From positions 1 through 61,187 of the IMG/VR virus record IMGVR_UViG_3300021446_000106: 61,187 bases of DNA. The stretch is one strand, 5' to 3'. A program made the position numbers and the translations under genes. The DNA comes from a virus. Lineage: Duplodnaviria; Caudoviricetes. Every line of letters starts with the position of its first letter. The first letter of the stretch is position 1. The notes beneath the pieces are model-generated. The model was not told where the DNA came from. It made no database searches and saw only the letters and a program-made list of their open reading frames with translations. Below are positions 1 to 61,187 of this stretch, piece by piece.

Positions 1-201
1 ACCAGCTAATCATCACACAACGAGACGGCACTCGTCGGATGGTGATGGACCTGACGACGGGCGACCTCTCCATTACAGGAGAGTTAACCGAAACGCGAGT
101 CTCTAACACAATGCACACACTTAGCTACAGCGGCGAACAGACAGTTGACGTACAGCGCGCGCAAGAACTCGTCAAGGAACTTGCGGAAACCCATCAGGGT
201 G
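1..201 (+). repeat. Imperfect direct repeat of 60986-61187 (3' end of a YadA-like adhesin gene plus 5' end of the next gene)
   Basis: Manual alignment: about 24 substitutions and one A-run indel over 202 nt; both copies encode QLIITQRDGTRR.VMDLTTGDLSITGELTE and M.TL.YSGEQTVDVQRAQ. Confidence 0.95.
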
Positions 202-389
202 ACAACGACATTACTGTCAGTAGTGTGTCACTTCGACTGCGGGACGGTGACATATACGTCTCGGTATCGATGGAGGCACGTGCTGAGTCCGATAGTATCG
301 AATCGACGCGAGAGCTTCTCACAGAAACAGCAACCGCGCTTGGATTCGAGAACCTGACGGACCCGACAGACGGGGTGACCGTGCTATGA
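111..389 (+). CDS. Hypothetical protein (92 aa) in the adhesin module
   Basis: ATG at 111 corresponds to ATG 61097 in the repeat copy, which follows a stop codon; acidic composition. Confidence 0.75.
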   Translation: MHTLSYSGEQTVDVQRAQELVKELAETHQGDNDITVSSVSLRLRDGDIYVSVSMEARAESDSIESTRELLTETATALGFENLTDPTDGVTVL

Positions 390-535
390 CGCTCGAAATA
401 GAACTTGCAGGACCGTACGAGAAGATGCTACAGGAGCTACGAGAACGCGGAGAATCTGACCCCGACGCCGACCTCCAGCAGTTGGTCGAGGAAGCGATTC
501 ACAATGGATACCAAGAAATGGCGGAGGGGCGATAG
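386..535 (+). CDS. Small acidic protein (49 aa, MTLEIELAGPYEKMLQELRERG...)
   Basis: ATGA overlap with the upstream stop; ends 2 nt before ATG 538; below the ORF-track length cutoff. Confidence 0.65.
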   Translation: MTLEIELAGPYEKMLQELRERGESDPDADLQQLVEEAIHNGYQEMAEGR

Positions 536-537
536 CC

Positions 538-2013
538 ATGGACGCAAACGGCAACGACGTAAAAAATGTGAGTACGCTGGACGCAGATGAGGCACTTATT
601 GGGGGGGGGGCAGGCATCAGGATAAGTCGTGAAGCAGATGTCACCTTCTACGTTGACCAAGCGAACGGCGACGACGCAAACGATGGGAAATCAGCATCAG
701 CTGCATTCGCGTCCTACGAGCGGGCGCTTGAGGAGGTCCCTCGGTTTGGGGACACGCAGGTAGAAATTAGGCAAATCGGAGATTACACCGCAAGTTCGCC
801 AGTCGAGATAGAGAATCGGCGGGGCAGTACATCACTGAGCGGAGGCTATAGTGTCAAAATCGTTGGTGACTCAGAGCTCGACCCACTAAATGGCAATGGC
901 CCGGCCGATATGGAAACGTTTGATGGTGTCCTTGCTATTAATGGGTCAACTGCTGTCCGAATCGATAGCCTCAACATAAACGGGCTATTTAGGGTGTTTA
1001 ACACTACCACCGTTTTAATATATCAATGTTATCTGGAAGGAGACTCCAACTACTTTGTCTACTTTCGAGGGAGCCTCTGTCATTTTCTAAATAACGTCTT
1101 TGACGGGCAATCGAATAACCCGAATAACGGTATCTTAGGCGTTCGGTCCGGAAAAGCATCATTCAGTAGCCGCCATGAAATACGAAATTGGGACTACCAG
1201 AATAACAATTTCTATTATATATTTAGCGGCGCAAAAGCAATCGACGGACTCGATGATAAGTATCCCGACGCTGGGCGAAGGGGGGACGTTGTCCCGACCG
1301 AGGGTAGAGGCATCGCTGACGAAGCGTTTAACCGGGACCTTGAGGGCAAACGGCTCTCGAATGTTGGTAGCGCTGTTCTCCCGTCCGGCGCGAGCGTAGC
1401 CGAAGACAACGGCGATTTTGTTATCAAAGACTCGTCTGGGAGTATCGTCCTTCGCCGCAATGAATCAGCAAACGAATGGCAGTTGGAGGGCGGCGACCTA
1501 ACAGACATCGGTGCGCTCAATGCCGAGAGTGCGGAAACCACGACATCCTACACCGACCCATCCGGGCAGACCTACACAGGACTGGTCGGCGGACTCGCAG
1601 CCGCAGGGTACGAGAAAGGAGATTACGTACCGCTCGTCTACGGGTCCGGTACAAATACCGGAAGCGGGGCGACCACCTCGGGGACGTACGTGGGCGCGTA
1701 TAATAACGGGATAGGGGCCATATCGTGGTCGGATATAGCGCCTTCCGCTGGGACACTGGCAGTCTGGTTCTACGGCAGGGTGGGAGACCTGAACGGAACA
1801 ACGATGGACGTGCGAGTCATAAACGCAAAAGATAATGAAACAATGGTTGAACGAACGGGCCTCTCGTCCTCAGGCATATTTAAGATTTCCCCAACAGAAT
1901 ACACACCCCCGAGTTCAGATATTATTCAGTATAGGACAGAAATCCGTTCTGGCGACGGGTCATCGCAAGTTCGGTTATATGATGGGTCAATCACTATTGG
2001 CGTGCAACTATAA
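538..2013 (+). CDS. Putative tail fibre/adhesin with beta-helix-like domain; paralog of 58714-60069
   Basis: FYVDQANGDDANDGKS motif typical of pectin-lyase-like N-caps; blocks shared with 58714 and 60073; at the end of the tail module. Confidence 0.7.
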   Translation: MDANGNDVKNVSTLDADEALIGGGAGIRISREADVTFYVDQANGDDANDGKSASAAFASYERALEEVPRFGDTQVEIRQIGDYTASSPVEIENRRGSTSLSGGYSVKIVGDSELDPLNGNGPADMETFDGVLAINGSTAVRIDSLNINGLFRVFNTTTVLIYQCYLEGDSNYFVYFRGSLCHFLNNVFDGQSNNPNNGILGVRSGKASFSSRHEIRNWDYQNNNFYYIFSGAKAIDGLDDKYPDAGRRGDVVPTEGRGIADEAFNRDLEGKRLSNVGSAVLPSGASVAEDNGDFVIKDSSGSIVLRRNESANEWQLEGGDLTDIGALNAESAETTTSYTDPSGQTYTGLVGGLAAAGYEKGDYVPLVYGSGTNTGSGATTSGTYVGAYNNGIGAISWSDIAPSAGTLAVWFYGRVGDLNGTTMDVRVINAKDNETMVERTGLSSSGIFKISPTEYTPPSSDIIQYRTEIRSGDGSSQVRLYDGSITIGVQL

Positions 2014-2020
2014 CAACCTG

Positions 2021-5000
2021 TTATTCGAACGCGCCGAGGCCAGTCTGTTGCTGTCCTCGAACTGCGGCTTCGGGGTCAATGTCTATTGCGTGGAGTATTT
2101 CTTCGAGCGGCCGAATCAACGTGACGTTCGTCATTCGTGCCGCGTCAATCTGTAGGTCGTCTTCTATCTCAGACAAGTCTGATGCCTCGTTAAACGCGAT
2201 TACGTCTATCTTTCGCTGAACGCGCGAGAACGTGCGCGGCTCCAAGTACACTCGCTTCGGTTTGTCGCTGGTTTCTATTTCTGCATCCAAGACCTTGTTA
2301 GCATTCCACACGGCGCGCGGGTGTGCGTCCTGCGGATAACCGTCTTCCGAAAAGGAATAGTAGCCATCTTCGCCTGCGCGGGCCGGGTCTATTTTCTGAT
2401 TGAGGCCGCCGGGAATACCGATGCGGTCCCAATCTACATCCGTAGAAGTTATTTCTTGTGCCGCTTCAAACACCATAGTGCCAACAGTCCCCTGCTCGCC
2501 ATGCAAGATGGCTTCAAGCACAGCTTCTTCGGTCTCTTTTGTCAGAGCCGCGCTATCACTCCGCCGTGAGGCAAAGCCTGTGACTGAAATTTTGGGATTA
2601 TCAAGTTCCCGACCGTCTTTCCACGTGGTCAGATAGGCGTATCGTTTCTTCTTGCCGGCTTGGAAGAACCGCTCCATGTACGCCTCGACCTCAATGTCCC
2701 AGAGGTTGTCTTCCGCAGGAACGCCCATGTCCTCGGCCAGCTCTGGATACACAACGTTGTTCAGTTCGTCACACAAATCTCGCGCACCGTCGAGGCACTT
2801 CCCGCGGGGCCAGCTATCGTTGAACTTGATGTAGACGCTGTCCGAATCGCCGTACAGCACATCGTGGCCCTCAGCCTCGACACACTCTGCCGTGCGCTTA
2901 ATTACGGATTGGCCAGTTGTTGTCACAGAAGCCGCCACATCTTTATCGTACAGGAAGAAGTATTCCCAGCCAAGAGTACCGTAGATTGACTGACCGACCG
3001 GCTGGAAGCGCCCATTGCGTCCCGCGAGAAGTGTGTGGTTGTCGGCGACAGTGACGCAGTAGACCCCGTTCTCTGCCTGTTCGGTTCCCGTGTCGCGGCC
3101 CGCGCGGAACTGTCTTGTAACATCCCAATGTACTCGCCAAGCACTAGAGTCTCTATTATACCGTGGTGTGTGGCCGGTCTCGACAAGCAGTCTCATTACG
3201 TCGTCGCGGAGCTCTTCTGACTTGGTGGTATATCTGTGTCCCCTGTGGTTTCCGTCGCCAGCCATAAGGACGCCAAACAGCAGACTTTTCATATCCGGCG
3301 ACCAGTTAAAGATTGCGTCAGGGATTTGCATGTTCTCTGAGCCACTACCACAGAGGCGCTCCAATACTGTCGCAAGAACGCCGGCTCCAGTAATCTGAAA
3401 GCTTCGGTCGCCTTTATAGTAGCTCAACCCAAGCGAATCAAGCAACCCTTCTATCTGTGTCCGGTATGGGTCTTTTTCTTGTGAAATGTTGATTGACGTA
3501 GCCCGCCCTCTGGTCGTGGTTTCGTACTCTTTCTTCGTGCTCGTGTATATCGACCCCTCAGATATATACCACCCTATAAGTTTTATGAACTGGGGCGCGG
3601 GTATTTCTGGGTCAATCTTACCGCACTTTTGTCGCGGCTCGGAGATTTTCTCGCCGACCGTCCGGTACTCGTCTTCGGAAAGGAAATCGCGCAAGTCTAT
3701 CGAGTCTGGCGTCTCACCATCTGGCACGCCCCACTTGTTGGGCATTTCATAGCCGCCGCTGTTGAGTAGGTCTCCAGCTTCGACAAACGAGTAACCGTCT
3801 TCCGACACATACCCCGTCTGCCGACTGACAAGCATCCGGTGGTTCGGCGTAACCTTGAAGTCCGTGCCGCTGTTCCGAATTGTTACAAGCCCGTCGTCGT
3901 AATCGGGGTATGCGTGCGTATCTGTGACGGGCTTCACCTCCATCGCTCCTGTATCGGGGTTGACCGAATAGACAGGGTCGCCAACCGAGAGTTCACGGAT
4001 ATTCTGAACCCCGGCTGGCGTCATTACTTCTGTATCAGGAGAGAAACAGTTTGTGATAGTTTTTGCCGTCAGGTACTTTTTGGCCCATTTCTCGTACTCT
4101 TCGTCACTCTCCGCGGCGTCCCGTTTTTCCTTGTAGTCTTTCTTGAGTGACAGGGATTCGTCAATAAGCTCTTTGAACAGCCCATCTTTGTCAAGTCTAA
4201 ACTCTGCGCCATTGGGCGCCTCAGCAGTTTGGGTTTCTGCAGGAACCGGCTCGCCTGCCCTATCCACGCCATCGGTAATCTTCGTTTCCGGTGACGCATT
4301 GAGCATGGCCATCGTGTACGGGTACAGGCTCGCCAAGTCAATCCCGACGACGTTCTCGGCCACCCCCTCGTAGGCATCGAACACGTGGGCGCCCTCGTAA
4401 TCTTCATCGCCTTCATAACTGGCAGTTGGCGGTACCACGTCTTTCTCCGCGAGCTTCCTGCGGCACAACATTTCGATAAACGAGTTGGCGTTGTAGGATT
4501 CCTCGAAATCCACCCCCACTTCGCGGCGAAGGGTGTCCCGGAATTGGATGACATCCGCTTCCCTGTTAATCCTGACGGCAAGGTCAACGTCGCGTGCGTT
4601 GTACTCCAAGAAGCGCGCCGGGTTCTCGTCGTAGAGGTCGAAGAACGTGCCGTCGAACTGAATCTTTTCGGCACCGAGCACTTCCTGCGCGACATCATCT
4701 AACGAGTAGGAGCGAAGTTCGGTGAAGGAGTTGGCCTTATAAACCTTGAGCAAATCGTAGACCGTTCGGCCCTTGATACGCACACTACGCCCATGGCCGG
4801 CCCACCCCAAGGGAGACAGCGCGTTCTCGTCCAACCCCTCAAGCTTTGTCATACGCTCAATGATGAACGGGATGTCGAAGTCGTCAGCATTCCAGCCGGT
4901 CACGAGGTCCGGGTCAACGCCTTGGAACCACGACCGAAAGGCAATCAGCATCCGCCGCTCCGTCGGTTCGCATCGAACTTGGTCAAGCCCATCTGGACAG

Positions 5001-5224
5001 CCATCCGGGAAACATTCCTCGATAGTCCGGCCGTCCAAGTCAATAAAACCAACGACTTCGTCTTCGTAGGAGTCATGGGCGACAATACTGAGGATTCGTT
5101 CTTCGCCAAGTTCCGGGAAGCCTGCAGACCTATCATCCGTTTCGATGTCAAGGGTGCACACCCGAGGCTCCAACTGTGTAAACTGCTCGTATTCCTCATC
5201 TGAGACAATTGTAGGGTCAACCAT
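2021..5224 (-). CDS. polB: Family B DNA polymerase (exonuclease and polymerase domains) with intein
   Basis: ExoI DIETD, ExoII WNADDFD, ExoIII YNARD; motif A DLASLYP, motif B KTITN/SIYG, motif C YGDSDS, KKRY. Confidence 0.97.
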   Translation of the reverse strand: MVDPTIVSDEEYEQFTQLEPRVCTLDIETDDRSAGFPELGEERILSIVAHDSYEDEVVGFIDLDGRTIEECFPDGCPDGLDQVRCEPTERRMLIAFRSWFQGVDPDLVTGWNADDFDIPFIIERMTKLEGLDENALSPLGWAGHGRSVRIKGRTVYDLLKVYKANSFTELRSYSLDDVAQEVLGAEKIQFDGTFFDLYDENPARFLEYNARDVDLAVRINREADVIQFRDTLRREVGVDFEESYNANSFIEMLCRRKLAEKDVVPPTASYEGDEDYEGAHVFDAYEGVAENVVGIDLASLYPYTMAMLNASPETKITDGVDRAGEPVPAETQTAEAPNGAEFRLDKDGLFKELIDESLSLKKDYKEKRDAAESDEEYEKWAKKYLTAKTITNCFSPDTEVMTPAGVQNIRELSVGDPVYSVNPDTGAMEVKPVTDTHAYPDYDDGLVTIRNSGTDFKVTPNHRMLVSRQTGYVSEDGYSFVEAGDLLNSGGYEMPNKWGVPDGETPDSIDLRDFLSEDEYRTVGEKISEPRQKCGKIDPEIPAPQFIKLIGWYISEGSIYTSTKKEYETTTRGRATSINISQEKDPYRTQIEGLLDSLGLSYYKGDRSFQITGAGVLATVLERLCGSGSENMQIPDAIFNWSPDMKSLLFGVLMAGDGNHRGHRYTTKSEELRDDVMRLLVETGHTPRYNRDSSAWRVHWDVTRQFRAGRDTGTEQAENGVYCVTVADNHTLLAGRNGRFQPVGQSIYGTLGWEYFFLYDKDVAASVTTTGQSVIKRTAECVEAEGHDVLYGDSDSVYIKFNDSWPRGKCLDGARDLCDELNNVVYPELAEDMGVPAEDNLWDIEVEAYMERFFQAGKKKRYAYLTTWKDGRELDNPKISVTGFASRRSDSAALTKETEEAVLEAILHGEQGTVGTMVFEAAQEITSTDVDWDRIGIPGGLNQKIDPARAGEDGYYSFSEDGYPQDAHPRAVWNANKVLDAEIETSDKPKRVYLEPRTFSRVQRKIDVIAFNEASDLSEIEDDLQIDAARMTNVTLIRPLEEILHAIDIDPEAAVRGQQQTGLGAFE
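2990..4048 (-). mobile_element. LAGLIDADG intein (353 aa) in PolB motif B
   Basis: Begins CFSPDT, block B VTPNH, LAGLIDADG-like LIGWYISEG and LFGVLMAGDG, block F VYCVTVADNH, ends GQ before +1 Ser; removal restores KTITNSIYG. Confidence 0.95.
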
Positions 5225-5320
5225 CTATGATAACCTCTCTATCGAGTGTTCCCGCGCATCTGAGTCCCCCATTCCAGCCTATAGTCTGGAAGTGGGTTTG
5301 TCGGGTGTTAAGGGTGGGGG

Positions 5321-5785
5321 TCATGCCTCCGACTCCGGGATGACCGGGCTTACTTCGCGCCAATCACACTCAATTACCTGCTCACCCTCCGGGGGGTCGG
5401 GTACTTCTACGACATCACGGATGCCGGTGTCAATTCGGAATCGATTCGTGAATGGAACGTCGGCCGCATGGGCATCGCTCACAAGCTCGCGGGCATCTCT
5501 TGTGTCCTGTGGGTATCGCGGGTATATCTTAGCGAGACGTTCGCCGGCAAGGAACGGCTCCGCGTCTGGGTACTCAATTTCTCTGACAGACTCTTGCTCC
5601 AACAGGAAGGCCTCGTTTTCTGCAACCTCCGTTTCCGGGGCATAGAAATAGGGAGCGAAATTGAACACCTTCACCTGATACCGAGCTTCGGGAGCCTCCG
5701 GGTTCCTGCCGTACAAGATGATGACTGTGTCGTTTCTATCCTGTGGCTGGGCTTGTTCCGTATTGTTCACCAAGAGCCTGACCAT
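5321..5785 (-). CDS. Stand-alone PolB N-terminal domain
   Basis: IILYGR, VFNFAPYFY and ADVPFTNRFRIDTGI match the N-terminal domain of archaeal PolB; the adjacent polymerase ORF lacks this domain. Confidence 0.85.
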   Translation of the reverse strand: MVRLLVNNTEQAQPQDRNDTVIILYGRNPEAPEARYQVKVFNFAPYFYAPETEVAENEAFLLEQESVREIEYPDAEPFLAGERLAKIYPRYPQDTRDARELVSDAHAADVPFTNRFRIDTGIRDVVEVPDPPEGEQVIECDWREVSPVIPESEA

Positions 5786-5958
5786 TATTCTTCCTCGATA
5801 TACACGTCAGTTCTTACTATTCGTTGTTCGGTCGCTTGTATATGTGGCGGGCGTGTTTCCGTAGTGACATGGTTTTCGACCGTCACATCGCTGGCCTCAA
5901 ACTCTATTGTTTCGCCGTCGCTCTTTTCTAAGGTCACATAGATAGGCACATTACTCAT
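5785..5958 (-). CDS. Hypothetical protein
   Basis: Short acidic ORF whose stop abuts the next start. Confidence 0.55.
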   Translation of the reverse strand: MSNVPIYVTLEKSDGETIEFEASDVTVENHVTTETRPPHIQATEQRIVRTDVYIEEE

Positions 5959-6101
5959 AGTTTGTTTGCCACCATAATTCAAATTTTGTATTTGCGGTGC
6001 GACGATGGACACCAGTCAACTCCGTTGTGGTGCGACCGCGTTTATTATGCGCGGCCCAACCCCGCAGGAACGCTTCCCGTGCTGTCTCTTTCTGCCAAAA
6101 C

Positions 6102-6629
6102 TTATCGTTGGACATCGTGGATAGTGTTAATTCTGCTGCAGTTCTTTCTCAGTAATCGTACTAACTCATCCAACTGGAGCGGTTTGTACCCTATCAGCTC
6201 AACAGAGACATTAACGGTCTGTCGGTTCTGGTGAATAAAAGGATACGTGCCAATGTCGTTGTTGTGGATGTGTCCGTGAATCTGCCACCCAGAGAAGTCT
6301 GGTTGGGGGCGATGCGAACAGAGAAATTGATAGCGACCGTGCCGAAGTGTCAGACTATCGACAACAGGCACAACGGGGTTCTCCGAGAACGCGTCATGGT
6401 TGCCGGACACGACGACAATCTGCCCATTGAGTTGGTCCAGAACCCTATCAGCGATAGCTGAATCGATGGCCACGTCGCCCAGATGGTACACGACATCGTT
6501 ATCGTCCACGACCGCGTTCCAGCGGGATACTAACTGCTCGTCCATGGCTTCGCACGACTCGAATGGCCGGTCACAGTAATCGATGATGTTAGCATGGCCG
6601 TGGTGGGTGTCCGATATGACGTACTCCAT
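6102..6629 (-). CDS. Calcineurin-like metallophosphoesterase
   Basis: SDTH, HLGD, GNHD, SH, HGHIH motifs. Confidence 0.92.
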   Translation of the reverse strand: MEYVISDTHHGHANIIDYCDRPFESCEAMDEQLVSRWNAVVDDNDVVYHLGDVAIDSAIADRVLDQLNGQIVVVSGNHDAFSENPVVPVVDSLTLRHGRYQFLCSHRPQPDFSGWQIHGHIHNNDIGTYPFIHQNRQTVNVSVELIGYKPLQLDELVRLLRKNCSRINTIHDVQR

Positions 6630-7597
6630 TACTGTAGCTCCATCTTGAACTTCCAGTAGTTGACCGCGTTCGTGCTTGTTCCCAACACCTCCGCTATCTC
6701 TGTGTCGCTATACCCCTCGGCTATCATTTGCTCGAACGTTTCCTTGTTATTCGCTGGCACACCCCAATCGCATTGACTACAGACACCATAGAACGCCGAT
6801 TCGTCCGCGTCGTCAACGGACCATTTACAGAGCGGGCCGGGATTAACCTCAAACTGTGTGCCCCCTTCGTACTCCGCGCAAGCGGTCACCATCTCTTCAA
6901 CAGCCTCGGAGACCTCGGTCTGTAAGTCCGACATTCGTTTGGTCCCCGTGGGCTCTACAAGAAGCGTGTCGTCTCGTGGGTAGTAGGCCGCGACCCCAGC
7001 AACGGTATACTTCTCGTCAAAGACCATCGAGTAGTACGCCAGTTCTTTATAGATTCCGTTAGCGCGATACTGTTCCGCGGGAACGCTCCCCGTCTTGAAG
7101 TCGCAGATAACAACCCCCGCGTCGTCCTCGATACCGGGAATCGTACTGGCGTGATACACAGCGTCCGCTATCCCCATCCATTCTGGTTCGGCTTCGCTGG
7201 TTCCGTCGCGCCACACTTCCTCTTCGACGCCAATGGGGTAATACTCGCTTTCGTCATTAACCCGCCCAAGGCGCCGCTTCTCGAAGCACAAGAAGTTGGA
7301 AATGTATGGCTCGATGAAGTCCGCCCACAGCTGTCGATTGTCTGGCAAATAGTCTATTGAGATACCAAGCCCGTTGCCTTGCTGGATGTTCTCGTAGAAC
7401 CCCTCAATGGCTTCGTGGATGCGGGACCCCCGGACCATTGGTGCCGTCTCTGGTTCACGGATTCCCTCAAGGTACTTAAGTCTGTAGTGCTCAGGCTGTT
7501 CCTCCCATTTCATCAACCTGCTCTTGCTAACGTACGGGATTTCGTACTGGCCCGCCTCTTCGTTCAGGCGGCGGAGCTTCTCACTTCTATCAGGCAT
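6629..7597 (-). CDS. PD-(D/E)XK RecB/Cas4-like exonuclease with C-terminal HTH
   Basis: SKS, G..IH, GIAD, DFKTG, ELAYY motifs; C-terminal Cys residues and GYSDTEIAEVLGTS HTH. Confidence 0.85.
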   Translation of the reverse strand: MPDRSEKLRRLNEEAGQYEIPYVSKSRLMKWEEQPEHYRLKYLEGIREPETAPMVRGSRIHEAIEGFYENIQQGNGLGISIDYLPDNRQLWADFIEPYISNFLCFEKRRLGRVNDESEYYPIGVEEEVWRDGTSEAEPEWMGIADAVYHASTIPGIEDDAGVVICDFKTGSVPAEQYRANGIYKELAYYSMVFDEKYTVAGVAAYYPRDDTLLVEPTGTKRMSDLQTEVSEAVEEMVTACAEYEGGTQFEVNPGPLCKWSVDDADESAFYGVCSQCDWGVPANNKETFEQMIAEGYSDTEIAEVLGTSTNAVNYWKFKMELQ

Positions 7598-7796
7598 AGT
7601 CGGGACTGTACCCCGGTTCGCAACTGTACTCGTCGCACAGAACTACACCGTACTCCCCGTACTCTGCTTCAAGAACTCGCTGGAGCCTATTTATCTCTCG
7701 CGTTATGTCGTCATTGCCTCGGACTTCTCGCTTCGAGCGGAGCAGACATTTGATAAGGAGTTCGTTGAGCCAGTCCCGATAGTTAGAGTGCGTCAT
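7590..7796 (-). CDS. Hypothetical protein
   Basis: Overlaps neighbours in a tightly packed operon. Confidence 0.5.
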   Translation of the reverse strand: MTHSNYRDWLNELLIKCLLRSKREVRGNDDITREINRLQRVLEAEYGEYGVVLCDEYSCEPGYSPDYA

Positions 7797-7965
7797 AGTC
7801 TTTGTTCTCCACCTTCTTTTCTAACTGCTCGACGTGTTCTGTAATATCCATAACACGATGCTCGCCGTTGTCCATTTCTTTGAATTCGAGCACGCAATAC
7901 TCGTTGCTCATTGCATGGATAAGGATTTCTTTGCCGCGAGAACTCTTCATGGGTGCTCCTGTCAT
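7783..7965 (-). CDS. Hypothetical protein
   Basis: Overlaps neighbours; acidic. Confidence 0.5.
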   Translation of the reverse strand: MTGAPMKSSRGKEILIHAMSNEYCVLEFKEMDNGEHRVMDITEHVEQLEKKVENKDYDAL

Positions 7966-8115
7966 ACATTAATATCCTCGACAGCAACAAGGCCGCCACC
8001 AAGCCGGACACTTCGCCCAAGTCGAAACTCGGGGCACTCTTCCAGCAGGCGCTCGCTTTCCTGAATCCGGCGCTCAACGTCCAGCATCATTTCATCCACA
8101 GATAAATCTGTGGGT

Positions 8116-8505
8116 TCACTCTCCGACGCCACGCATTTCGACCTCTGTCGTGGGGTGGCCAGTTTGCCAGTCTTCGGCTTCCTCAGACGTGGAAGGTCTT
8201 CGGTCCTGCTGGTTCACGGCCGACATCGCCGCGTATACTGCGCTATCCATGTGCGAGTCGGCAACGGACTCGAAGTTCATGTCGTCCTGAGAGAACTCTC
8301 CGTTGAACGCACGGGCAATCTTATCGAGCCGCCGCGTGAACAATCCAAAGGATACAAAATCTTCTTTACTCTTTAGAGTAAGTGGCTCTCCCTCATTCAA
8401 CATGAGTAGTATCTCACCGATTATCTTCCAGCTCATGCCGTAGTCTTCGCTTTTTTCCTCGAACGTTTCAGCGCCGTCGATGAGCGTGTCAGAAACTTGA
8501 GACAT
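8116..8505 (-). CDS. DUF1599/nucleotide-modification-associated (MazG/dUTPase-like) protein
   Basis: KSEDYG...RLDKIAR...ESVADSHMDSAVYA pattern. Confidence 0.7.
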   Translation of the reverse strand: MSQVSDTLIDGAETFEEKSEDYGMSWKIIGEILLMLNEGEPLTLKSKEDFVSFGLFTRRLDKIARAFNGEFSQDDMNFESVADSHMDSAVYAAMSAVNQQDRRPSTSEEAEDWQTGHPTTEVEMRGVGE

Positions 8506-8507
8506 TG

Positions 8508-8747
8508 TTAGAACCCAAGGTCGCCAGTCGATTGCTTGTGCCACACGATACTCTCCACAGCTGAGGCCGCGAACTCGAACGTGCCGTCACTCAGCGTCAC
8601 CTCGATGGTGCCCTCGTCGTGGTGGAACTCGGTATCGTGCAAGTGTAGTTCAACTGCACCCGAGTATCCGTCAGAGTCCATCTGGATAATAATCTCACCG
8701 CACTCGCTCAGCTTAAACTGTATATCTTCGGTCGTGTAGTCACTCAT
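8508..8747 (-). CDS. Hypothetical protein
   Basis: Acidic ORF in operon context. Confidence 0.65.
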   Translation of the reverse strand: MSDYTTEDIQFKLSECGEIIIQMDSDGYSGAVELHLHDTEFHHDEGTIEVTLSDGTFEFAASAVESIVWHKQSTGDLGF

Positions 8748-8749
8748 AG

Positions 8750-9271
8750 TTATAGAGACTCCGCAATCGTTTCGACAACATCATCGCGGATACTATCCGT
8801 TAGTTCGTTCGTGACAATATGGTCCATGCAGGCGGCAAGGCTCGTGCTCAGGTAGTCGGTATCGGTAATCGCCCACGGAGAGAGCACCATGTCTTCGGTA
8901 TGCCAGACCACCACTCTCTTATCCAGCGTGGCCGCCGCGTACTCGTGTTCCCGCGGGGTCCCATACATCGGGACGTTATCGCGTAATCCAATGAGGACCA
9001 CATCCGCCGAGTCAATCATGCTCTTATCTGCCTGTACAATGTCCGTTGGCGACAGCACCTCAATATCCTCAGGATAGTCTGAGGGCACTTCGTCGGGCTG
9101 GAGCCATTCTACTTCGGTGCTTGGTGTGTCGTACTTGTCCAGCGGATTTAGGAAGTCAAGTTGGTCAGAATACGCTTCTACTACGTCGTCGCGCCAGTCG
9201 TGGCCACCATTATCAGCGTGCTGGACCGGACCGGCAAGATAGATAGTCGGTGTGTAGTCAGATTCAGTCAT
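8750..9271 (-). CDS. Nucleoside 2-deoxyribosyltransferase-like protein
   Basis: IYLAGP, WR, D..MIDSADVV, GTPRE..YA motifs. Confidence 0.8.
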   Translation of the reverse strand: MTESDYTPTIYLAGPVQHADNGGHDWRDDVVEAYSDQLDFLNPLDKYDTPSTEVEWLQPDEVPSDYPEDIEVLSPTDIVQADKSMIDSADVVLIGLRDNVPMYGTPREHEYAAATLDKRVVVWHTEDMVLSPWAITDTDYLSTSLAACMDHIVTNELTDSIRDDVVETIAESL

Positions 9272-9512
9272 GGATTAGCAATCCTGCAGTACCGCGCTTC
9301 GAGATGTCGTATAATCGGTCAAGGGTGTCGGCTACCGCGAGAAGGTGCTCCGGGTCAGTCGTGCCATACACTTCCGGCGGGTCGTCAAGGCGTTGCATAA
9401 GTTCGGCCTTCCCGCGAATGTCCGCACCCTTCCGGGCCGCCCACTCGCCTCTGCCCACGAAGTCTGTGAGGTACTGTTCGGCTTGCGCCTCAATTTCATT
9501 GATATCATTCAT
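9264..9512 (-). CDS. Hypothetical protein
   Basis: MNDINEIE start overlaps the upstream stop. Confidence 0.6.
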   Translation of the reverse strand: MNDINEIEAQAEQYLTDFVGRGEWAARKGADIRGKAELMQRLDDPPEVYGTTDPEHLLAVADTLDRLYDISKRGTAGLLIHD

Positions 9513-9900
9513 CTGATATGCTTGGTTCGTGTGTCCCGCGACTGGTGCGAGTGCCCGGCATTTTCTCAAGCCCTCTGGAAGAACCCACGCTATCATCCGA
9601 TTCGTCGGCATCGTACTCGATAGAGAGCATTGCTTGTTCGTCGCCGCTAATGACAACGCCGCACTCTTCACAGATTATCTCTCCAATCTGATTGTAGTAG
9701 CCATCGCCGCCACAGTCAGGACACACAGAGGTATGGCATTGAATCGCTCGCAACGTGCCCTGCTTCTCAATGACTACGGCATCGTCATACTCTTCGCCAT
9801 CCAATACATCTTCAATCAGGAGCGAGTCAGCTCTCTGATTTATGAAATCCATTGAGTCAGGGCACATTACTATTGTAGGTTGGTGCTCGTCGTCATTCAT
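9505..9900 (-). CDS. TFIIB-type zinc-ribbon protein
   Basis: CPDCGG...GEIICEECGVVI. Confidence 0.7.
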   Translation of the reverse strand: MNDDEHQPTIVMCPDSMDFINQRADSLLIEDVLDGEEYDDAVVIEKQGTLRAIQCHTSVCPDCGGDGYYNQIGEIICEECGVVISGDEQAMLSIEYDADESDDSVGSSRGLEKMPGTRTSRGTHEPSISDE

Positions 9901-10517
9901 TGTTCTCTTCTTCTATCATTCTGTGACAGTTGGCGCATAGGATATCACATTTCTGTAGTTCGGTAGCTATTTTGTGCCACATCCGGTGGTTATGTTGGCT
10001 TATATCAAAGGTCTTGTTTGTGGGCTCCCTGTGGTGGAAGTCCATCACCCTTGCTGGGTAGTTTTCCCCACACCTTTGACATCCTATATGTTCTTGTATC
10101 TGTCGTAGGCGCTTCTTTTTCTTTAACGAGGATATTCCATCTGGCGTGTGATTCTCTTTTACTCCTGCTTTCTTTTTTCCCTTTGTTGAAGCTACCAAAT
10201 CTAAGCTGGACAAGGCTATGGGAGAATTTTGAGGCCTCGTCAAATTGTTCTTGTGTTATAGCACCCTCTTGGTTTTCTGACACGCGTTGTAGTTCGCTAA
10301 TTATTTCTTCATCGGAAAACTCCTGTTCCGACCCCTGTGGTTTCGTGTCAATGTTAGCCGCTTCTTTGGCTTCATTCCATCCACCAAATGCTGTCCGTAG
10401 CGGTCTAAAGCTTATATTGGCAAGCTCTTTAAAGTCGGAAAGGGATACATTACCAGATGTCTCCCTATCAACCCGCTTCAGCTCATCAATAATCTCATCT
10501 TCTGGAATCGGCTTCAC
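9893..10517 (-). pseudogene. HNH endonuclease with two N-terminal helical repeats; frameshifted near 10173-10178 (real lesion or sequencing error)
   Basis: EII.EL.RV...FG.(W/F)N repeats in one frame and CQRC...DFHH...LCANCH in the +1 frame, joined at GGGAAAAAAG; AT-richer than the flanks. Confidence 0.8.
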
Positions 10518-10524
10518 CAGCTTC

Positions 10525-11697
10525 TTACCCGAATTGAATTGTCTCCGACCAGTGTAGCGCGTGTTCATCGTTCGCCCCATGCACAGCACCTACAGGTCGG
10601 CCAGAGATAGCGTGTGATTCCTCAAACTCTGTTTGGGGGACAAGACTACCACCCATCGTGACAGGCCGCCCATTGATTGATTCTATTTTATATTGGTGAT
10701 AATGGCCCCGAAATGCTACATCGAATTCGTGGTCAATAAGCCAACTTCTCCAGCGAGATTTAGCGGCGTTCGTTCCAATGTGTTCCAGCGAGCTATCGTG
10801 CCCATGCCGGAGGTGCGCGTTCCAGTCACGAATTTGGAAGTCAACATAGTAGCTCCTATCGCTCCGGATAAAGGTCACGTTGTCCATGTTAGACTCCCGA
10901 ACCACGGCATCGAGCATCGAGTACAGGATGTTATCTGCATTGGATGGGTTCCCGCGGCCACCAATTCTGCCGTGGTTCCCCGGCTGACAGACCACCTTTA
11001 CCGACGGGAATTCATCAGAGAGCCGTCGAATGTTCTGGATGTAGACACTTGCCGCCATGTCGATTTGTTCCTCCAGCGTAGCGTCGATTTCGTGTGCTTG
11101 CCCATCATAGATACTTTCGTTCGTGACCATATCTCCACCGAGTAGGAGATTTGCTGTGTCGAACTGGACACCACCGGCCCGTCGCATATCTGCTATCGCA
11201 AGGGCTCGGTAGAATGTTTCGTTGACACGGCTCTCTGCTATATCACTCGTGAACACCTCGTCGCCATGCTGGTTCGTGACATGCTCACCGAAGTGGTCGT
11301 CCGTCCGGTGGATTATCAGGTCTGTCCCACCGCTTCGTTGGGTTGGACCCCCGGACTCAACCGCCGGTTCCGTGTTGGACAGCGCTTCGTGGAGCCCATA
11401 TTCCATTTCCGCAAGAACGCGCTTCGCCTCGCGGGTAATCGACTGTTTCTCGCCCGCCGTTGTTCGGGGGCTTGGCACTGCCGCCGATTCGAGCTCCGGG
11501 GCACCATCCGCCGCGTCGTAGTAGTAGCCGTCATTGTCTTGTTCTATCTGTACTCCTTTTCGACGCAGATTCTCTACGATGTCATACACATAGCTCACAC
11601 TAATGTCCATCACATCGGCCAGCTCCTGCGTCGTCTCCGGCATGAGCTGGTAGGCAGTGAATTCGTTCTCACTAAAGTTATCAGGTATGTCAGGCAT
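10525..11697 (-). CDS. HTH plus metallophosphoesterase (PolD small subunit/Mre11-like fold)
   Basis: N-terminal TTQELADVMDIS HTH; DDHFG, GGD, GNHG, HGH, GHYH. Confidence 0.85.
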   Translation of the reverse strand: MPDIPDNFSENEFTAYQLMPETTQELADVMDISVSYVYDIVENLRRKGVQIEQDNDGYYYDAADGAPELESAAVPSPRTTAGEKQSITREAKRVLAEMEYGLHEALSNTEPAVESGGPTQRSGGTDLIIHRTDDHFGEHVTNQHGDEVFTSDIAESRVNETFYRALAIADMRRAGGVQFDTANLLLGGDMVTNESIYDGQAHEIDATLEEQIDMAASVYIQNIRRLSDEFPSVKVVCQPGNHGRIGGRGNPSNADNILYSMLDAVVRESNMDNVTFIRSDRSYYVDFQIRDWNAHLRHGHDSSLEHIGTNAAKSRWRSWLIDHEFDVAFRGHYHQYKIESINGRPVTMGGSLVPQTEFEESHAISGRPVGAVHGANDEHALHWSETIQFG

Positions 11698-12916
11698 GAT
11701 GTTGTAGATTCGGGTTCTCGTCAAGCACCGACTGACACAGCGCACAGTCGTCATAGCCGCAAAACTCGGGCGCGTTCCGGAGAATGGTCTGAATCGAGAA
11801 GCGGTTGTAGTCTCTCGCAATGACTTCCTGGATACGCCGCCGCGAGTAGTCTTCATCGAACTGTGGCGCGCTGTCGAGGAACGCTATCATGGTTTCTACA
11901 GGAACGTCGTGCTCCACAAGCTCCCGGATGCAGTAGAGTTCCATGTAGTGCGATTGCGCGCCATATTGATACTTGTCGTCTCGTTCGTAGAAGCGCCACA
12001 CACACGGTCGGTCGGCTGTCAGGAATTTGACATCTTCCAAGCTCACGTCATCGTTCGAGTTCTCCTTGTATTCGTCAACACGGCCCCAATCGGTCGTGCT
12101 CCACCCGCTGGTACCGACATGGGTGTGTTCTGTCGCCGTTCTGACATACTGCGTTAGTACCTCATGTACATCCGAGTTCGGGGCGCGTTCCTGCGGGACC
12201 GGCCGTGGCGCACTTGTCAATTCCTCGTACTCATCGACCGTTATCTCAGCAAGTTCCTCAATCGTGACTGGCACACAGAATCTCGGCTCCCCGAACGATT
12301 CCACAGCGCCACCGTGGAGCGTGTTTGGCACTCGACAGAGCCGACTCAAATCCGACGACGTAACGTCAACATAGTCGCTAAACGAGTCGATGCCCGTTTC
12401 GCTGGCAATATGGTCAACCAGCTCTGTCGCGTAATCGTCAAGCCCATGCACGAACTTCGAGAAGCTGGCGTTTTGGTCGAGCGGCGGGAAGTCGAGGAAT
12501 AGATGTACCCCCTTGTGTCCCGACAACGATGCCCGCCACCCCTCTCGGCCAGACTCGTGGATATATTGCGCTACCCGACGGACTCGGACGAGTAGGTGTG
12601 ACAGGTCGCGCCGCCATGCCTCACGATTGCCGCTTCCAGACACGTAGGCGCCACCCTCGAAGTCGAAGTCGATGAACAGCGTGTCAACTTCGGGGATGTT
12701 GTCGTTCTTCGGATGCCCCGATGGAAACGCATACGTGCTAATGAACGGGCTGTTGCCGCTTTGTTCCTCAGCCGTGAATAGATTGCCGATGGTTTCATCA
12801 TGCGAATTGACCCATCGTTGGTGACGGTTTACCCGACGTGGATAGGACGGCGCCCAGACATCAAGCGCATCCTCAACGAGTTGAGCCCGCAAATCTGTTG
12901 CCATGTGTGTGCTCAC
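11690..12916 (-). CDS. Archaeo-eukaryotic primase (PriS-like) with fused C-terminal PriL/PriX-like domain
   Basis: FIDFD, SGHKGVH, RLCRVPNTLH; Cys-containing helical C-terminus. Confidence 0.85.
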   Translation of the reverse strand: MSTHMATDLRAQLVEDALDVWAPSYPRRVNRHQRWVNSHDETIGNLFTAEEQSGNSPFISTYAFPSGHPKNDNIPEVDTLFIDFDFEGGAYVSGSGNREAWRRDLSHLLVRVRRVAQYIHESGREGWRASLSGHKGVHLFLDFPPLDQNASFSKFVHGLDDYATELVDHIASETGIDSFSDYVDVTSSDLSRLCRVPNTLHGGAVESFGEPRFCVPVTIEELAEITVDEYEELTSAPRPVPQERAPNSDVHEVLTQYVRTATEHTHVGTSGWSTTDWGRVDEYKENSNDDVSLEDVKFLTADRPCVWRFYERDDKYQYGAQSHYMELYCIRELVEHDVPVETMIAFLDSAPQFDEDYSRRRIQEVIARDYNRFSIQTILRNAPEFCGYDDCALCQSVLDENPNLQHHA

Positions 12917-14340
12917 GTGAGAGTCCCCTGTGTCTGTCCAGCACTTGCCTCCGACTCGTCAGACTCCGCCTCGTCCTCGAACACTTCCTCGACCGCCGCC
13001 ACACCTTCTTCGACCATGTCGTCAAGCTCGTCGGATTCGAGAATGTCAACGGCCTCACCTGTGGTGGGGTGCGTGGTAATGAGGCCATCGCCTTCACAGA
13101 ACCGCGCGACATACTCGTCGGCAACACCGTCGGGCGCTACCTCGTAGATTTTCTCTTGTGCAGAGGTAACGACATCCGTATAATTAATGCCAGCATCGTG
13201 ATGGATAACCTGCCCGAACTCGTTGAACGTATACTCATTCGGATTGCCTTGGTAGACACGCACATACCCTTTACCGCGCATCGAGTCGAGCGACCGCATC
13301 ACATCATCATCTGCAATGTGGTAGCCTTGTGCACGGAGCGACTGTTGAATCTCCGCCTTCGTGAGATTGCGTTTGGAGTTGTCGAGTAGTTCGAGGATGG
13401 CACGGTCTTCGCGTTTGAGATTGAGCGCCGACATGACCATCTTGTTCCCGACAATCGTCATTGCGTGCCAGATGTCGGTCGGCGTAGCGTACATCCGCTG
13501 GAAACCATCGTACTCGGCAACGGGCCGGTTCACGTAGTTATACAATGCCACCGTCTCCATGAACTCCAGCAACCTGTCGAAGTCCTGTCGCGCTTCGGGG
13601 AACTTCTCTGGAATCGGCTTCTGTTCATGGATGTTGACCGCCGCTGGATTGACAATCTGCGTGTTCGGCTTGCCAGTCCACTTGTCCACCGGAATGGAGC
13701 TGTGGTAGTCCTGAATCTCAGCCTTTCGCATCGTGTCAACACGCCGAGACTTCTGGCCAGCGTGTGCTTCTGCCTTACTTCTGTTGACCCGTTTGGTTTG
13801 CTCCTCCGAGGCGTCTACAGGAAGGAGCAAAGCCCGGTTGCGGAGTTCCGGGTAATCATCGAGATTGACGTTCCGGTTGTCGCTCGCAATGAACGCCACG
13901 ACAGTCTTCGGGCACTTGAGCACCTGTTCGTCTATGGCATCGTCACCGCGTTGCTCTGCGGCAATATCAGTTCGACTGCGCTCAGCATCGCGGCCCTCCC
14001 CGAACGACTTGAGAATCTTTTCGTGATGGTCTTCGAGGCGCGCGAGGTCGGGAAATCGGTGGATAGGATACTGATTAATCTCGTCAGCATTGTAGAACGC
14101 CGCCGTCTCCGAATCGTCAACCGGCCACCGATAAATCATTTCGTCCGAGTTATACACCTGTTCGGCGGCATCGACACACGCATCTTTGCCGCCGCGAGAA
14201 GGGCCTGTCATAACTACGAGTTGACCGCGTAACATGGCCAGTACAAGCGTCAGTACCGTATCGGCCTCGCCAACCAGCCCCTCGTCGCGCGCTATCTGTA
14301 ATGCTTCATAGAATGACGGCGGGTCTACCGCATCACTCAT
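12913..14340 (-). CDS. P-loop ATPase, putative replicative helicase with C-terminal winged helix
   Basis: Walker A GPSRGGKD, ELRNR arginine-finger-like motif; adjacent to primase. Confidence 0.7.
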   Translation of the reverse strand: MSDAVDPPSFYEALQIARDEGLVGEADTVLTLVLAMLRGQLVVMTGPSRGGKDACVDAAEQVYNSDEMIYRWPVDDSETAAFYNADEINQYPIHRFPDLARLEDHHEKILKSFGEGRDAERSRTDIAAEQRGDDAIDEQVLKCPKTVVAFIASDNRNVNLDDYPELRNRALLLPVDASEEQTKRVNRSKAEAHAGQKSRRVDTMRKAEIQDYHSSIPVDKWTGKPNTQIVNPAAVNIHEQKPIPEKFPEARQDFDRLLEFMETVALYNYVNRPVAEYDGFQRMYATPTDIWHAMTIVGNKMVMSALNLKREDRAILELLDNSKRNLTKAEIQQSLRAQGYHIADDDVMRSLDSMRGKGYVRVYQGNPNEYTFNEFGQVIHHDAGINYTDVVTSAQEKIYEVAPDGVADEYVARFCEGDGLITTHPTTGEAVDILESDELDDMVEEGVAAVEEVFEDEAESDESEASAGQTQGTLT

Positions 14341-14563
14341 CGTCCCCGTCGTCGCCTTCCTGTAGTTTCTTCTGCGTTACCCGGCCTGCTATCGACCGCT
14401 CGACCATTTGCTCTGCCCTGTCCGACAGCTCGTCGTAGGCTTCGTCCTCGTCTTCGTCATTCGAGAGTTCCGCATACAGAGTCGCTGTATGGGATATTGG
14501 CTCGAAATCGTCCAATTGCACTTTCCGCTGGTACGAGACTTCGATGGTCTGTATGTCAGGCAT
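14333..14563 (-). CDS. Hypothetical protein
   Basis: Acidic ORF overlapping neighbours. Confidence 0.7.
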   Translation of the reverse strand: MPDIQTIEVSYQRKVQLDDFEPISHTATLYAELSNDEDEDEAYDELSDRAEQMVERSIAGRVTQKKLQEGDDGDDE

Positions 14564-15567
14564 TAGATTACCTCGTTGATAAGTTCCTCACGGCCGCCGA
14601 CATCTTCGAGCATCGACTCGGTGAGGCCATTATCGGTGCTTTCGAGCAGTTCGTCAAGCAGTCCGTCGGCGCGCGCTTCGGTGAGGTTCAGGTTGCGGCC
14701 CGACTGCACGAAGTCTGCCACCGGCTCCGGGTACGCCCCCTCGTCGCGTTCCCGAGCTTCCTCGATGGCGTCACTCTCCGTCAGCCGGTTATTAGGGTTT
14801 ATTTCTTCGCCCGTAGCGAGGTCCTCCAGAATCGGGTCGTGATACGTGTAGCCATTCCCGCTCTCCCGCGTAATCGTCAGGAACCTGACACGTCGGTCTT
14901 CAAGGTCATCGCGCATAATGTCCTCACCCGACGCGTCGGGAAGCCAATTGTATAGGTCATCCTCGTCCTCGACCGCATCGCTCCCGAACACACTGAGCAC
15001 TTCTAAGAGGCTCTTGCTGGACGCTGACGGCCCGTGTTCCTCGCTCCCATTGTACCACGTAATCGTGCTCTCAAGCGTGGGCTTATCGCCGCTCAGGTCC
15101 GTCCAATCGGATACGTCAGTCACCTCGCCGTCTTCAACCTCGACGGTTCGTTCACGACTGGATGCCTCAAGGCGAACGTCTCCGTCAGTGCCGGTTACTT
15201 CGGGAACGCGCGCCGCCACAAGCTCATAGGTCTTGTCATTCCCGGCGTAGTTCTTCGTCTCGACCTCCGGGGCGTCACTGGCGTTGGGCGAGTTCCCGCG
15301 CTCAAGCGATTCCGAAATCGACAGGCCAGCCACGTTCTTCCACGAAAAGAGTTTGTACGCCTCCTTCTCGGGGTCCACATAGAGTGCCCCATCGACAACC
15401 CGCACGTCGGAGAAATTGACGCCAAGCGATTGGCCGAACTCACTGCCCGACCCAAATACGCGGTCAACCGTTGCCTCGACCGTGGTATACGGCGTGAAGC
15501 GGAGTTCGATGTTGTCGTAGGTGGTGCTACTGCCGTCCGTCTCGTATTCTGCGTATCGCTGAGTCAT
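14563..15567 (-). CDS. Hypothetical protein, first gene of the replication operon (possible ssDNA-binding/recombination protein)
   Basis: 334-aa acidic ORF directly after a promoter; function inferred from position only. Confidence 0.7.
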   Translation of the reverse strand: MTQRYAEYETDGSSTTYDNIELRFTPYTTVEATVDRVFGSGSEFGQSLGVNFSDVRVVDGALYVDPEKEAYKLFSWKNVAGLSISESLERGNSPNASDAPEVETKNYAGNDKTYELVAARVPEVTGTDGDVRLEASSRERTVEVEDGEVTDVSDWTDLSGDKPTLESTITWYNGSEEHGPSASSKSLLEVLSVFGSDAVEDEDDLYNWLPDASGEDIMRDDLEDRRVRFLTITRESGNGYTYHDPILEDLATGEEINPNNRLTESDAIEEARERDEGAYPEPVADFVQSGRNLNLTEARADGLLDELLESTDNGLTESMLEDVGGREELINEVI

Positions 15568-15584
15568 AGATAGTGTCCCTGTGT

Positions 15585-15619
15585 TATTGATGTGTGTCTG
15601 TACACCTTTAAGTGTTTCG
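15585..15619 (-). promoter_or_regulatory. BRE/TATA promoter with ACACATCAATA element
   Basis: CGAAA-CA-CTTAAA-N11-ACACATCAATA upstream of ATG 15567. Confidence 0.75.
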
Positions 15620-15832
15620 ATGCACGCCATCCGCTGTCACAAGTACCGCCGTCACGAACGCGATGCCCATGATAGTCACGATACTCATGCAACTGCTATA
15701 CTCTCCCCCTGCCCGGATGGCACAGGCTTGTGGAAAGAAATTTGAAAAGACGATACAGGCTTCGACGGAAGATAGACCATCATAGATACCACAGCTATTC
15801 CCCGCTCAGAGAGCGGGAGGCGCTACCCAGAG

Positions 15833-15903
15833 TGACCCGGCCAGAATCGAACCGGAAAATGCTCACCAGAGCGGGCCAAGCTTCGGTTTACCGCACGGGG
15901 TCA
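15833..15903 (-). ncRNA. tRNA-like element (degenerate)
   Basis: TGACCC/GGGTCA acceptor-like stem and CCGG-TTCGATT-CTGG T-arm; no canonical anticodon arm. Confidence 0.4.
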
Positions 15904-16061
15904 TCGTGTTCGCCCCGTTCGTAACTGTCGTAGCCATGCATATAGAAGCCGCCATTTGTTGCACAAATCATGTGTGCTCCGATTGTATCGACAATCGTGT
16001 AGTCGCCAATCTCTACGACACGGTACGCCTCGTTGCCACATCTCGGACAGGTTTCTGCCAT
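15888..16061 (-). CDS. Small CPxCG zinc-finger protein (57 aa)
   Basis: MAETCPRCG; GGAGG upstream. Confidence 0.6.
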   Translation of the reverse strand: MAETCPRCGNEAYRVVEIGDYTIVDTIGAHMICATNGGFYMHGYDSYERGEHDDPVR

Positions 16062-16082
16062 GGTCTGAATCCTCCGTTACCA

Positions 16083-16120
16083 CAATTCACTCCCTTCATC
16101 CTAAAGAAGGGAGTGAATTG
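16083..16120. repeat. Perfect 15-bp inverted repeat with loop ATCCTAAA
   Basis: CAATTCACTCCCTTC / GAAGGGAGTGAATTG. Confidence 0.95.
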
Positions 16121-16129
16121 GGTAAAGGC

Positions 16130-16375
16130 TCACTCTGACAGGTCAGTAAACTTGACAGCCATCGCTTTGAGTTCCTCGGACGTGATTGTCACTTCGTTAG
16201 TCGAACTCCAGTTAACGTCCCCTTCGGTAATCAGAATCCGGTCGGGCCGTTGCCGCGGTTCGATGTCCAATGCCTCGACCAGCGCCTCAGTAATGCCATC
16301 GACTTCCCACGGTACCCGTTCGGCAGAGATGTGGTGGCCGATAATCCGTTCGTTGGTGTACTTGTCTTGAGTCAT
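16130..16375 (-). CDS. Hypothetical protein
   Basis: Acidic ORF in operon context. Confidence 0.6.
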   Translation of the reverse strand: MTQDKYTNERIIGHHISAERVPWEVDGITEALVEALDIEPRQRPDRILITEGDVNWSSTNEVTITSEELKAMAVKFTDLSE

Positions 16376-16382
16376 GGGTAGT

Positions 16383-16607
16383 CTAATATTCGACAGGGTA
16401 GTCTGGTGTGATGAACCAGACGCGCTTGGTCGTGCCGTGTTCTTTCAGGCTCCCTTCCTGTCCTGTTACGAATCCATCATCTTCGAGCGACTTGAGAGCC
16501 CGATACACTTCGTCGGGCGACCAGATACCACACTCATCGACAATCCGGTCTTTGGTAATCGGCCCTTTCCTATCTACGTAAGCGAGAACTTCGCCTTTGT
16601 CAGCCAT
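16383..16607 (-). CDS. Winged-helix DNA-binding protein
   Basis: ITKDRIVDEC...VYRALKSLEDDGFV pattern. Confidence 0.65.
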   Translation of the reverse strand: MADKGEVLAYVDRKGPITKDRIVDECGIWSPDEVYRALKSLEDDGFVTGQEGSLKEHGTTKRVWFITPDYPVEY

Positions 16608-16785
16608 CTTGTAGTTTACCTTCTGTTTCCGCAGGAACGCGCTCCCAGTAGACGTAAAGCTGGCCGTCCCGAAACTCTATTTTCGTGACCCGTCTCGGGT
16701 CAAATTCGGAGTGGCGGAGCTTCTCCTCTATGTCTATCGTTCTATTCCGCATACTAAATCGCATCGGGTTGTTTAGGTCAGCCAT
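16600..16785 (-). CDS. Hypothetical protein
   Basis: MADLNN start overlaps the upstream gene end. Confidence 0.5.
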   Translation of the reverse strand: MADLNNPMRFSMRNRTIDIEEKLRHSEFDPRRVTKIEFRDGQLYVYWERVPAETEGKLQDG

Positions 16786-17056
16786 TTCTTCGGCACCCGT
16801 AGTGGATTTCCTCGCCGCCCGGTGTTTCGTACACCTCGTTGAGCGCATCCATGCCGTACGCCTTCCTACCATGCCCACACTTGGCACACTCCCACTCGTC
16901 AGACTCCGCCTCGTCATCGTCGCTCTCGGTTGGTTCGGCTGATGGTTCGGTTCGGATGCGGCCACGGTCGAACTGCATGGCTTCACGGACCGCCTCTTTG
17001 CTGTATGGGCCGGTGCTATCGTCGTCGGTATCGTCTTGTGCTTCGCTATTCACCAT
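16778..17056 (-). CDS. Hypothetical zinc-finger protein
   Basis: WECAKCG...HYGC. Confidence 0.55.
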   Translation of the reverse strand: MVNSEAQDDTDDDSTGPYSKEAVREAMQFDRGRIRTEPSAEPTESDDDEAESDEWECAKCGHGRKAYGMDALNEVYETPGGEEIHYGCRRNG

Positions 17057-17216
17057 CGTTTGTAAAGGTAATGTCTCGCTTGTCGTACTTCATGGTACTA
17101 TCCCGAATCGGGTACAGTTCTTTCGATGCACAATGCGGGCAGAACGATGGGGTACTAACTGTCTCAAAGGATGGACACTTGTTGATGCACTCCCATTGCT
17201 GAGTGAAAACTACCAT
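17046..17216 (-). CDS. Small zinc-ribbon protein
   Basis: CINKC...CPHC; first gene after the leftward promoter. Confidence 0.55.
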   Translation of the reverse strand: MVVFTQQWECINKCPSFETVSTPSFCPHCASKELYPIRDSTMKYDKRDITFTNDGE

Positions 17217-17226
17217 TACACTCCCT

Positions 17227-17309
17227 CTACTATTGATGTGTACCCCTATACATTTAAACCTTTCGGTTACCGAAAGACTTAAGTATATGGGGGTACACAT
17301 CAATAGTAG
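17227..17309. promoter_or_regulatory. Divergent promoter pair forming an ~83-bp palindrome
   Basis: 20-bp perfect outer IR, central CTTTCGG-TTA-CCGAAAG; each arm reads CGAAA-NN-YTTAAR-N11-ACACATCAATA. Confidence 0.85.
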
Positions 17310-17421
17310 GGAGGTGTGTTAGGTACCCTAACTATGTTTACAATCTCCCTATCTCTGAACAGACCGGGTTCTTGTAGTACCCTCAATGGGGTTTCCAATA
17401 AGTTAACCAATATAGTATACT

Positions 17422-17871
17422 ATGACCGATGAACAAACTGGACAAGCAACCACGTTGTATCCAACAGACGTAGCCGACGAATCGAAACGAGAGAAATACT
17501 CCCGGTTAGCCCTCGCCAACTCGCTGAACTGGAACGGCAAGTGGCGCGACGAAGAACGGGCCACCATACAGGATAACCGGGCAATTGTCGAAGCGATTGC
17601 GGGCCAGCTCGAATTGACAGACTATCAGCAGGAACGCGCATTGACTGAATTAGAGCGGATTCCGCGGGAACTGCTCGGGGCCTACGAATCAGCGATGCTG
17701 GCACTTTGCCTTTGCGGGCTGATAGCCCGAGAAGATGGACGAGACTATCACCCGAACCACGCCCATCCGAATAGTGACCGCGACTCTACTTTTGTCAACT
17801 TATTTGCAGAAACCAGCGCAACGTACTCACAATTTTACTCTTGCTGGAAGCGGGTGAGTTCCGAGATATGA
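17422..17871 (+). CDS. Putative cyclin-fold (TFB core-like) transcription factor
   Basis: IVEAIAGQLELTDYQQERA...ALCLCGLIARE resembles a TFB cyclin repeat. Confidence 0.45.
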   Translation: MTDEQTGQATTLYPTDVADESKREKYSRLALANSLNWNGKWRDEERATIQDNRAIVEAIAGQLELTDYQQERALTELERIPRELLGAYESAMLALCLCGLIAREDGRDYHPNHAHPNSDRDSTFVNLFAETSATYSQFYSCWKRVSSEI

Positions 17872-18374
17872 GCCGCGTTCCTATCATTGTAGATTATCGT
17901 GAACAAAAGCCCTACAAATTTCCGGGCGAAGAATCTCGAACAGAAAAACTGAACGTTGGCGATTACACACTTGAAGGGTTCCGCGACAAATTTGCGGTCG
18001 AACGTAAGACCCTGAACGACTTGGCAACATCCGTCGGCACCGACCGGCTCCGATTTGAGAATGAAATACGCCGCGCCAACGGGTACGCCAATCGCAACGA
18101 GGACGATAACCCCATCCCCGGAACGGCCCCAAACTCTGCTTTGGATGAATTTGTCGTGGTTATCGAGGCCGACAAACGCGACTTGTATAAATATGCAGGG
18201 CGGAGTTCTTGTCCTAATTATTACAGTAATATCCACCCGAACTCGCTTATCGGAACGCTTGAATCGTGGCCCGACAAGTACCAGAATCTCGATTTTATCT
18301 TCGCTGGAAGTCGAAACGGTGGCTGTCAGGAGACACTTCGCAAATTAGACCAATGGTATCTCAAACATTCCTAA
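17868..18374 (+). CDS. ERCC4/XPF-family nuclease (possible resolvase)
   Basis: IIVDYREQ, VGDY, VERKTLNDL. Confidence 0.9.
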   Translation: MSRVPIIVDYREQKPYKFPGEESRTEKLNVGDYTLEGFRDKFAVERKTLNDLATSVGTDRLRFENEIRRANGYANRNEDDNPIPGTAPNSALDEFVVVIEADKRDLYKYAGRSSCPNYYSNIHPNSLIGTLESWPDKYQNLDFIFAGSRNGGCQETLRKLDQWYLKHS

Positions 18375-18592
18375 CGACAGTGTTCCGGCGGCGGTGGTGA
18401 CGTTAGTATGGCCGAGATATAGATAAGTAGCACTCCGATAAGCATGGCTCCGACCGCGGCGCCGGGCTTGCCCCACGTATGATACATCCAGAGCAATGCC
18501 CGATACAGGAGATACCAGAGGCCGGAACAGAATAGGACAATTCCGAGGAGCATTAGAACATCCGGGAACGAGACACCGCCTGATTCGCTCAT
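18371..18592 (-). CDS. Small membrane protein
   Basis: Two hydrophobic segments. Confidence 0.6.
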   Translation of the reverse strand: MSESGGVSFPDVLMLLGIVLFCSGLWYLLYRALLWMYHTWGKPGAAVGAMLIGVLLIYISAILTSPPPPEHCR

Positions 18593-18852
18593 AGCACGGC
18601 CCCCGCCAACTCGGTCACAGCCTTGCCAATGAGTATTAGCAGGCCGAACACGATTGGGATGACCACGATAATAAGTAATGCAAACCATAGGAGAGCCGAA
18701 GCGGCATACCTGATAGTAATAACGCTATTGTGGCCGTCGTATGTCTCTTTCGGGGCGTACCCAAGCTCGGCAATCGGTAGATAACAGAGGAAATATAACG
18801 CCATCACGGTTGCCACGGTACCGAGTCCACGGGCGAAATAGATTTCTTCCAT
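18589..18852 (-). CDS. Small membrane protein
   Basis: Two hydrophobic segments. Confidence 0.6.
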   Translation of the reverse strand: MEEIYFARGLGTVATVMALYFLCYLPIAELGYAPKETYDGHNSVITIRYAASALLWFALLIIVVIPIVFGLLILIGKAVTELAGAVL

Positions 18853-19024
18853 TATTCTATGACCACCGTACCGACGTTCGTGCACCTGAACCGCTGGCGC
18901 TCACCGCAGTCGCCACACCGCATCCACGCTATCGCGCCCTCGGATGCACCGGGCTTTGTGTGTTCCCGCTCTCTACCACACGACTTACATTCCCACGTTT
19001 GTGGGTCTTTCTGGTCGAACATTG

Positions 19025-19882
19025 TCACTCGAACAGGTCACGCACGTACTCGGCAACGAAGGGGTCGGTACTGGTGTCTTCGCCGACCGTGGTACTGTAC
19101 GGCCAGTCGTCGTGGCTCTCCGACAGATGGCGGTACTGTTTCACGGCGGTCAGTCGGGGGTCCCGCTCGTGAACCAGTTCGTAGGCGTAGTCTCGGGCGG
19201 CGTCAATGCCCTCCGATTCCAGAACCCGCAGGAAGTGCATCACGACCGAGAGGTGGTCCGGGGCCATCGGTTCGGGAAGTCGCCACTCGTACCTGTTGTC
19301 TCCACTCTGGAATGTCACCTCGTTGACGACACGCTGGCTACTGAAACTGCGGTCGCCACAAAGACCGGCATCGCTAACGCCACCATGTCGCCACGGGTCA
19401 AGTGAGCTTTCGCTCAGGGACGTGCAGACGAACAGCCGCATCCACGGTTCCTGACATAGTTCGTAAAGTGCCTCTGCCTTCTCGCGGGGCACCTCTGACA
19501 AGTGCATATGCAGGCCGAATACCGTCTCGCCATACCCCGTGGTTGCGAACGGGTAGCCCATGTCTGTTGCCCGGTCGATGGTTGCCGCGTACCACCGTTC
19601 GGGGTCGCGCGAATGTAGGTCCAGCGGTGCCGACGTGATTTCCGCGCCGACATGGTCGCTGGTCATTTCGCCGGTCGGTACGTCTATATCGAGGTGCCAG
19701 TCGTTGGTGGTTCCGACGTTGTCCCGGAGCCCGCGTGAACGGTCGCCATTACCCGGTATCATTTCCCCATCACGATGGGGAGAGACAGGGTACTCGAACT
19801 CAATACCGATGGTGTCGATGTCGGCTTCGTCGGAAGTAGTCGTGCGCTCGATGCTGGCGGGAATGGAATCTGTTGCTGACAT
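19025..19882 (-). CDS. COOH-NH2 ligase (amidoligase) paralog 1
   Basis: IGIEFEY, AEITS, GLHMHLS, YEWRLPEP. Confidence 0.85.
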   Translation of the reverse strand: MSATDSIPASIERTTTSDEADIDTIGIEFEYPVSPHRDGEMIPGNGDRSRGLRDNVGTTNDWHLDIDVPTGEMTSDHVGAEITSAPLDLHSRDPERWYAATIDRATDMGYPFATTGYGETVFGLHMHLSEVPREKAEALYELCQEPWMRLFVCTSLSESSLDPWRHGGVSDAGLCGDRSFSSQRVVNEVTFQSGDNRYEWRLPEPMAPDHLSVVMHFLRVLESEGIDAARDYAYELVHERDPRLTAVKQYRHLSESHDDWPYSTTVGEDTSTDPFVAEYVRDLFE

Positions 19883-19888
19883 GATGTA

Positions 19889-20155
19889 TCACTCAACTTC
19901 GAGGGTGCGGATTTCTGCGTGGATTCTGTCGGCGTCCGAAGCGGGGGCTTCAAGAAGCGCCCGTGCGTGGTTTAGCTCTCGCCACTCGTAATCATCGCTG
20001 GCTCCCGTCGGGATAGCGTGTCGTTCGGCTATCTCCTGTGCAACGAACAGCTCATCCGTAAGCGTTCGCATACCTGTATAGTCCGTGCAATGCGTCCCGT
20101 AGATTGTTTCCCACGGAGACGGGTCGGCTTCGACGTAGAACATATAGTCGGTCAT
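19889..20155 (-). CDS. Hypothetical protein
   Basis: Operon context. Confidence 0.6.
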   Translation of the reverse strand: MTDYMFYVEADPSPWETIYGTHCTDYTGMRTLTDELFVAQEIAERHAIPTGASDDYEWRELNHARALLEAPASDADRIHAEIRTLEVE

Positions 20156-21042
20156 CCGAACAACTCACCCAACCCCTCATCATCACCATCGTCGTCGGCA
20201 GGCTCCTCCTCAGTGTTATCTTCGTCGTCCCATTCAACATTGTTGAGGCCGGGATAGTCATCGAGGCCGACTGTCTCCGCAAACTGTTCACCGTAGCGCC
20301 GCAGATTTGCTTCGTCAAGTGACGGCGCGCTATTCACTTCGAGCACGTATGGGTTCCCATCTTCGCCCATTATCATATCGACGGCACCGAAGTCGAGGCC
20401 GAGTGCCCCAACCGCGTCAATAGCCAGTTGACTATCGGGCGGCTGTTCTCGCGGGTCCACGAATATCCAGCCGGTTTCGTGGTTCCGCAGGAAGGGGTGG
20501 TTGTCCTCGTCCGACCGGAGCCGCTTCTCGTGTATCTTGACGACCTCGCCGTCGATAACGTGCATTCGGTATTCGAGGTCCGTCGGAACGTATTCCACGA
20601 AGTAATCGTTCCCATCGGTCAGGTAGGCGTCACGCCATTGCAGGATGAGATTGATGTCCTGCCCGCGAGTATGCTGTTCCGCGCGACCGAGTGCCGGATA
20701 GCCGAACGTGTCACTAATCTCGTCTCGATTAGTTGTGTATTCCGGCACCGGAACCCCAGCATTATCGAGCCGGCGAAGTGTCTGGAGTTTGTCAGTATTC
20801 TGCCGAAGCGACTCCATCGAGTTCACGACTGTTTCGCGCGGCCGATACCCGACGCTGGTTCGACTGCCCCATCGAATGAGGTAGTCGTATCGGTTGTTGC
20901 AATCCCGCCCATGCGGTATCCCGAGGAAGTCGCCCAGCCGATTGCCGGTGACGTGCGACCGTCCGTGGTACAGCAGGAAGGCGGTCGTGGTGTTGTGCTG
21001 TCTATCTCGCTCGCCGGTAATGCGTTGGAGTTGCTCAGGCAT
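20152..21042 (-). CDS. ATP-grasp peptide ligase (RimK/YheCD-like)
   Basis: IRWG, DKLQT...GVPVP, EYRMHV, LGLDFGAVD, YVLEVNSAPSL. Confidence 0.9.
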   Translation of the reverse strand: MPEQLQRITGERDRQHNTTTAFLLYHGRSHVTGNRLGDFLGIPHGRDCNNRYDYLIRWGSRTSVGYRPRETVVNSMESLRQNTDKLQTLRRLDNAGVPVPEYTTNRDEISDTFGYPALGRAEQHTRGQDINLILQWRDAYLTDGNDYFVEYVPTDLEYRMHVIDGEVVKIHEKRLRSDEDNHPFLRNHETGWIFVDPREQPPDSQLAIDAVGALGLDFGAVDMIMGEDGNPYVLEVNSAPSLDEANLRRYGEQFAETVGLDDYPGLNNVEWDDEDNTEEEPADDDGDDEGLGELFG

Positions 21043-21346
21043 CGTGTTCTCCCATCATACGGTGTCCGAAATCGACCCACAACCGGCCATCTTTTCGGAG
21101 TGCTTTGTTTACGATTCGCTCGTGAAGCCGCGACTCGTCTCGACCAGCCACTTCCTCACCGGGGTCGTACTTGATTTTGATATGCGAAGCGTCAGTATTA
21201 TCACGCTTGGACACGTGGTCGCCTTTCTCGACTATCCAGCCACGGTGCCCACGATACTCGCACTTCATGTAGAGGCCTATATCCTCGAACGTGAACATCT
21301 GGTCGTCGTTCGCGCCCTTACTCGTCGCCGTTGTTGTCGTTCCCAT
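21035..21346 (-). CDS. Hypothetical protein
   Basis: Operon context. Confidence 0.55.
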   Translation of the reverse strand: MGTTTTATSKGANDDQMFTFEDIGLYMKCEYRGHRGWIVEKGDHVSKRDNTDASHIKIKYDPGEEVAGRDESRLHERIVNKALRKDGRLWVDFGHRMMGEHDA

Positions 21347-21462
21347 TGGTGATGTCCTCCAGTCGGGTTTTTATTTCACGCACGTCTTTGATTTCTTGTT
21401 CTATCATGATGGACGTACCAAGCCCCGCTTCGTCTCGCCCTTCTTGCAGGAGCCTGATAGCC

Positions 21463-21825
21463 TCAGACAGTTTCTCGTTCGTCATAGTGGTCCTGCATCC
21501 CGGATACGAAGTCGGCCAGCGCTTCGGTGCCAGCAATCTGTCGTCCGTGCATCATCACAAGATGAAGCCGGTCCGTCCACCACACTTCCCACGTGCGAAA
21601 GTCAATCCGCACTGGAACCGTGCGGGCATGGTCAGGAACCCGGTCGGGTGGGCGGAGTGGCGACAGTTCTCTCGACCGTCCGTCGGTAACAATTCCTTGC
21701 AGGATAATGTCGCCACATTTAGGACACTCATATTTGACAGATGTGCCCCGCCCGATACAGCGCACTTCTGACGGAATCTGTGACCCACAACAGAAGCACT
21801 CCTTGTTTGGCTCACGGTATATCAT
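21463..21825 (-). CDS. Zinc-ribbon protein
   Basis: CFCCG...CPKCG. Confidence 0.5.
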   Translation of the reverse strand: MIYREPNKECFCCGSQIPSEVRCIGRGTSVKYECPKCGDIILQGIVTDGRSRELSPLRPPDRVPDHARTVPVRIDFRTWEVWWTDRLHLVMMHGRQIAGTEALADFVSGMQDHYDERETV

Positions 21826-21967
21826 CTGTCATTATGGCGCATCCTGTCGAGGCAGTCACCACACGTTTTCCCATTGTAGGGCACGATATTCCCACACCGC
21901 TCGTAGTTGATGCAGGCGTTCTCGGGGTCCAGCACTTCTGTATCAATATCGTCATTAACGATGTGGG

Positions 21968-23191
21968 TCACTTGACTGCCCCCTCGACTAAGTTTGTATC
22001 CTGTTCGAGTATGTCGTACACCTCGTTTGCTATCTCGGCGGCCTCCCGCATATCCATGTCGCCATCGGTTGCGTCCATGACGGCTTCGCCAGCGGCCGAC
22101 GCGATTTCCTTCTGGATTTCATTAGCTTCGCTATCCTCCGCAAAGTCGGAGAGCGAGGTTTGGCCGGGCTTGATGGGGTTCTGTTCGGCCCATATTTCAA
22201 GCTGTTCGATGTCGTGGTCCGGCGTCTCATCGGTGTACCAGTAGTACATTCGCGGGTCGGCGTCCCGGTAGATGAACTCGGACTTATCTTCTTCGGTGTC
22301 GATGAGCTTGACAATACCGGGCGCAACCTTGACCGCGACAAGCCGGCCGGCGTTGGGGAGCAGATTTTCGTAGGCGATAGCGTACTTGTCCGTCTCGTGG
22401 TCGTCGGCAGAAGCGCCGCCCCCGTTCGGCCAGCTCGAATAGGTTTCCTGTGTCGTCCTTCGCGTGACCGTCCCGCTCCGAGTGTTCTTCGACCGACTCC
22501 GCGAATAGGTGTACTCTTTCGTCTCAACATCCGGCTGTCCTTCGGCTGGCGTTATGAGCATCCACTCGTTTTTCGACCGCTCGAAGCCAAGCTCATCCGG
22601 GTTCTCGAAGGACCGGCGACTGCACGTCATTGACACATCATCAGTCAGGTGATACTTCTTGGACACTCGAATGAGAATCCCATCGTCAGCGAACAGCAGG
22701 TAGTTCAGGTTGCCCGAGAACGAGTACGTACTTTGCCCGTGGTCAGCAACGCTCTCTGGGAGTTCGCTGACTTTGTGTGCAAGTATCTCGCTATCGACCT
22801 TCGTGTTGAAGTCGTGCTCAGCACCGATGAGGCCAGCGCGAATACTGCGGTGGTTCCGAACACTCCCATTGTGGACTACGTGGTCGAACTCACACTTATC
22901 ACAGTCCACATGAATCGGGTGGGCCGCCGCACGATTGACGCCGCCGCAGGTTCCGAAGCGCCCATGAATTACGAACCGCCATGTATCATTGAGGTGGCGG
23001 GACATGAACTCGTGAAGCGTCTGCCAATGCGGCGTCGTTGACTTGTATGTCTCGTACTCGAACCCATCGCTGTTGTGTTTGACAGCGAGTACACCAAGTC
23101 CGTCGCCCTGTTCCGCATGGAACTTGGCGGCTATCTGGTGCATGATGGACAGGTTACACGACTCGGGGTTACAGACTGCTATCTCGCACAT
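21968..23191 (-). CDS. Class-II (Ntn) glutamine amidotransferase with C-terminal extension
   Basis: Cys2, DGLG, HGRFGTCG, HP, HNG, DSE. Confidence 0.9.
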   Translation of the reverse strand: MCEIAVCNPESCNLSIMHQIAAKFHAEQGDGLGVLAVKHNSDGFEYETYKSTTPHWQTLHEFMSRHLNDTWRFVIHGRFGTCGGVNRAAAHPIHVDCDKCEFDHVVHNGSVRNHRSIRAGLIGAEHDFNTKVDSEILAHKVSELPESVADHGQSTYSFSGNLNYLLFADDGILIRVSKKYHLTDDVSMTCSRRSFENPDELGFERSKNEWMLITPAEGQPDVETKEYTYSRSRSKNTRSGTVTRRTTQETYSSWPNGGGASADDHETDKYAIAYENLLPNAGRLVAVKVAPGIVKLIDTEEDKSEFIYRDADPRMYYWYTDETPDHDIEQLEIWAEQNPIKPGQTSLSDFAEDSEANEIQKEIASAAGEAVMDATDGDMDMREAAEIANEVYDILEQDTNLVEGAVK

Positions 23192-23257
23192 GTTAATGGT
23201 TGGTTAACTGCATTTCGGTTTCCGCGCGAACGCCAGCCACGGTCTGTCGGTTGGTTG

Positions 23258-24310
23258 TCATTTCTTCTTCTTGACGAGCTTTTTGAGTTCCTCGGTCGCT
23301 TCTGTTTCGCGCGGGTTCTGTCCATCACGCCGGTAGGCAGAGCGCACATCGTCGGCTAACTCTGCGTCCGTGACCTGTTCGAGTGAGTCAGCGTACAGTA
23401 CATCGCTCGGGGTGAACTCCACGCCAGCTATCTCGCACGACGAGCCAGCGAACCGTGTGTCGTAGTCGAACACGTAGAATGGCGTATCACGAAGCTCGAC
23501 GGCGTAGATTTCAGGTGCATCCCACGTTGCCGAAACTTCATCGTAGAATGACTCGGGGTCGGACTCGAAGGGTTCTCGCGCGACAGTCGGCCGGTCATCG
23601 AGGTCCATGCCCACGGCTTCCGCGCGGCGAATTGCTGTTATTCTATCATCGACAGCGTCGAGCTTTTCCTGCGCGTACTGGATTGCCGTCTCTCTATCTT
23701 CGACAAAGAGCGCGAGGAACCGCATAATCATACCGACGTGTTCGGGGAGAACAGGCTCGGGAAGCCGCCACTCGTAGTGTCCACCACCACGCTCATTGAC
23801 GACGTGATAGTGCCCGGCCCCGAATTGCAAATCACAGTACCGACCACCACGGAACACCGGCCATTGCAGGCTTCCGTTGGAATTTCTCGCAATAGATGAG
23901 CAGAATAGCACTTGCGCCCACGGTTCACAGGAAATATCCGCAAGGTCCTGTGCCGTATCGCGCGAGATTTCGGAGATATGAATATGTAGACCAGCAGTAG
24001 AACCATCCGACATGAGGCCAGTCGGCTCGAACCTATCATTATACTCGGCCTCGATGAAGCTAATCACGTCGCCATACCACGACTCTGCATCCTCGATTGG
24101 AAGCACGTCCGACACCACTTCGAGGCCGACCGTCCCATCATAGACTGCACGACCGCCAATCGGTGACGGCCACGTGTCAATCGCATCGAGGAGCGGGTTC
24201 GACGGCGTGCCGCGACTGACGAGGTGTTCACCATCCGATATGGGGTACTCTACTTCGAGGCCGACACTCAAGTCGCTATCGCGTACGTCGAAGTCGATGT
24301 TACTTGGCAT
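23258..24310 (-). CDS. COOH-NH2 ligase (amidoligase) paralog 2
   Basis: VGLEVEY, DGTVGLEVVS, AGLHIHIS, YEWRLPEP. Confidence 0.87.
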   Translation of the reverse strand: MPSNIDFDVRDSDLSVGLEVEYPISDGEHLVSRGTPSNPLLDAIDTWPSPIGGRAVYDGTVGLEVVSDVLPIEDAESWYGDVISFIEAEYNDRFEPTGLMSDGSTAGLHIHISEISRDTAQDLADISCEPWAQVLFCSSIARNSNGSLQWPVFRGGRYCDLQFGAGHYHVVNERGGGHYEWRLPEPVLPEHVGMIMRFLALFVEDRETAIQYAQEKLDAVDDRITAIRRAEAVGMDLDDRPTVAREPFESDPESFYDEVSATWDAPEIYAVELRDTPFYVFDYDTRFAGSSCEIAGVEFTPSDVLYADSLEQVTDAELADDVRSAYRRDGQNPRETEATEELKKLVKKKK

Positions 24311-24944
24311 TGGTGGGTGTGAGAATTACCTTCTGGTAGTTGTCTGTCCGTCGGTCGGGGCCAAAGGGGCGATTCTTTCGGGCAACAAGACCGCGCTCGG
24401 TCAGGTGGTAGCCCCCCGACGCATGGATATACATGGACTCGCGCCCAAGTAACACATACGCTGGCTGGCCACCGAAGAACGCCTCTGCACCCTCGAATGT
24501 CGAAGGGACTTCACCGAATGTATGCCCGATTATTTCGCTATCCACGCCTGTCTGGAACGTGTGTCCCTCATCTTGGAGCGCCCGACGGCGGCGTTTGTGA
24601 TTGTATGCCATGCCATTGTGGATAACGTACTCCATGTCGCATTCATCACACTCGATTTCGAGCGGGTGTGTATTTGTCTCGGTCACATCGCCACAGGTTG
24701 CCAGCCGCCCGTGCATGACACATCGTATCGCGCCGTCCGAATTGGCCTCGATGAACTCCCGCATGGCGTCGAGGTCGGGGGCCACGGATTTGTACACGTC
24801 GTACTCGAACGTGGTCCGGTCGTCACTCTCGCTGACATATACGATGCCAGCACCGTCACCCATCCGTTCGTAGATGGACGTGATAATGTCGAGCTGTTCA
24901 CCTGTCTCTGCGTGTCGTGGGTCGATAATGCTAATTTCACACAT
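24300..24944 (-). CDS. Class-II (Ntn) glutamine amidotransferase
   Basis: Cys2, DGAG, HGRLATCG, HP, HNG, DSE. Confidence 0.9.
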   Translation of the reverse strand: MCEISIIDPRHAETGEQLDIITSIYERMGDGAGIVYVSESDDRTTFEYDVYKSVAPDLDAMREFIEANSDGAIRCVMHGRLATCGDVTETNTHPLEIECDECDMEYVIHNGMAYNHKRRRRALQDEGHTFQTGVDSEIIGHTFGEVPSTFEGAEAFFGGQPAYVLLGRESMYIHASGGYHLTERGLVARKNRPFGPDRRTDNYQKVILTPTNAK

Positions 24945-24945
24945 A

Positions 24946-26310
24946 TTATGCGATGATTACGTTGTCGAGTACCTGCTTGGCATCCCGGAGCGCCTCGGTA
25001 TTTTCTTGGAGCACACGAAGGTCGTATCGCCCCCGGCCTTCGTAGTTGACGATGAAGATGCCTTCCTCGGTGAAGAATCGCCGCGGGTTCTCGAACGCAT
25101 CTTCGAGCAGGGTTTGCTCTGCCTCGGTAACATCGCCCGACGCTGTTTCGGCTCGCGGATGGTCCTGTGCAGAGAGGCTCACCACATCGTTGCGGTTGAC
25201 CATAACGCGGTCAGTATCTGCTCGAATCCGGCTGGCATCGTTTTCATTGTCGATAGAATCGAAGGCCCCATCTGCCTCATCCGCGAGAACGGGGCCATTC
25301 GACCTGATACGATACTGGCCCGAGTCGGTGACGACAGCAACCTGTGGATTATCCTCGCGTAACCTGTCCGCGCAGGTGCCACAGAATAGCCCCGGTCGAT
25401 TAGCGAAGAACTCGTCGCCAGTTTCGTGTAGCGACACAATGTCGGCGTCGGGATGCTGTCGGACCCACACTACACCCTGCGTGCGATGATGGATTTTGTT
25501 GAACGTATCACCACACATCAGGCACGTTTCCTGTGGAATATTTGACGGGTCGATAGTATCCCACGCATCCCGTGGCGCGACGACATCTGCCATGAACGGT
25601 CGGATGTTCCCATCGAACTCGGCCAGCGTTTTCGCGCGGCTGGCATCGGTGCCGTCCTGATACCAGTTGAGAAACTCACTCACGTTTTCGACTTCACGCG
25701 CGATACCAATATCGTCATCATTTGCTGACAGCATGAGCGCCAGCTCGACGTTTTCTTCGGGAAGGTCGTCCATGTCGGTGTCGTGTTCCTCGAACCACCC
25801 GAGGTTCGACTGAATGTCGTATCCCATTACATCCATTGACTCCGCGAAGTCGCGGCAGTTATCGAGGTACTCCTCAGACCTGTCCGTGAACCGCGCTTCG
25901 TAGGCCGCCACATATGCGCGTGCAATGTGGGGCCACTCCATTGTTTCGTTATTGAAGGCGAGGGTCCAGTCATCTTGCCGGTTATACTCGTCGGCGATAC
26001 GCGCGCTGGTATCTTCGAGTATTGCGTGGCGTAGCTCAGAGAACCCATCGTAGTCCCTGCATTCGATACCTCGTTCGTGCGCGACTCTGATGAACCACGC
26101 GGTTGGGGTAATGTCTGTCATTGAATCGGGCGATGTATGTAGTGCCGGTGACGGCGACTTCCCAATGGCGACGGAAAGCGAATCGGTAACGGGTTCGCTT
26201 GTCCCAACGGCTTGGGAAATTTCTTGCGACTGCCCGCTAATTTGTTCGTTAACGCGGTCGATAACCTCTTGCGAAATATGGAGTGTCGTATCGGAATCAC
26301 GGTTGGGCAT
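24946..26310 (-). CDS. Hypothetical protein (454 aa) with two CxxC pairs
   Basis: Long acidic ORF coupled to the GATase gene. Confidence 0.75.
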   Translation of the reverse strand: MPNRDSDTTLHISQEVIDRVNEQISGQSQEISQAVGTSEPVTDSLSVAIGKSPSPALHTSPDSMTDITPTAWFIRVAHERGIECRDYDGFSELRHAILEDTSARIADEYNRQDDWTLAFNNETMEWPHIARAYVAAYEARFTDRSEEYLDNCRDFAESMDVMGYDIQSNLGWFEEHDTDMDDLPEENVELALMLSANDDDIGIAREVENVSEFLNWYQDGTDASRAKTLAEFDGNIRPFMADVVAPRDAWDTIDPSNIPQETCLMCGDTFNKIHHRTQGVVWVRQHPDADIVSLHETGDEFFANRPGLFCGTCADRLREDNPQVAVVTDSGQYRIRSNGPVLADEADGAFDSIDNENDASRIRADTDRVMVNRNDVVSLSAQDHPRAETASGDVTEAEQTLLEDAFENPRRFFTEEGIFIVNYEGRGRYDLRVLQENTEALRDAKQVLDNVIIA

Positions 26311-26743
26311 TCTTATCTTTAACGATTATTTCGCCGACTGTCGGCCGGGGAATGAACTTGAACTGCGACTGCTCCAACTTTACCGCATACTCGTAGCCCT
26401 TCGACTCAAGCATCTCGGTGAGTTGCTGGACATTCCGTCGCCGGACCGCATACATGGAAGTTCGTGGCTCGTAGAATGGGTTCGAGCGGTCTACAAACTC
26501 GTGCAGTAGGTGGCTGGTTGGGCCATTACACGCCTTTTCAATTTCGTCGGGAAATCCGCTCTGCGTCACGTCATGCCACGAGTACACGGCCACGAAGTTG
26601 AAGTCGTCCTCGTGTATTTGTTCTGTGCCGCCGCCGTCGCCACCGATTCGCGCCAGTTGATGTACGTCTGCCCCCGGTGGCGCGGGGTCCGATGACCAGC
26701 CAGCATTTCGTTCAGTATAGCTCGCCATTGTCGATGTAGACAT
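26297..26743 (-). CDS. Hypothetical protein
   Basis: Operon context. Confidence 0.6.
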   Translation of the reverse strand: MSTSTMASYTERNAGWSSDPAPPGADVHQLARIGGDGGGTEQIHEDDFNFVAVYSWHDVTQSGFPDEIEKACNGPTSHLLHEFVDRSNPFYEPRTSMYAVRRRNVQQLTEMLESKGYEYAVKLEQSQFKFIPRPTVGEIIVKDKNAQP

Positions 26744-26880
26744 CCATTGCTGGATACCCGCGCGCGACGAGCCATTCGCGGAGCTGTTCGGTCACTTCGT
26801 CGGCGTGTTCCTCGGAGAGTGTCTCTTTTGACATTCCCTCGACCACGAAGGCCACCCGTTTGGTGTCGGGCGGGTCCGGG

Positions 26881-27267
26881 TCATTCGATGACGGAGTCGT
26901 TGAATGGTGTTTCTCCGTAGGAATTGACCGGCACGTCATCCCTGTCATCGGTCCGTGGCGGTTCGTCGCGTATCTCGACTTGGTAGGTGGTTTCTGTGAC
27001 ATCAGCGTGGTGTGATACCGCATTGCGTATTGTTCGCGCCTGTTCATGTATGTCATAGCGGTGCATACGGAACCCACGTGGATAGCCCCAGTAAATGACG
27101 ACATGATTAATCGGTTGGTGTTCGGCAAGCACAGCCTCCGCCCCATCGCGCCCGCCGATAATGTACCGAGCCGAATCGCCATTCCCATAGCACCACCGCA
27201 TATTACTGGCCGTCGTTGGACCAGTCTCCGTGAGGAACCCCTGCACCAAATCTTCTTGGGTTGCCAT
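26881..27267 (-). CDS. Hypothetical protein
   Basis: Operon context. Confidence 0.65.
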   Translation of the reverse strand: MATQEDLVQGFLTETGPTTASNMRWCYGNGDSARYIIGGRDGAEAVLAEHQPINHVVIYWGYPRGFRMHRYDIHEQARTIRNAVSHHADVTETTYQVEIRDEPPRTDDRDDVPVNSYGETPFNDSVIE

Positions 27268-27437
27268 GTTAACCAGAGGTTAATGGGTTGGCTCGAAGCC
27301 GTACCAGTTGTTTTCCTTGAGCGGGAAGATGTGGTTGGTTACTAAACTGTCGTCGCCGTCGGTGTCGGTGTGTCGTATCATCGTTGGGTTCGTGCGAGAT
27401 TTGTAATTTGGGTAACGGTTCGAGGGTTCGTTTTCTG

Positions 27438-27488
27438 TCCACCTATTTCCTTACCTCTCATCCTAAAGAGAGGTAAGGAATAGGTGGA
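27438..27488. repeat. 21-bp inverted repeat (one bulge) with loop ATCCTAAA
   Basis: TCCACCTATTTCCTTACCTCTC / GAGAGGTAAGGAATAGGTGGA. Confidence 0.95.
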
Positions 27489-27489
27489 G

Positions 27490-27861
27490 TTACTGGTTGG
27501 CCTCATCGTAGACGGTACCAGCCACCATTAGCGCCTCGGCTTCACGCGCCGCCGAACTGATTGTCGTGAAGTCAGTCTCTATCTCCGCGACAAGATTGTC
27601 GGTGCCGTTCGGGTTATGTTCCAACAGAAGAATCTGGAACACGGGGCGTCGCCGTTCGTGCGGCCCCGGCATATCCTCGACGGTGAGTTGGTGCGCTGTT
27701 TCAGGATGTTCCCACGCTTGGTGCTGGAACATCGAGTATTCCGGCTCGATTTCGTACCACGGGTCGGTCATGCTTTCGTCTGTTTCGATTGTGCTCATAT
27801 CAACACCTCGTTGGAACGTACCAGAATGCCCCGGCCATACCAGCGAGTGCGAGTATGGCAC
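27490..27861 (-). CDS. Hypothetical protein (true start probably MSTIET, ~27798)
   Basis: Acidic; GAGGTG precedes the internal ATG. Confidence 0.6.
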   Translation of the reverse strand: MPYSHSLVWPGHSGTFQRGVDMSTIETDESMTDPWYEIEPEYSMFQHQAWEHPETAHQLTVEDMPGPHERRRPVFQILLLEHNPNGTDNLVAEIETDFTTISSAAREAEALMVAGTVYDEANQ

Positions 27862-27944
27862 CGGCCCAGTATATTACTGGGTGAACTGCGCGGAGGAGCA
27901 TGAGGGGGATGGAAAGGCCAAGCAACGCGAGAACTGCGTCGCAT

Positions 27945-28925
27945 TTATTCATCGTCATCCTCCGTCTCCGGCACTTCGACATCGCCATGCAGTCGAGCGT
28001 AGTAGTTCTCGGCCGCTTGTTGCTGTTTCTCGCGCTGTTTCTCCCACGTTGGCTGGTATCCGTATCGGGCTTTGTAATCACTCGGTACCATTACAGGTAC
28101 TCCAGAATGAGGTCCATTGTCTCGTTGCGCTCTGCCTTTGCCGCCGGAAGGTCGCCGTGTTTTCTCCTGTATCGCCCGCGCCCGCTGAATTGCGGTCACA
28201 TCTTCCGGCCTCGTCTCTAATATATTCATCGCCCGAATCTGGCCAGCCGCTTTGCCATCGCGTAGCGTTCTTGTCAGTACGCTTAGAAGAATATGGAACG
28301 ACTCCGGGAGCATTGGCTCGGGTAATCGCCACTCGTAATGCCCCCGTTCGCGCCGTTCCGCCACCAGTTTATCACGCCCGAAACCACACGGGTCTTGGTC
28401 TTTACACGGGTTCTTCACATCGGTATCGTTCCCGCGCACGACCGGATACTTCGGCAGTAGGGTTCCATCACTATCGTAGGCGGCGATTGACGTACACGCT
28501 AATGCCTTCATCCACGGTTCGCGCGAGACTTCGCGGATGAGGTTCGCGTCACGCTCCGATAGCTCCGATAGGTGGACGTGTAAGCCAGCCGTACCGCGAC
28601 CGTGGAACCCGACCGGCTCGATACGACTGTGTTCCTGTTCGATAGTTTGATAGAGTTTGTCGTACCACTCGGATAACATCGCCGCGTGCATGGTACTGTG
28701 GGTTCGGGCCTCCCATCCGTGCGTCGATGGGCTGGCACTAATCCACTCGTGCGTGATTTCGGTGCCATGTATGTCCGGCTTCGCTGATTCCGCAGGAACC
28801 GGGCGGCCTCGTGCCATCATGTGATACCGCTCGTCGTCACAGACGGGGATTTCCAGCTCGGCACCGAACCGCAACGATTTGGTTAGCGATGCCTCCGGGT
28901 GCGAATTGGTTACGTCAAGTATCAT
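27945..28925 (-). CDS. COOH-NH2 ligase (amidoligase) paralog 3
   Basis: FGAELEI, AGLHVHLS, EPW, YEWRLPEP. Confidence 0.82.
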   Translation of the reverse strand: MILDVTNSHPEASLTKSLRFGAELEIPVCDDERYHMMARGRPVPAESAKPDIHGTEITHEWISASPSTHGWEARTHSTMHAAMLSEWYDKLYQTIEQEHSRIEPVGFHGRGTAGLHVHLSELSERDANLIREVSREPWMKALACTSIAAYDSDGTLLPKYPVVRGNDTDVKNPCKDQDPCGFGRDKLVAERRERGHYEWRLPEPMLPESFHILLSVLTRTLRDGKAAGQIRAMNILETRPEDVTAIQRARAIQEKTRRPSGGKGRAQRDNGPHSGVPVMVPSDYKARYGYQPTWEKQREKQQQAAENYYARLHGDVEVPETEDDDE

Positions 28926-29286
28926 CTTGCGCCTCCATGAACGCCTCGCTTGCCGCTTTGCTGTCGCCGAAGTGCCGCATGAGCGCCGTTCCTGCACAGT
29001 CCGAATCATGTGCCACGGCTATCTTGTGCGCTTCGCGGGCGTACTTCGTTTGCGCGGCGAAGGTGCAGTCATCATCGAGACACTTTACGACGTGCGTGAA
29101 TTGCTCGTCTTTTTCCGACACGAGCCGCTCGACTTCCCCGCTGGTAATTGGCACCGGAGCCGGGTCGTCAGGTTTCGTGCCCACGAAAATGAGGTGCTCC
29201 TCAACATCTGTTACGACGCCCTTTTTAAGGTGGCCATGCGAACGGAACATCAGCCAGTCCCCCTCGGAAATGTCTGCATCCGTCAT
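28915..29286 (-). CDS. Hypothetical protein
   Basis: Operon context. Confidence 0.6.
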   Translation of the reverse strand: MTDADISEGDWLMFRSHGHLKKGVVTDVEEHLIFVGTKPDDPAPVPITSGEVERLVSEKDEQFTHVVKCLDDDCTFAAQTKYAREAHKIAVAHDSDCAGTALMRHFGDSKAASEAFMEAQDDT

Positions 29287-29603
29287 AGTTCGTCCCTGTT
29301 GAACTCCTTGGTTGCTTTGACGGTCACACGGTCGTTGTCGATGTCGGAATCTATTACGAACTCGATTTTGTCAGACTCCTGATAGGTTCGGATGAGGTCG
29401 GCCGTGATATGCTTGCCCGTATGCTTGACCGTCACTTTCAGGTCGTAGTCGAACCCACTACTGAACAGTATCTGCGGCGCGACACCTTCCACGAAGAAAT
29501 CGCGGAACGTCTCCACGAATAACCCCGCTTCGGTGTATAGCTCGGCTAACTCTTGGTGCTTGTCGATTTTCTTCTGGATTGTCGCGTGCATTGGCATTGT
29601 CAC
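29283..29603 (-). CDS. Hypothetical protein
   Basis: Operon context. Confidence 0.6.
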   Translation of the reverse strand: MTMPMHATIQKKIDKHQELAELYTEAGLFVETFRDFFVEGVAPQILFSSGFDYDLKVTVKHTGKHITADLIRTYQESDKIEFVIDSDIDNDRVTVKATKEFNRDEL

Positions 29604-29857
29604 CAGTCATCCTCAGCATACGCTGTGATGACGAATTGTGTTTCGGGTTCGATAACCAGCGTGAAATCGTACCCGAGATAGGTTGTTTCGAGCGCAATCC
29701 TGTCGTTTTCTTGACAGGTCGGTTCACCACCTTCGATAGCCATCTGGATAACGCACGACGGAATGTCGCGCTCGTCTTTTCTCCGTCGGAAATGCCCATT
29801 TGGGTCGGGCCGGTAGTCATTGGGATTCCGCGAGAACCCGTCCGGCTCGGCGCTCAT
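29600..29857 (-). CDS. DUF4258-like (RelE/BrnT-fold) protein
   Basis: HFRRRKDERDI...IQMAIEGG...FVITAY. Confidence 0.55.
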   Translation of the reverse strand: MSAEPDGFSRNPNDYRPDPNGHFRRRKDERDIPSCVIQMAIEGGEPTCQENDRIALETTYLGYDFTLVIEPETQFVITAYAEDDW

Positions 29858-30048
29858 TGGTGTTCCGCTAACCCGACGGGTTGCCCCTGAATCCATGCCT
29901 CCTCATCCTCGCGGTCATAGATGAGCAGGTGGTCAGGTTCGTCCATTGCTTGCGTTGCGGCGATTCTATCGTCATCGACCGAGGATTCCTGCGGATTCCC
30001 GAACGCGCCGTCAAACGGGCTGACAGCGGCGGGAACGTCGGTATTCAT
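29854..30048 (-). CDS. Small haloarchaeal-type protein
   Basis: LLIYDREDEEAWIQ motif; ATGA overlap. Confidence 0.6.
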   Translation of the reverse strand: MNTDVPAAVSPFDGAFGNPQESSVDDDRIAATQAMDEPDHLLIYDREDEEAWIQGQPVGLAEHQ

Positions 30049-30384
30049 ACCTCGGCCCCCCGGCGACGATTCTCGTGTCGGACGAGTGACAGGGTATTGT
30101 GCGTGTGATATGGTGTCACGTCGGCCACCATTAGCTCACCCCTGCAATCGAACTCGATTCTCCGAAGTCGGTCGTTGCTCGCTTGCTTGATTGTTGCCAT
30201 AACTGTTAGTTGCTCCGAAAGTGCCTTCGACACGTCGTCCCCCGCGCTATCACGCACGAGGGAATCCAACGTGCCGAAGGCAGAAGGTGAAGTTGTTGCT
30301 TAGCAGAAGGCGTACATTCCGACCATCAGGCCGATGAGGTACGCGAGTACCATGCTCATGTAGTAGAAATAGTCCGGAACCATT

Positions 30385-31368
30385 CTATGACAGAATGTTG
30401 ACGATTTCTTCGGCGTTCTTACCATCGCGGGCCATCGCCATCACGACCTCGGGATGGGCCGCCTCATTCTCGTCCGAAAGTCGGGACAGCACCTTGCCAG
30501 CGATTGCCTCCGGTGACTCACCCGACTCCGTGCCGTCGTCGGTTTCGTCCGGTTCGGATTCTCCGGTGCGAATGTCGGCTATCGCGCGCCGGATTGCTTG
30601 CAGGGCCGTCACCCGATTCTCGGTTGCCGACTCGGCCTCCTTGAGTTGCTTGAGTTCGTCCATCGACAGGTCACGCTCGTCTAACGCGTCCTTGATGTCA
30701 TCGACGGTCATTTCGCGCGGGTCCAACACGTCGCCGCCCGGCTCCGTGTTGTTGTCTCCGTCGCCAGCCTCGCCAGCGATGGCATCCCACGGCGGGAAGG
30801 GTCGCTCTTTGCCGTTGATTTCGAGCGTGTAGTCGCTGTAGGTGTCCATCCACTCGCGGGTCACGTAGATGTGCGAGTCATCGTCCGGCCGTTCTTCCCA
30901 CACGGCTGGTTCGCCGGGGAAATGTTCCGCGTCCGGCTCCGGGAACAGGCACTTATAGAAGTAGAGGTTGGCGGTACTATCGTGGCCGCGAACCTGCTGT
31001 TGCACGTAGTTATACGTGCCTTCATCCGGGTCGCTGGTGTCGCCCCAGAATGCATCCGCGAAGCCCGTGAACTCTTTCTCATGGCCGCGCATGTAGTTTT
31101 CGAGGATGCGGCGCGGGCCATTCATCGAACGGTAGGTTTCGAGGAACACCCACAGCTCGTCGTCGTCGTAGATTTCACGCGCGGTCTCGATTAGCTTTTC
31201 CTCCGGTGCGCCGTCGTCGTTCTTCGCGGCTTCGATTGCGTGCTCGACATCTGCGCCGATTGGCTCGCACACATCGCGGAGTTCCGAGAACGCGTCGTCG
31301 TCATTCTCCGAGTCTGTACTCCCGTCGTCCGTGCCCGAAATTTCATCGAGCGAGATAACGCCACTCAT
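30385..31368 (-). CDS. Acidic early protein with HeH/Rho-N-like motif
   Basis: LDPREMTVDDIKDAL...EAE...NRVTAL. Confidence 0.7.
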   Translation of the reverse strand: MSGVISLDEISGTDDGSTDSENDDDAFSELRDVCEPIGADVEHAIEAAKNDDGAPEEKLIETAREIYDDDELWVFLETYRSMNGPRRILENYMRGHEKEFTGFADAFWGDTSDPDEGTYNYVQQQVRGHDSTANLYFYKCLFPEPDAEHFPGEPAVWEERPDDDSHIYVTREWMDTYSDYTLEINGKERPFPPWDAIAGEAGDGDNNTEPGGDVLDPREMTVDDIKDALDERDLSMDELKQLKEAESATENRVTALQAIRRAIADIRTGESEPDETDDGTESGESPEAIAGKVLSRLSDENEAAHPEVVMAMARDGKNAEEIVNILS

Positions 31369-33247
31369 AGTTGGTACTCTCCGGCTTCGCTTGGCCTCAT
31401 TGCTCGCGCACAATTTCGGATTGCGCAGGAACTCGCCCGCCCGGTACTGCGTGGAAGTGGAAGCCATCACCGGGCACCCCGCTTTGATTCGCGGGTTGTA
31501 TGTCGGTCCATCATGCAAATTGTCGTTTATTTGACACGCGCATTTCAGGACACCGTTCGTGGAGCGCAGGCGGCCTATTAGCACGCTATTACCTGTGCCG
31601 TTAGCCGCCATCTGCCGTTCATGCACGCGCTTCTCGTCATCACGGCGAGGCATCCGCCCGTACTACGGTCGCGCTACCCTGATTGGGGCCGCTACACTTC
31701 GCGCGTCATGTCGTTAAGTTGACATCACACGGTCAAAATTTCACGCGGATTCGCGCTCGCTTTCGAGACTTGAGCCGTTCGGTATCGCCCGTGCATTTGT
31801 GCCGGCTACGTGGGGCAATTGACGAATTGCTCTCGCGTGTTCATTTACACGTGTACAATGAGCATATCACCCCGCATTCACGGCCATGTGCGCCCGTGAA
31901 TGTCACCGGGTATATCACACCATGCCTATTTCTGCGCGTCCCAATAACGCGCATTTATCCTCAACCGCTCACATCACGCGCATGGTAACGTGTGAGCGCC
32001 CGGTTCCGCCTCATTCCGCGCGGAATTTAGCGGCCGTATTCGGTGCGTACTAAGATAGCGCCCCTCGGGTGTCTCTCCCTCAATCGCACGTATGTAGTTG
32101 CGTGCGAGGGTTTAACGACGAGCCGCTTCCGGCGCGTGAATAACGCCGTAGGACAGCGGGGCAGAGGAATATTATCATGCCCGTATCCCGCGTCCCGTGT
32201 ACATACACCGAGACGGCGACCTGTCGCGGGCTATCACCGGCACAGGCGTTTTCAAATCCTGTGGCGGCCCGTCGTTCAGTTGACGGAACAGGTCAGTTAG
32301 GGGCCGCCGGTTTAGGTACTTGTCACAACCGGCAAGATTTGCTCCGAAGCGTCGGATTCTGCCGGAAGCGGTTCTGTCTCGTTGGATTTGTTGTGTCAAA
32401 AATCCGAGGTGTGAGGCTGGTTCACTTTCGGTTCCGGCAAACCCTTCCGGTTTGTCAGCCAGCCACGCTATCGCTCGCGTGTAAGGTTTACTCGAACGCC
32501 TCTGGTGCTCAAGCTCGCTCGCGCGCGACGGCAACCCCCCCCGTATATTGTTAAACAACACATAGTGTGCCAACTGTTGTATGCCACTATATTGGAAACA
32601 CACCGTTGTATTACCCATTGTAGTACCCCGCATATTGGTGTATGTACATTGCTGTAGTTCCTACATACCGCTTACTAATACAGCATTACCTCTTAGGTTC
32701 CCTAATTACTATCATGTAACTTGCCGAGGGTTCTTGTAGTACCCTCTATCGGGTTAGCAAATGTCGTTTAACAGATTAGATTGGTATTCCAGTATCCCTT
32801 ACACATATTAGTTAATAAACTGCAGTAGGATGATAGGTGTGCGCCCGCGTTGCCCGCGCGTGTGAGGCTCAAGCGATTACTTTGGGGACCGGACCATTCC
32901 TGATAGCTATTTCTCGGGCCATGAGTGGGGTTGCATGACGTTTGTTTCCCTCGGGAGTGTGCTACCCTTACAGTAAGAAGAAAGCGCGTGTGACCCCTCT
33001 CACGCTCCCACATGGAGAACCACTCACACGAGCGAGACATAACCCACCCAACACTCCCCCGGAGGGACGGGGAGGGGGGCCAAACGGTGGCCGGTGCAAC
33101 ACTAACAGCTATCTCTCGCGCCGTGACGGGGGCTATAAGGCGCTCGAAGGGTGGGGGGCTTTGTCTGTCCCTTGCCGGAGGCAAACGAGAGGCTTCTAAC
33201 ACCCTTCACGACGCTCCGGTGTCAAGAAAGTGATAGGTTGATTGAAC

Positions 33248-33255
33248 AAAAAAAA
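33248..33255 (-). terminator. Poly-T archaeal terminator candidate
   Basis: A8 on the plus strand just downstream of the 33273-33934 operon. Confidence 0.5.
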
Positions 33256-33272
33256 TGGCCCGCGTGTGACCG

Positions 33273-33431
33273 TCAGAAGTTAGGGATGACTTCGGTGTGC
33301 TCGTCCATATCCCCGAGTAAGTCCCCGACATGACACTCGCAGACGGGGAAGTGATGGGTGTCCGTGATGACGGCCTTCATCGGTTCCGACCGACCGCACA
33401 CGCTACACGTTTCTTCGCGTCCGAACATCAT
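33273..33431 (-). CDS. Small zinc-finger protein (52 aa)
   Basis: CSVCG...CECH; ATGA overlap; followed by a T-run. Confidence 0.55.
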   Translation of the reverse strand: MMFGREETCSVCGRSEPMKAVITDTHHFPVCECHVGDLLGDMDEHTEVIPNF

Positions 33432-33934
33432 GAACCACCCAGCTGTTCGACCACTTGATTCACGAGCGCTTCCCGGTCCGACTCGGATAGGTCCGATAGA
33501 CTCACGTCACCGCCCGACTCACCGGAACCGTCGGTTGGTTCGTCACATTCTGCACACGTCACATCACTCCACCCGTTGGTGCCTTGTTCCTCGCACACTT
33601 CACACGTTCCGAACACGCTCCTGTACAGGGTCACCTTGTCGTCACGGTCATCCGCGTCCTTCCGAATCAGCATACGTGCGACGGTTTCCTCTATCGTCGC
33701 ACCCTCCCACGACTCGCTCACACCCATTGATAGCGCCAGCGTATCGGCGTGAGTCTTGTACCACTCACGGGTGCGCGGAACTGTCGGCGTACCACTCTCG
33801 TCACCGACCGCGCGGGTGTGTGAATCAATGTGACAGGTGCCGTCGTCGCCAGCCACATTCTCGCACGTAGTTCCGTCGTCCAATTCGACACCACACGTTT
33901 CGGTGCCTTTCGGCACCGGAGTACCATTCGACAT
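33428..33934 (-). CDS. Cys-rich hypothetical protein
   Basis: CGVELDDGTTC...CHIDSH plus CxxC...CxxC; GGCGGGG upstream. Confidence 0.7.
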   Translation of the reverse strand: MSNGTPVPKGTETCGVELDDGTTCENVAGDDGTCHIDSHTRAVGDESGTPTVPRTREWYKTHADTLALSMGVSESWEGATIEETVARMLIRKDADDRDDKVTLYRSVFGTCEVCEEQGTNGWSDVTCAECDEPTDGSGESGGDVSLSDLSESDREALVNQVVEQLGGS

Positions 33935-34469
33935 GGCAACCCCGCCTTCGGCGTCGAGACAGATAAACCCGTCGCTTTTTCGTGACAAGTACTGCCGGTT
34001 GTTAACCACAGACGGTTACGGATATAATGGTTCTTCATGCGTTGTACATGGTTGTGCATACACGATGTGCTGGTGTATCCGTAATCATCCTTTCCAATCC
34101 CCTAACATTTCTTCACCGCGACACAAAACCCCACCCGTATGCGATATTGACACCCACCCGTTACCCCGTCCGGGGGCGGTCAGACGCCCGATAGCATGAC
34201 TGATTCGCGTGTGCATGGTCGTTCCCTCCGTGTGGAGTGCCGTCACGCCCCCTCATCCCCCTTTGGGGAGGGGGGACCCATGTTGTGACACGGGCGGGCG
34301 ACGGCGTGCTGTCATTTGAAGACCGTCAGTCTATTATTTGGATGGTTTTAAGTACCCCACCAACAAAAATTCGACAATAATGACGGCTCACCATACTCAT
34401 TATCCAAAAATTAACCAAATTGGGGGGTCTCAATCTCGGTTTTCGACCGCGCACAGGGCCGAACCCTCT

Positions 34470-34608
34470 AAAATCGGGCAAATTGCTGTAAATCTTCGAT
34501 TTGAGGCGCGCGCGAGAAGGCAAAAGCGGAGATTTGCGGGCAAAAGTAGCAAAATATGGGGCAAACTTGGTGGTTTTCTATCAAATTCCCGACAAATCAC
34601 TTATAAAA
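34470..34608. other. Phased A-tract array (curved DNA), candidate pac/terminus-associated site
   Basis: 13 short A/T tracts at ~10-11 bp spacing upstream of terS. Confidence 0.65.
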
Positions 34609-34760
34609 GCGCCTCGGGTATATATAGTCGGTTTGTATTTACAATAGTGAGGGGAGTGGTACTGTCAGTGGTCCCCGGCACCGACGGTATACATTCCCCG
34701 TTATCACATAGATACCACACCCGACCGGGTTCTTGCGGACACCGTAATTTGAGTACACTC

Positions 34761-35540
34761 ATGGCGCTACAATCTGTGACTGGCAAAACGCACTCGGAGC
34801 TGCAAGAGATGCGTGCTGAGTTCGATGGCAGTGATGCTGAGTTCGAGGAACGTTACTGCCTGTCGAAGATTCCGCGCCAGCCACCGGATTATTCGGGGAT
34901 GCCACGATATTGCGTGTCAATGAATACCATGGAGACGGGAGACAGCTATTTGTGCCCGCATCATGGTGGCAAGACGCCTGACGAAAGTTTCGAAGATACG
35001 ACAGATTTGGACCCGATGGGCAATATGAAGCACGGCCTCTACGCCACACGTGAGCATCTTGTCAAGGATTTTTCACAAAAAGACAGGTCGCTCTACGAGT
35101 GGGTCGTGTCAACATATGACGATGCGTACAATATTCATGTAGAGTCAGACCCGCAGGCCGCCTATGATTTGCACCGGCTGGCAACGGAAATTGTACGTGC
35201 TGAGCGCGGCCGTGGTCACATTATCTCTGAGGGCGAAATCAACGAGGACCCCATCCGCGATGATGAGGGACGAATTGTCGTTGATGAGCATGGCGATATT
35301 GAAACTGAGAAATCCCAGCACTATCTTGCTGAAATGATGTATCGTCAGGACAACAAGATAACAAAGCTTGAGAAAGAGCTGGGTATTTCCCGGAAGGAGC
35401 GCCGGAAGCATGAGCAGGGTGATGACGCAATTCAGGCGTTGAAGGACTTTAGCGAGCTGGGGAGCGCCTTTCTCCAACGAGAGGAAACTGACTATACGCC
35501 TGAGGACGCGCCGTGGGATTCAGAGAATGACGAAACTTGA
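34761..35540 (+). CDS. terS: Terminase small subunit (putative)
   Basis: CPHHGG and GNMKHGLY motifs; upstream of terL. Confidence 0.75.
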   Translation: MALQSVTGKTHSELQEMRAEFDGSDAEFEERYCLSKIPRQPPDYSGMPRYCVSMNTMETGDSYLCPHHGGKTPDESFEDTTDLDPMGNMKHGLYATREHLVKDFSQKDRSLYEWVVSTYDDAYNIHVESDPQAAYDLHRLATEIVRAERGRGHIISEGEINEDPIRDDEGRIVVDEHGDIETEKSQHYLAEMMYRQDNKITKLEKELGISRKERRKHEQGDDAIQALKDFSELGSAFLQREETDYTPEDAPWDSENDET

Positions 35541-35808
35541 ACCGTATTCCAGCGAATATTACCTCCTTGACGCCGACACACTACCACACTCGAATGATAA
35601 TGTGGTTGTGCCGCGTGATTTGTATAACGGCTTGTGTCGATATGTCAACAAACCGATGATTCGCGTCGGAAATGAACATCGCTGGCTCACCCCCGAAGGC
35701 GCCGTTCCCGCAGAAACCGTCGTTGTCCCTGAGCATCTGTACGAGAATACTGGTGGCCCGGTACTGGTTGCCAAGGACCCAGCAGAAATAGAGGATTACG
35801 TTGCGTGA
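35527..35808 (+). CDS. Hypothetical protein
   Basis: Overlapping operon context. Confidence 0.65.
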   Translation: MTKLEPYSSEYYLLDADTLPHSNDNVVVPRDLYNGLCRYVNKPMIRVGNEHRWLTPEGAVPAETVVVPEHLYENTGGPVLVAKDPAEIEDYVA

Positions 35809-36026
35809 GCACGCAGTTCTATAGCTTTGCTGGCCCGGCACGTGGGCTCACCGACCCGGAAGAAATTCACGCATACGATGTCGGCGATAAGGCCAGCGAC
35901 ATGACAAATGGCTCACATGAGCGCGACCATTTCGTACTCATGTGGAGCGGCAACGAGTATTCGAAAAACAAAACGTGGATAAGTGCGGCCGATAACAGTA
36001 CGTTAAATCTATATAACTGTCGCTAA
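35805..36026 (+). CDS. Hypothetical protein
   Basis: GTGA overlap. Confidence 0.55.
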   Translation: MSTQFYSFAGPARGLTDPEEIHAYDVGDKASDMTNGSHERDHFVLMWSGNEYSKNKTWISAADNSTLNLYNCR

Positions 36027-36033
36027 CACACGC

Positions 36034-37692
36034 ATGGACACGAACCAACTTCGCGCGTTCGCTGACCAGCTCGATGTCGATAGTGACGCGGTTGTCGAGC
36101 GGTGGCAGGGCCGGCCTGACCGCATCATTGATGACATCTTCCGCGTAACCGACATTGATACTGGCCAGCCGCGCGATTTGGAACTGTTTGATGTGCAGCG
36201 AGAACTCGTCCATGCCTACTTTTACAGTGATGAGGGCACGCTGAACGCTTATAAAGGCCGCCGGATTGGGTACTCGTTTGCTGTCATTGTGTGTTTCTTG
36301 TTGGAAGGGTTGTTCTACCCCAATTCGTACTATCCAATTGTCTCACGCAGCCTCACGCAGTCCAAAGCACGGATTAGCGACCTTGAAGACCTCATTGAGA
36401 ACGCCAAAATTAACATTCCAACCGAAAAACAGAACACAGATTACATAGAGCTTTGGAATGGCACCGCGTTCGAGGCCTATTCGTCGGATTCGGACACTTC
36501 ACGGGGGCGCGACTCTGCGCGTTCGGTGCTTATGGACGAAATGGCGTTCCTCGAAAAGGAAGAAGAGGCGCACCGGGCGTTCTCTGCGTTCTTGGCACTT
36601 GGTGAGGACCGCAAAATGGTCGAAATTTCGACGCCAAACACTAAGAACGACCTCTTCATGCAGACCCACCGGAGAGGTTCTCGCGGAGGCAGCGATGGCG
36701 TTGTGTCTATCAAGCAGCCGACGTTTGCTAATGCTGACGATATTGATGTCAATACGTCGCTGTACGAGCAAAATCTGGAGCCGGTCCGTCCTGAAATCAA
36801 TATTGACCAGCTCGAAACTGAGCGCCTTGCGGACCCCGAAGGATTTGGCCAAGAGTATCTATGTCGGCCGGTGCTTGACGAGTATCGGTTCTTTGATGCG
36901 GATAGTATTCGGCGCGCCATGCAGAGAGGCGCCGCTGAAGGCCATCAGACAGGGCTGGACGTAGCTCAGGGAAGTTCGAGACGCGTCATGGGAGTCGACA
37001 TCGGAATCAACCGTGACGACACTGTGATTGCCGTGACGGACCATAACGGCGATGCCAGAGAACAGCGTGACCTAATTGTCGCAACAGATGAGACACTCCG
37101 GGAAGCGGGCGTCATTAATCCTGACCGCGCAAATGCAAACGATATTGCGGAGCTCATTGCCTATGTCTATGACCGCGCTGACGTAGATATTGTGGTCATG
37201 GACAAGGGAGGCGTTGGGCAAACGTTTGAGCGCATTATTGAGCGCCGGCTTGGACGCTCTGTCATTGGATTTGACTTCTCTGATAAAGAGGCTGTCGCCA
37301 ATATGATGGGCGACATGAATATGGGTCTTCGTAACAACGAGGTGACACTTGTCAATAACGACCGGTTCTACGATGAGCTGTCATCGATTGTTAAAGAGAA
37401 GAAAACGTCGTATTCGAGGCCGCGGTTCTCTGGAAAAGACAATTCAGAGAGCGGCAAGGACGACATGGCCATGGCTGCGGTCCTCTCTGCATACCCGCCT
37501 ACGGAAGCTGGTGAGCGCGTTACGTCTCCTGCCAGCAAAGAGCGCGATAGCGTTGATATTGAACCGACGGACCCCTCGGCAACGACAAAGAAACCGGATG
37601 GCGAGTACAATCCCGGTTATGGGGCAACGTCTGTGTCGCGGGGCTCGCGTTCCCGCAGGAACCGCTATCAGTCGAGACGAGCGCGGAGGTAA
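36034..37692 (+). CDS. terL: Terminase large subunit
   Basis: KGRRIGYS Walker A, VLMDEMAF Walker B, ISTP, GVDIG...D and KDD nuclease motifs. Confidence 0.95.
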   Translation: MDTNQLRAFADQLDVDSDAVVERWQGRPDRIIDDIFRVTDIDTGQPRDLELFDVQRELVHAYFYSDEGTLNAYKGRRIGYSFAVIVCFLLEGLFYPNSYYPIVSRSLTQSKARISDLEDLIENAKINIPTEKQNTDYIELWNGTAFEAYSSDSDTSRGRDSARSVLMDEMAFLEKEEEAHRAFSAFLALGEDRKMVEISTPNTKNDLFMQTHRRGSRGGSDGVVSIKQPTFANADDIDVNTSLYEQNLEPVRPEINIDQLETERLADPEGFGQEYLCRPVLDEYRFFDADSIRRAMQRGAAEGHQTGLDVAQGSSRRVMGVDIGINRDDTVIAVTDHNGDAREQRDLIVATDETLREAGVINPDRANANDIAELIAYVYDRADVDIVVMDKGGVGQTFERIIERRLGRSVIGFDFSDKEAVANMMGDMNMGLRNNEVTLVNNDRFYDELSSIVKEKKTSYSRPRFSGKDNSESGKDDMAMAAVLSAYPPTEAGERVTSPASKERDSVDIEPTDPSATTKKPDGEYNPGYGATSVSRGSRSRRNRYQSRRARR

Positions 37693-37695
37693 CTA

Positions 37696-39108
37696 ATGGG
37701 AGCAGTTCAAGACCAAATACAACAGAAGGTAGAGGCCGGGGAGTACGAATTCGCTCTCGATAGTTCGAAGGCTGTCGTTCGGCAGTCTGGCGGCGGCGGT
37801 GGCACTCCACGACCAGAACAGGCACCAGCACAGGATATTGACCGGTTCCGGCGGATTGCCGATACTGACCCGCACATCAAAGAGGCTGTCAATACGCTGG
37901 TCGATTATCTGGTCGGGTCTGGGTTTACCGTTCGGCCCGCAAATATTCCGGGCACTGAGACAGAGCAGACTGACGAGGACATTGCAGAGCTCAAGCGCGC
38001 ACTTGAGGCGTCTGAGTTTGAAAGTGTCCTTTCGAATTGGGCTTGGCACGCACTCGTTGACGGCACGGGGTTCTTGGAGATAATCGTTGAGGATGACTAT
38101 TTCCGCCCAAAGGTGTTGCCGACGGAGGATATGGAAATCCAGACTGACGAGTTTGGCAATATCCAGTCTTACATTCAGAGCTCGGCAAATGGAGACGATA
38201 TTGAGTTTGATAAGCACGAGCTGGCAATCCTTCGGTTCCACCGGCATCCTGACGAAGACTTCGGGCACTCTGTCATTGAACCCGTGCAGGAACAAGTTGA
38301 CATCCTGCGCGACATGGAGATTGACACGGCGCGGTTTGTTGCCACAAAAGCGTACCCGCCAATTCTGTGGCAGTGTGGCAGCGAGGAACGGCCGTGGACG
38401 CAATCCGAGATTGATGACTGGCTCGATGAAATAGAAAGCATTGAGCCGGAGTCCATGCTGGCTGTGGGCCATGACGTTGATGCAGAACCTGTTGGGGTCA
38501 CGTCAACGTCCAGCACATCTGGCGCGATGCGGCTTGAGTCGACGTTCAAGCACTTCATGCGCCGTGTGGCGACCGGCATGGGGATTCCGGCAGACCTGTT
38601 AAACAATGACGTGCTGAATGGCAACGAGCTACAGGCCGTCATGCCAAAGTTTGACCGCCGCATCAAGCGCTATCAGAAGGTTATCAAGCACGCTGTTCGG
38701 TATCAGATTTTTCCGTCAATTCTGGGCGATTCGACGGCTGTTGAATACAGCGACCTCTTGCCAGAGTTTGAGTTTGGCAAGCATTCGTCCGAGGAAGAGC
38801 GGCTTGAGGCTGACCTTGCGCTGCGGCTGGTCAACAATGGGATGCTAACACGGGAGGCAGCGGCAAAGCGGCTGGGCATCGACCCAGAGACTGAGCTGCC
38901 GACTGATGAGACCCTTGATGAACAGGTCCAACTCATTAATGACCTTGCTGGCCGTGGCGACGATATTCAGAACCCGCAAGGTGGGCGCCCAACTGATACC
39001 GGCGGTGGAACACAGTCTGCTGGGCGCGAAGTCCAAACCCGCCAGAACCCGTCTGCTGATAACTCAGGCAACCAAGATAGACCACAACAGGGAGCTACAG
39101 AGGAGTGA
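37696..39108 (+). CDS. Portal protein
   Basis: Size, position after terL, DFGHS and GIPADLL motifs. Confidence 0.88.
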   Translation: MGAVQDQIQQKVEAGEYEFALDSSKAVVRQSGGGGGTPRPEQAPAQDIDRFRRIADTDPHIKEAVNTLVDYLVGSGFTVRPANIPGTETEQTDEDIAELKRALEASEFESVLSNWAWHALVDGTGFLEIIVEDDYFRPKVLPTEDMEIQTDEFGNIQSYIQSSANGDDIEFDKHELAILRFHRHPDEDFGHSVIEPVQEQVDILRDMEIDTARFVATKAYPPILWQCGSEERPWTQSEIDDWLDEIESIEPESMLAVGHDVDAEPVGVTSTSSTSGAMRLESTFKHFMRRVATGMGIPADLLNNDVLNGNELQAVMPKFDRRIKRYQKVIKHAVRYQIFPSILGDSTAVEYSDLLPEFEFGKHSSEEERLEADLALRLVNNGMLTREAAAKRLGIDPETELPTDETLDEQVQLINDLAGRGDDIQNPQGGRPTDTGGGTQSAGREVQTRQNPSADNSGNQDRPQQGATEE

Positions 39109-39113
39109 TGTAG

Positions 39114-39353
39114 ATGGACGAGGACGAAAAAGAACGGATATTATATCGTCTTGATGCACGGACAAAGCGTGTTGACGAAAACATAAATCGTATTGACGAG
39201 AAAGTGTCCGACAATGAAGACGATATTGAAGAGATTAAGACCGTTACTCTTAAAAACCGAAAAGACCTCAAGTATGGGAAAGGCGTGATAGGCTTTATCG
39301 CGTCGACGGTTGCGGGAATCGCGGCAAAGATTATTGGGATACTAAGTATCTAA
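39114..39353 (+). CDS. Coiled-coil protein with C-terminal TM helix
   Basis: Heptad-like N-terminus; hydrophobic C-terminus. Confidence 0.65.
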   Translation: MDEDEKERILYRLDARTKRVDENINRIDEKVSDNEDDIEEIKTVTLKNRKDLKYGKGVIGFIASTVAGIAAKIIGILSI

Positions 39354-39356
39354 AGT

Positions 39357-40010
39357 ATGACGTTAACAATAGACGACACCGACGGGAACTTCGGCATGAA
39401 CATCGAGTATTCGGTGTTGCCGACGGAGGCCCTTTCGGAGGGGTTTAACCAGTACGGTGTCCGCGAGAACGATGATGGGTCGGTCGATGTGCGCTTCAAC
39501 GCAATGGAGCCCGGCGTTCGGCGCGGTGTCGAAATAACTCCTGAATTTCTCAGGAGTGTAGCTGGGCCCAGCGGCAGAATTCCGCTCCAGATTGACCATT
39601 CGAAGAGCCAGCGTGCAAACGTTGGTGCCATCGAGGCAGAGAATGTCAAGTTTGGCGGCGACTTCCTGCAAGTCCAGACGCATATTCCAAATACCGGGTC
39701 CAGCATTCGTGATGACATTATTGCGGACTTTACGCATGAGCCGCCGCAGGTAACGGACATTTCGGTGGCGTTTGACCCGCAGACAATTGAGGTTGAGAAC
39801 CCGGGAGGCGCTGATAATCCGCGGTTTGTCGATGGCGAAATTCGAGAGTTCTCGCTGACCCCGTTCCCGGCTGGCTATGATAATGGCGGGCTGACGCCGG
39901 AGTTTAGTTCAGCAATTGAACAAGCAGTGCTTGACGATGATGGCGACGACACGGAGGAGTCCGCACGAAGCCGGCTTGTCGAGCGACCACACATATTAAT
40001 CCAAAACTAA
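39357..40010 (+). CDS. Prohead protease
   Basis: LQIDH, DISVAF, EFSLTPFPA. Confidence 0.85.
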   Translation: MTLTIDDTDGNFGMNIEYSVLPTEALSEGFNQYGVRENDDGSVDVRFNAMEPGVRRGVEITPEFLRSVAGPSGRIPLQIDHSKSQRANVGAIEAENVKFGGDFLQVQTHIPNTGSSIRDDIIADFTHEPPQVTDISVAFDPQTIEVENPGGADNPRFVDGEIREFSLTPFPAGYDNGGLTPEFSSAIEQAVLDDDGDDTEESARSRLVERPHILIQN

Positions 40011-40012
40011 TT

Positions 40013-40489
40013 ATGAGTAAGTTTACTGACCTCACGCTTGATACGAGCGTTGACGACATGACTGGTGACGAGGCAAAGGAGACCCTCAGCCAGTTCATGG
40101 AATCGCACCAGAAGAATCAGACCGCGTATGACGAGCTCCAGACGGAGTATTCGGAGGCGCAGGAAGAGTACGAAGCAAAGCTTGAAGAAAAGAGCGAGCG
40201 CATTGCGGAGTTCCGCAAAGAGAAGGCGAGGGCGGCGTCGGAGTACGTTCGGATGCCGGCCACGCTTCTTGCGGAGCGCTTTTCGATTTCCGAGCTGGAC
40301 CAGATTATTGAGGAAGGCGCCGAAGCAGAGTTCTCCAAAGACGAAGACGACGAGTCTGAGGAAATAGAAGACCTGACCACCTTCTCGCAGAAGGAAGAGA
40401 AGGGTAAGGCAGAGTCGGGCGGCAATGAGCAGGCCCGAGAACGTGCCCGCGACCGGCTTCGGTCGAAGGGCTTTCCCGGTGCGGAATAA
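40013..40489 (+). CDS. Scaffolding protein (putative)
   Basis: Acidic coiled coil between protease and capsid genes. Confidence 0.65.
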   Translation: MSKFTDLTLDTSVDDMTGDEAKETLSQFMESHQKNQTAYDELQTEYSEAQEEYEAKLEEKSERIAEFRKEKARAASEYVRMPATLLAERFSISELDQIIEEGAEAEFSKDEDDESEEIEDLTTFSQKEEKGKAESGGNEQARERARDRLRSKGFPGAE

Positions 40490-40502
40490 GGTGATATAAT
40501 AT

Positions 40503-40979
40503 ATGGCTAACCCTAAGATTGCAACTTCGGCTGAGCAGCCGATTAATTCTGATGGAGCCGTGGCGGCCGAGACTGGTGCTGAGGGCGACCTCGTTGGTCT
40601 CGACTCGAACGGCGACGTTGTTGTGGCCAACGCTGACAGTGGCACGCAGGTTGCCGCTGTTGGCGTGCTGGCAACTCCAGTTGATGACCCCGCGAACTAT
40701 CCGTCGGGGCAGTTCGAGTATGCGGCAAAGCTGGCTGAGGCGAATCGAGTAGCGGTTGACGACGGCAAGGTTGGGTACGTCTCCTACGGCGTGGAGATTT
40801 ATAACGACGACGAGGACTGGAACTTCACGCCCGGCGAACCCGTCTATCTGGACACGGGCGGCGGCTACACCCAGAGCGAGCCGGGTGCAACTGACGAAGT
40901 CCAGCAGTGTGTTGGCTACGCCGCGGAGGATGGGGAGACCGTCTTCCTTGACATCCAGCACGACTACACTACGGCCTAA
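40503..40979 (+). CDS. Capsid decoration/cement protein
   Basis: FTPGEPVYL...QCVGYA motif; immediately before the capsid gene. Confidence 0.7.
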   Translation: MANPKIATSAEQPINSDGAVAAETGAEGDLVGLDSNGDVVVANADSGTQVAAVGVLATPVDDPANYPSGQFEYAAKLAEANRVAVDDGKVGYVSYGVEIYNDDEDWNFTPGEPVYLDTGGGYTQSEPGATDEVQQCVGYAAEDGETVFLDIQHDYTTA

Positions 40980-40993
40980 CGAGGTAATTATTA

Positions 40994-42016
40994 ATGGCAC
41001 CTGACGGACACGAAATTCTGACGAAGGACGACGTTCCGCTGTACGAGCTTGGTGACACGGCCATGGAGATGATTGATGTCTTCAACGAGGAGGCATCGCG
41101 TGGCTTTGTCGATATGTTCTCCCGAGAGGTTGACTCGCGTACGTTTATTACGCGAACTGGCGACCTCGAATGGGAGGAGGTTGCTGAGCTTGAGCACGCG
41201 CGGACGGGTACGATTGATGACTACCAGATGGCGTTCAACGTCGATACCTACGCCCGTGACCTCGGGATGACGCGTGAGTTTGTTGAGGACTCGCCGCGCG
41301 ACTTTATCGAGGACCACATCGCGGAGATTGTCGAAGGCGGGCGCCAGAAGATGTTCGACGTTGTCTTCGACGTGCTGCGCAACGGTATCGCCGACGGGTC
41401 CCAGCTCTGGTATGACCCGGAGGACCACGGGGCGTACTCGTTCTCGCGGACGCACAATCACGTCTACACTGGTCTAAACAACGACGCGAACGACACGTCG
41501 GAGGTTCTGTTTAACGACGCCGATTCGCGCACGCCGACTGAGATTGTCCGCGAACTGTCGGGCGAGCTGACCCACCACGGGTACGAGCCTGATGCGGTCA
41601 TTACGACCCGCGAGATGGCGGATTACTTCATCGAGGAGCGGCACGACGGCTTCGGGTCACAGTTCCACGTCCCGCAGGCTGAGAACCTCGTTGACAACCC
41701 GACTGATAGGCCCATGGAGGTCATGCAGGTGAACGGTGCGACCATCATGCAGACGGCGTGGCTCAAGCCTGACAGCAATGGCGACCACCCGTTCTATCTG
41801 TACGATTCGAGCCAGAATCCTGTCTACACGAACACGGTTCGGGCCATGGAGCTCACTGATAATAGTGGTGCTCCGATTGGTGGCGCGGGCGGCTTCCGGG
41901 GCGACCCCGGCGCACTTCTCGGTACCTATGGCACGATGCGGTTTGGGAGCAAGTTTGCTGACCCGCTTGCCGGTGTCGAGCTGACTGTGACCGACGACGA
42001 AGTGTCGACCAGCTAA
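40994..42016 (+). CDS. Major capsid protein (HK97 fold inferred)
   Basis: 340 aa, GAGGT RBS, biased codon use, synteny. Confidence 0.85.
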   Translation: MAPDGHEILTKDDVPLYELGDTAMEMIDVFNEEASRGFVDMFSREVDSRTFITRTGDLEWEEVAELEHARTGTIDDYQMAFNVDTYARDLGMTREFVEDSPRDFIEDHIAEIVEGGRQKMFDVVFDVLRNGIADGSQLWYDPEDHGAYSFSRTHNHVYTGLNNDANDTSEVLFNDADSRTPTEIVRELSGELTHHGYEPDAVITTREMADYFIEERHDGFGSQFHVPQAENLVDNPTDRPMEVMQVNGATIMQTAWLKPDSNGDHPFYLYDSSQNPVYTNTVRAMELTDNSGAPIGGAGGFRGDPGALLGTYGTMRFGSKFADPLAGVELTVTDDEVSTS

Positions 42017-42039
42017 ATCTAACCAAAGGTTAAACCAGA

Positions 42040-42444
42040 ATGGCAACCACAGACACTGAGCTCATTGCCGAAGTCAGAGCGCTTACTGATTATCCGGCAG
42101 ATGTTATGTCTGATGCGGACATTCAGAAGCTTGTTGACATCGGCAAGGAGGAGCTCCGGGCAAGTTTTGGCGACCCAAGCTACGTTTTTTACACGGGCGA
42201 CCAGAGTGCTGACCGGGCGCTGTTCTGGTTTACCTGTCTGGGAACAAAGATTAAAGCCGGCGAGATTGCGTCAGTAAATCTTGAAATTGCTGACATCATT
42301 GCCCAGAAGCCGGCACAGGGGCACTACGATGTGTGGTTTGAGTTATTCCGCGCTCGCTTAAAAGAGGCTGAGCGTGCGGTGCGGGATGAAGCCGGGCCTG
42401 CACAGGCGGAGCTTGAACGAGAGAACCGTAGCTATGGACAATGA
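42040..42444 (+). CDS. Head-tail adaptor (putative)
   Basis: EVRALTD...SDADI; synteny. Confidence 0.65.
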   Translation: MATTDTELIAEVRALTDYPADVMSDADIQKLVDIGKEELRASFGDPSYVFYTGDQSADRALFWFTCLGTKIKAGEIASVNLEIADIIAQKPAQGHYDVWFELFRARLKEAERAVRDEAGPAQAELERENRSYGQ

Positions 42445-42821
42445 CAGGACCGCTGCTTGGTGGCAACCGGACGACTGTTTCAGCAATCATTTATCGGACG
42501 GGAAACGAAGCAACAATCCGTCGTCCTGATGGGAATGCGACAGAAAACCGCTACGGGAAGGTTACTGACACAGACGTGACGTACTCGGCACAGGCGACTG
42601 AACGGTTCCGGCGCATCTATCAAACCGAAAGCGAACCGGGGTCGGAACAGTTTGTTGCTGGTGGTCGGGTGTCTGATGAGGAACCGGGCATTGCGGCACG
42701 ATATAATACGGTTGCGCAAGAAGGCGACCGGCTCCTGTTTGAAGACGGCAACGAGTACACGTTAGACAGCCGCGTCGACCGAGATACACACGTCGAGTTT
42801 CGAACGACATTAGTGACATAA
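42441..42821 (+). CDS. Head closure protein (putative)
   Basis: EGDRL...EY beta-rich pattern; synteny. Confidence 0.6.
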   Translation: MTGPLLGGNRTTVSAIIYRTGNEATIRRPDGNATENRYGKVTDTDVTYSAQATERFRRIYQTESEPGSEQFVAGGRVSDEEPGIAARYNTVAQEGDRLLFEDGNEYTLDSRVDRDTHVEFRTTLVT

Positions 42822-44245
42822 TGGGCGACCTTGAGATAGATGTTACTGTTCGGAACAAGGACGTTGTCGATGACATTGAGGATAGCATCGAAGACGGTAT
42901 TGAAAACGCGCTGAAACCATCGCGCCCAGACAGTCTGGGGAAGCGGATGGAGCGCGCTATGCAAGAGTATCTTCGTCAGCGAGGGAAGGTGTGGACAACG
43001 GAACTTGTCAATTCATTTGACATTAGCTTTGAGGTTCGGAACGGTATTTGGGTCATGCTCGTGCAGAACGACGCTGAACACGCCGCGCCCATGGATACCG
43101 GTGCCCGATACGGTGCAAAAGGGCCGCCGCTTGCTAAGCTAATTCCGTGGGTCCAACAGAAGATGCGTGGCTACCGCGTTGAGGGTGGCCAGCTGGTCGT
43201 CTACAATGATTCCCCAACGGTAATGACAGATGGGGGCACACCGTCGCAAGAGCCCTCGAAGGAACACGTCACGCTGTCGTTGCCAGATGACCTGCAAGTT
43301 GACAACGTGCAAACGTTTGAAGAAGCCGGAATGGCGGGCGGCGTCAACATCGAAAACTCATATTATGTTGAGTTTGAAAATGGCGACTTTGCATACTTTA
43401 GTGGAAATATTAACGTTGGCGACTTCGGGTCAGACCCCGGCACCGTAAGAAACGAACAAGTCTTTACGCGCATTTCAGAAGAGCTTGGGTGGCAGCTTGG
43501 GCCAGAGAACAAACGCGGTGCAATCATTGACCCAGAAGAAGGGTCGCTTACACCGGGCAATTTCCAGCGGTGGGTTGACAATAGCGTCGACCTGCAAAAC
43601 GACATCTATGATGGGCGGTTTGGAAAGCCCGCAGATTACGAGTATACTGCGCCCGAGTTTTTGGACGAGCACGGCGAATGGCTGGCCAAAACGCAAGCTG
43701 TTGACGCAATTGTTGGCAACACAGACCGACATCTTGCAAACGCCAAACTTGATGACGAGAACGTGCCGCACGCAATTGACAACGGCGGACACCATTTGCC
43801 AACCGGCTCTGCTGTCGAAGATAGAATTGACATTGGTTCAGTCTTGCCACCGTCTGAGTTTGAAAACTTGAGCGAATTCCCTGAGCTTGAGGCAAAGCTG
43901 GAAGACTACTTCGAACAACAGCGCGCGTTCCTGCGGGACATACTTGAGAATCACGGCGATGCTATCATTGAACACGTAAAAGACGTGCACGGAGAGAAAG
44001 ACCCCTTAGTGCTCCGTATGGAAGAGCTGGTAGAGGCTGACGTAGACAACATCATTAAGGATATCGAAATTGCACAGTCGGGGCTGTTAGACACGCTTGC
44101 TGGTCGTGACGACATGGACCCCAAACAGCAGTATGCGTCAACAGTAAACACGCTGGAGGCATCGACTGGCTTAGATGCTGATGAAATCTTTGCTGACATT
44201 AGTGATACTGTTGACAAGATACTGAAAGACTTCGATGATTTATGA
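42821..44245 (+). CDS. HK97 gp10-like neck N-terminal half fused to HipA/PI3-PI4-kinase-like domain
   Basis: WTTELVNS...HAAPMDTG...PP...LIPWV, then RNE, FQRWV, DAIVGNTDRHLAN, AIDNG. Confidence 0.8.
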   Translation: MGDLEIDVTVRNKDVVDDIEDSIEDGIENALKPSRPDSLGKRMERAMQEYLRQRGKVWTTELVNSFDISFEVRNGIWVMLVQNDAEHAAPMDTGARYGAKGPPLAKLIPWVQQKMRGYRVEGGQLVVYNDSPTVMTDGGTPSQEPSKEHVTLSLPDDLQVDNVQTFEEAGMAGGVNIENSYYVEFENGDFAYFSGNINVGDFGSDPGTVRNEQVFTRISEELGWQLGPENKRGAIIDPEEGSLTPGNFQRWVDNSVDLQNDIYDGRFGKPADYEYTAPEFLDEHGEWLAKTQAVDAIVGNTDRHLANAKLDDENVPHAIDNGGHHLPTGSAVEDRIDIGSVLPPSEFENLSEFPELEAKLEDYFEQQRAFLRDILENHGDAIIEHVKDVHGEKDPLVLRMEELVEADVDNIIKDIEIAQSGLLDTLAGRDDMDPKQQYASTVNTLEASTGLDADEIFADISDTVDKILKDFDDL

Positions 44246-44463
44246 TTGAGGTGTATCGGTACGACCGGCAAAATGAGCAGGCTGGGCTTTCGTTTCGTAT
44301 CAACAACGATGCAACGGTCGACGGGAGCGACAAGAACGCAAACCGTGTGCGGCAGATACTCAGCAACTATGCCGGTGACCCCGTGGCCGACCTGAACTAT
44401 ATCGAGGACATTATCGAAGCGCGCTACAATAATCAGTATTATGCCACAAACCGTCAATCTTGA
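44242..44463 (+). CDS. Small protein coupled to the kinase gene
   Basis: ATGA overlap. Confidence 0.65.
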   Translation: MIEVYRYDRQNEQAGLSFRINNDATVDGSDKNANRVRQILSNYAGDPVADLNYIEDIIEARYNNQYYATNRQS

Positions 44464-44629
44464 AAATTACGACGAGGAAGTTGTGGCAAAAGCCTTCTGG
44501 CTACAGGAACACATCCGCCGCACGGGTCTCGACGGTGTCAACTACTCTGCAGTTGGCGAGGGTGTTGCCGAGAATGTTGGCGACGATGTTGTTGCAAACG
44601 AAATCGATAAGGAACTCAAGTCGCTATGA
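44441..44629 (+). CDS. Probable detached C-terminal half of the gp10-like neck protein
   Basis: AKAFWLQEHIRRTG matches the AF.I...I...G segment that normally follows PP..WV. Confidence 0.6.
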   Translation: MPQTVNLENYDEEVVAKAFWLQEHIRRTGLDGVNYSAVGEGVAENVGDDVVANEIDKELKSL

Positions 44630-45372
44630 AAGAGTACGATATACTCAAGTATCTCCTGTTGGACATTGAGAACGCGACAAGCGCGAGCGTCGATGTCCGA
44701 ACAGAAGGGGGCGACCAGAGCGCGGACCCGCCGGAAGTGGTCGTGTCGTGGAGCTCGGAGCGGCTTGACAGTTATGCAGGCCATCGGCCGCCAACAGAGA
44801 CACTTAGAGACGCTAATGGTAATGCAAATGGTAAGCGCCACCAAGCGTACTTTGAGATGACCGCTGATATTCTGGTTCGGCACACGGACGAGTTCCAGCG
44901 GGACACAATACTTGACGAACTACACACCTACTTTGTGCCATGTGAGGCCGACCCGTCACTCTTTGACGAAGACACTGCGCAATGGCGGATTGGTGTGAGT
45001 GGACCGCGTGGTGTCGCGTTCGTTGAGCCAGACTGGTATGAATCTGGTATTCCGTTGTCGTTTGTCTACAAGAAAGACATTGACGTGACAGACAGCGGAC
45101 GCCTGCCCGATACCATTGAGTCGATAGATATTGCTGTTAACGATAGAACGTTGTACGTGCCGCCAAACACGACATATACGATTCCGCAAGAAGCCACTCG
45201 ATATTATCGGCTTGTTGATGTTGACGGTACGTTGGAAATAAACGGCACACTGTATGCGCAAAAGACAAGCATTGGCGATGGAACGCTGGTCTTTAGCGAT
45301 TCGGGCAAGCTGGTCGCTGACGACACGCCGTATGATGAGATTGACGGCACGGAAAGCAAGACACTAACTTAA
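44626..45372 (+). CDS. Tail terminator/completion protein (putative)
   Basis: Position before the sheath gene. Confidence 0.6.
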   Translation: MKEYDILKYLLLDIENATSASVDVRTEGGDQSADPPEVVVSWSSERLDSYAGHRPPTETLRDANGNANGKRHQAYFEMTADILVRHTDEFQRDTILDELHTYFVPCEADPSLFDEDTAQWRIGVSGPRGVAFVEPDWYESGIPLSFVYKKDIDVTDSGRLPDTIESIDIAVNDRTLYVPPNTTYTIPQEATRYYRLVDVDGTLEINGTLYAQKTSIGDGTLVFSDSGKLVADDTPYDEIDGTESKTLT

Positions 45373-45377
45373 TATAC

Positions 45378-46748
45378 ATGGTTACGATTGGAACTGACGC
45401 TCTTCCGGGCACGATTACAACTGTCGACAGCACGGATAACGTTGGGCGCGTCTTGACTGCGCCTGCGGTGCCGGTGCTTGTTGGGCAGGCGTATCTGTCG
45501 GAGGGCAATGCAAATGCAGATGAGGTGTATCGTATTAGCCGCGCCAGTCGCGCGTCGTCTCTCTTTGGGCCGTCGGACAAAAGTATGCTGACGCACGCGC
45601 TTCACGGAGCACTGACTGAGGGAGCAAGTGTTGTCTACGCCGTGGCAGCCACCGAACAGGATGTTTCGGGTGAAGACCTGAGCGGTGCTTCGGGAACGGG
45701 ACACACGCTGGCAAACGCGCCGGTTGTCGAAAATGCCGAAGACGTGACGTTTACGATTAATTCGACAACCAAAGACACGGTCCTCTACTACGATGGCGAC
45801 CCGTCAAATGCGTCTCCCGGTAGCGATGAGGTCTATCTGAACCCGCAGACCGGCAAGTTTGAAGCCGACGAGTCGCTGGGGAACACTGGCGACGAGGCTG
45901 ATTACAGCTACGCTGACTATACAGATACGTTCGACCAGATTGACACGGCAACTATCCTTGATGGCGACACGTACCTGCGTAGTGTAGCCGATTTCATTGC
46001 TGTTGTTGATGAGAACAACGGGCCGGTTACGGATGCCAAGGACAAGTCCGAGTCCATGGAGCAGGAAGGCTGGTTCAACATTGCTGTCGGCGGGGCTGGC
46101 GAGCCGTACATTGTTGACAAGGAAACGAACACTGACGACACGGCGAGCTACTCGAATCCGTTTGACACGTCGCGGGCGCAGCTTGTGTACCCGACGCGCG
46201 ATAGTGATGACAACACGATTATTGGCGAGTACGTTGGGGTTCGAGCGCAGCTCGGCATCGATGAAATCCCAATGTTTAGTCGGTTCTCGTCTGTCACGTC
46301 GCTACACACGACGCTCTCACGGTCGGAACAGGAGAATCTTGTCAATGCATATGTGAACCCGCTGGAACCCCGCCGGGCCAGTGTGCGTATTGTTGACGAC
46401 CTGACGACCGTTTCAGATAGTAACGCTGAGGGCGCAGCATGGCGACGCGGGTTTGCACGGCTCGTGACTGACTATGTAACTGAGCGCGCCGATGAACGTG
46501 CTGAGCCGTTTGTTGGTGACTTTAACGAGCGAAGTGTCTTGAATGCGCTTCGGGGCAACGTCTCGTCTGACCTCAAAGACTTATATGAGTCGGGCCAGAT
46601 TGAGGGGTATAGTCTTGTTGTTGAGAAGTCGGATTCGTTGAATGCCATTCTCGACATTGGTATCGAGACGGCTAAACCGCTGCGCAACATTGAGATTACG
46701 GTGACTGCTGGCGACGTTGCTGGCAGCGCAACTGGAGGGACCAACTAA
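45378..46748 (+). CDS. Tail sheath protein
   Basis: LPG start, VNPL, FVG.FN, KPLRNI; followed by a tube-sized gene. Confidence 0.88.
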   Translation: MVTIGTDALPGTITTVDSTDNVGRVLTAPAVPVLVGQAYLSEGNANADEVYRISRASRASSLFGPSDKSMLTHALHGALTEGASVVYAVAATEQDVSGEDLSGASGTGHTLANAPVVENAEDVTFTINSTTKDTVLYYDGDPSNASPGSDEVYLNPQTGKFEADESLGNTGDEADYSYADYTDTFDQIDTATILDGDTYLRSVADFIAVVDENNGPVTDAKDKSESMEQEGWFNIAVGGAGEPYIVDKETNTDDTASYSNPFDTSRAQLVYPTRDSDDNTIIGEYVGVRAQLGIDEIPMFSRFSSVTSLHTTLSRSEQENLVNAYVNPLEPRRASVRIVDDLTTVSDSNAEGAAWRRGFARLVTDYVTERADERAEPFVGDFNERSVLNALRGNVSSDLKDLYESGQIEGYSLVVEKSDSLNAILDIGIETAKPLRNIEITVTAGDVAGSATGGTN

Positions 46749-47167
46749 TGGCTGACCGAAAAGAGGCTGCGGCAGACATCATTGTCTCGCTTGAGAATGA
46801 GGGCGAGATTGTTGTCGAGCAGCTGTCGCTGACCAAGGAAGTTGACATTGAGACCATCTACGGTTCCGGCCGCACCCTGCCCGACGCCTATTCGATTAAT
46901 CAGGTGTCGTATCAGGGGTCGATGGAGCTGATGGGGAACAAGCTTGAGCTTGAGGAACAGCTGTTCGATAACAACGGGATTCCCGTTGACGTAACGATTA
47001 ACATTACGCACTTCAATGGCGAACTAACCTCGTTTACCCAAGTGCTGGCAACGAGCGAAGGGTACGAGATGAGTGCGGGCGAAACCACGACGACTTCGTT
47101 CGAATTCGTTGCAATGGGCAAGGAGCACGCCGGCAACGCTGACGCTGAGCCGACTGACCTGCCCTAA
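46748..47167 (+). CDS. Tail tube protein
   Basis: 139 aa after sheath; YQGSM, FEFVA. Confidence 0.8.
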   Translation: MADRKEAAADIIVSLENEGEIVVEQLSLTKEVDIETIYGSGRTLPDAYSINQVSYQGSMELMGNKLELEEQLFDNNGIPVDVTINITHFNGELTSFTQVLATSEGYEMSAGETTTTSFEFVAMGKEHAGNADAEPTDLP

Positions 47168-47223
47168 GCGAAGCTGGGCGTTCCTGCGGATACCTTTTTC
47201 TCTTACCGGGGAGAATACTTATT

Positions 47224-47727
47224 ATGACTGAATCAGCACGTAGTCAATCGAAACTACACGAGATGGTCGTCCGGGGTACAGAATACAGAGAAGAAGAGAC
47301 AATTGAGCTCTACGGAGAAGAAATATCCGTTATTATTCGTCCGCTTGTCGATGATGAATTTCTCCCGATTGCGGCCTTCCTGTCAGAGCACCTTGACCTC
47401 GACACCGAAGCCGATGAAGCGGTGTCGGAATCTATCGAGAAATTAGAGGAAGCGCAGGAGGATGAGGACATCGACATGGAAAAACTTGATGAAGAGTTTG
47501 TGGCGGCAATGCAGCGCGCGGCTGTGCTCGGACTTGCTGGCGCCTTCGATGAAGAGGGGAACGAAGTGACCCATGACCGCGACGAAGCTGAGTTTATTGT
47601 CGAGAATATGATGGGTGGCTCTTCGGTCGAACTTGGCGGTCGCGTCCTTGAAATCTCGGGTGATATTCGGGATGCCGAAAAATTTCGTGGAGGCCGGGGG
47701 CGCGTCGCAGATACTCGCAATAGCTGA
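47224..47727 (+). CDS. Tail assembly chaperone
   Basis: Between tube and tape measure; ends ...EKFR. Confidence 0.75.
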   Translation: MTESARSQSKLHEMVVRGTEYREEETIELYGEEISVIIRPLVDDEFLPIAAFLSEHLDLDTEADEAVSESIEKLEEAQEDEDIDMEKLDEEFVAAMQRAAVLGLAGAFDEEGNEVTHDRDEAEFIVENMMGGSSVELGGRVLEISGDIRDAEKFRGGRGRVADTRNS

Positions 47728-47962
47728 CCAAGGAGGCGTCCCGCTCGTACAAGAACAGCGCTTTCTGACCCCCTTCCAACGGATGGTCATCACACTTGGA
47801 ATAGAAAAGGCGCAGGAAGAAGGCGGGCGCAAGGGGGGTTCTGCACGAAACGGGGGCATGACCAAGAATAGCATGGCCCGTTCTCGCGGCAGCCCGATGG
47901 ATAGAGCAACCGGGGAAACAGTCCAATATGTCAATAAAGGAATAGACGATGGCGGAAACTGA
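47683..47962 (+). CDS. +1 frameshift extension of the tail chaperone
   Basis: In-frame TTT CGT at 47683-47688; the +1 frame stays open to 47962. Confidence 0.7.
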
Positions 47963-49748
47963 CCCGGTAGAAATTGTTGTCGATATTGCCGGTAGCTTTC
48001 GGGAAGAGCTCGGGGAGCTACGGACTGAGCTTGAGAAAATCGACAACATGGAGATTTCCCCAGACCTCGACATTGATGCTGCTGACGAAATAAAGAAAGT
48101 CCAAGCGCAACTTAAGAAGCTCAAGAAAGAAATCGAAGCGGACCTTGACATCGATGTTGACGGGCAAACCAAAGCGCAAACGATTAAGTCTGCGTTGTCG
48201 AAAGATATGCGGTCGACGTTGCATATCGATACTCAGCAAAGTGGTCTCCCACCTCCGGCACGACAGGCTGTAGCGTCGGCAACTGAGACCTCACTTGGAG
48301 CGGCGGCGCCGGAAGGGGTCATGGATGATAACAAGTTTGGCCGCTCGCCGACGGCTGGCTTTGGGTTAGATATTTCGCCCCGCAAGTTTATGCCGCAGCG
48401 GGACTTTATGGGCTCAGAGCAGGAAAAATGGTTGCGCATGATGCAGCCGTCCCGCCCAAGCACCTCTGGCGGTTCTGGCGGGGACATCCCAACGCCAACA
48501 GGCTCGGGTATGGGAGACCTTAACGTGCCCGGCCTCGGCCGAGATAGTAGCGACGGGTTTGATTTTTCGTCAACAAACCGGAAGGCCAACGCCGCGCTGA
48601 AACGGCTTGGGCGAACAGTTAATAAACTCCGCCCGAACATCATGATGGTGTGGAACGCGCTTGCCGCACTCATTCCGGTGTTTGTGACGCTCGGTGCTGC
48701 AGCAATTGGTCTTGCCGGTGGCATGATAGCCATTGCAACAGCTGGTGCTGCCATCCTTGGCCTTGGGCTCCTTGGGTGGGGCGAAGACTTCCAATCGTCG
48801 CTCCAAGCCGCTAAAGAGGAGGCCATGTCATTAGGGAGCCGGCTTTTCGACGTGCTCCAACCAGTCGCTGACGTGGCGCAGCCGGTACTCCGTGACTGGA
48901 TGCAGGGTGCCCCACGCCAAGTGCAAAAACTTGTCGGGCCGCTCCAGAACCTCATCGAAGCATTTGAAGGCCCGTTGGGCGATATGGGCGCTGGCATTGC
49001 CGACTGGATTGCTGAGGTGATTCAGAGCATGGCCAGCATGGACGGTATCATCGCGCAGATAACCCAGCGATTTGGGCGCGTTGCTGGCGCGTTCCTGATT
49101 GACTTCATGGAGAATATGGTTGTCTTCGCGTATGAGAACCAAGATGCGCTTATTCAGATGGCGCACGCGCTTCGGATGGTCGGCCGGACGCTACTAAGAG
49201 TATCTATCTTTGTCGTTCGGCTGTTGGCCGTACTGGCGCCATTCATTGATTTAGTAGCATGGCTATCGAACCTCCTGACGAATAGGTGGGTTGCCGCATT
49301 CACTGCATCAACGATTGCAGCTATCGGACTCGTTGCGGCATTGACAAGTCTTGCTGCAATGTTAGAGGGCACGTTCTTAGGTATTGGTGGGCTTGTAGCC
49401 GCCAAAATATTAGCAATTGCTGGCAGTATGGGCTCGGCTATTACGACAGCCTATCAGTTTGCCAAAGCAGTTGCCACAGTAAACGGACAACTGAGTATCC
49501 TTCGGGCGCTCTTGCTGAGCATTGGTGTTGGGCTTGTAATTGGTGCCGCTGGATACATGGCCCATCAAGCTGCAAGCACACCCTCACCAGCGCAAACGTC
49601 GTCCCGGCGCCGCGCGGGTTCTGGCGGAGCAGGCAATACTGTCATTATTGAGGGCGATGTTGGAAAGACAGAAATGGACAGACTCATGGACAGGATGGGT
49701 CCCGCAGCCCGTGAAGAGCAATCGGTGTCACAACAGCGAGAACGATAA
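47949..49748 (+). CDS. Tape measure protein
   Basis: Ala/Gly/Leu-rich helical protein with hydrophobic segments; synteny. Confidence 0.85.
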   Translation: MAETDPVEIVVDIAGSFREELGELRTELEKIDNMEISPDLDIDAADEIKKVQAQLKKLKKEIEADLDIDVDGQTKAQTIKSALSKDMRSTLHIDTQQSGLPPPARQAVASATETSLGAAAPEGVMDDNKFGRSPTAGFGLDISPRKFMPQRDFMGSEQEKWLRMMQPSRPSTSGGSGGDIPTPTGSGMGDLNVPGLGRDSSDGFDFSSTNRKANAALKRLGRTVNKLRPNIMMVWNALAALIPVFVTLGAAAIGLAGGMIAIATAGAAILGLGLLGWGEDFQSSLQAAKEEAMSLGSRLFDVLQPVADVAQPVLRDWMQGAPRQVQKLVGPLQNLIEAFEGPLGDMGAGIADWIAEVIQSMASMDGIIAQITQRFGRVAGAFLIDFMENMVVFAYENQDALIQMAHALRMVGRTLLRVSIFVVRLLAVLAPFIDLVAWLSNLLTNRWVAAFTASTIAAIGLVAALTSLAAMLEGTFLGIGGLVAAKILAIAGSMGSAITTAYQFAKAVATVNGQLSILRALLLSIGVGLVIGAAGYMAHQAASTPSPAQTSSRRRAGSGGAGNTVIIEGDVGKTEMDRLMDRMGPAAREEQSVSQQRER

Positions 49749-50299
49749 TGGTTAATATTAGTGATTTATATGCCAGCGGTGACGTAAGTGATATTCGTGA
49801 TGGTGGCCGTAGCGATTCGGGGTCCCGCGGGAAGCCGCGCCAACAGCCCTTCGCCGTGCAAGGCAATGCTCCATTTCGGCCCGAGTTCTATCCCGACCGA
49901 ATTCAAGTAACGAAAGAACGGAACCTTGACAGGAGCGACAACTTCTGTAAAGGAGAAGACGTGAACGATGACGGCGCGAAAAACCGCGACATCCATGTGA
50001 CTGGCCCGATGCTCAAGTTTGGCCTCGATGAAGCGCATGAGCTTGCTGATAGCGGGGCCAAGCATACGTTGGTATCGGCAACATGGTCTGGGGATGTCTA
50101 CGTGAAAGCAATTGAAGTCGAAGGGCCAACAGGGTGGTACCCGCCAGCAAACAGCATGATTTGGGAGTACCGGATGGACTTCGTGGCCGATGGCGGGGTG
50201 GCGTCGGAAATTGAGGACGGGATTGTTTCTCGTGGCAACACGTCTGACGAGGACACCCCGCCTGCACTCTATCGACAATACGAACCATATGGTAACTGA
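49748..50299 (+). CDS. Tail tube initiator (putative)
   Basis: Synteny. Confidence 0.55.
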   Translation: MVNISDLYASGDVSDIRDGGRSDSGSRGKPRQQPFAVQGNAPFRPEFYPDRIQVTKERNLDRSDNFCKGEDVNDDGAKNRDIHVTGPMLKFGLDEAHELADSGAKHTLVSATWSGDVYVKAIEVEGPTGWYPPANSMIWEYRMDFVADGGVASEIEDGIVSRGNTSDEDTPPALYRQYEPYGN

Positions 50300-51686
50300 A
50301 TGTGACGGCAGTGACAGGTCCATTACGATAGCGTTTCCATCAGCGGGTATTGAGGTGGCTCCATTTGAGAGCGACATTCGTCTGGACCGCCGGAAGTATG
50401 CCTATGGCGAGTTTACACTTACGCGAGAAGCTGGTGAACTCATTGCAAACAACGTGCCTGACTATTCGAAAGCACATATACGTATTAGCGACAGGCGCGC
50501 CCACCGCATGGTATACTTTTCGGATGGGTTAACTTTTGAGCGAGATTTAAATGATAACAATATTGCCGAGTTAGAGCTTAGCGATGCCAGCAAGATTCTG
50601 TCAAATGGAACTATTACCGCAAACTTTGAACGGATAACGCTTGGCGGGGCTGTCGATTATATCATGGACCAATATGGGGACCCTGACAATGTTATCAACA
50701 GTTACAAGTTTGTTGGTGACATTGACAAAGGCGAGCGACGTGTGGCTGCGGGAGCTCGGTTTGCTCTGCAAGGCGATACTGTGAAGCGAGCCGGCGGGAT
50801 TAATACGCTTGATGCAAGGGCGTCTGAGCTTCTCGTTTCGGCACAAGAAAAAGTAGACGGGTTGCTCGGCACCGATATGATCGAAGACATACACGATGGA
50901 TTCGATTGGGAGAAGACAACCCCGCTACAGGCGCTTTCAGAGGTCCTCCAAGAATTTGAGCTTGATTGGTGGGTCACGAAGTATGGCGTGCTTGAAATCG
51001 GCCTTGACGGGTCCCGCGGGAAGGTTCTCTCTTCGACTGGCTCTGGCGACAACATTGTAATTCAACATTATGGTATTACGTCGAGCCCCGACCGCGTTCG
51101 CGGTGTCCACCTTGAAGGCAGTTATCGGACACTAAATGCGCCCAGAGAGATAGACGACATCGGTGGCCCCACCTTTAGTCGTCTTGTTGGGATTGCAGAG
51201 GCAGTGAACACCGGAAGCTCGGGCACAGTTGTTGCTGGCGAAGTCCAGAAAGGGTTCTCGTCATTAGAAGAACTCGAAAACATTGCCGAACGACAGCTCT
51301 ACAGAGAAACGATAAATCAGACCAGTGGGTCGATTGGAATCAATGGACTGGCAAGCACTGACAAAGACACAATTGCGGTGCTTGATGTTGGTGATATTAT
51401 TCTGCTCGATGAGTCGCTAAATACCAAGTGTAACAGCGAGCTCATTACTGGCCTGTACCTTATCTTTGGCGTGCAACACAAGCGGAATCCGCGGGAAGGG
51501 TGGACAATTAACGTCGAACTGACTCGCATTCCAGACTTCAATGAAGTAAAGACGCGTTCTGTGTGGTACGACCCAGAAAAAGACAAAGAGTACGACAGCC
51601 TTGAAGAGTACCGGCGCGACTACGACCCCGGATTCAATTTCGTACCAACCTTTGACGTGCCAACGGAGGAAATATTAGATTCATGA
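50289..51686 (+). CDS. Baseplate hub (putative)
   Basis: Size, synteny, GLYLIFGVQH...GW motif. Confidence 0.65.
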   Translation: MVTECDGSDRSITIAFPSAGIEVAPFESDIRLDRRKYAYGEFTLTREAGELIANNVPDYSKAHIRISDRRAHRMVYFSDGLTFERDLNDNNIAELELSDASKILSNGTITANFERITLGGAVDYIMDQYGDPDNVINSYKFVGDIDKGERRVAAGARFALQGDTVKRAGGINTLDARASELLVSAQEKVDGLLGTDMIEDIHDGFDWEKTTPLQALSEVLQEFELDWWVTKYGVLEIGLDGSRGKVLSSTGSGDNIVIQHYGITSSPDRVRGVHLEGSYRTLNAPREIDDIGGPTFSRLVGIAEAVNTGSSGTVVAGEVQKGFSSLEELENIAERQLYRETINQTSGSIGINGLASTDKDTIAVLDVGDIILLDESLNTKCNSELITGLYLIFGVQHKRNPREGWTINVELTRIPDFNEVKTRSVWYDPEKDKEYDSLEEYRRDYDPGFNFVPTFDVPTEEILDS

Positions 51687-52177
51687 CTGACGTAGGGCGC
51701 GTCCAGAATGTCGTCGTGAACACAGACGATAATAAGATATACGTTGACGTTAGTGTTTCCCCGAACCGTCATTGGGATAAGCTTGAGTTTCGGTCGCCAG
51801 CTGCCGGTGTGTGGTTCGTTCCCGAAGAAGGCGACATTGTAGAGGTCGACACAGTTGGCAAAGGCCGGCGGATTGCCCATTCCCCGCACAATACCCCCGG
51901 AGTCACCCTTCCAGAAGGGCTTTCCGAAGGCGATATTTCCTTTCGGTTAAACGAAAGTACGCTATTGACCTTTAAACAGACAGATTCGGGCTACGACATA
52001 GAGCTTACCTGTGATGGTGATATGTACCTCGACGCCGCAAACGTGTTTATCGGTGACACAGGAAACGCTATCAAAGTCGCGCGAGCAAATCATACACATA
52101 ACCTGACGCTCTCCGATGGGTCACAGGGCACGACAAACACAGAGAACGAGGCGCCAACGGACACAAAGATAGAATAA
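51683..52177 (+). CDS. Baseplate spike (gpV-like)
   Basis: VPEEGDIV, C-terminal HTH. Confidence 0.75.
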   Translation: MTDVGRVQNVVVNTDDNKIYVDVSVSPNRHWDKLEFRSPAAGVWFVPEEGDIVEVDTVGKGRRIAHSPHNTPGVTLPEGLSEGDISFRLNESTLLTFKQTDSGYDIELTCDGDMYLDAANVFIGDTGNAIKVARANHTHNLTLSDGSQGTTNTENEAPTDTKIE

Positions 52178-52500
52178 TGGTTTTCGATTTTGCACTCTCT
52201 ACCGAAAACGAAGTATTTATTGACCACCGTGGCGACCTTGCAACTGTCGAGGGCCGCGAAGGGTTTGAACAATCTGTCGCGCTCGCCATTACAGACGAGT
52301 ACAGCGACATTGTAAACGAGTTTGATAATACAAATGTCCTGTCGCTTGTCGAAGTGAAGGCTCAAAAGGTTGCCCAGCGCCATTCGATGCTCGATAAAGT
52401 GTCAGACATTACGGCGTCGTTTGCCAACGATGGTGTGACCCTTGAAGTGGAACTTTCGTATGCCGGGGGTAGCACGTCGATTGTGGAGGCATCGCCATGA
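52177..52500 (+). CDS. Baseplate wedge (gp25/gp46-like)
   Basis: GDLATVEG...EQ. Confidence 0.7.
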   Translation: MVFDFALSTENEVFIDHRGDLATVEGREGFEQSVALAITDEYSDIVNEFDNTNVLSLVEVKAQKVAQRHSMLDKVSDITASFANDGVTLEVELSYAGGSTSIVEASP

Positions 52501-54233
52501 GCACGTTTGAACCAGATAGTAAGCGCGACATTCTGTCAGCAATGCTTGGGACCTACGAGCAATCATTTGACAGAGAGCTTTCGACAAACGAAGTGGCGGT
52601 GTTGGTCCATTTTGCTGACCCAATTGCAGAGTACTTTGCGAACCAGCAAGAGGACCTCAGCGACATCCTCCAAGCGCTCGACATTGATGCGGCGACTGGC
52701 GAGTCACTGAATAATCTCGGCCAGCTTGTTGGCGTGTTCCGGCGCGGTGCCCAACCGGCAACGGTTCGCTTACAGTTCCAAAACGACGACCCGGTAACGC
52801 GCACATATAGTGTTCCGAGCAACGCACGAGCACAGACAGATAGCGCGAACCCGGTCACATTTGCAACTGACACGCAACTCAAGCTCCGGTATCTTGACGG
52901 ATTTGAAGATAACGATATTGTTGAGTATAGCGGCGACACGGGAAGCTTTGTCACGCAGTCTACAACGGTTGAGTCTGGCAGTTATGCTCTCGAAAGCACC
53001 GCTTCTGGCGGGCTCCTCAATCTAAACTACCAGATTGCTGACGCGTCCCGATACCATGCACAACTTCGCTGTTCCAGTAATGCAAAGCCAGCATTCCTGT
53101 ACGGCGCAACGGACCTCAGCAATTATTACGAGGCACGTATTGACCAGCAGAATGGTGAAATAGCAATTGATGTTGTGGATGGCGGGTCCCGCACGAACCT
53201 CGCCTCGGTGGGGGCATCGATTCCAACCGGCGAGTTCCTCCACGTACAAGTCGAGTGGGGTGCTGATGCCTCACACAACCTGACAGTCTTTGACTCCGCA
53301 AACGCAGAATTAGCATCGGTGGACGCAAGTGAAGCCGAAGCGACATTTGAGTCGGGAAGCTACGGCGTTCGTGAGTCGGGCGGGAACACTGCGTACTTCG
53401 ATGAGCTTACCATGTCGCGCGCGTCTGTCCCCGCTACCGCAACCGAAGCGGGGGGTCGAACAAACGTTGGTGCCAACACAGTGACGGTCCTGACACAGTC
53501 ATACAATGGCATCGATGCTGTGACAAACCCACTTGAGTCAGACGGCGGTCGGGACGGCGAAGAAGATGCAGCCTATCGAGAACGCATTCAGGACGAAATA
53601 TCAGACGGGGCCGCAGCGACGCTTCCCGCAGTACTCGGTTCGCTTGACCAGATTGACGAAACAAAGACGGTCAGCGTTATTGTAAACGACTCTGACACAT
53701 CCGATAGCGAGGGGCGCCCCGGACACAGTTTCGAACCCATTGTCGATGTAAACAGCGATTTCTACACAGATGTCGCGCAAACGGTGCTTGAAACGAAAGC
53801 TGTTGGCGATACGTCTGTTGGTGGCTATGCTGGCACGTCGGTCACGCGAACAGCGGAGCTCTCGAACGGACAAGAAAAAGATGTCACGTTTAGCGTTCCG
53901 ACAGCCATTCAGATATACGTTGACGTAACGCTTGAGCACACTGACGAGTACGCTGGCGATGATGCGGTCCGAGACGCAATTATTCAGTATATTGGTGGCA
54001 CGCTGACAAGCGGTGACAACGTTGATGGCGACCTTGGGGCTGGTGATGACGTTATCTACAACAAGGTGCTGGATGCAATTATGGGCGTCGCTGGCGTGTA
54101 CGATGTGACTGACCTACAAGTGGATACGTCGTCGCCGCCGTCGGGTGAGTCAAATATTACCATTGCAACTGGCGAAGTGGCCACCGCAGATGGCGAAGAC
54201 CAGAGCCTTACTGTGAACGCCCAGCACACATAA
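52497..54233 (+). CDS. Baseplate J-like protein with inserted domain
   Basis: ATGESLNNLG, VTNP...GGRDGEED..YRER, GVAGVYDV. Confidence 0.88.
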   Translation: MSTFEPDSKRDILSAMLGTYEQSFDRELSTNEVAVLVHFADPIAEYFANQQEDLSDILQALDIDAATGESLNNLGQLVGVFRRGAQPATVRLQFQNDDPVTRTYSVPSNARAQTDSANPVTFATDTQLKLRYLDGFEDNDIVEYSGDTGSFVTQSTTVESGSYALESTASGGLLNLNYQIADASRYHAQLRCSSNAKPAFLYGATDLSNYYEARIDQQNGEIAIDVVDGGSRTNLASVGASIPTGEFLHVQVEWGADASHNLTVFDSANAELASVDASEAEATFESGSYGVRESGGNTAYFDELTMSRASVPATATEAGGRTNVGANTVTVLTQSYNGIDAVTNPLESDGGRDGEEDAAYRERIQDEISDGAAATLPAVLGSLDQIDETKTVSVIVNDSDTSDSEGRPGHSFEPIVDVNSDFYTDVAQTVLETKAVGDTSVGGYAGTSVTRTAELSNGQEKDVTFSVPTAIQIYVDVTLEHTDEYAGDDAVRDAIIQYIGGTLTSGDNVDGDLGAGDDVIYNKVLDAIMGVAGVYDVTDLQVDTSSPPSGESNITIATGEVATADGEDQSLTVNAQHT

Positions 54234-54235
54234 CG

Positions 54236-54856
54236 ATGACTGACCAGACGACAGAAGCGCTTGCACGTGGCCTGCCCGAGTATTATCCAATTTCGGAGGC
54301 CAGCAATAATTATAAATTGATGCAGGCGCCCGCGGAGCAGGCAGATTCGCTTGACGGTGCCATTGAAGATGCTGAGGACGCGCTGACAGTTACGACGCCC
54401 GATACGAATCTGCGCCGGTTTGGCAAGCTTGTTGGTATTACGAAACGCGATGGCGAATCGGCAGACCATTATCGGGCGCGCGTTCTCGCGGAGTTCGCAT
54501 TGGCGACGTGTGAAGGCACTGAAAGCGACGTGCTCGACGGGTTGGCCACCATCATTGGGATTGCGCCGTCAAACTTCGAGTTAGATGACCGCTCTGCACC
54601 GGGGCGCGCAAATGTGAGTCTCCCAGCCAACGCGCTCGATGACCAAGCCCTCGACCAAAGTGAGCTCAGAGAAATCGTTGAGCGACTCTTGGCAGCCAGC
54701 TATGCGCTGGACGTTATCGTCTCGGGTACATTTACATACATTACGCCGTCGGCATACAATATCAATGACCACGACGCGAGTAAAGCCTACGACGGGTTAG
54801 ATTCGAACGATGAACCGAAAGATAATGGCGGCACATATGCTGGAGTGATTCAATAG
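54236..54856 (+). CDS. Baseplate protein (gpI-like)
   Basis: GKLVGI.KRDGE...YRAR. Confidence 0.7.
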   Translation: MTDQTTEALARGLPEYYPISEASNNYKLMQAPAEQADSLDGAIEDAEDALTVTTPDTNLRRFGKLVGITKRDGESADHYRARVLAEFALATCEGTESDVLDGLATIIGIAPSNFELDDRSAPGRANVSLPANALDDQALDQSELREIVERLLAASYALDVIVSGTFTYITPSAYNINDHDASKAYDGLDSNDEPKDNGGTYAGVIQ

Positions 54857-55648
54857 ATGGCAAATTATACGACCAACCTCAAGGTCTGGGGCTCGACAGG
54901 AAGCGAGTATCCCGATAATTATAACTACGAAGAAGGCGAACAGCCGGTTGACGAATGGGATAACTTCCTGACCTCGAACCTTATTAGCGACATTGACCAT
55001 TTAGTGTCGCTCACAAACACCCGCCTTGAGTCCGAAGTGTCGTCAAGCTATCCGAGTAATCCCGAGAACGGGCACCTTGTGTACAGGGACGACCGCAGCG
55101 AACTCTCTATCTACGATACTGGCAACGCAGAGTGGAGCACCGTTTTGTATGCTGATGGTGACACGTTAGCCGGGACCCTCGATGCAGATGGTGAGTCAAT
55201 AACTGACACGCAAGGGCCGCTCGATTTGGCAACACACATCGACGCGAACGGCGGCTTGCTCCACCACGAGTGGGCATCAAAGTTTGAAGGCGGCACCGTG
55301 CAGACCGGCGAGTCGGTATCGCTTCGTGCCTTTGAGCTTGCCGATGGGGAAAGCCTGCACGTCACGCAAGCGCACTTGACACAAGATGGATTTACGTCGC
55401 CGGCCCCATCCGGTGTTGACCTTGCAATTGTTCCCGAGGGGGCGTCCGGGGCGACGGATACGGTGACAGTGCTGTCCGGGGATGGAACGACAACCTTCGC
55501 TGATAGCCGGGGCGAACCGAAAGCCAGTTATACGAATACGACCGGAAGCGCGCAGGTTGTTATGGTAGCCGTTGACAATGGCGAGTATCATTCTGGCAGC
55601 GGGTCGAGTGAACAAGCATTTGGTGGCTTTATTGCGCGAATTGTATAA
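54857..55648 (+). CDS. Tail fibre-associated protein
   Basis: Synteny after the baseplate genes. Confidence 0.6.
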   Translation: MANYTTNLKVWGSTGSEYPDNYNYEEGEQPVDEWDNFLTSNLISDIDHLVSLTNTRLESEVSSSYPSNPENGHLVYRDDRSELSIYDTGNAEWSTVLYADGDTLAGTLDADGESITDTQGPLDLATHIDANGGLLHHEWASKFEGGTVQTGESVSLRAFELADGESLHVTQAHLTQDGFTSPAPSGVDLAIVPEGASGATDTVTVLSGDGTTTFADSRGEPKASYTNTTGSAQVVMVAVDNGEYHSGSGSSEQAFGGFIARIV

Positions 55649-56121
55649 TGGCTGGTGAGTTTGGAGTTACGAGAACGCCCCCGCCCGGAGCCATTGCTAT
55701 CTGGGCAGACGACATCAGCAGCGTTCCCGCGGGATGGGTGGTTTGTGACGGGAATAATGGCACCCCAGACCTTCGTGAGAAGTTTATCCAAAACGTGCCC
55801 GACGCAAGTACTGACCCCGGTTCGACTGGCGGTACGGGGTGGAAGTCGCTCACGGTGGCGGAGATGCCAACCCATACTCATGAGCACGCGCCAAAAACAT
55901 CGACCGACGGCCAGCACACCCACGACCAGAATGTTGACAGCACGGCTCTCTACGGGGACGACGGCTATCGGGAACTCATTAATAGAGACCAGCTGCCGAG
56001 ACCACAAACGAGCACCAACGGGTCCCATAGTCACTCATCTGGAATCAGCAACACGGGCGGTGGGAGCGCATTTGAGAACAACCCGCCATACTACACAGTT
56101 GCGTTTATCATGAAACAATAA
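55648..56121 (+). CDS. Tail-collar domain protein 1
   Basis: PAGWVVCDGNNGTPDLR, HxH motifs, PPYY...FIMK. Confidence 0.85.
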   Translation: MAGEFGVTRTPPPGAIAIWADDISSVPAGWVVCDGNNGTPDLREKFIQNVPDASTDPGSTGGTGWKSLTVAEMPTHTHEHAPKTSTDGQHTHDQNVDSTALYGDDGYRELINRDQLPRPQTSTNGSHSHSSGISNTGGGSAFENNPPYYTVAFIMKQ

Positions 56122-56123
56122 CT

Positions 56124-56594
56124 ATGCCCGACGTATTTGCCGAGTCTGACATTCCAAGTAGATTCATTATGGTATGGTCGGATTCCCTGAGCAACATTCC
56201 CGCCGGGTGGGCGCTTGCTGATGGGAACAATGGCACGCCAGATTTGTTAGATAAGTTTATCGTCAGCACCGCTGGAAAAAGTAAGGCCGCTGGTGCGACT
56301 GCTGGGAGCCATTTTCGTACCTTAGAGTCAAAACACTTGCCGGACCATACGCACACTGGCCAGACGGCGGCCGGTGAAGGGTCACATTCCCATCTGGCAT
56401 ACTGGAAAGAACTCAAGGATGGTGTGACTGACGGCGGCAGTGAAGCAAATCAAAACGAGACTGGTGGTGGCGGAGAGACGGACCCCGCGGGAAGCCACTC
56501 GCACACGATACAAAACATCGGCGACACGGGAAGCGGGGCCAGTCTTGACATCCGGCCCGAATACTACGAAGTTGCCTATATAGTTCCAATATGA
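56124..56594 (+). CDS. Tail-collar domain protein 2
   Basis: PAGWALADGNNGTPDL, HxH motifs. Confidence 0.85.
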   Translation: MPDVFAESDIPSRFIMVWSDSLSNIPAGWALADGNNGTPDLLDKFIVSTAGKSKAAGATAGSHFRTLESKHLPDHTHTGQTAAGEGSHSHLAYWKELKDGVTDGGSEANQNETGGGGETDPAGSHSHTIQNIGDTGSGASLDIRPEYYEVAYIVPI

Positions 56595-57079
56595 GTGTAT
56601 TTGCTGGCACGACGGTGGACGTTCCCGCGGGAGTTATATTGCCGTGGACCGATAGGGGCACCAACGCGCCGCCCGGATGGGTCTACTGTGATGGCAATAA
56701 TGGCACGCCGGATTTGCGTCGGAAATTCGTGACCGGGTACAGAGCCCAAGAGCCTCAGATTGGCTCCACAGGCGGGCAACACAATGTGTCACTCTCGGAG
56801 TCCGAACTGCCATCACATAGCCATACATTGACGACGACGACGGACAACGCACACAGCCATGAGCTCGGGCATGGCGACAGTACAATTAACCTCTCGGGTT
56901 CTGGTGCAGCAGTCGATGAATGGACAGACACGTCCGACAACGAGGGAAGTGCCGAAACAGATGACGATGGCGCACACCAGCACACCTTCCAAGTCGATTC
57001 GGAAGGGAATGGGGCGACTGGTGCTCAGTTTTCGAACAAGCCGCGACGAGTGAACGTGTCATTTATCCAAAAGGTATAA
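56591..57079 (+). CDS. Tail-collar domain protein 3
   Basis: PPGWVYCDGNNGTPDLR, HxH motifs. Confidence 0.85.
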   Translation: MSVFAGTTVDVPAGVILPWTDRGTNAPPGWVYCDGNNGTPDLRRKFVTGYRAQEPQIGSTGGQHNVSLSESELPSHSHTLTTTTDNAHSHELGHGDSTINLSGSGAAVDEWTDTSDNEGSAETDDDGAHQHTFQVDSEGNGATGAQFSNKPRRVNVSFIQKV

Positions 57080-57081
57080 CG

Positions 57082-57495
57082 ATGCCAAGTACGTGTTCTG
57101 ACTGTGGCCAGTTCTTAGGCGAACCGATTGAAGAAAATGCAAATTACGTGAGTGGCCCGCGCTGGACGGAGCCGACCGATGTGGAAGTTGTGTATGGGCT
57201 CAAACACACTGACGAAACACAAGCACAACTTGACGAGTTGACGGACGAGTTTTCGAACAGGGACCGGGCCGCACTGGCTGCCGAAGCGGCGAATCCGGAC
57301 GTTGAGTCTGTAAATATTGCAACGGAACTCTTTACGACCGTTGAGGTACAAGATGTTGACGGCGCAGTGGAGAGCAACGAAATTGCGTATGTCTACACGG
57401 TTGTAGAAGAGCGTGACGTACAGAAGACGGCGCTCCTCTGCGGCGGCTGTGTGGATACATCGAAAGACGACATCATTTGGGGGCCAGAAGCATGA
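57082..57495 (+). CDS. Hypothetical protein with terminal CxxC pairs
   Basis: CSDC...CGGC. Confidence 0.65.
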   Translation: MPSTCSDCGQFLGEPIEENANYVSGPRWTEPTDVEVVYGLKHTDETQAQLDELTDEFSNRDRAALAAEAANPDVESVNIATELFTTVEVQDVDGAVESNEIAYVYTVVEERDVQKTALLCGGCVDTSKDDIIWGPEA

Positions 57496-58217
57496 ATGGT
57501 ATGCTCCGCAAGCTCCGCGAGTACGTGTATCGAAAGCGCTCTGGACAGTCCGGCACGGTTCCCGAAGAGCCCGAAGGCGAAGAAGAAGATAGCGACGATA
57601 TTACTGTTGGCTGGTCGTGGCCGCCCAACAAATGTGTTGACATTCCCGATTCCGCAGGAACCCGGGGCATCGAGCTTCGACTGTGGGCAACTGATGAGGT
57701 CCACGAAGAAGTTCTCAATGCGCGGCCGTACGTCGAGTATGCATTTGCTGACGCATACGGTGACCGATATGACATTGAGGTGACAGTTAGCGACACGCGG
57801 TTGCCAGATACTATCTCGGGCGATACCTACGACGACTGGCTTTGGGACCAAGATGACATGGCCAAAGACGGCAATATGTGTGTCTTTCAGGACGACGGCA
57901 CCAGCCCGCCCGGATTAGGCGGTGGCTATACTTCGTACTATGCACACGCCGACAAACTACAGGGATTCGACCCGGAGTGTATCAAACAGTTCGGGTACGG
58001 CGACGCCCACTTTGCCGTGAATGTCCTCATTATGGAACTTGGCCACTGTCTCGGGCTTGGGCACAACGGCGCAAAAGTGACGTATGACGGCAGCAAGTGG
58101 ACCGGCAGCGGCGACTCATTCGTGACCCCAATGTCAACCGGCTACATTAATGCACAGGGCTACTTCCACAGCCTGTGGGCCGACTTACACGATGCCGAAC
58201 TCCGCGTGAACGGATGA
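57492..58217 (+). CDS. Metzincin-like peptidase with variant zinc motif
   Basis: MELGHCLGLGH followed by PM (Met-turn-like). Confidence 0.6.
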   Translation: MNGMLRKLREYVYRKRSGQSGTVPEEPEGEEEDSDDITVGWSWPPNKCVDIPDSAGTRGIELRLWATDEVHEEVLNARPYVEYAFADAYGDRYDIEVTVSDTRLPDTISGDTYDDWLWDQDDMAKDGNMCVFQDDGTSPPGLGGGYTSYYAHADKLQGFDPECIKQFGYGDAHFAVNVLIMELGHCLGLGHNGAKVTYDGSKWTGSGDSFVTPMSTGYINAQGYFHSLWADLHDAELRVNG

Positions 58218-58426
58218 CCGACGACGAGCACTCGCTTGTTGGAGAGCTATCCTATGACGAATGGCACGTGTTTGTCAATGGTCTCTACGCTGGCCTGACA
58301 TGGGGTTGGCATGACAGAGACACGCTTGCGGAGCAACACTACTTCCGGGCCGGCCACATGGCGGGCACGTTCCTGCAGTACACGACATTCGCTACAGTAT
58401 TGTACCTATGGTTTCAATCAACTTAG
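58214..58426 (+). CDS. Small membrane-associated protein
   Basis: ATGA overlap; hydrophobic C-terminus. Confidence 0.55.
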   Translation: MTDDEHSLVGELSYDEWHVFVNGLYAGLTWGWHDRDTLAEQHYFRAGHMAGTFLQYTTFATVLYLWFQST

Positions 58427-58710
58427 ACAAACAGACGTTACAGAATTGGGTCAGTCTCGGGCTTTGGGGACCAATCTTTATCCTCCTCTACGGGGTTGCA
58501 ATTGCAGGGGCCGGCGCAGCAGTCCGCTACGCACTCTTTGGAGAGATACCGCCGCTTCCGAGCTCGGCAAGTTCACAAGCAGTGAGCTATGCGTTGCTTG
58601 GTGCACTTGGGTTCATCTACTATCTGAATCTCCAGTACGTGTACGGCGAGAAAAAGCTCCAGACCGCGCAGGAAAATATTGCAGAAATCAAAGACCAGTT
58701 GGATGACTAA
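58408..58710 (+). CDS. Two-TM membrane protein (holin-like candidate)
   Basis: Two TM helices and a charged C-terminal tail. Confidence 0.55.
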   Translation: MVSINLDKQTLQNWVSLGLWGPIFILLYGVAIAGAGAAVRYALFGEIPPLPSSASSQAVSYALLGALGFIYYLNLQYVYGEKKLQTAQENIAEIKDQLDD

Positions 58711-58713
58711 CAT

Positions 58714-60069
58714 ATGAGCACGATGGAAATTACATCGGACGAAGTGAGTGCCGACCAGCTGGTCAAGTTTCTGTTAGACGACGGCGCCGAAACTGGTGAC
58801 CTCGACCTGTCCGGGAGTGACATCACCAACGTTGGCAATCTCGATGCAGAAAGCGCCAATATTGATGGCCTCAAAACGAGCCGCGATGCTGATGTTGTCT
58901 TCTACGTAGACCAAGCAAACGGCGACGATTCGAATGACGGGAAATCGGCGTCGGCGGCATTCGCGTCTTATCCGCGGGCACTCGAAGAACTGCCTCGGTT
59001 TGGGGATAAACAAGTGCAGATTCGGCAAATCGGCGATTACTCGACACCGACAAACACGCCACTCAAGATAACAAATAGGAGTGGCGCAATCTACCAAGAC
59101 GGGGAGTTTAGTCTGGAAATTGTTGGTGACTCAGAGCTCGGTGCAGTTGGCGACGACGACCCGGCTGGCATGGAACAATTCGACGGCAATATCCACATCG
59201 AAGGCGTCAACGGCGTCAATATTAAGTTCCTCGAATTTGACGGGATGCCATGGGTTACATCATCGATTGGCATTACCTTCTTTAGCTGCTATATGTACGG
59301 GGCCGGCTATGCTTTTGCATATCTACGCTCTGGGGAAATCAACCTCATCTACAACATCTATGACGGGCAAGTTAATGACCCCAACATCGGGTTCTCGTGC
59401 TTACGCAACGGTCGGATGCAAGTCGAAGGGGGCGAAATACGCAATTGGGACTACCAAAACAACGTCGCGTACCAAGCCTTCAATGGCGGCAAGATAATTG
59501 ACGATTTTGACGACAAGTATCCTGACGCAAACCGCACTGGCGACATCGTGCCCTCAGACGGGCGGGGCATTTCCGACGAAGCGTTCGACCGTAATCTCGA
59601 CGGCAAAGACCTTACCGACGGCACCAAGACCGTCTACGATGGCGCAAACGGGTACGTACCGCAGGCAATTCTCGAACGCGATAGCCTGACTGTCAATGCA
59701 AGCGATGGCCTCACGGGTGGAGGCAGTGTCAGCCTTGGCAACACCGTTACTGTAAATATCGACCCCGCGCAATTTGCTGGCACGTTGCTCTCCGAAGATG
59801 GGTCAAACAACCTCGTGGTTGACGAATCGGACATCGACCACAATAGTATTGACCAGACCACTGTCTCGCCGGACGACCACCACACCGAGGACCATCAGTC
59901 GCGCCACGGCATTGGCGGCGATGACGAACTGTCGACGGCACTCAGGTACGAACCAGAAGCAGAACCCTCGACACCCGATGCAGGGGTTGTGCGATGGTAT
60001 GACCAAAGCGCGAATGCATTCAAAGCAAAATTTGATGACGGCTCGACAGTCGTTCTCGCGGAGCAATAA
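58714..60069 (+). CDS. Putative tail fibre/adhesin; paralog of 538-2013
   Basis: FYVDQANGDDSNDGKS; GLTGGG...DDHH fibre-like C-terminus. Confidence 0.7.
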   Translation: MSTMEITSDEVSADQLVKFLLDDGAETGDLDLSGSDITNVGNLDAESANIDGLKTSRDADVVFYVDQANGDDSNDGKSASAAFASYPRALEELPRFGDKQVQIRQIGDYSTPTNTPLKITNRSGAIYQDGEFSLEIVGDSELGAVGDDDPAGMEQFDGNIHIEGVNGVNIKFLEFDGMPWVTSSIGITFFSCYMYGAGYAFAYLRSGEINLIYNIYDGQVNDPNIGFSCLRNGRMQVEGGEIRNWDYQNNVAYQAFNGGKIIDDFDDKYPDANRTGDIVPSDGRGISDEAFDRNLDGKDLTDGTKTVYDGANGYVPQAILERDSLTVNASDGLTGGGSVSLGNTVTVNIDPAQFAGTLLSEDGSNNLVVDESDIDHNSIDQTTVSPDDHHTEDHQSRHGIGGDDELSTALRYEPEAEPSTPDAGVVRWYDQSANAFKAKFDDGSTVVLAEQ

Positions 60070-60072
60070 CCC

Positions 60073-61092
60073 ATGGCAAACTTAGGTTCAACTGATACGC
60101 CTGCGGCGGCAGAGTCGCTTGACCTTCCAAATGGATATAGCCCAGCATTCGAAGAAGAGAGTGGCGACCTCGTCATCAATGACACCAGTGGCAACACCGC
60201 GCTTCGATGGGACGACACCAATGGGAAGTGGCAACTGGCCGCGCCACTGGACGCCAGCTCGAATGATGTCACAAACGTCGGGGCACTGGATACGGAAGAG
60301 TCTGTTACTGTCACTGGAGACGCCCCTCTCACGTATGGCCGCAACCACGGTGCATCGAAAGGGGAAAGTGTCGCGGTTGGTGTCGGCTCCCGAACGCTTT
60401 ATTGGCACTCAGACGGATATGACGTGTCACAAAAGGTTGCGGTTGGACACGAAGCGCTCAAACAAGACGAAGGTTTGGGGTCTGTCGGCGTCGGGTTTCG
60501 TGCGGCAGCAGACACTCAGGATAACGTCTACGCACCTGTTGCGGTTGGATATAAAGCGGCAGAGAAAAACCAAGGTGAGTACATTACGGCGCTCGGATAC
60601 TCAACTGCATCTGATAATACAGGAAACCGCGTGACAGCAGTCGGGTATCAAGCCGCCTATAAAAATACTGGCGAAGCAATAACAGCCCTTGGATTCTACG
60701 CTGCGCGGAATAACACCCGTAAAGATGTCACGGCAATTGGCTACACAGCCGCGAAAAATAACACAGGGCAAGAAAGCGTCTTTGTCGGTCGAAAGTCTGG
60801 GCGAAAGAACACCGGCAACTACGTTACCGCACTTGGCTACAAAACGGCAGGCGGACAGGGGCTTTCAGACCCCTCAACGATGGGGAACAGAAACGTCGGA
60901 GTCGGAGCCGAAGCTATCGAGAACAACCAAGCATCGGGACTCATCTGCCTCGGGTTCCGGGCAGGCAAAAATGCACAGACCGACGACCAACTAATTATCA
61001 CACAGCGCGACGGAACCAGAAGGTTAGTCATGGACCTGACGACTGGCGACCTCTCCATTACAGGAGAGTTGACCGAAAACGCGAGTCTCTAA
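60073..61092 (+). CDS. Adhesin-like protein with YadA-head-like repeats
   Basis: Tandem ~16-aa repeats (V/I)TA(L/V)GY.AA..NTG. Confidence 0.7.
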   Translation: MANLGSTDTPAAAESLDLPNGYSPAFEEESGDLVINDTSGNTALRWDDTNGKWQLAAPLDASSNDVTNVGALDTEESVTVTGDAPLTYGRNHGASKGESVAVGVGSRTLYWHSDGYDVSQKVAVGHEALKQDEGLGSVGVGFRAAADTQDNVYAPVAVGYKAAEKNQGEYITALGYSTASDNTGNRVTAVGYQAAYKNTGEAITALGFYAARNNTRKDVTAIGYTAAKNNTGQESVFVGRKSGRKNTGNYVTALGYKTAGGQGLSDPSTMGNRNVGVGAEAIENNQASGLICLGFRAGKNAQTDDQLIITQRDGTRRLVMDLTTGDLSITGELTENASL

Positions 61093-61187
61093 CACAATGC
61101 AAACGCTCACCTACAGCGGCGAACAGACAGTTGACGTACAGCGCGCGCAAGACGTTATCAAAGAACTGGCGGAAACCCATCAGGGTG
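60986..61187 (+). repeat. Imperfect direct repeat of 1-201
   Basis: See 1-201. Confidence 0.95.

Follow-up and report, generated by a model that had tools for sequence, protein, structure and literature searches.

A putative amide-ligase operon in a haloarchaeal tailed virus and its likeness to bacteriophage amidoligase modules

What might a virus of haloarchaea build with a string of genes for predicted amide-forming enzymes? The question is raised by the record IMGVR_UViG_3300021446_000106, which was analysed over its whole length of 61,187 nucleotides (the window). The original prediction, made from the sequence alone, had placed in this archaeal virus three carboxylate-amine ligases, two class-II glutamine amidotransferases (GATases), a RimK/YheCD-like ATP-grasp enzyme, a 454-aa protein and two small membrane proteins.

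Gene content and setting of the cluster

The record is that of a Hafunaviridae-like haloarchaeal tailed virus, and the call of an archaeal virus was right: its portal protein is 61.8% identical to that of Halorubrum virus HRTV-25, and the HRTV-25 gene order was matched across most of the record. The cluster lies within a 16-kb stretch without an HRTV-25 counterpart, upstream of the replication genes. CheckV completeness of the record is only 82%, and partner genes could therefore be missing from it. All of the genes named in advance were found, co-oriented and closely packed, and the six enzyme genes (three paralogous ligases, two class-II GATases and one RimK-like ATP-grasp) are all on the minus strand. 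The genes are listed in the direction of transcription.

27945..29009, minus strand: ligC, predicted carboxylate-amine ligase paralog of the glutamine-synthetase (GS) fold; longest ORF 354 aa
27490..27861, minus strand: orf123, small acidic protein (pI 4.4) without a Pfam family
26881-27267 (128 aa) and 26712-27188 (158 aa), minus strand: two overlapping candidate ORFs, neither with a Pfam family
26297..26743, minus strand: orf148, 14-nt overlap with the start of unk454
24946..26310, minus strand: unk454, acidic, conserved protein of 454 aa with a CxxC...HH...CxxC motif
24300..24944, minus strand: GAT214, stand-alone class-II (Ntn) GATase of 214 aa, Cys after Met1
23258..24310, minus strand: ligB, 350 aa; predicted GS-fold ligase domain in residues 1-240, followed by an additional alpha/beta domain at the C-terminus; Lys-rich tail
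21968..23191, minus strand: GAT407, 407 aa, class-II GATase domain in about the first 200 aa
21463..21825, minus strand: orf120, small zinc-ribbon-like protein in which CxxC occurs twice; zinc-finger matches sub-threshold only
21035..21346, minus strand: orf103, 8-nt overlap with the ATP-grasp start
20152..21042, minus strand: RimK-like ATP-grasp ligase, 296 aa, homologous to the ATP-grasp of phage amidoligase modules
19889..20155, minus strand: orf88, small acidic protein ending ...LEVE, 4-nt overlap with the ATP-grasp stop; no Pfam or PHROGs family
19025..19882, minus strand: ligA, 285 aa, predicted short-form GS-fold ligase without the C-terminal domain
18852..19028, minus strand: Znr58, 58-aa zinc-ribbon protein (CxxC...CxxC) ending ...VVIE, 4-nt overlap with the ligA stop; zinc-ribbon matches sub-threshold only
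18589-18885 (98 aa) and 18371-18688 (105 aa), minus strand: pair of small proteins, predicted to lie in the membrane, with which the gene string ends

From orf148 through Znr58 the packing is tight, with gaps of -14 to +142 nt, and starts and stops overlap at unk454/GAT214/ligB, orf103/ATP-grasp/orf88 and ligA/Znr58. The likely start of ligC is Met29 at 28925 (326 aa), which gives an 11-nt overlap with the stop of the upstream ORF; the basic N-terminal 28 aa are confined to the longest ORF. The 454-aa protein is present and conserved, and no family was found for it in Pfam, PHROG or NCBIfam. Its three homologues are 56-96% identical, its conserved core begins at Met64 (26121), where one homologue also begins, and its AlphaFold (AF2) model was unusable (pLDDT 33.5). 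The two membrane proteins, each with two hydrophobic segments (Kyte-Doolittle, 19-aa window), are present too, but at 18371..18885 they fall outside the stretch over which the cluster had been predicted. We read the cluster as an accessory operon in the variable region of this virus. Its members without assignment (unk454, orf148, orf123 and orf103) could define the target.

Assignment of the six enzymes

The three ligases are 27-36% identical to one another, and 49 columns of their alignment do not vary, among them those of G-E-x-E, GLHxH and YEWRLPEP. Residues E19, E21, E64, H109, H111, E180 and R182 were unchanged across 39 sequences of the family, whose profile matched ligA at 5.8e-69 and ligC at 5.8e-67. 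The paralogs fall in separate clades, that of ligA with 28 rows (support 100), that of ligC with 14 rows (100) and a third with 25 rows (95). Judged by these sequences, ligA, ligB and ligC belong to three old, separate subfamilies. The whole family forms a closed group: 106 clusters, all metagenomic, divided from the first outside proteins by a sharp gap in E-value (1.7e-15 to 3.4e-6).

The HMM check against Amidoligase_2 that had been proposed for the ligases failed: no Pfam model matched any of the three, even with the limit relaxed to E<=10, PHROGs and NCBIfam did not recognise them either, and a sequence search against PDB chains gave no match. The family profile, however, reached one Amidoligase_2 protein (P0184; 9.2e-12 to the Pfam model) at E 5.4e-6 in a search of 1.84 billion proteins. 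Profile-profile comparison with this protein by hhalign gave 96.7% and E 4.2e-10 over 187 columns, and superposed GxExE, VGxExVS, GxHxH and YExR. The halovirus ligases thus share a superfamily and the motif order GxExE, GxE, GxHxH, YExR with Amidoligase_2 (PF12224), although the model of the latter misses them and the long-form ligase has an extra C-terminal domain.

The AF2 model of ligB (pLDDT 91.4) showed the glutamine-synthetase/YbdK/PafA-Dop fold. When 48,161 PDB representatives were aligned to it, all 19 at Z>=8 were GS, GCL, YbdK, PafA, Dop or lengsin, and the next unrelated fold scored Z 5.5. The best match was Dop (Z 13.8, 4.0 A over 218 residues), and PafA scored Z 12.1. Foldseek and VIA agreed on YbdK/1tt4, Dop, PafA, GmaS and GS. 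The catalytic fold is common to PafA/Dop, YbdK/GCS2, glutamine synthetase and GmaS over about 210-220 residues (Z 12-13.8), with only 10-16% identity to the halovirus ligase. In a BFVD search of viral structures, 21 phage proteins named amidoligase were among the 50 matches listed, as was one 'COOH.NH2 ligase-type 2' of Salinivibrio phage CW02. Dop is a deamidase, not a ligase, and it is the fold together with the motifs that suggests ligase activity. The assignment as ligases therefore stands by fold and profile-profile comparison, and not as Amidoligase_2 members by Pfam's own threshold.

Both GATases scored above the Pfam cut-offs for GATase_6 (GAT214, 2.2e-11; GAT407, 1e-8) and GATase_7 (GAT214, 1.9e-7), in agreement with the amidotransferase assignment. 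Both begin MCEI and carry C-D-x-C between HP and HNG; this insert, noted before, is lineage-specific and was absent from all four more distant members of the alignment (A3). The columns Cys2, Arg80, Asn110-Gly111 and Asp135 were invariant in all 11 sequences of A3, and the A3 profile aligned at 1.6e-10 with 1xff, the glutaminase domain of GlmS (chain residues 69-131). We take Arg80, Asn110-Gly111 and Asp135 to correspond to R73, N98-G99 and D123 of GlmS. Matches to the NAGGN amidotransferase TIGR03104 of NCBIfam were weak (0.029 and 1.4e-4). Beyond its GATase domain, GAT407 continues with a basic Ser/Arg-rich linker and a C-terminal half without assignment.

The ATP-grasp protein carries the ExN Mg-binding motif and matched Pfam RimK at 6.7e-6 (26.3 bits, cut-off 21), phrog_2599 at 2.4e-40 and the RimK structures 5zct (1.1e-3) and 4iwx (1.2e-3); the YheCD half of its predicted likeness found no such model among the matches. 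Among RimK, MptN, CofF and LysX, it matched NCBIfam rimK_fam at 3.8e-11 and MptN at 9.7e-12, but stayed far below every equivalog or subfamily cut-off (rimK_fam, 42.9 against 143.4 bits). Its phage relatives are much closer to it than any enzyme of cells: tblastn matched it to 320 phage records, and CW02 gp12 is 33% identical (E 7.8e-25). The class identities of the ligases, GATases and ATP-grasp are, in our view, very probably correct.

Recurrence, proposed pathway and possible targets

In six of seven related metagenome loci, representing four independent lineages, a ligase adjoins a class-II GATase. Long GATases of 363-526 aa stand beside the ligase in loci L002-L007, and the long form is usually the partner of the ligase. 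An ATP-grasp gene was present in one of the seven; locus L005 runs ligase, GATase, ATP-grasp with a spacing of 0-1 nt. The neighbourhood survey thus bore out the pair, but the full set of three ligases, two GATases and one ATP-grasp was found in the halovirus record only, among the loci retrieved. We see a long-form ligase and a long class-II GATase, one of each, as the core of the system; the ATP-grasp, the short GATase and the further ligases would be additions to it. A pairwise coupling of ligase with GATase is likely.

We infer the chemistry, the ligase/GATase pairing, the timing and the target of the operon as follows. The best explanation overall, to which we give a probability of roughly 40%, is an ATP-dependent pathway in which a glutamyl-type peptide is assembled and amidated. 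The operon would encode a multi-step route forming amide bonds, in which the RimK-like ATP-grasp and the three GS-fold ligases would each convert a carboxylate to an acyl-phosphate for coupling to an amine. Because the ligases come from old, separate subfamilies, each probably has its own step. The two Cys1 Ntn amidotransferases would split a glutamine-type amide. In the reading we favour, each ligase and an amidotransferase would together make up a split glutamine-dependent amidotransferase, with carboxylate activation by the ligase and ammonia from the GATase; asparagine synthetase and the NAGGN amidotransferase hold both activities in one chain. Alternatively, the GATase may take off a gamma-glutamyl group in the manner of EgtC or PuuD. 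The product could be a small glutamate/glutamine-rich peptide or peptide amide; that it is made as a free metabolite during host takeover, and not as a modification of a cell wall, is a tentative proposal. Since the replication genes lie downstream on the same strand, expression would fall early or in the middle of infection.

The proteome is acidic (about 20% Asp+Glu), and basic stretches are unusual in it. They occur as the Ser/Arg-rich linker of the long GATases and, in 78 of 92 ligB relatives, as the Lys-rich tail. A nucleic acid or an acidic protein would suit such stretches as a substrate better than a small molecule. A protein target, with tagging or tail modification, is a less probable reading: the ATP-grasp would add glutamates to a host or viral protein, at the carboxylate of its C-terminus or of a side chain, and the GS-fold ligases and GATases would extend, amidate (Glu to Gln) or remove the added residues. 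RimK, which acts on ribosomal protein S6, provides the closest solved sequence relatives of the ATP-grasp, and the ligase finds some of its best structural matches in PafA and Dop, which act with Pup; however, the small-molecule enzymes YbdK, GS and GmaS score as well. Translational coupling links small acidic ORFs to the enzyme genes, and orf88 and Znr58 end in Glu, but a C-terminal Glu is expected by chance at this acidity. No Pup-like (GG[EQ]) or LysW-like C-terminus was found in or near the cluster; six of the 1,164 stop-to-stop frames of at least 30 aa end in G[EQ], all away from it. Modification of host proteins was proposed for phage ATP-grasp ligases by the Aravind group, in a passage of PMC4431377.

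Hypermodification of DNA (or RNA) is improbable. Amino-acid-type groups would be attached or amidated on a modified viral base, guarding against host nucleases, and the basic linkers and tails suit such a substrate. The module lies in or beside the replication block in both bacteriophages and the halovirus, and a target common to bacterial and archaeal viruses would account for its cross-domain spread. A passage of PMC8989533 describes viral metagenome contigs in which Pfam amidoligase and glutamine-amidotransferase genes co-associate with the thymidine-hypermodification genes 5-HMUDK and aGPT-Pplase2. Against this, the 82% complete record held no thymidylate-synthase/dUMP-hydroxymethylase homologue and no HMUDK_hel, and no DNA-modification family was found among the ORFs scanned; a Tet_JBP search of the record was also negative, with a search control that was silent in every genome.

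The virus infects salt-loving archaea, and the target is therefore probably not a bacterial cell wall. Some haloarchaea produce poly-gamma-glutamate or glutaminyl-glycan wall polymers, and an acidic surface polymer or S-layer glycoprotein might be glutamylated or amidated for superinfection exclusion, as the archaeal counterpart of the role suggested for phiEco32. We consider this very improbable. The gene string ends with two small membrane proteins, but no hydrophobic segment in any of the six enzymes exceeded the Kyte-Doolittle threshold used, and ATP- and glutamine-dependent chemistry is cytoplasmic. In addition, viruses whose hosts have unrelated envelopes carry a homologous ATP-grasp along with similar parts.

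Comparison with known systems

Cellular pairs of a ligase with an amidohydrolase or amidotransferase are EgtA/EgtC, PuuA/PuuD, the GmaS pathway and Ngg/AsnO (NAGGN), in which the GATase-type enzyme supplies ammonia or takes off a gamma-glutamyl group. The halovirus operon likewise pairs a carboxylate-amine ligase with a GATase-type enzyme, but the similarity is at the domain level only, and none of these systems is viral. It differs from the PafA/Dop system in that its record has no Pup-like gene.

The original prediction knew of no characterised archaeal example. None is characterised, but the presence of an amidoligase/amidotransferase pair in an archaeal virus is already published: in PMC11706807 the tailed Poseidoniales virus 'Vyasavirus brisbanense' carries both genes, read there as auxiliary. 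Its host is a marine group II archaeon rather than a haloarchaeon, and the passage describing it mentions no ATP-grasp or three-ligase set.

The predicted link to phiEco32-like phages was borne out, as was the statement that a cell-wall role had been proposed there; a passage of PMC10580990 relays a cell-wall/superinfection role as a suggestion for phiEco32. The phiEco32/Zobellviridae-type modules (Pseudomonas phage O4 gp52-58, CW02 gp2-16) share with the operon the ATP-grasp family phrog_2599 (29-33%, E 1e-22 to 1e-25), at least two GS-fold ligases, a class-II GATase some 400 aa long whose C-terminal half is without assignment, and co-oriented packing beside replication genes. In O4, Amidoligase_2, COOH-NH2_lig type 2 and the 400-aa class-II GATase stand beside the ATP-grasp. 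On the other hand, the halovirus ligases miss Pfam Amidoligase_2 and COOH-NH2_lig, have no direct sequence similarity to those of O4 and CW02, and number three instead of two, and the hosts are archaeal instead of bacterial. The second GATase of O4 (gp58) is of the class-I/Peptidase_C26 gamma-glutamyl-hydrolase type, whereas that of the halovirus is class II, with 214 aa; CW02 has a gamma-glutamyl cyclotransferase, and none was found in the halovirus. The enzyme content of these phage modules points to gamma-glutamyl chemistry and so speaks for the proposed pathway. Literature searches found no biochemical work on the halovirus operon or on any phage amidoligase module. The halovirus operon is a very divergent version of this long-known, never-explained bacteriophage module.

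Organization and genomic setting of the ligase cluster

The original prediction described three ligases, two class-II glutamine amidotransferases (GATases) and one ATP-grasp protein encoded in the same orientation, and this arrangement was confirmed, with all six genes on the minus strand. The genes are tightly packed, and at six junctions start and stop overlap by 4-14 nt. The list below follows the direction of transcription.

Genes of the cluster in the order of transcription
29009 or 28925 to 27945, minus strand, ligC, predicted ligase
minus strand, orf123
minus strand, one or two candidate small ORFs
minus strand, orf148
24946-26310, minus strand, unk454, 454-aa protein
24300-24944, minus strand, GAT214, short class-II GATase
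23258-24310, minus strand, ligB, predicted ligase
21968-23191, minus strand, GAT407, long class-II GATase
minus strand, orf120
minus strand, orf103
20152-21042, minus strand, RimK-like ATP-grasp protein
minus strand, orf88, the one small ORF between the ATP-grasp gene and ligA
19025-19882, minus strand, ligA, predicted ligase
minus strand, 58-aa zinc ribbon protein
minus strand, two small membrane proteins

The most likely start of ligC is Met29 (28925), which is also the end coordinate given by the original prediction; the longer ORF would add 28 amino acids of basic character and runs into the upstream gene. For unk454, only three homologues were found, a comparison with the ESM Atlas gave nothing above the chance level, and the AlphaFold2 (AF2) model (pLDDT 33.5) was unusable for a fold search. 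This protein, encoded next to the GATases, carries a CxxC...HH...CxxC motif. A megablast search with the 10-kb cluster returned no match.

The record is linear (61,187 nt) and was estimated as 82% complete by CheckV. Its genes include those for a terminase, a portal, a major head protein and an intein-containing family-B DNA polymerase. The portal shares 61.8% identity with its counterpart in Halorubrum virus HRTV-25 (Hafunaviridae), and 53 of the 54 phage records matched by it are haloarchaeal viruses. From local tblastn, gene order is shared with HRTV-25, such that the window at 2.0-18.4 kb corresponds to its replication block and 34.3-55.6 kb to its packaging, head and tail genes. The same analysis detected no HRTV-25 counterpart of the 16 kb at 18.4-34.3 kb, and therefore, the cluster lies in a variable region. 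It is located upstream of the replication genes on the same strand. Among the scanned ORFs at 18.4-34.3 kb, the only family match besides those of the six enzymes was a weak one between orf422 and an unnamed PHROG.

Several other features of the record were observed. The DNA polymerase (2021-5224, minus strand, 1,067 aa) is split by its intein, with Hint, intein-splicing and LAGLIDADG matches at residues ~388-733, a stretch that separates the exonuclease domain from the polymerase domain. An ORF at 10005-10589 (minus strand), overlapping the exonuclease gene region, contains two "homing endonuclease associated repeat" units (HNH_repeat, 1.5e-17). Three tandem ORFs of ~156-162 aa at 55648-57079 (plus strand) each have a sub-threshold match to the baseplate Gp10 C-terminal domain, and may form a small paralogous array of fibre or baseplate tip proteins. 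The replication block encodes a calcineurin-like metallophosphoesterase and a nucleoside 2-deoxyribosyltransferase-like protein (6102-6629 and 8750-9271, both minus strand); metallophosphoesterases are listed together with amidoligase and GATase genes of OM43 phages and a Poseidoniales virus in sections of PMC11706807 and PMC10580990. Near-identical fragments were found in four DNA runs, all from a single study and labelled halite metagenome, while no RNA run was listed; the read contigs from the four runs were all at most 1.2 kb long, with at least 99% identity, and none joined across the cluster.

Fold and family of the ligases

The three ligases share 27-36% identity with one another, and their 49 invariant columns include the motifs quoted in the original prediction. 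None of the three matched any Pfam model at E<=10, whereas the GATases and the ATP-grasp protein passed the Pfam cut-offs, so that the profile support sought for all three enzyme types was obtained for the latter two. A six-frame search of the whole record with PF12224 (Amidoligase_2) gave nothing at E<=10, and no ligase reached the gathering threshold of this family (22 bits) or that of COOH-NH2_lig (PF14395, phiEco32-like ligase type 2; no match at E<=10). There was also no ligase match in PHROGs, no meaningful one in NCBIfam, none in the PDB by a sequence search with the ligase family profile (E<=10), and none by tblastn of ligB against 50,697 phage records. A collection of 5.8 billion proteins contained 94 relatives of ligB, all metagenomic, lacking any Pfam domain and named "hypothetical" at most.

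The fold was analyzed with an AF2 model of ligB built from 39 relatives (pLDDT 91.4, pTM 0.79); ligA and ligC were assigned by alignment. Upon comparison with 48,161 PDB representatives, all 19 chains at Z>=8 were glutamine synthetases (GS), glutamate-cysteine ligases, YbdK/1tt4, PafA, Dop or lengsin. The best matches were Dop (Z 13.8), 1tt4 (Z 13.5) and GS (Z 13.4), and the next other fold scored Z 5.5. Foldseek also placed 1tt4, YbdK, Dop and PafA on top (E ~1e-5). The ligase fold proposed originally was thus upheld by the structure comparison of ligB. Among the 50 matches listed from the BFVD viral structures, 21 were phage "amidoligase" proteins, and a protein of Salinivibrio phage CW02 was also in the list. 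The top BFVD match was A0A2L1J0D3 of Mycobacterium phage Tesla, a 453-aa "glutamine amidotransferase domain protein", which may be a GATase-ligase fusion. A similar fusion in the related mycobacteriophage Marvin, a lead from Tesla, was rejected, as neither of the two family profiles (GAT and ligase) nor P0184, an Amidoligase_2 protein, gave a match.

Residues E19, E21, E64, H109, H111, E180 and R182 are invariant in all 39 ligase sequences, and they line up with the corresponding motifs in an Amidoligase_2 protein; they are presumably metal and phosphate ligands. When 1.84 billion representatives were searched exhaustively by HMM, 106 proteins were collected at E<=1e-3, with a gap in E-values from 1.7e-15 to 3.4e-6. 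P0184, one of the four weak outliers beyond the gap, is a true Pfam Amidoligase_2 protein (9.2e-12). hhalign connected it to the ligase family with 96.7% probability over 187 columns, in which GxExE, VGxExVS, GxHxH and YExR were aligned. From the modelled fold, the BFVD matches, the closed HMM family and the profile link to Amidoligase_2, the three proteins are predicted to be GS-fold carboxylate-amine ligases. By the Pfam rule they do not belong to Amidoligase_2; they form a sister family, with kinship at the profile level only. The fold and motifs predict ATP-dependent ligation via an acyl-phosphate.

Among the 173 family proteins of at least 240 aa, the nearest paralog was ligB for 139, ligA for 27 and ligC for 7, a distribution skewed to ligB because it was the first query. 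A FastTree phylogeny of 97 rows (midpoint root, SH-like support; fragments below 240 aa and the four distant outliers left out) resolved ligA, ligC and ligB into three distinct clades (28, 14 and 25 rows; support 100, 100 and 95, respectively). The triple set is therefore not a recent duplication, and each paralog probably has its own step. The long form, ligB, has an extra alpha/beta domain (residues 240-335) without a convincing structural match. Its C-terminal tail (23258-23300) is Lys-rich (...LKKxVKKKK; relatives P0001-P0094), which is unusual for halophile proteins; the enzymes of the cluster have pI values of 4.3-4.9. This tail occurs in 78 of 92 close ligB relatives and in only 17 of 46 wider long-form representatives.

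The amidotransferases, the ATP-grasp protein and the recurring pair

Both GATases passed the Pfam cut-offs for GATase_6 and GATase_7 (27 and 25 bits), with 44.4 and 31.6 bits for GAT214 and 35.7 and 25.9 bits for GAT407. Both begin with MCEI and contain the predicted CDxC between HP and HNG. In an alignment of the GAT family, Cys2, Arg80, Asn110-Gly111 and Asp135 are invariant in all 11 members, and the profile of this alignment matched the E. coli GlmS glutaminase domain (1xff, chain residues 69-131) at 1.6e-10, where the aligned positions are, in GlmS numbering, Arg73, Asn98-Gly99 and Asp123. From these residues and the GlmS alignment, both GATases look catalytically intact. The CDxC insert is limited to close relatives of the window's proteins and GAT407, and is absent in four of four more distant members. 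The family is mostly of the long type (363-526 aa), with a basic Ser/Arg/Gly-rich linker. GAT407 has the basic linker and no Cys pairs, while zinc-ribbon-like Cys pairs near the C-terminus were found at all four distant loci. A complex prediction for ligB and GAT214 scored 0.01, which counts neither for nor against an interaction.

The ATP-grasp protein passed the Pfam RimK cut-off (26.3 against 21 bits), and its ExN motif, LEVNSAP, lines up with LEVNTAP of Ddl. It scored 42.9 bits against an NCBIfam cut-off of 143.4 for rimK_fam and 21.2 against 331 for PRK10446, both below; therefore, the protein is RimK-like, not RimK.

One scan of JGI metagenome contigs yielded seven ligase loci (L002-L008), and a class-II GATase adjoins the ligase in six of them, immediately in L002, L003, L005 and L006, and with one small ORF between in L004 and L007. 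In L008 (1.6 kb), where the ligase is cut by the contig end, there was no GATase within 1.2 kb downstream. L002, L003 and L006 are near-identical, so the loci represent four independent lineages.

Long class-II GATases beside a ligase in related loci
L002, 2075-3166
L004, 1474-2745
L005, 2061-3641
L007, 4541-5830

An ATP-grasp gene was present at one of the seven loci, L005, in the order ligase, GATase, ATP-grasp, contig end; no such gene was detected in at least 2 kb of flank in L003, L004, L006 and L007. A second ligase, unk454 and the other window genes were found at none of the seven. Because the pair recurs and the other parts are mostly absent, the conserved core is one ligase and one long class-II GATase. 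The set of three ligases, two GATases and one ATP-grasp protein is an expansion, known so far from this record only. The co-occurrence in other genomes expected by the original prediction thus held for the pair, but not for the full set. Two further associations are hinted at by equal longest-contig figures, namely P0195 and P0190 (homologues of unk454 and GAT214; 2,933 nt) and P0002 and P0191 (homologues of ligB and GAT214; 9,671 nt), each pair possibly on one contig. For other members of the ligase family, the longest contigs measure 67 kb (P0027), 57 kb (P0091), 43 kb (P0030), 41 kb (P0074) and 40 kb (P0023). Three scans of IMG/VR, run with profiles of the ligB family and the ligA clade and with the ATP-grasp protein, from which the window's own record was possibly excluded, gave no confirmed relative, and a further scan of genome contigs gave no relative. 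A Pfam family was assigned to none of ten neighbour ORFs in the related loci, and an 869-aa protein of L007 had no phage match.

Predicted chemistry and relation to the phage modules

The interpretation originally proposed was supported in part. The enzyme classes, the intact catalytic residues, the recurring pair and the operon-like packing were shown. The ligases and the ATP-grasp protein would build amide bonds through acyl-phosphates, and the GATases would either supply ammonia to a ligase-activated carboxylate or cleave a gamma-glutamyl amide. Asparagine synthetase and NAGGN AsnO are precedents for ammonia feeding, and EgtA/EgtC and PuuA/PuuD for gamma-glutamyl removal. We prefer the arrangement in which ligase and GATase would form a split glutamine-dependent amidotransferase. 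As the product, we tentatively favour a free glutamyl/glutaminyl peptide or its amide, with a probability of about 40%.

It is rather unlikely that the cluster enzymes modify protein tails. None of 1,164 stop-to-stop frames of at least 30 aa ends in the GG[EQ] of a Pup-like tag, the six frames ending in G[EQ] all lie outside 18.3-34 kb, and no LysW-like tag gene was found. Hypermodification of nucleic acid would fit the basic GATase linkers and the Lys-rich tails of the ligB type, which are odd in an acidic proteome, and amidoligase and amidotransferase genes adjoin thymidine-hypermodification genes in viral contigs according to a portion of Lee et al. (PMC8989533). However, the record (82% complete) contains no thymidylate-synthase-like gene (PF00303), for which the control matched 10 of 14 genomes, and no HMUDK_hel 5-HMUDK kinase (PF18723) at E<=0.01, and we consider this target improbable. 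Tet_JBP (PF12851) had no match in the record, and the control likewise matched no genome. The other scanned ORFs gave only the metallophosphoesterase, the nucleoside deoxyribosyltransferase-like protein and homing-endonuclease parts.

The free peptide product preferred here can be set beside published proposals. Cell-wall modification or superinfection exclusion, and secondary metabolites, were suggested by Iyer et al. 2009 and Mageeney et al. 2012, as relayed in parts of PMC10580990 and PMC11706807. A recognizable version of the module in an archaeal virus, whose host lacks peptidoglycan, speaks against a general validity of the often-cited cell-wall proposal. Modification of the envelope is very improbable. 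The original prediction knew of no characterized archaeal example. For experimental function this stands, as none was found in print for the amidoligase module; the presence of the genes, on the other hand, is already in print, since amidoligase and GATase genes of a Poseidoniales archaeal virus are reported in a section of PMC11706807. Our search of the literature on amidoligases/COOH-NH2 ligases, archaeal viruses, Hafunaviridae and phage ATP-grasp glutamylation found no halovirus report. What is new is a ligase family missed by current HMM libraries, with three subfamilies and 106 clusters, from metagenomes only.

The main value of the cluster is a cross-domain constraint on the purpose of the module, together with a two-protein core for bench tests. 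With the archaeal version, the candidates are narrowed to a free metabolite or to targets that the two domains share, and the minimal unit of one ligase and one long class-II GATase is a simple system open to in vitro testing. As a long shot, the phiEco32-type module, here in a Pfam-invisible archaeal-virus form, might act on a target common to bacterial and archaeal viruses and not on the host wall, and in the boldest form it would attach glutamyl/glutaminyl-type groups to the viral genome, or to a universal component of translation. If true, either decoration would be the first function for a module present in hundreds of phages, and that of the genome would be the first pathway for DNA hypermodification of an amino-acid type known from an archaeal virus.

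The amidoligase/GATase/ATP-grasp module has been annotated since 2009 and is widespread in bacteriophages. The ATP-grasp protein matched phrog_2599 at 2.4e-40, and by tblastn it alone matched 320 phage records, all below 60% identity, with Pseudomonas, Escherichia and Vibrio as the commonest organism names; several of these records have an annotated "amidoligase" next to the match. No haloarchaeal virus was among the 30 matches listed or the ten commonest of 29 organism names. Identity was 33% to CW02 gp12 (E 7.8e-25) and 29% to gp52 of Pseudomonas phage O4. By Pfam, the neighbours of O4 gp52 are gp53 (Amidoligase_2), gp55 (COOH-NH2_lig "phiEco32-like type 2", 1.1e-9), gp56 (400-aa class-II GATase, GATase_6, 9.1e-17) and gp58 (Peptidase_C26/class-I GATase, 9.7e-17), and the CW02 module additionally carries a gamma-glutamyl cyclotransferase. 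As in these phages, the window has an ATP-grasp protein of the phage family beside predicted GS-fold ligases, and a long (~400 aa) class-II GATase, GAT407, which matched O4 gp56 and CW02 gp3 at E 0.002 each (1e-3 to 2e-3 with the GAT family profile). Unlike in O4, no scanned ORF of the cluster encodes a Peptidase_C26/class-I GATase, and the short GATase of the window is of class II. Judged by sequences and the fold model, homology to the phage module is clear for the ATP-grasp protein only, weak for the long GATase, and at the fold level only for the ligases, which have no sequence match. The C26 hydrolase and the cyclotransferase of the phage modules point to gamma-glutamyl chemistry. From the O4 and CW02 neighbours, the kinds of parts match those of the window, and the likeness to the phiEco32-type module holds to this extent. 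The cluster is a strongly divergent version of a known viral module, with a newly delimited ligase family.

What the first reader, a model, noticed from the sequence alone, without database searches (positions are those of the whole stretch)
42821..44629. Neck gene split by a HipA/PI3K-like kinase plus a small partner ORF: candidate virion-delivered kinase effector
Seen: at the HK97 gp10-like position between head-closure and tail-terminator genes, the first ~115 aa look like a neck protein. A linker containing MTDGG follows, then a domain with intact catalytic-loop GNTDRHLAN and metal-binding IDNG motifs. A translationally coupled 73-aa ORF comes next, then a 62-aa ORF resembling the missing neck C-terminus. 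Established: phage MuF head proteins carry C-terminal toxin domains with downstream immunity genes; HipA-like kinases arrest growth. Inference: an analogous polymorphic effector cassette on a different structural carrier, packaged or released (possibly cleaved at GG), with the 73-aa protein as immunity and the neck protein reassembled from two chains.
Basis: partly seen in the sequence, partly recalled or inferred. Interest (0 to 1): 0.85.

Follow-up and report, generated by a model that had tools for sequence, protein, structure and literature searches.

The report
Split tail-completion gene carrying a kinase
In this salt-loving archaeal virus, the gene for a small protein that normally sits at the head-tail junction has been split in two by an inserted kinase-like enzyme domain and a small companion gene, which suggests that the virus carries an enzyme into the cell with its DNA.

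Summary
ORF 42821-44245 (474 aa) is an HK97-gp10/"Ne1" tail-completion N-domain (aa 1-~125). It is joined by a Gly/Asp linker (MTDGG, aa 135-139) to a PI3K/PI4K-like kinase fold (aa ~150-430). A 73-aa ORF follows with an ATGA overlap, then a 62-aa ORF.

The new key result is that the 62-aa ORF is homologous to the C-terminal domain of unsplit 161-209-aa proteins, which have the form N-domain, ~30-aa linker, C-domain. One of these sits at the same genomic position in a related viral contig. The gene really is split.

The same slot in relatives holds other cargo: an HExxH metallopeptidase-like domain in 42 of 53 long non-kinase fusions, DUF3626, or an unknown ~900-aa extension in HF1/HF2.

The 73-aa ORF has a homologue only beside the kinase of Mincapvirus isolates. 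It has none beside the HExxH cargo of HRTV-25.

Delivery into the host and an immunity role for the 73-aa protein remain inference. One caveat is that this virus's kinase has lost the ATP-anchoring lysine (S194), which 24 of 33 relatives keep.

Partly known already: GenBank annotates the Mincapvirus homologue as "phosphatidylinositol kinase", and a 2020 paper noted the divergent Nep1 C-termini. Verdict: a new variant of virion-borne polymorphic effector fusions. Interest 0.7.

The parts
42441..42821 (+). Head-closure (SPP1 gp16-like) gene, the upstream neighbour. Context only.
   Evidence: Same position as HRTV-11 gp15 and HRTV-25 gp18, both annotated 'SPP1 gp16-like head completion protein'. 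49% identical to the first 112 aa of the L008 fusion ORF.
42821..43195 (+). [quoted passage not shown]
   Evidence: Profile hits to 17 stand-alone 116-150-aa proteins and about 110 fusions. PF04883 is above its cut-off in relatives P0024, P0058 and P0068. The domain aligns at 40% identity to unsplit P0033, whose model matches 9mu2_P at Z 10.8. The window's own model of this part is of low confidence (pLDDT < 50).
43196..43267 (+). Linker, aa 126-149, containing MTDGG (aa 135-139, nt 43223-43237).
   Evidence: D137 and G138 are invariant in the 9-sequence alignment A1. Gly/Asp/Ser-rich linkers follow the LIPWV helix in fusions of every cargo type.
43268..44110 (+). PI3K/PI4K-like kinase-fold domain, aa ~150-430. 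Catalytic loop GNTDRHLAN is aa 299-307 (nt 43715-43741). IDNG is aa 319-322 (nt 43775-43786). Ser194 (nt 43400-43402) stands where relatives have the beta3 Lys.
   Evidence: Foldseek PDB: PI4KIIalpha 4hne_B, E 1.5e-5, prob 1.0; 66 hits at E <= 1e-3. VIA: 4yc4, Z 13.0, rmsd 4.2 A, 235 aligned, model 153-420. Profile against PDB: VPS34, E 4.2e-4, with the catalytic loops aligned. N300, D302, N307, I319 and D320 are invariant in 34 sequences; E212 is present in 33 of 33; the column of residue 194 has K in 24 of 33 and S in the window.
44111..44245 (+). Acidic, helical C-terminal tail of the 474-aa protein (aa 431-474) and its stop codon.
   Evidence: helices 434-449 and 453-473, low pLDDT. Poorly conserved in A1.
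44242..44463 (+). 73-aa ORF, translationally coupled (ATGA). It is linked to the kinase cargo and is a candidate partner (inhibitor, immunity protein or chaperone).
   Evidence: Overlap read. One 76%-identical homologue, P0158. Homologous to HRTV-11 gp17 at the same position (E 5e-5; SW 54 against 23.4 +/- 4.1, 0 of 2000 shuffles). No similarity to HRTV-25 gp20. No Pfam hit.
44441..44629 (+). 62-aa ORF: the detached C-terminal domain ('Cdom') of the tail completion protein.
   Evidence: phrog_31935, E 1.5e-11. phmmer hits the C-terminal ~50 aa of unsplit 161-209-aa proteins (P0033, E 1.5e-14). A family HMM hits 31 of 156 proteins, all of that class. Alignment. Separate-ORF homologues stand before the terminator gene in HRTV-25, HRTV-11 and Hardycor2.
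44626..45372 (+). Tail terminator (annotated 'SPP1 gp17-like tail completion protein' in relatives), the downstream neighbour. Context only.
   Evidence: phrog_12281, E 1.2e-22, over aa 21-171 of 248. Synteny.

Best explanation
SHOWN:
- The locus is a tail-completion-protein (TCP; HK97 gp10/lambda gpZ/SPP1 gp16.1 family, 'Ne1') gene.
- Its ancestral two-domain form is N-domain, ~30-aa linker, helical C-domain, 161-209 aa in all. That form has been interrupted inside the linker.
- The N-domain now continues in frame into a PI3K/PI4K-like kinase fold.
- A small 73-aa gene that travels with the kinase follows.
- The C-domain is made as a separate 62-aa protein.
- In related haloarchaeal myoviruses the same slot holds other enzyme-like cargo: an HExxH metallopeptidase-like domain, DUF3626, or unknown domains. 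So the N-domain acts as a conserved carrier for exchangeable C-terminal modules.

INFERRED:
- In the one case solved (80alpha/SaPI1), the TCP is a low-copy protein inside the tail that touches the DNA end and the tape measure protein, and it is thought to leave with them. On that basis the fused kinase would be built into the virion and enter the host ahead of the genome.
- There it would modify host (or viral) targets at the very start of infection.
- The 62-aa piece would re-associate with the N-domain to complete the neck function.
- The co-translated 73-aa protein would be a cognate partner that silences or chaperones the kinase in the producing cell and is left behind.
- In this particular virus the kinase may be weak or atypical, because the beta3 lysine has been replaced.
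For: 1. Split gene.
- The HMM of the 62-aa family hits the C-termini of 31 of 156 proteins, all 161-209 aa, each with the N-domain in front (E down to 8.6e-19). None of the long fusions has this domain in frame.
- Contig L007 has an unsplit 189-aa gene exactly between the head-closure and terminator genes.
- The unsplit relative P0033 folds confidently as one unit (pLDDT 90.6, pTM 0.79).

2. TCP identity.
- PF04883 is above its cut-off in relatives (5 of 53).
- The best PDB sequence hit of the family profile is 9mu2_P, 'HK97 gp10 family phage protein' (E 0.099).
- Structure search: 9mu2_P, Z 10.8, rmsd 2.6 A, 107 of 109 residues aligned; the next hit is Z 6.4.
- VIRFAM assigned Ne1 to the first 129 aa of the HF2 homologue (PMC7230728, passage read).

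3. Kinase.
- Fold and motif evidence.
- PF00454 is above its cut-off in relatives P0013 (48 bits), P0030 and P0088.

4. Exchangeable cargo.
- Of the 156 proteins: 17 N-domain only, 28 kinase, 84 other extension.
- 42 of 53 long non-kinase fusions have a conserved T..HExxH motif, and so does HRTV-25 gp19.
- On a tree of 127 N-domains, the well-supported branches alone force at least 4 kinase, at least 3 HExxH and at least 3 unsplit changes.

5. Partner linkage. The 73-aa ORF is homologous to HRTV-11 gp17, which stands beside a kinase 27% identical to the window's. It is unrelated to HRTV-25 gp20, and the HF1 group has no such ORF.

6. Delivery logic.
- SPP1 gp16.1 is needed to route DNA into the cytoplasm (PMC11099176, abstract and section 12 read).
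- The same kinase family is fused to a portal protein in P0079 (phrog_18178, E 2.5e-182, plus a C-terminal kinase).
- BFVD hits for the kinase model include proteins named portal, ADP-ribosyltransferase and Nudix.
Against: - No virion proteomics or structure places this protein in a particle. The HF2 study identified only four major bands, and none was Nep1 (PMC7230728).
- A folded ~280-aa kinase would not fit a tail lumen of about 36 A, the figure for HFTV1. Storage would need another place or an unfolded state.
- TCP location is not universal: T5's TCP sits on the tail tip.
- The window's kinase has Ser at the position where 24 of 33 relatives have Lys. Its nearest relatives have A, S, Q or E there. 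It may therefore be a pseudokinase.
- Contig L008 has a related kinase gene followed directly by the terminator gene, with no 73-aa-like ORF and no C-domain ORF.
- Only two lineages with genomic context support the link between the kinase and the 73-aa ORF.
- The window protein itself gets no Pfam hit, and its N-domain was modelled poorly.
Confidence: 0.5

Rival explanations
1. The fusion protein is not delivered into the next host. The kinase-like domain acts inside the producing cell late in infection, on virion, assembly or host proteins. Alternatively it is an externally displayed neck or collar decoration or binding module anchored by the TCP N-domain. In either case the 73-aa protein is an assembly helper.
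For: The gene lies in the late morphogenesis operon and is translationally coupled to its neighbours. The size of the cargo (280 aa here, ~900 aa in HF1/HF2) is hard to fit in a tail lumen of ~36 A. Loss of the beta3 Lys in the window clade fits a binding role rather than a catalytic one. The T5 TCP lies outside the tube, on the tail tip.
Against: The catalytic-loop Asp and Asn and the metal-binding Asp are invariant in 34 of 34 sequences, which argues for chemistry rather than mere binding. The alternative cargo is also enzyme-like (HExxH in 42 of 53, DUF3626), and decorations are not expected to be. The same kinase family is fused to a portal protein.
Confidence: 0.25
2. The cassette is a selfish or decaying insertion. 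A mobile kinase-plus-small-gene module landed in a permissive linker and is tolerated because the two TCP halves still assemble. In this virus the kinase is an inactive relic.
For: The beta3 Lys is replaced in the window and in 8 other sequences, mostly its nearest relatives. L008 shows that this region suffers rearrangements. Unsplit and N-domain-only forms are common (30 and 17 of 127), so cargo is dispensable for the family.
Against: The kinase domain is conserved at 35-83% identity across 8 homologues, with all other catalytic residues intact. The cargo slot is occupied in most family members (112 of 129 N-domain proteins have an extension). The small ORF is conserved at 76% identity in a second contig.
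Confidence: 0.12
3. Classical toxin-immunity reading. The kinase is a growth-arresting toxin used for superinfection exclusion or for competition between viruses or hosts. The 73-aa protein is a true immunity protein that protects cells carrying the virus.
For: The architecture mirrors MuF polymorphic toxins: a conserved N-terminal virion domain, a variable C-terminal domain, and a small downstream gene that changes with the cargo (PMC5576092, abstract seen in a search listing).
Against: The 10 large ORFs scanned with Pfam gave no integrase or other lysogeny gene, but this was only a partial scan. L008 lacks the small ORF. No fused or longer forms of the 73-aa protein were found. The HF1-group cargo has no intervening small ORF at all.
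Confidence: 0.1
4. The fusion is an assembly or frameshift artefact of this metagenomic contig.
For: The window is an uncultivated viral contig.
Against: The same continuous ORF occurs in 28 of the 156 proteins examined and in 8 sequenced isolates with the same gene order.
Confidence: 0.01

Closest known systems
Tail completion proteins: 80alpha gp51 (PDB 9mu2 chain P), SPP1 gp16.1, lambda gpZ, HK97 gp10 (PF04883; VIRFAM Ne1)
   Same: The gene sits between the head-closure and tail-terminator genes. The fold of the unsplit relative matches 9mu2_P (Z 10.8). Relatives pass PF04883.
   Different: Known TCPs are single polypeptides of 112-255 aa with no enzymatic domain (PMC11099176, Table 1). Here the gene is split into two chains, and the first chain carries a ~350-aa kinase-like extension.
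HSTV-2 / HRTV-7 / HRTV-2 / HRTV-11 / HCTV-6 / HCTV-15 gp16 (Hafunaviridae, Mincapvirus). GenBank names it 'phosphatidylinositol kinase'; UniProt names L7TJZ0 'PI3K/PI4K catalytic domain-containing protein'.
   Same: Same architecture and the same order of four genes: N-domain-kinase, a ~75-aa ORF, a ~70-aa C-domain ORF, then the terminator.
   Different: Only 27% identical. The isolates keep the beta3 Lys (GVFKPN) and the window has Ser. The records name the kinase but say nothing about the TCP domain or the split. The main text of the paper describing them does not mention this kinase (PMC8651126, term search). Its supplementary tables could not be read.
HF1/HF2-group 'Nep1' (HrrHF2_575, HrrHc2_090)
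   Same: The same N-domain is followed by unrelated sequence. Dyall-Smith et al. 2020 noted that proviral nep1 genes share only the first 387 nt with HF2 (PMC7230728). The C-domain ORF follows.
   Different: The cargo is a ~900-aa extension with no Pfam hit and no HExxH motif. There is no intervening small ORF.
MuF polymorphic toxins of temperate phages, and 'polyvalent proteins' of phages
   Same: A conserved virion-associated N-terminal module carries variable C-terminal enzymatic domains, with small cognate genes downstream. Kinase domains occur among polyvalent proteins (PMC5512222, passages read).
   Different: The carrier is the TCP, not MuF or portal. The hosts are archaea. The insertion splits an essential structural gene. 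Neither paper mentions gp10 or tail completion carriers (term searches).
Type II phosphatidylinositol 4-kinases (PI4K2A/B), VPS34/PI3K, H. pylori CtkA, Fam20/CotH atypical kinases
   Same: The fold (Z 13.0, 11.8, ~11, ~10.5) and the catalytic loop G-x-x-D-R-H-x-x-N ... I-D-x-G.
   Different: About 14% identity. There are no lipid-kinase accessory domains and the substrate is unknown. The window protein lacks the conserved Lys. HipA does not appear among the listed matches.

Membership tests
HK97 gp10-like tail completion protein (PF04883 / VIRFAM Ne1) | Sequence match to the family model | tested here: inconclusive
   The window protein gets no Pfam hit at E <= 1. Relatives linked to it at E 1e-20 to 1e-35 pass the 21.4-bit cut-off: P0024 24.9, P0058 23.6, P0068 24.9, covering model positions 1-78. 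The family profile's best PDB hit is 9mu2_P at E 0.099.
HK97 gp10-like tail completion protein (PF04883 / VIRFAM Ne1) | Fold like a solved TCP | tested here: met
   The model of unsplit relative P0033 (pLDDT 90.6; 40% identical to the window N-domain, 49% to the 62-aa ORF) matches 9mu2_P at Z 10.8, rmsd 2.6 A, 107 of 109 aligned; the next hit is Z 6.4. The test was made on the relative. The window's own N-domain model had pLDDT < 50.
HK97 gp10-like tail completion protein (PF04883 / VIRFAM Ne1) | Gene located after the head-closure gene and before the tail terminator and tube genes | tested here: met
HK97 gp10-like tail completion protein (PF04883 / VIRFAM Ne1) | Present in tails or virions | not testable with these tools
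   No proteomic data for this virus. The HF2 study covered four major bands only.
PI3K/PI4K-like kinase (PF00454) | Pfam gathering score | tested here: not met
   No hit for the window protein. HRTV-11 gp16 scores 25.7 against a cut-off of 27.1. Relatives P0013 (48.0), P0030 (30.0) and P0088 (32.4) pass.
PI3K/PI4K-like kinase (PF00454) | Catalytic loop DRHxxN and metal-binding Asp (the DFG equivalent) | tested here: met
   D302-R303-H304...N307 and I319-D320-N321-G322. These residues are invariant or nearly so in 34 sequences and align to VPS34 GDRHldN...IDFG.
PI3K/PI4K-like kinase (PF00454) | ATP-anchoring Lys in the beta3 strand | tested here: not met
   In the column of residue 194, 24 of 33 sequences have K and the window has S. 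The equivalence to the PI3K Lys is inferred from the strand position and the xxFK motif, not from a residue-level structural alignment.
PI3K/PI4K-like kinase (PF00454) | Bilobal kinase fold | tested here: met
   Foldseek: 4hne_B, E 1.5e-5, prob 1.0. VIA: 4yc4, Z 13.0, 235 aligned. The domain's pLDDT is mostly 70-90.
HipA kinase | Sequence or fold match to HipA | tested here: inconclusive
   No HipA entry appears among the listed matches. Weak HipA_2/HipA_C Pfam hits occur only in distant multi-kinase proteins.
Polymorphic toxin / effector system (MuF-type logic) | Conserved N-terminal carrier with unrelated C-terminal domains among close relatives | tested here: met
   Also PMC7230728.
Polymorphic toxin / effector system (MuF-type logic) | A cognate small gene immediately downstream that changes with the C-terminal domain | tested here: inconclusive
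   It holds in the window and in Mincapvirus. HRTV-25 has a different ORF. The HF1 group has none and L008 has none. Only 5 genomic contexts were available.
Polymorphic toxin / effector system (MuF-type logic) | MuF (or another known trafficking) domain as carrier | tested here: not met
   The carrier is a TCP N-domain. There is no MuF hit in Pfam or PHROGs.
Polymorphic toxin / effector system (MuF-type logic) | Toxicity of the C-terminal domain and neutralisation by the partner | not testable with these tools
   This needs expression experiments.

The most novel reading that the evidence does not exclude
Haloarchaeal myoviruses use the tail completion protein as a one-shot injection vehicle. 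A single copy, riding at the DNA end with the tape measure protein, carries an exchangeable enzyme (a kinase, an HExxH protease or others) into the cell ahead of the genome. To make room for this cargo slot, the TCP gene has been split into two chains that reassemble in the tail. The small gene that co-varies with the cargo encodes an inhibitor that keeps the enzyme silent in the producing cell. This would be the first injected-effector system described for archaeal viruses, and it would also be direct evidence that TCPs leave the virion with the DNA.
Probability: 0.35. Interest if true: 0.85.

Novelty: new variant of a known kind. Interest (0 to 1): 0.7.

Why it matters
- Where tail completion proteins sit, and what they do during DNA entry, is a long-standing open question. 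A location has been solved only for 80alpha and proposed for T5. A natural TCP that carries a bulky, assayable enzyme gives a direct handle on this: is the cargo in the particle, and does it leave with the DNA?
- It would extend virion-borne polymorphic effectors (MuF toxins, polyvalent proteins) to archaeal viruses, where such systems were reported to be scarce (PMC5512222), and to a new carrier.
- It shows an essential structural gene tolerating a split into two chains at an inter-domain linker. That marks a natural cargo slot.
- It offers candidate host-takeover enzymes (kinase, metallopeptidase) for haloarchaeal virus-host biology. Cultured isolates are already available for testing: HSTV-2, HRTV-7, HRTV-11, HCTV-6 and HRTV-25.

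Tried and rejected
- Complex prediction on the kinase domain (aa 150-474, 34-row alignment) with the 73-aa protein returned 'no answer' (score 0.00). This is no evidence either way.
- The search for related loci with the 9-sequence alignment found 0 loci in viral contigs, 1 weak locus in metagenome contigs and 0 in genome contigs. A degenerate DNA pattern then gave only 3 viral contigs.
- Direct searches with the window protein gave nothing useful: no credible Pfam family and no credible PDB sequence hit.
- The 73-aa ORF gave no Pfam hit, only chance-level tblastn hits in phages (E >= 0.9), no usable ESM Atlas hit and no longer or fused forms.
- Foldseek on the unsplit TCP model gave nothing at E <= 1e-3; 9mu2_P was rank 3 with prob 0.75. 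The exhaustive aligner was needed.
- Cleavage at 'GG' was considered and set aside. The motif is part of a generic Gly/Asp/Ser-rich linker seen with all cargo types. The Met before it is not conserved, so internal initiation is not supported either.
- Read-through or frameshift joining of the ORFs was considered. The 474-aa and 62-aa ORFs share a frame but are separated by two stops, and the region between them encodes the conserved 73-aa protein in another frame.
- Searches for prior descriptions found nothing on a TCP-kinase fusion or a split TCP. One search was badly chosen and returned only cancer-toxin papers.
- The careful tree search did not finish. The quick tree was used. It has few well-supported branches (14 of 124).


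Full report
**What the window is.** The window is a whole 61,187-bp uncultivated viral record. CheckV estimates it at 82% complete. It encodes acidic proteins and a myovirus morphogenesis module on the + strand:
- portal, 37696-39108
- protease, 39357-40010
- major capsid protein, 40994-42016
- adaptor, 42040-42444
- head closure, 42441-42821
- the finding, 42821-44629
- tail terminator, 44626-45372
- sheath, 45378-46748
- tube, 46748-47167
- tape measure, 47949-49748

Gene order and weak protein similarity tie the virus to haloarchaeal myoviruses of the family Hafunaviridae.

**Observation check.**
- The 474-aa ORF ends in an ATGA overlap with a 73-aa ORF.
- The ATG of a 62-aa ORF lies 23 nt inside the end of the 73-aa ORF.
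- The 62-aa ORF in turn overlaps the terminator gene by ATGA.
- MTDGG is aa 135-139, GNTDRHLAN is aa 299-307 and IDNG is aa 319-322.
- The fusion is not an artefact. Eight homologues at 35-83% identity have the same continuous architecture, and so do eight isolate records.

**The N-terminal part is a tail completion protein domain.**
- A profile of the 9 close sequences, run against 1.84 billion representatives, found 269 proteins at E <= 0.001.
- I split the listed 150 plus the first 9 homologues (156 proteins in all) with domain HMMs. The result was 17 N-domain-only proteins of 116-150 aa, 28 N-domain plus kinase, 84 N-domain plus another extension, and 27 kinase hits without a detected N-domain. 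Two of those 27, P0039 and P0041, were matched from profile positions 2 and 5, so they probably do have the N-domain.
- The window protein itself has no Pfam hit. Relatives do pass the PF04883 'HK97-gp10_like' cut-off over the whole 78-position model: P0024, P0058, P0068; 5 of 53.
- Dyall-Smith et al. reported that VIRFAM assigns Ne1/HK97 gp10 to the first 129 aa of the HF2 homologue. They remarked that proviral copies share only the first 387 nt (PMC7230728, passage read).

**The gene really is split.** This is the main new result.
- An HMM of the 62-aa ORF family was built from the window ORF, HRTV-25 gp21, HRTV-11 gp18 and Hardycor2_095.
- It hits the C-terminal ~50 residues of 31 of the 156 proteins. 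All 31 are 161-209 aa and carry the N-domain in front. E-values reach 8.6e-19.
- The window's 62-aa sequence alone gives E 1.5e-14 to P0033.
- None of the long fusions contains this C-domain in frame.
- In the alignment, the unsplit proteins match the window's aa 1-~125 at their N-termini and the 62-aa ORF at their C-termini. The C-terminal match carries the motif AFWLQxxIxxxGI. A variable, acidic linker of ~30 aa lies between the two parts.
- Viral contig L007 carries such an unsplit 189-aa gene exactly between the head-closure and terminator genes.
- With a 43-row alignment, unsplit P0033 folds with mean pLDDT 90.6 and pTM 0.79.
- An exhaustive structural comparison against 48,161 PDB representatives puts the 80alpha/SaPI1 tail completion protein (9mu2 chain P) clearly first: Z 10.8, rmsd 2.6 A, 107 of 109 residues aligned. 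The next hit has Z 6.4.
- The aligned range in the model runs from residue 10 to residue 197, which reaches into the C-domain. The tool reports only the first and last aligned residues, so I cannot say which helices correspond.
- Foldseek alone did not find this match at a significant E-value. The family profile's best PDB sequence hit is the same chain, but weak (E 0.099).

**The kinase domain.**
It is poor for aa 1-151 and acceptable for aa 152-427 (pLDDT mostly 70-90).
- Foldseek against the PDB gives 66 matches at E <= 0.001. The listed ones are kinases, led by PI4K type II alpha (4hne_B, E 1.5e-5, prob 1.0), CotH, VPS34 and PI3K.
- The second-look aligner gives PI4K2A/B at Z 13.0 (rmsd 4.2 A, 235-239 residues aligned, model 153-420), H. 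pylori CtkA at 11.8, Fam20 at about 11, and VPS34/PI3K at about 10.5.
- A 34-sequence family profile hits VPS34 (E 4.2e-4) and PI4K2B (E 1.8e-3) in the PDB. The family's G-N-x-D-R-H-x-x-N ... A-I-D-N-G-G aligns there to G-v-G-D-R-H-l-d-N ... h-I-D-F-G.
- PF00454 is above its cut-off in relatives P0013, P0030 and P0088. HRTV-11 gp16 falls just below it (25.7 against 27.1).
- In BFVD the best match is HSTV-2 L7TJZ0, already labelled 'PI3K/PI4K catalytic domain-containing protein' (E 1.7e-19).
- The kinase fold is therefore well supported. It is nearer to PI3K/PI4K-type atypical kinases than to HipA.

**A caveat on catalysis.**
- Across 34 family members, N300, D302, N307, I319 and D320 are invariant. 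E212 is present in 33 of 33.
- The strand motif x-x-[FWY]-K has Lys in only 24 of 33 sequences.
- The window has Ser194 at that position. P0002, P0003, P0005-P0008, P0011 and P0056 have A, S, Q or E.
- The cultured Mincapvirus homologue keeps the Lys (GVFKPN).
- That this Lys is the ATP-anchoring beta3 lysine is my inference from its position. If it is, the window's clade has an atypical or weakened kinase.

**The slot is polymorphic.**
- All-against-all BLAST grouped the sequence after the N-domain into 7 clusters among 112 fusions, of sizes 46, 30, 28, 4, 2, 1 and 1. The cluster of 30 is the unsplit C-domain class and the cluster of 28 is the kinase class.
- Among the 53 long non-kinase fusions, 42 carry a T..HExxH motif in a conserved context. 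This is a metallopeptidase-like signature. Pfam supports it only weakly (SprT-like and DUF6782, one member each).
- One fusion (P0055) has DUF3626 above its cut-off.
- HRTV-25 gp19 (581 aa) has the HExxH motif. The ~1037-aa HF1/HF2-type protein has neither the motif nor any Pfam domain.
- All fusion types share a Gly/Asp/Ser-rich linker after the conserved LIPWV helix.
- I built a quick maximum-likelihood tree of 127 N-domains from 117 columns. Only 14 of 124 inner branches are well supported. On it the five architecture classes need 32 changes, against 71.6 for shuffled labels. The well-supported branches alone force at least 4 changes for kinase, at least 3 for HExxH and at least 3 for the unsplit form.
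- Cargo has therefore been gained, lost or exchanged repeatedly on this carrier.

**The 73-aa ORF.**
- It has no family assignment.
- It has one 76%-identical database homologue.
- It is homologous to HRTV-11 gp17, the ORF at the same position beside a kinase only 27% identical to the window's. BLASTP gives E 5e-5. The Smith-Waterman score is 54, against 23.4 +/- 4.1 for shuffles, and 0 of 2000 shuffles reach it.
- It is unrelated to HRTV-25 gp20, the 105-aa ORF that follows the HExxH cargo.
- The HF1 group has no ORF between the fusion gene and the C-domain ORF.
- This is the pattern expected of a cargo-specific partner, but it rests on few contexts.
- Against it stands contig L008. It has a kinase gene 48% identical to P0009 that is followed directly by the terminator and sheath genes, with no 73-aa-like ORF and no C-domain ORF. 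In that contig the head-closure protein is fused in frame to the last ~25 residues of the N-domain. L008 may be a deletion derivative, a defective element or a misassembly.

**How it most likely works.**

Shown:
- a split two-chain TCP;
- a kinase-fold cargo in frame with the first chain;
- a cargo-linked small ORF;
- an exchangeable slot.

Established by others:
- In 80alpha/SaPI1 a single TCP sits inside the tail. [quoted passage not shown]
- SPP1 particles lacking gp16.1 eject their DNA outside the cell (PMC11099176, abstract).

Inferred:
- The 62-aa chain re-associates with the N-domain.
- The 73-aa protein keeps the kinase inactive, or assists its assembly, in the producing cell.

Indirect support: the same kinase family is fused to the C-terminus of a portal protein in P0079 (phrog_18178, E 2.5e-182). 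It also resembles domains in phage proteins named portal, ADP-ribosyltransferase and Nudix, which is the make-up of the 'polyvalent proteins' predicted to travel with phage DNA (PMC5512222).

Difficulties:
- A folded kinase domain would not fit a ~36 A tail lumen (the HFTV1 figure).
- The T5 TCP sits elsewhere.
- No proteomic evidence exists.
- This virus's kinase lacks the lysine.

**Comparison with what is known, and novelty.**
- GenBank records of 2021 already call the Mincapvirus homologue 'phosphatidylinositol kinase'. UniProt labels the HSTV-2 protein likewise.
- The 2020 HF1-group paper noted the Ne1 domain with divergent C-termini.
- I found nothing in print on three points: the split of the TCP into two chains with an unsplit ancestor-like form, the recognition of the TCP as a carrier of alternative enzymatic cargo (kinase or HExxH), and the cargo-linked small ORF. 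The searches were made, with term searches inside PMC8651126, PMC5512222, PMC5576092, PMC3853047 and the 2025 bioRxiv preprint.
- I rate this as a new variant of a known kind, namely virion-protein-borne polymorphic effector fusions. What is new is the carrier, the host domain and the gene-splitting twist.

**Limits.**
- Only five genomic contexts could be compared: the window, Mincapvirus, HRTV-25, the HF1 group and L008, plus the unsplit L007.
- Most homologues are protein-only representatives of unknown origin.
- The structural match to the TCP was obtained on a relative, not on the window's own chain.
- The complex prediction for the kinase with the 73-aa protein gave no verdict (see Tried and rejected).

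Noticed in passing
window 2021-5224 (- strand): A 1067-aa family-B DNA polymerase has a Hint/intein-like segment (aa ~388-491) between the exonuclease and polymerase domains. Hint_2 scores 28.2 bits against a cut-off of 28.4. This is probably an intein.
   Followed up: no
L008 7539-9716 (IMG/VR contig): A 483-aa ORF joins a head-closure protein (aa 1-112, 49% identical to the window's) in frame to the last ~25 aa of the TCP N-domain and a kinase domain (48% identical to P0009; catalytic loop DFH instead of DRH). The terminator and sheath genes follow directly, with no 73-aa-like ORF and no C-domain ORF. It may be a deletion variant, a defective element or a misassembly.
   Followed up: partly
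proteins P0079 (1143 aa), P0085, P0094, P0105, P0152 (representative library, no context): The same kinase family occurs at the C-terminus of a portal protein (P0079: phrog_18178, E 2.5e-182, aa 26-586; kinase at aa 874-1122). It also occurs two to three times per chain in 1000-1500-aa proteins that carry NUDIX domains, an architecture like polyvalent proteins.
   Followed up: partly
L005 3932-5991 (HRTV-25 gp19-gp20) and 42 of 53 long non-kinase fusions: The commonest cargo on this TCP carrier has a conserved T..HExxH motif (metallopeptidase-like). In HRTV-25 a 105-aa ORF unrelated to the window's 73-aa ORF follows it. This may be a second cargo-partner pair. A virion protease could act on the proteinaceous S-layer, but that is speculation.
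   Followed up: partly
window 44626-45372: The tail terminator is 248 aa, while its PHROG family (168 positions) matches only aa 21-171. The homologues in HRTV-11 and HRTV-25 are about 170 aa. The window protein therefore has an extra ~75-aa C-terminal extension of unknown nature (weak DUF5666 hit, E 0.07).
   Followed up: no
window 39114-39353: A 79-aa ORF directly after the portal gene has a hydrophobic C-terminus. It is in the same position as Hardycor2 HrrHc2_055, which is annotated with a predicted C-terminal transmembrane domain.
   Followed up: no
window 1-61187: ARAGORN found no tRNA genes. Genes at about 2-34 kb lie on the - strand and genes at 34-61 kb on the + strand, and the GC skew changes sign at about 34 kb.
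   Followed up: no
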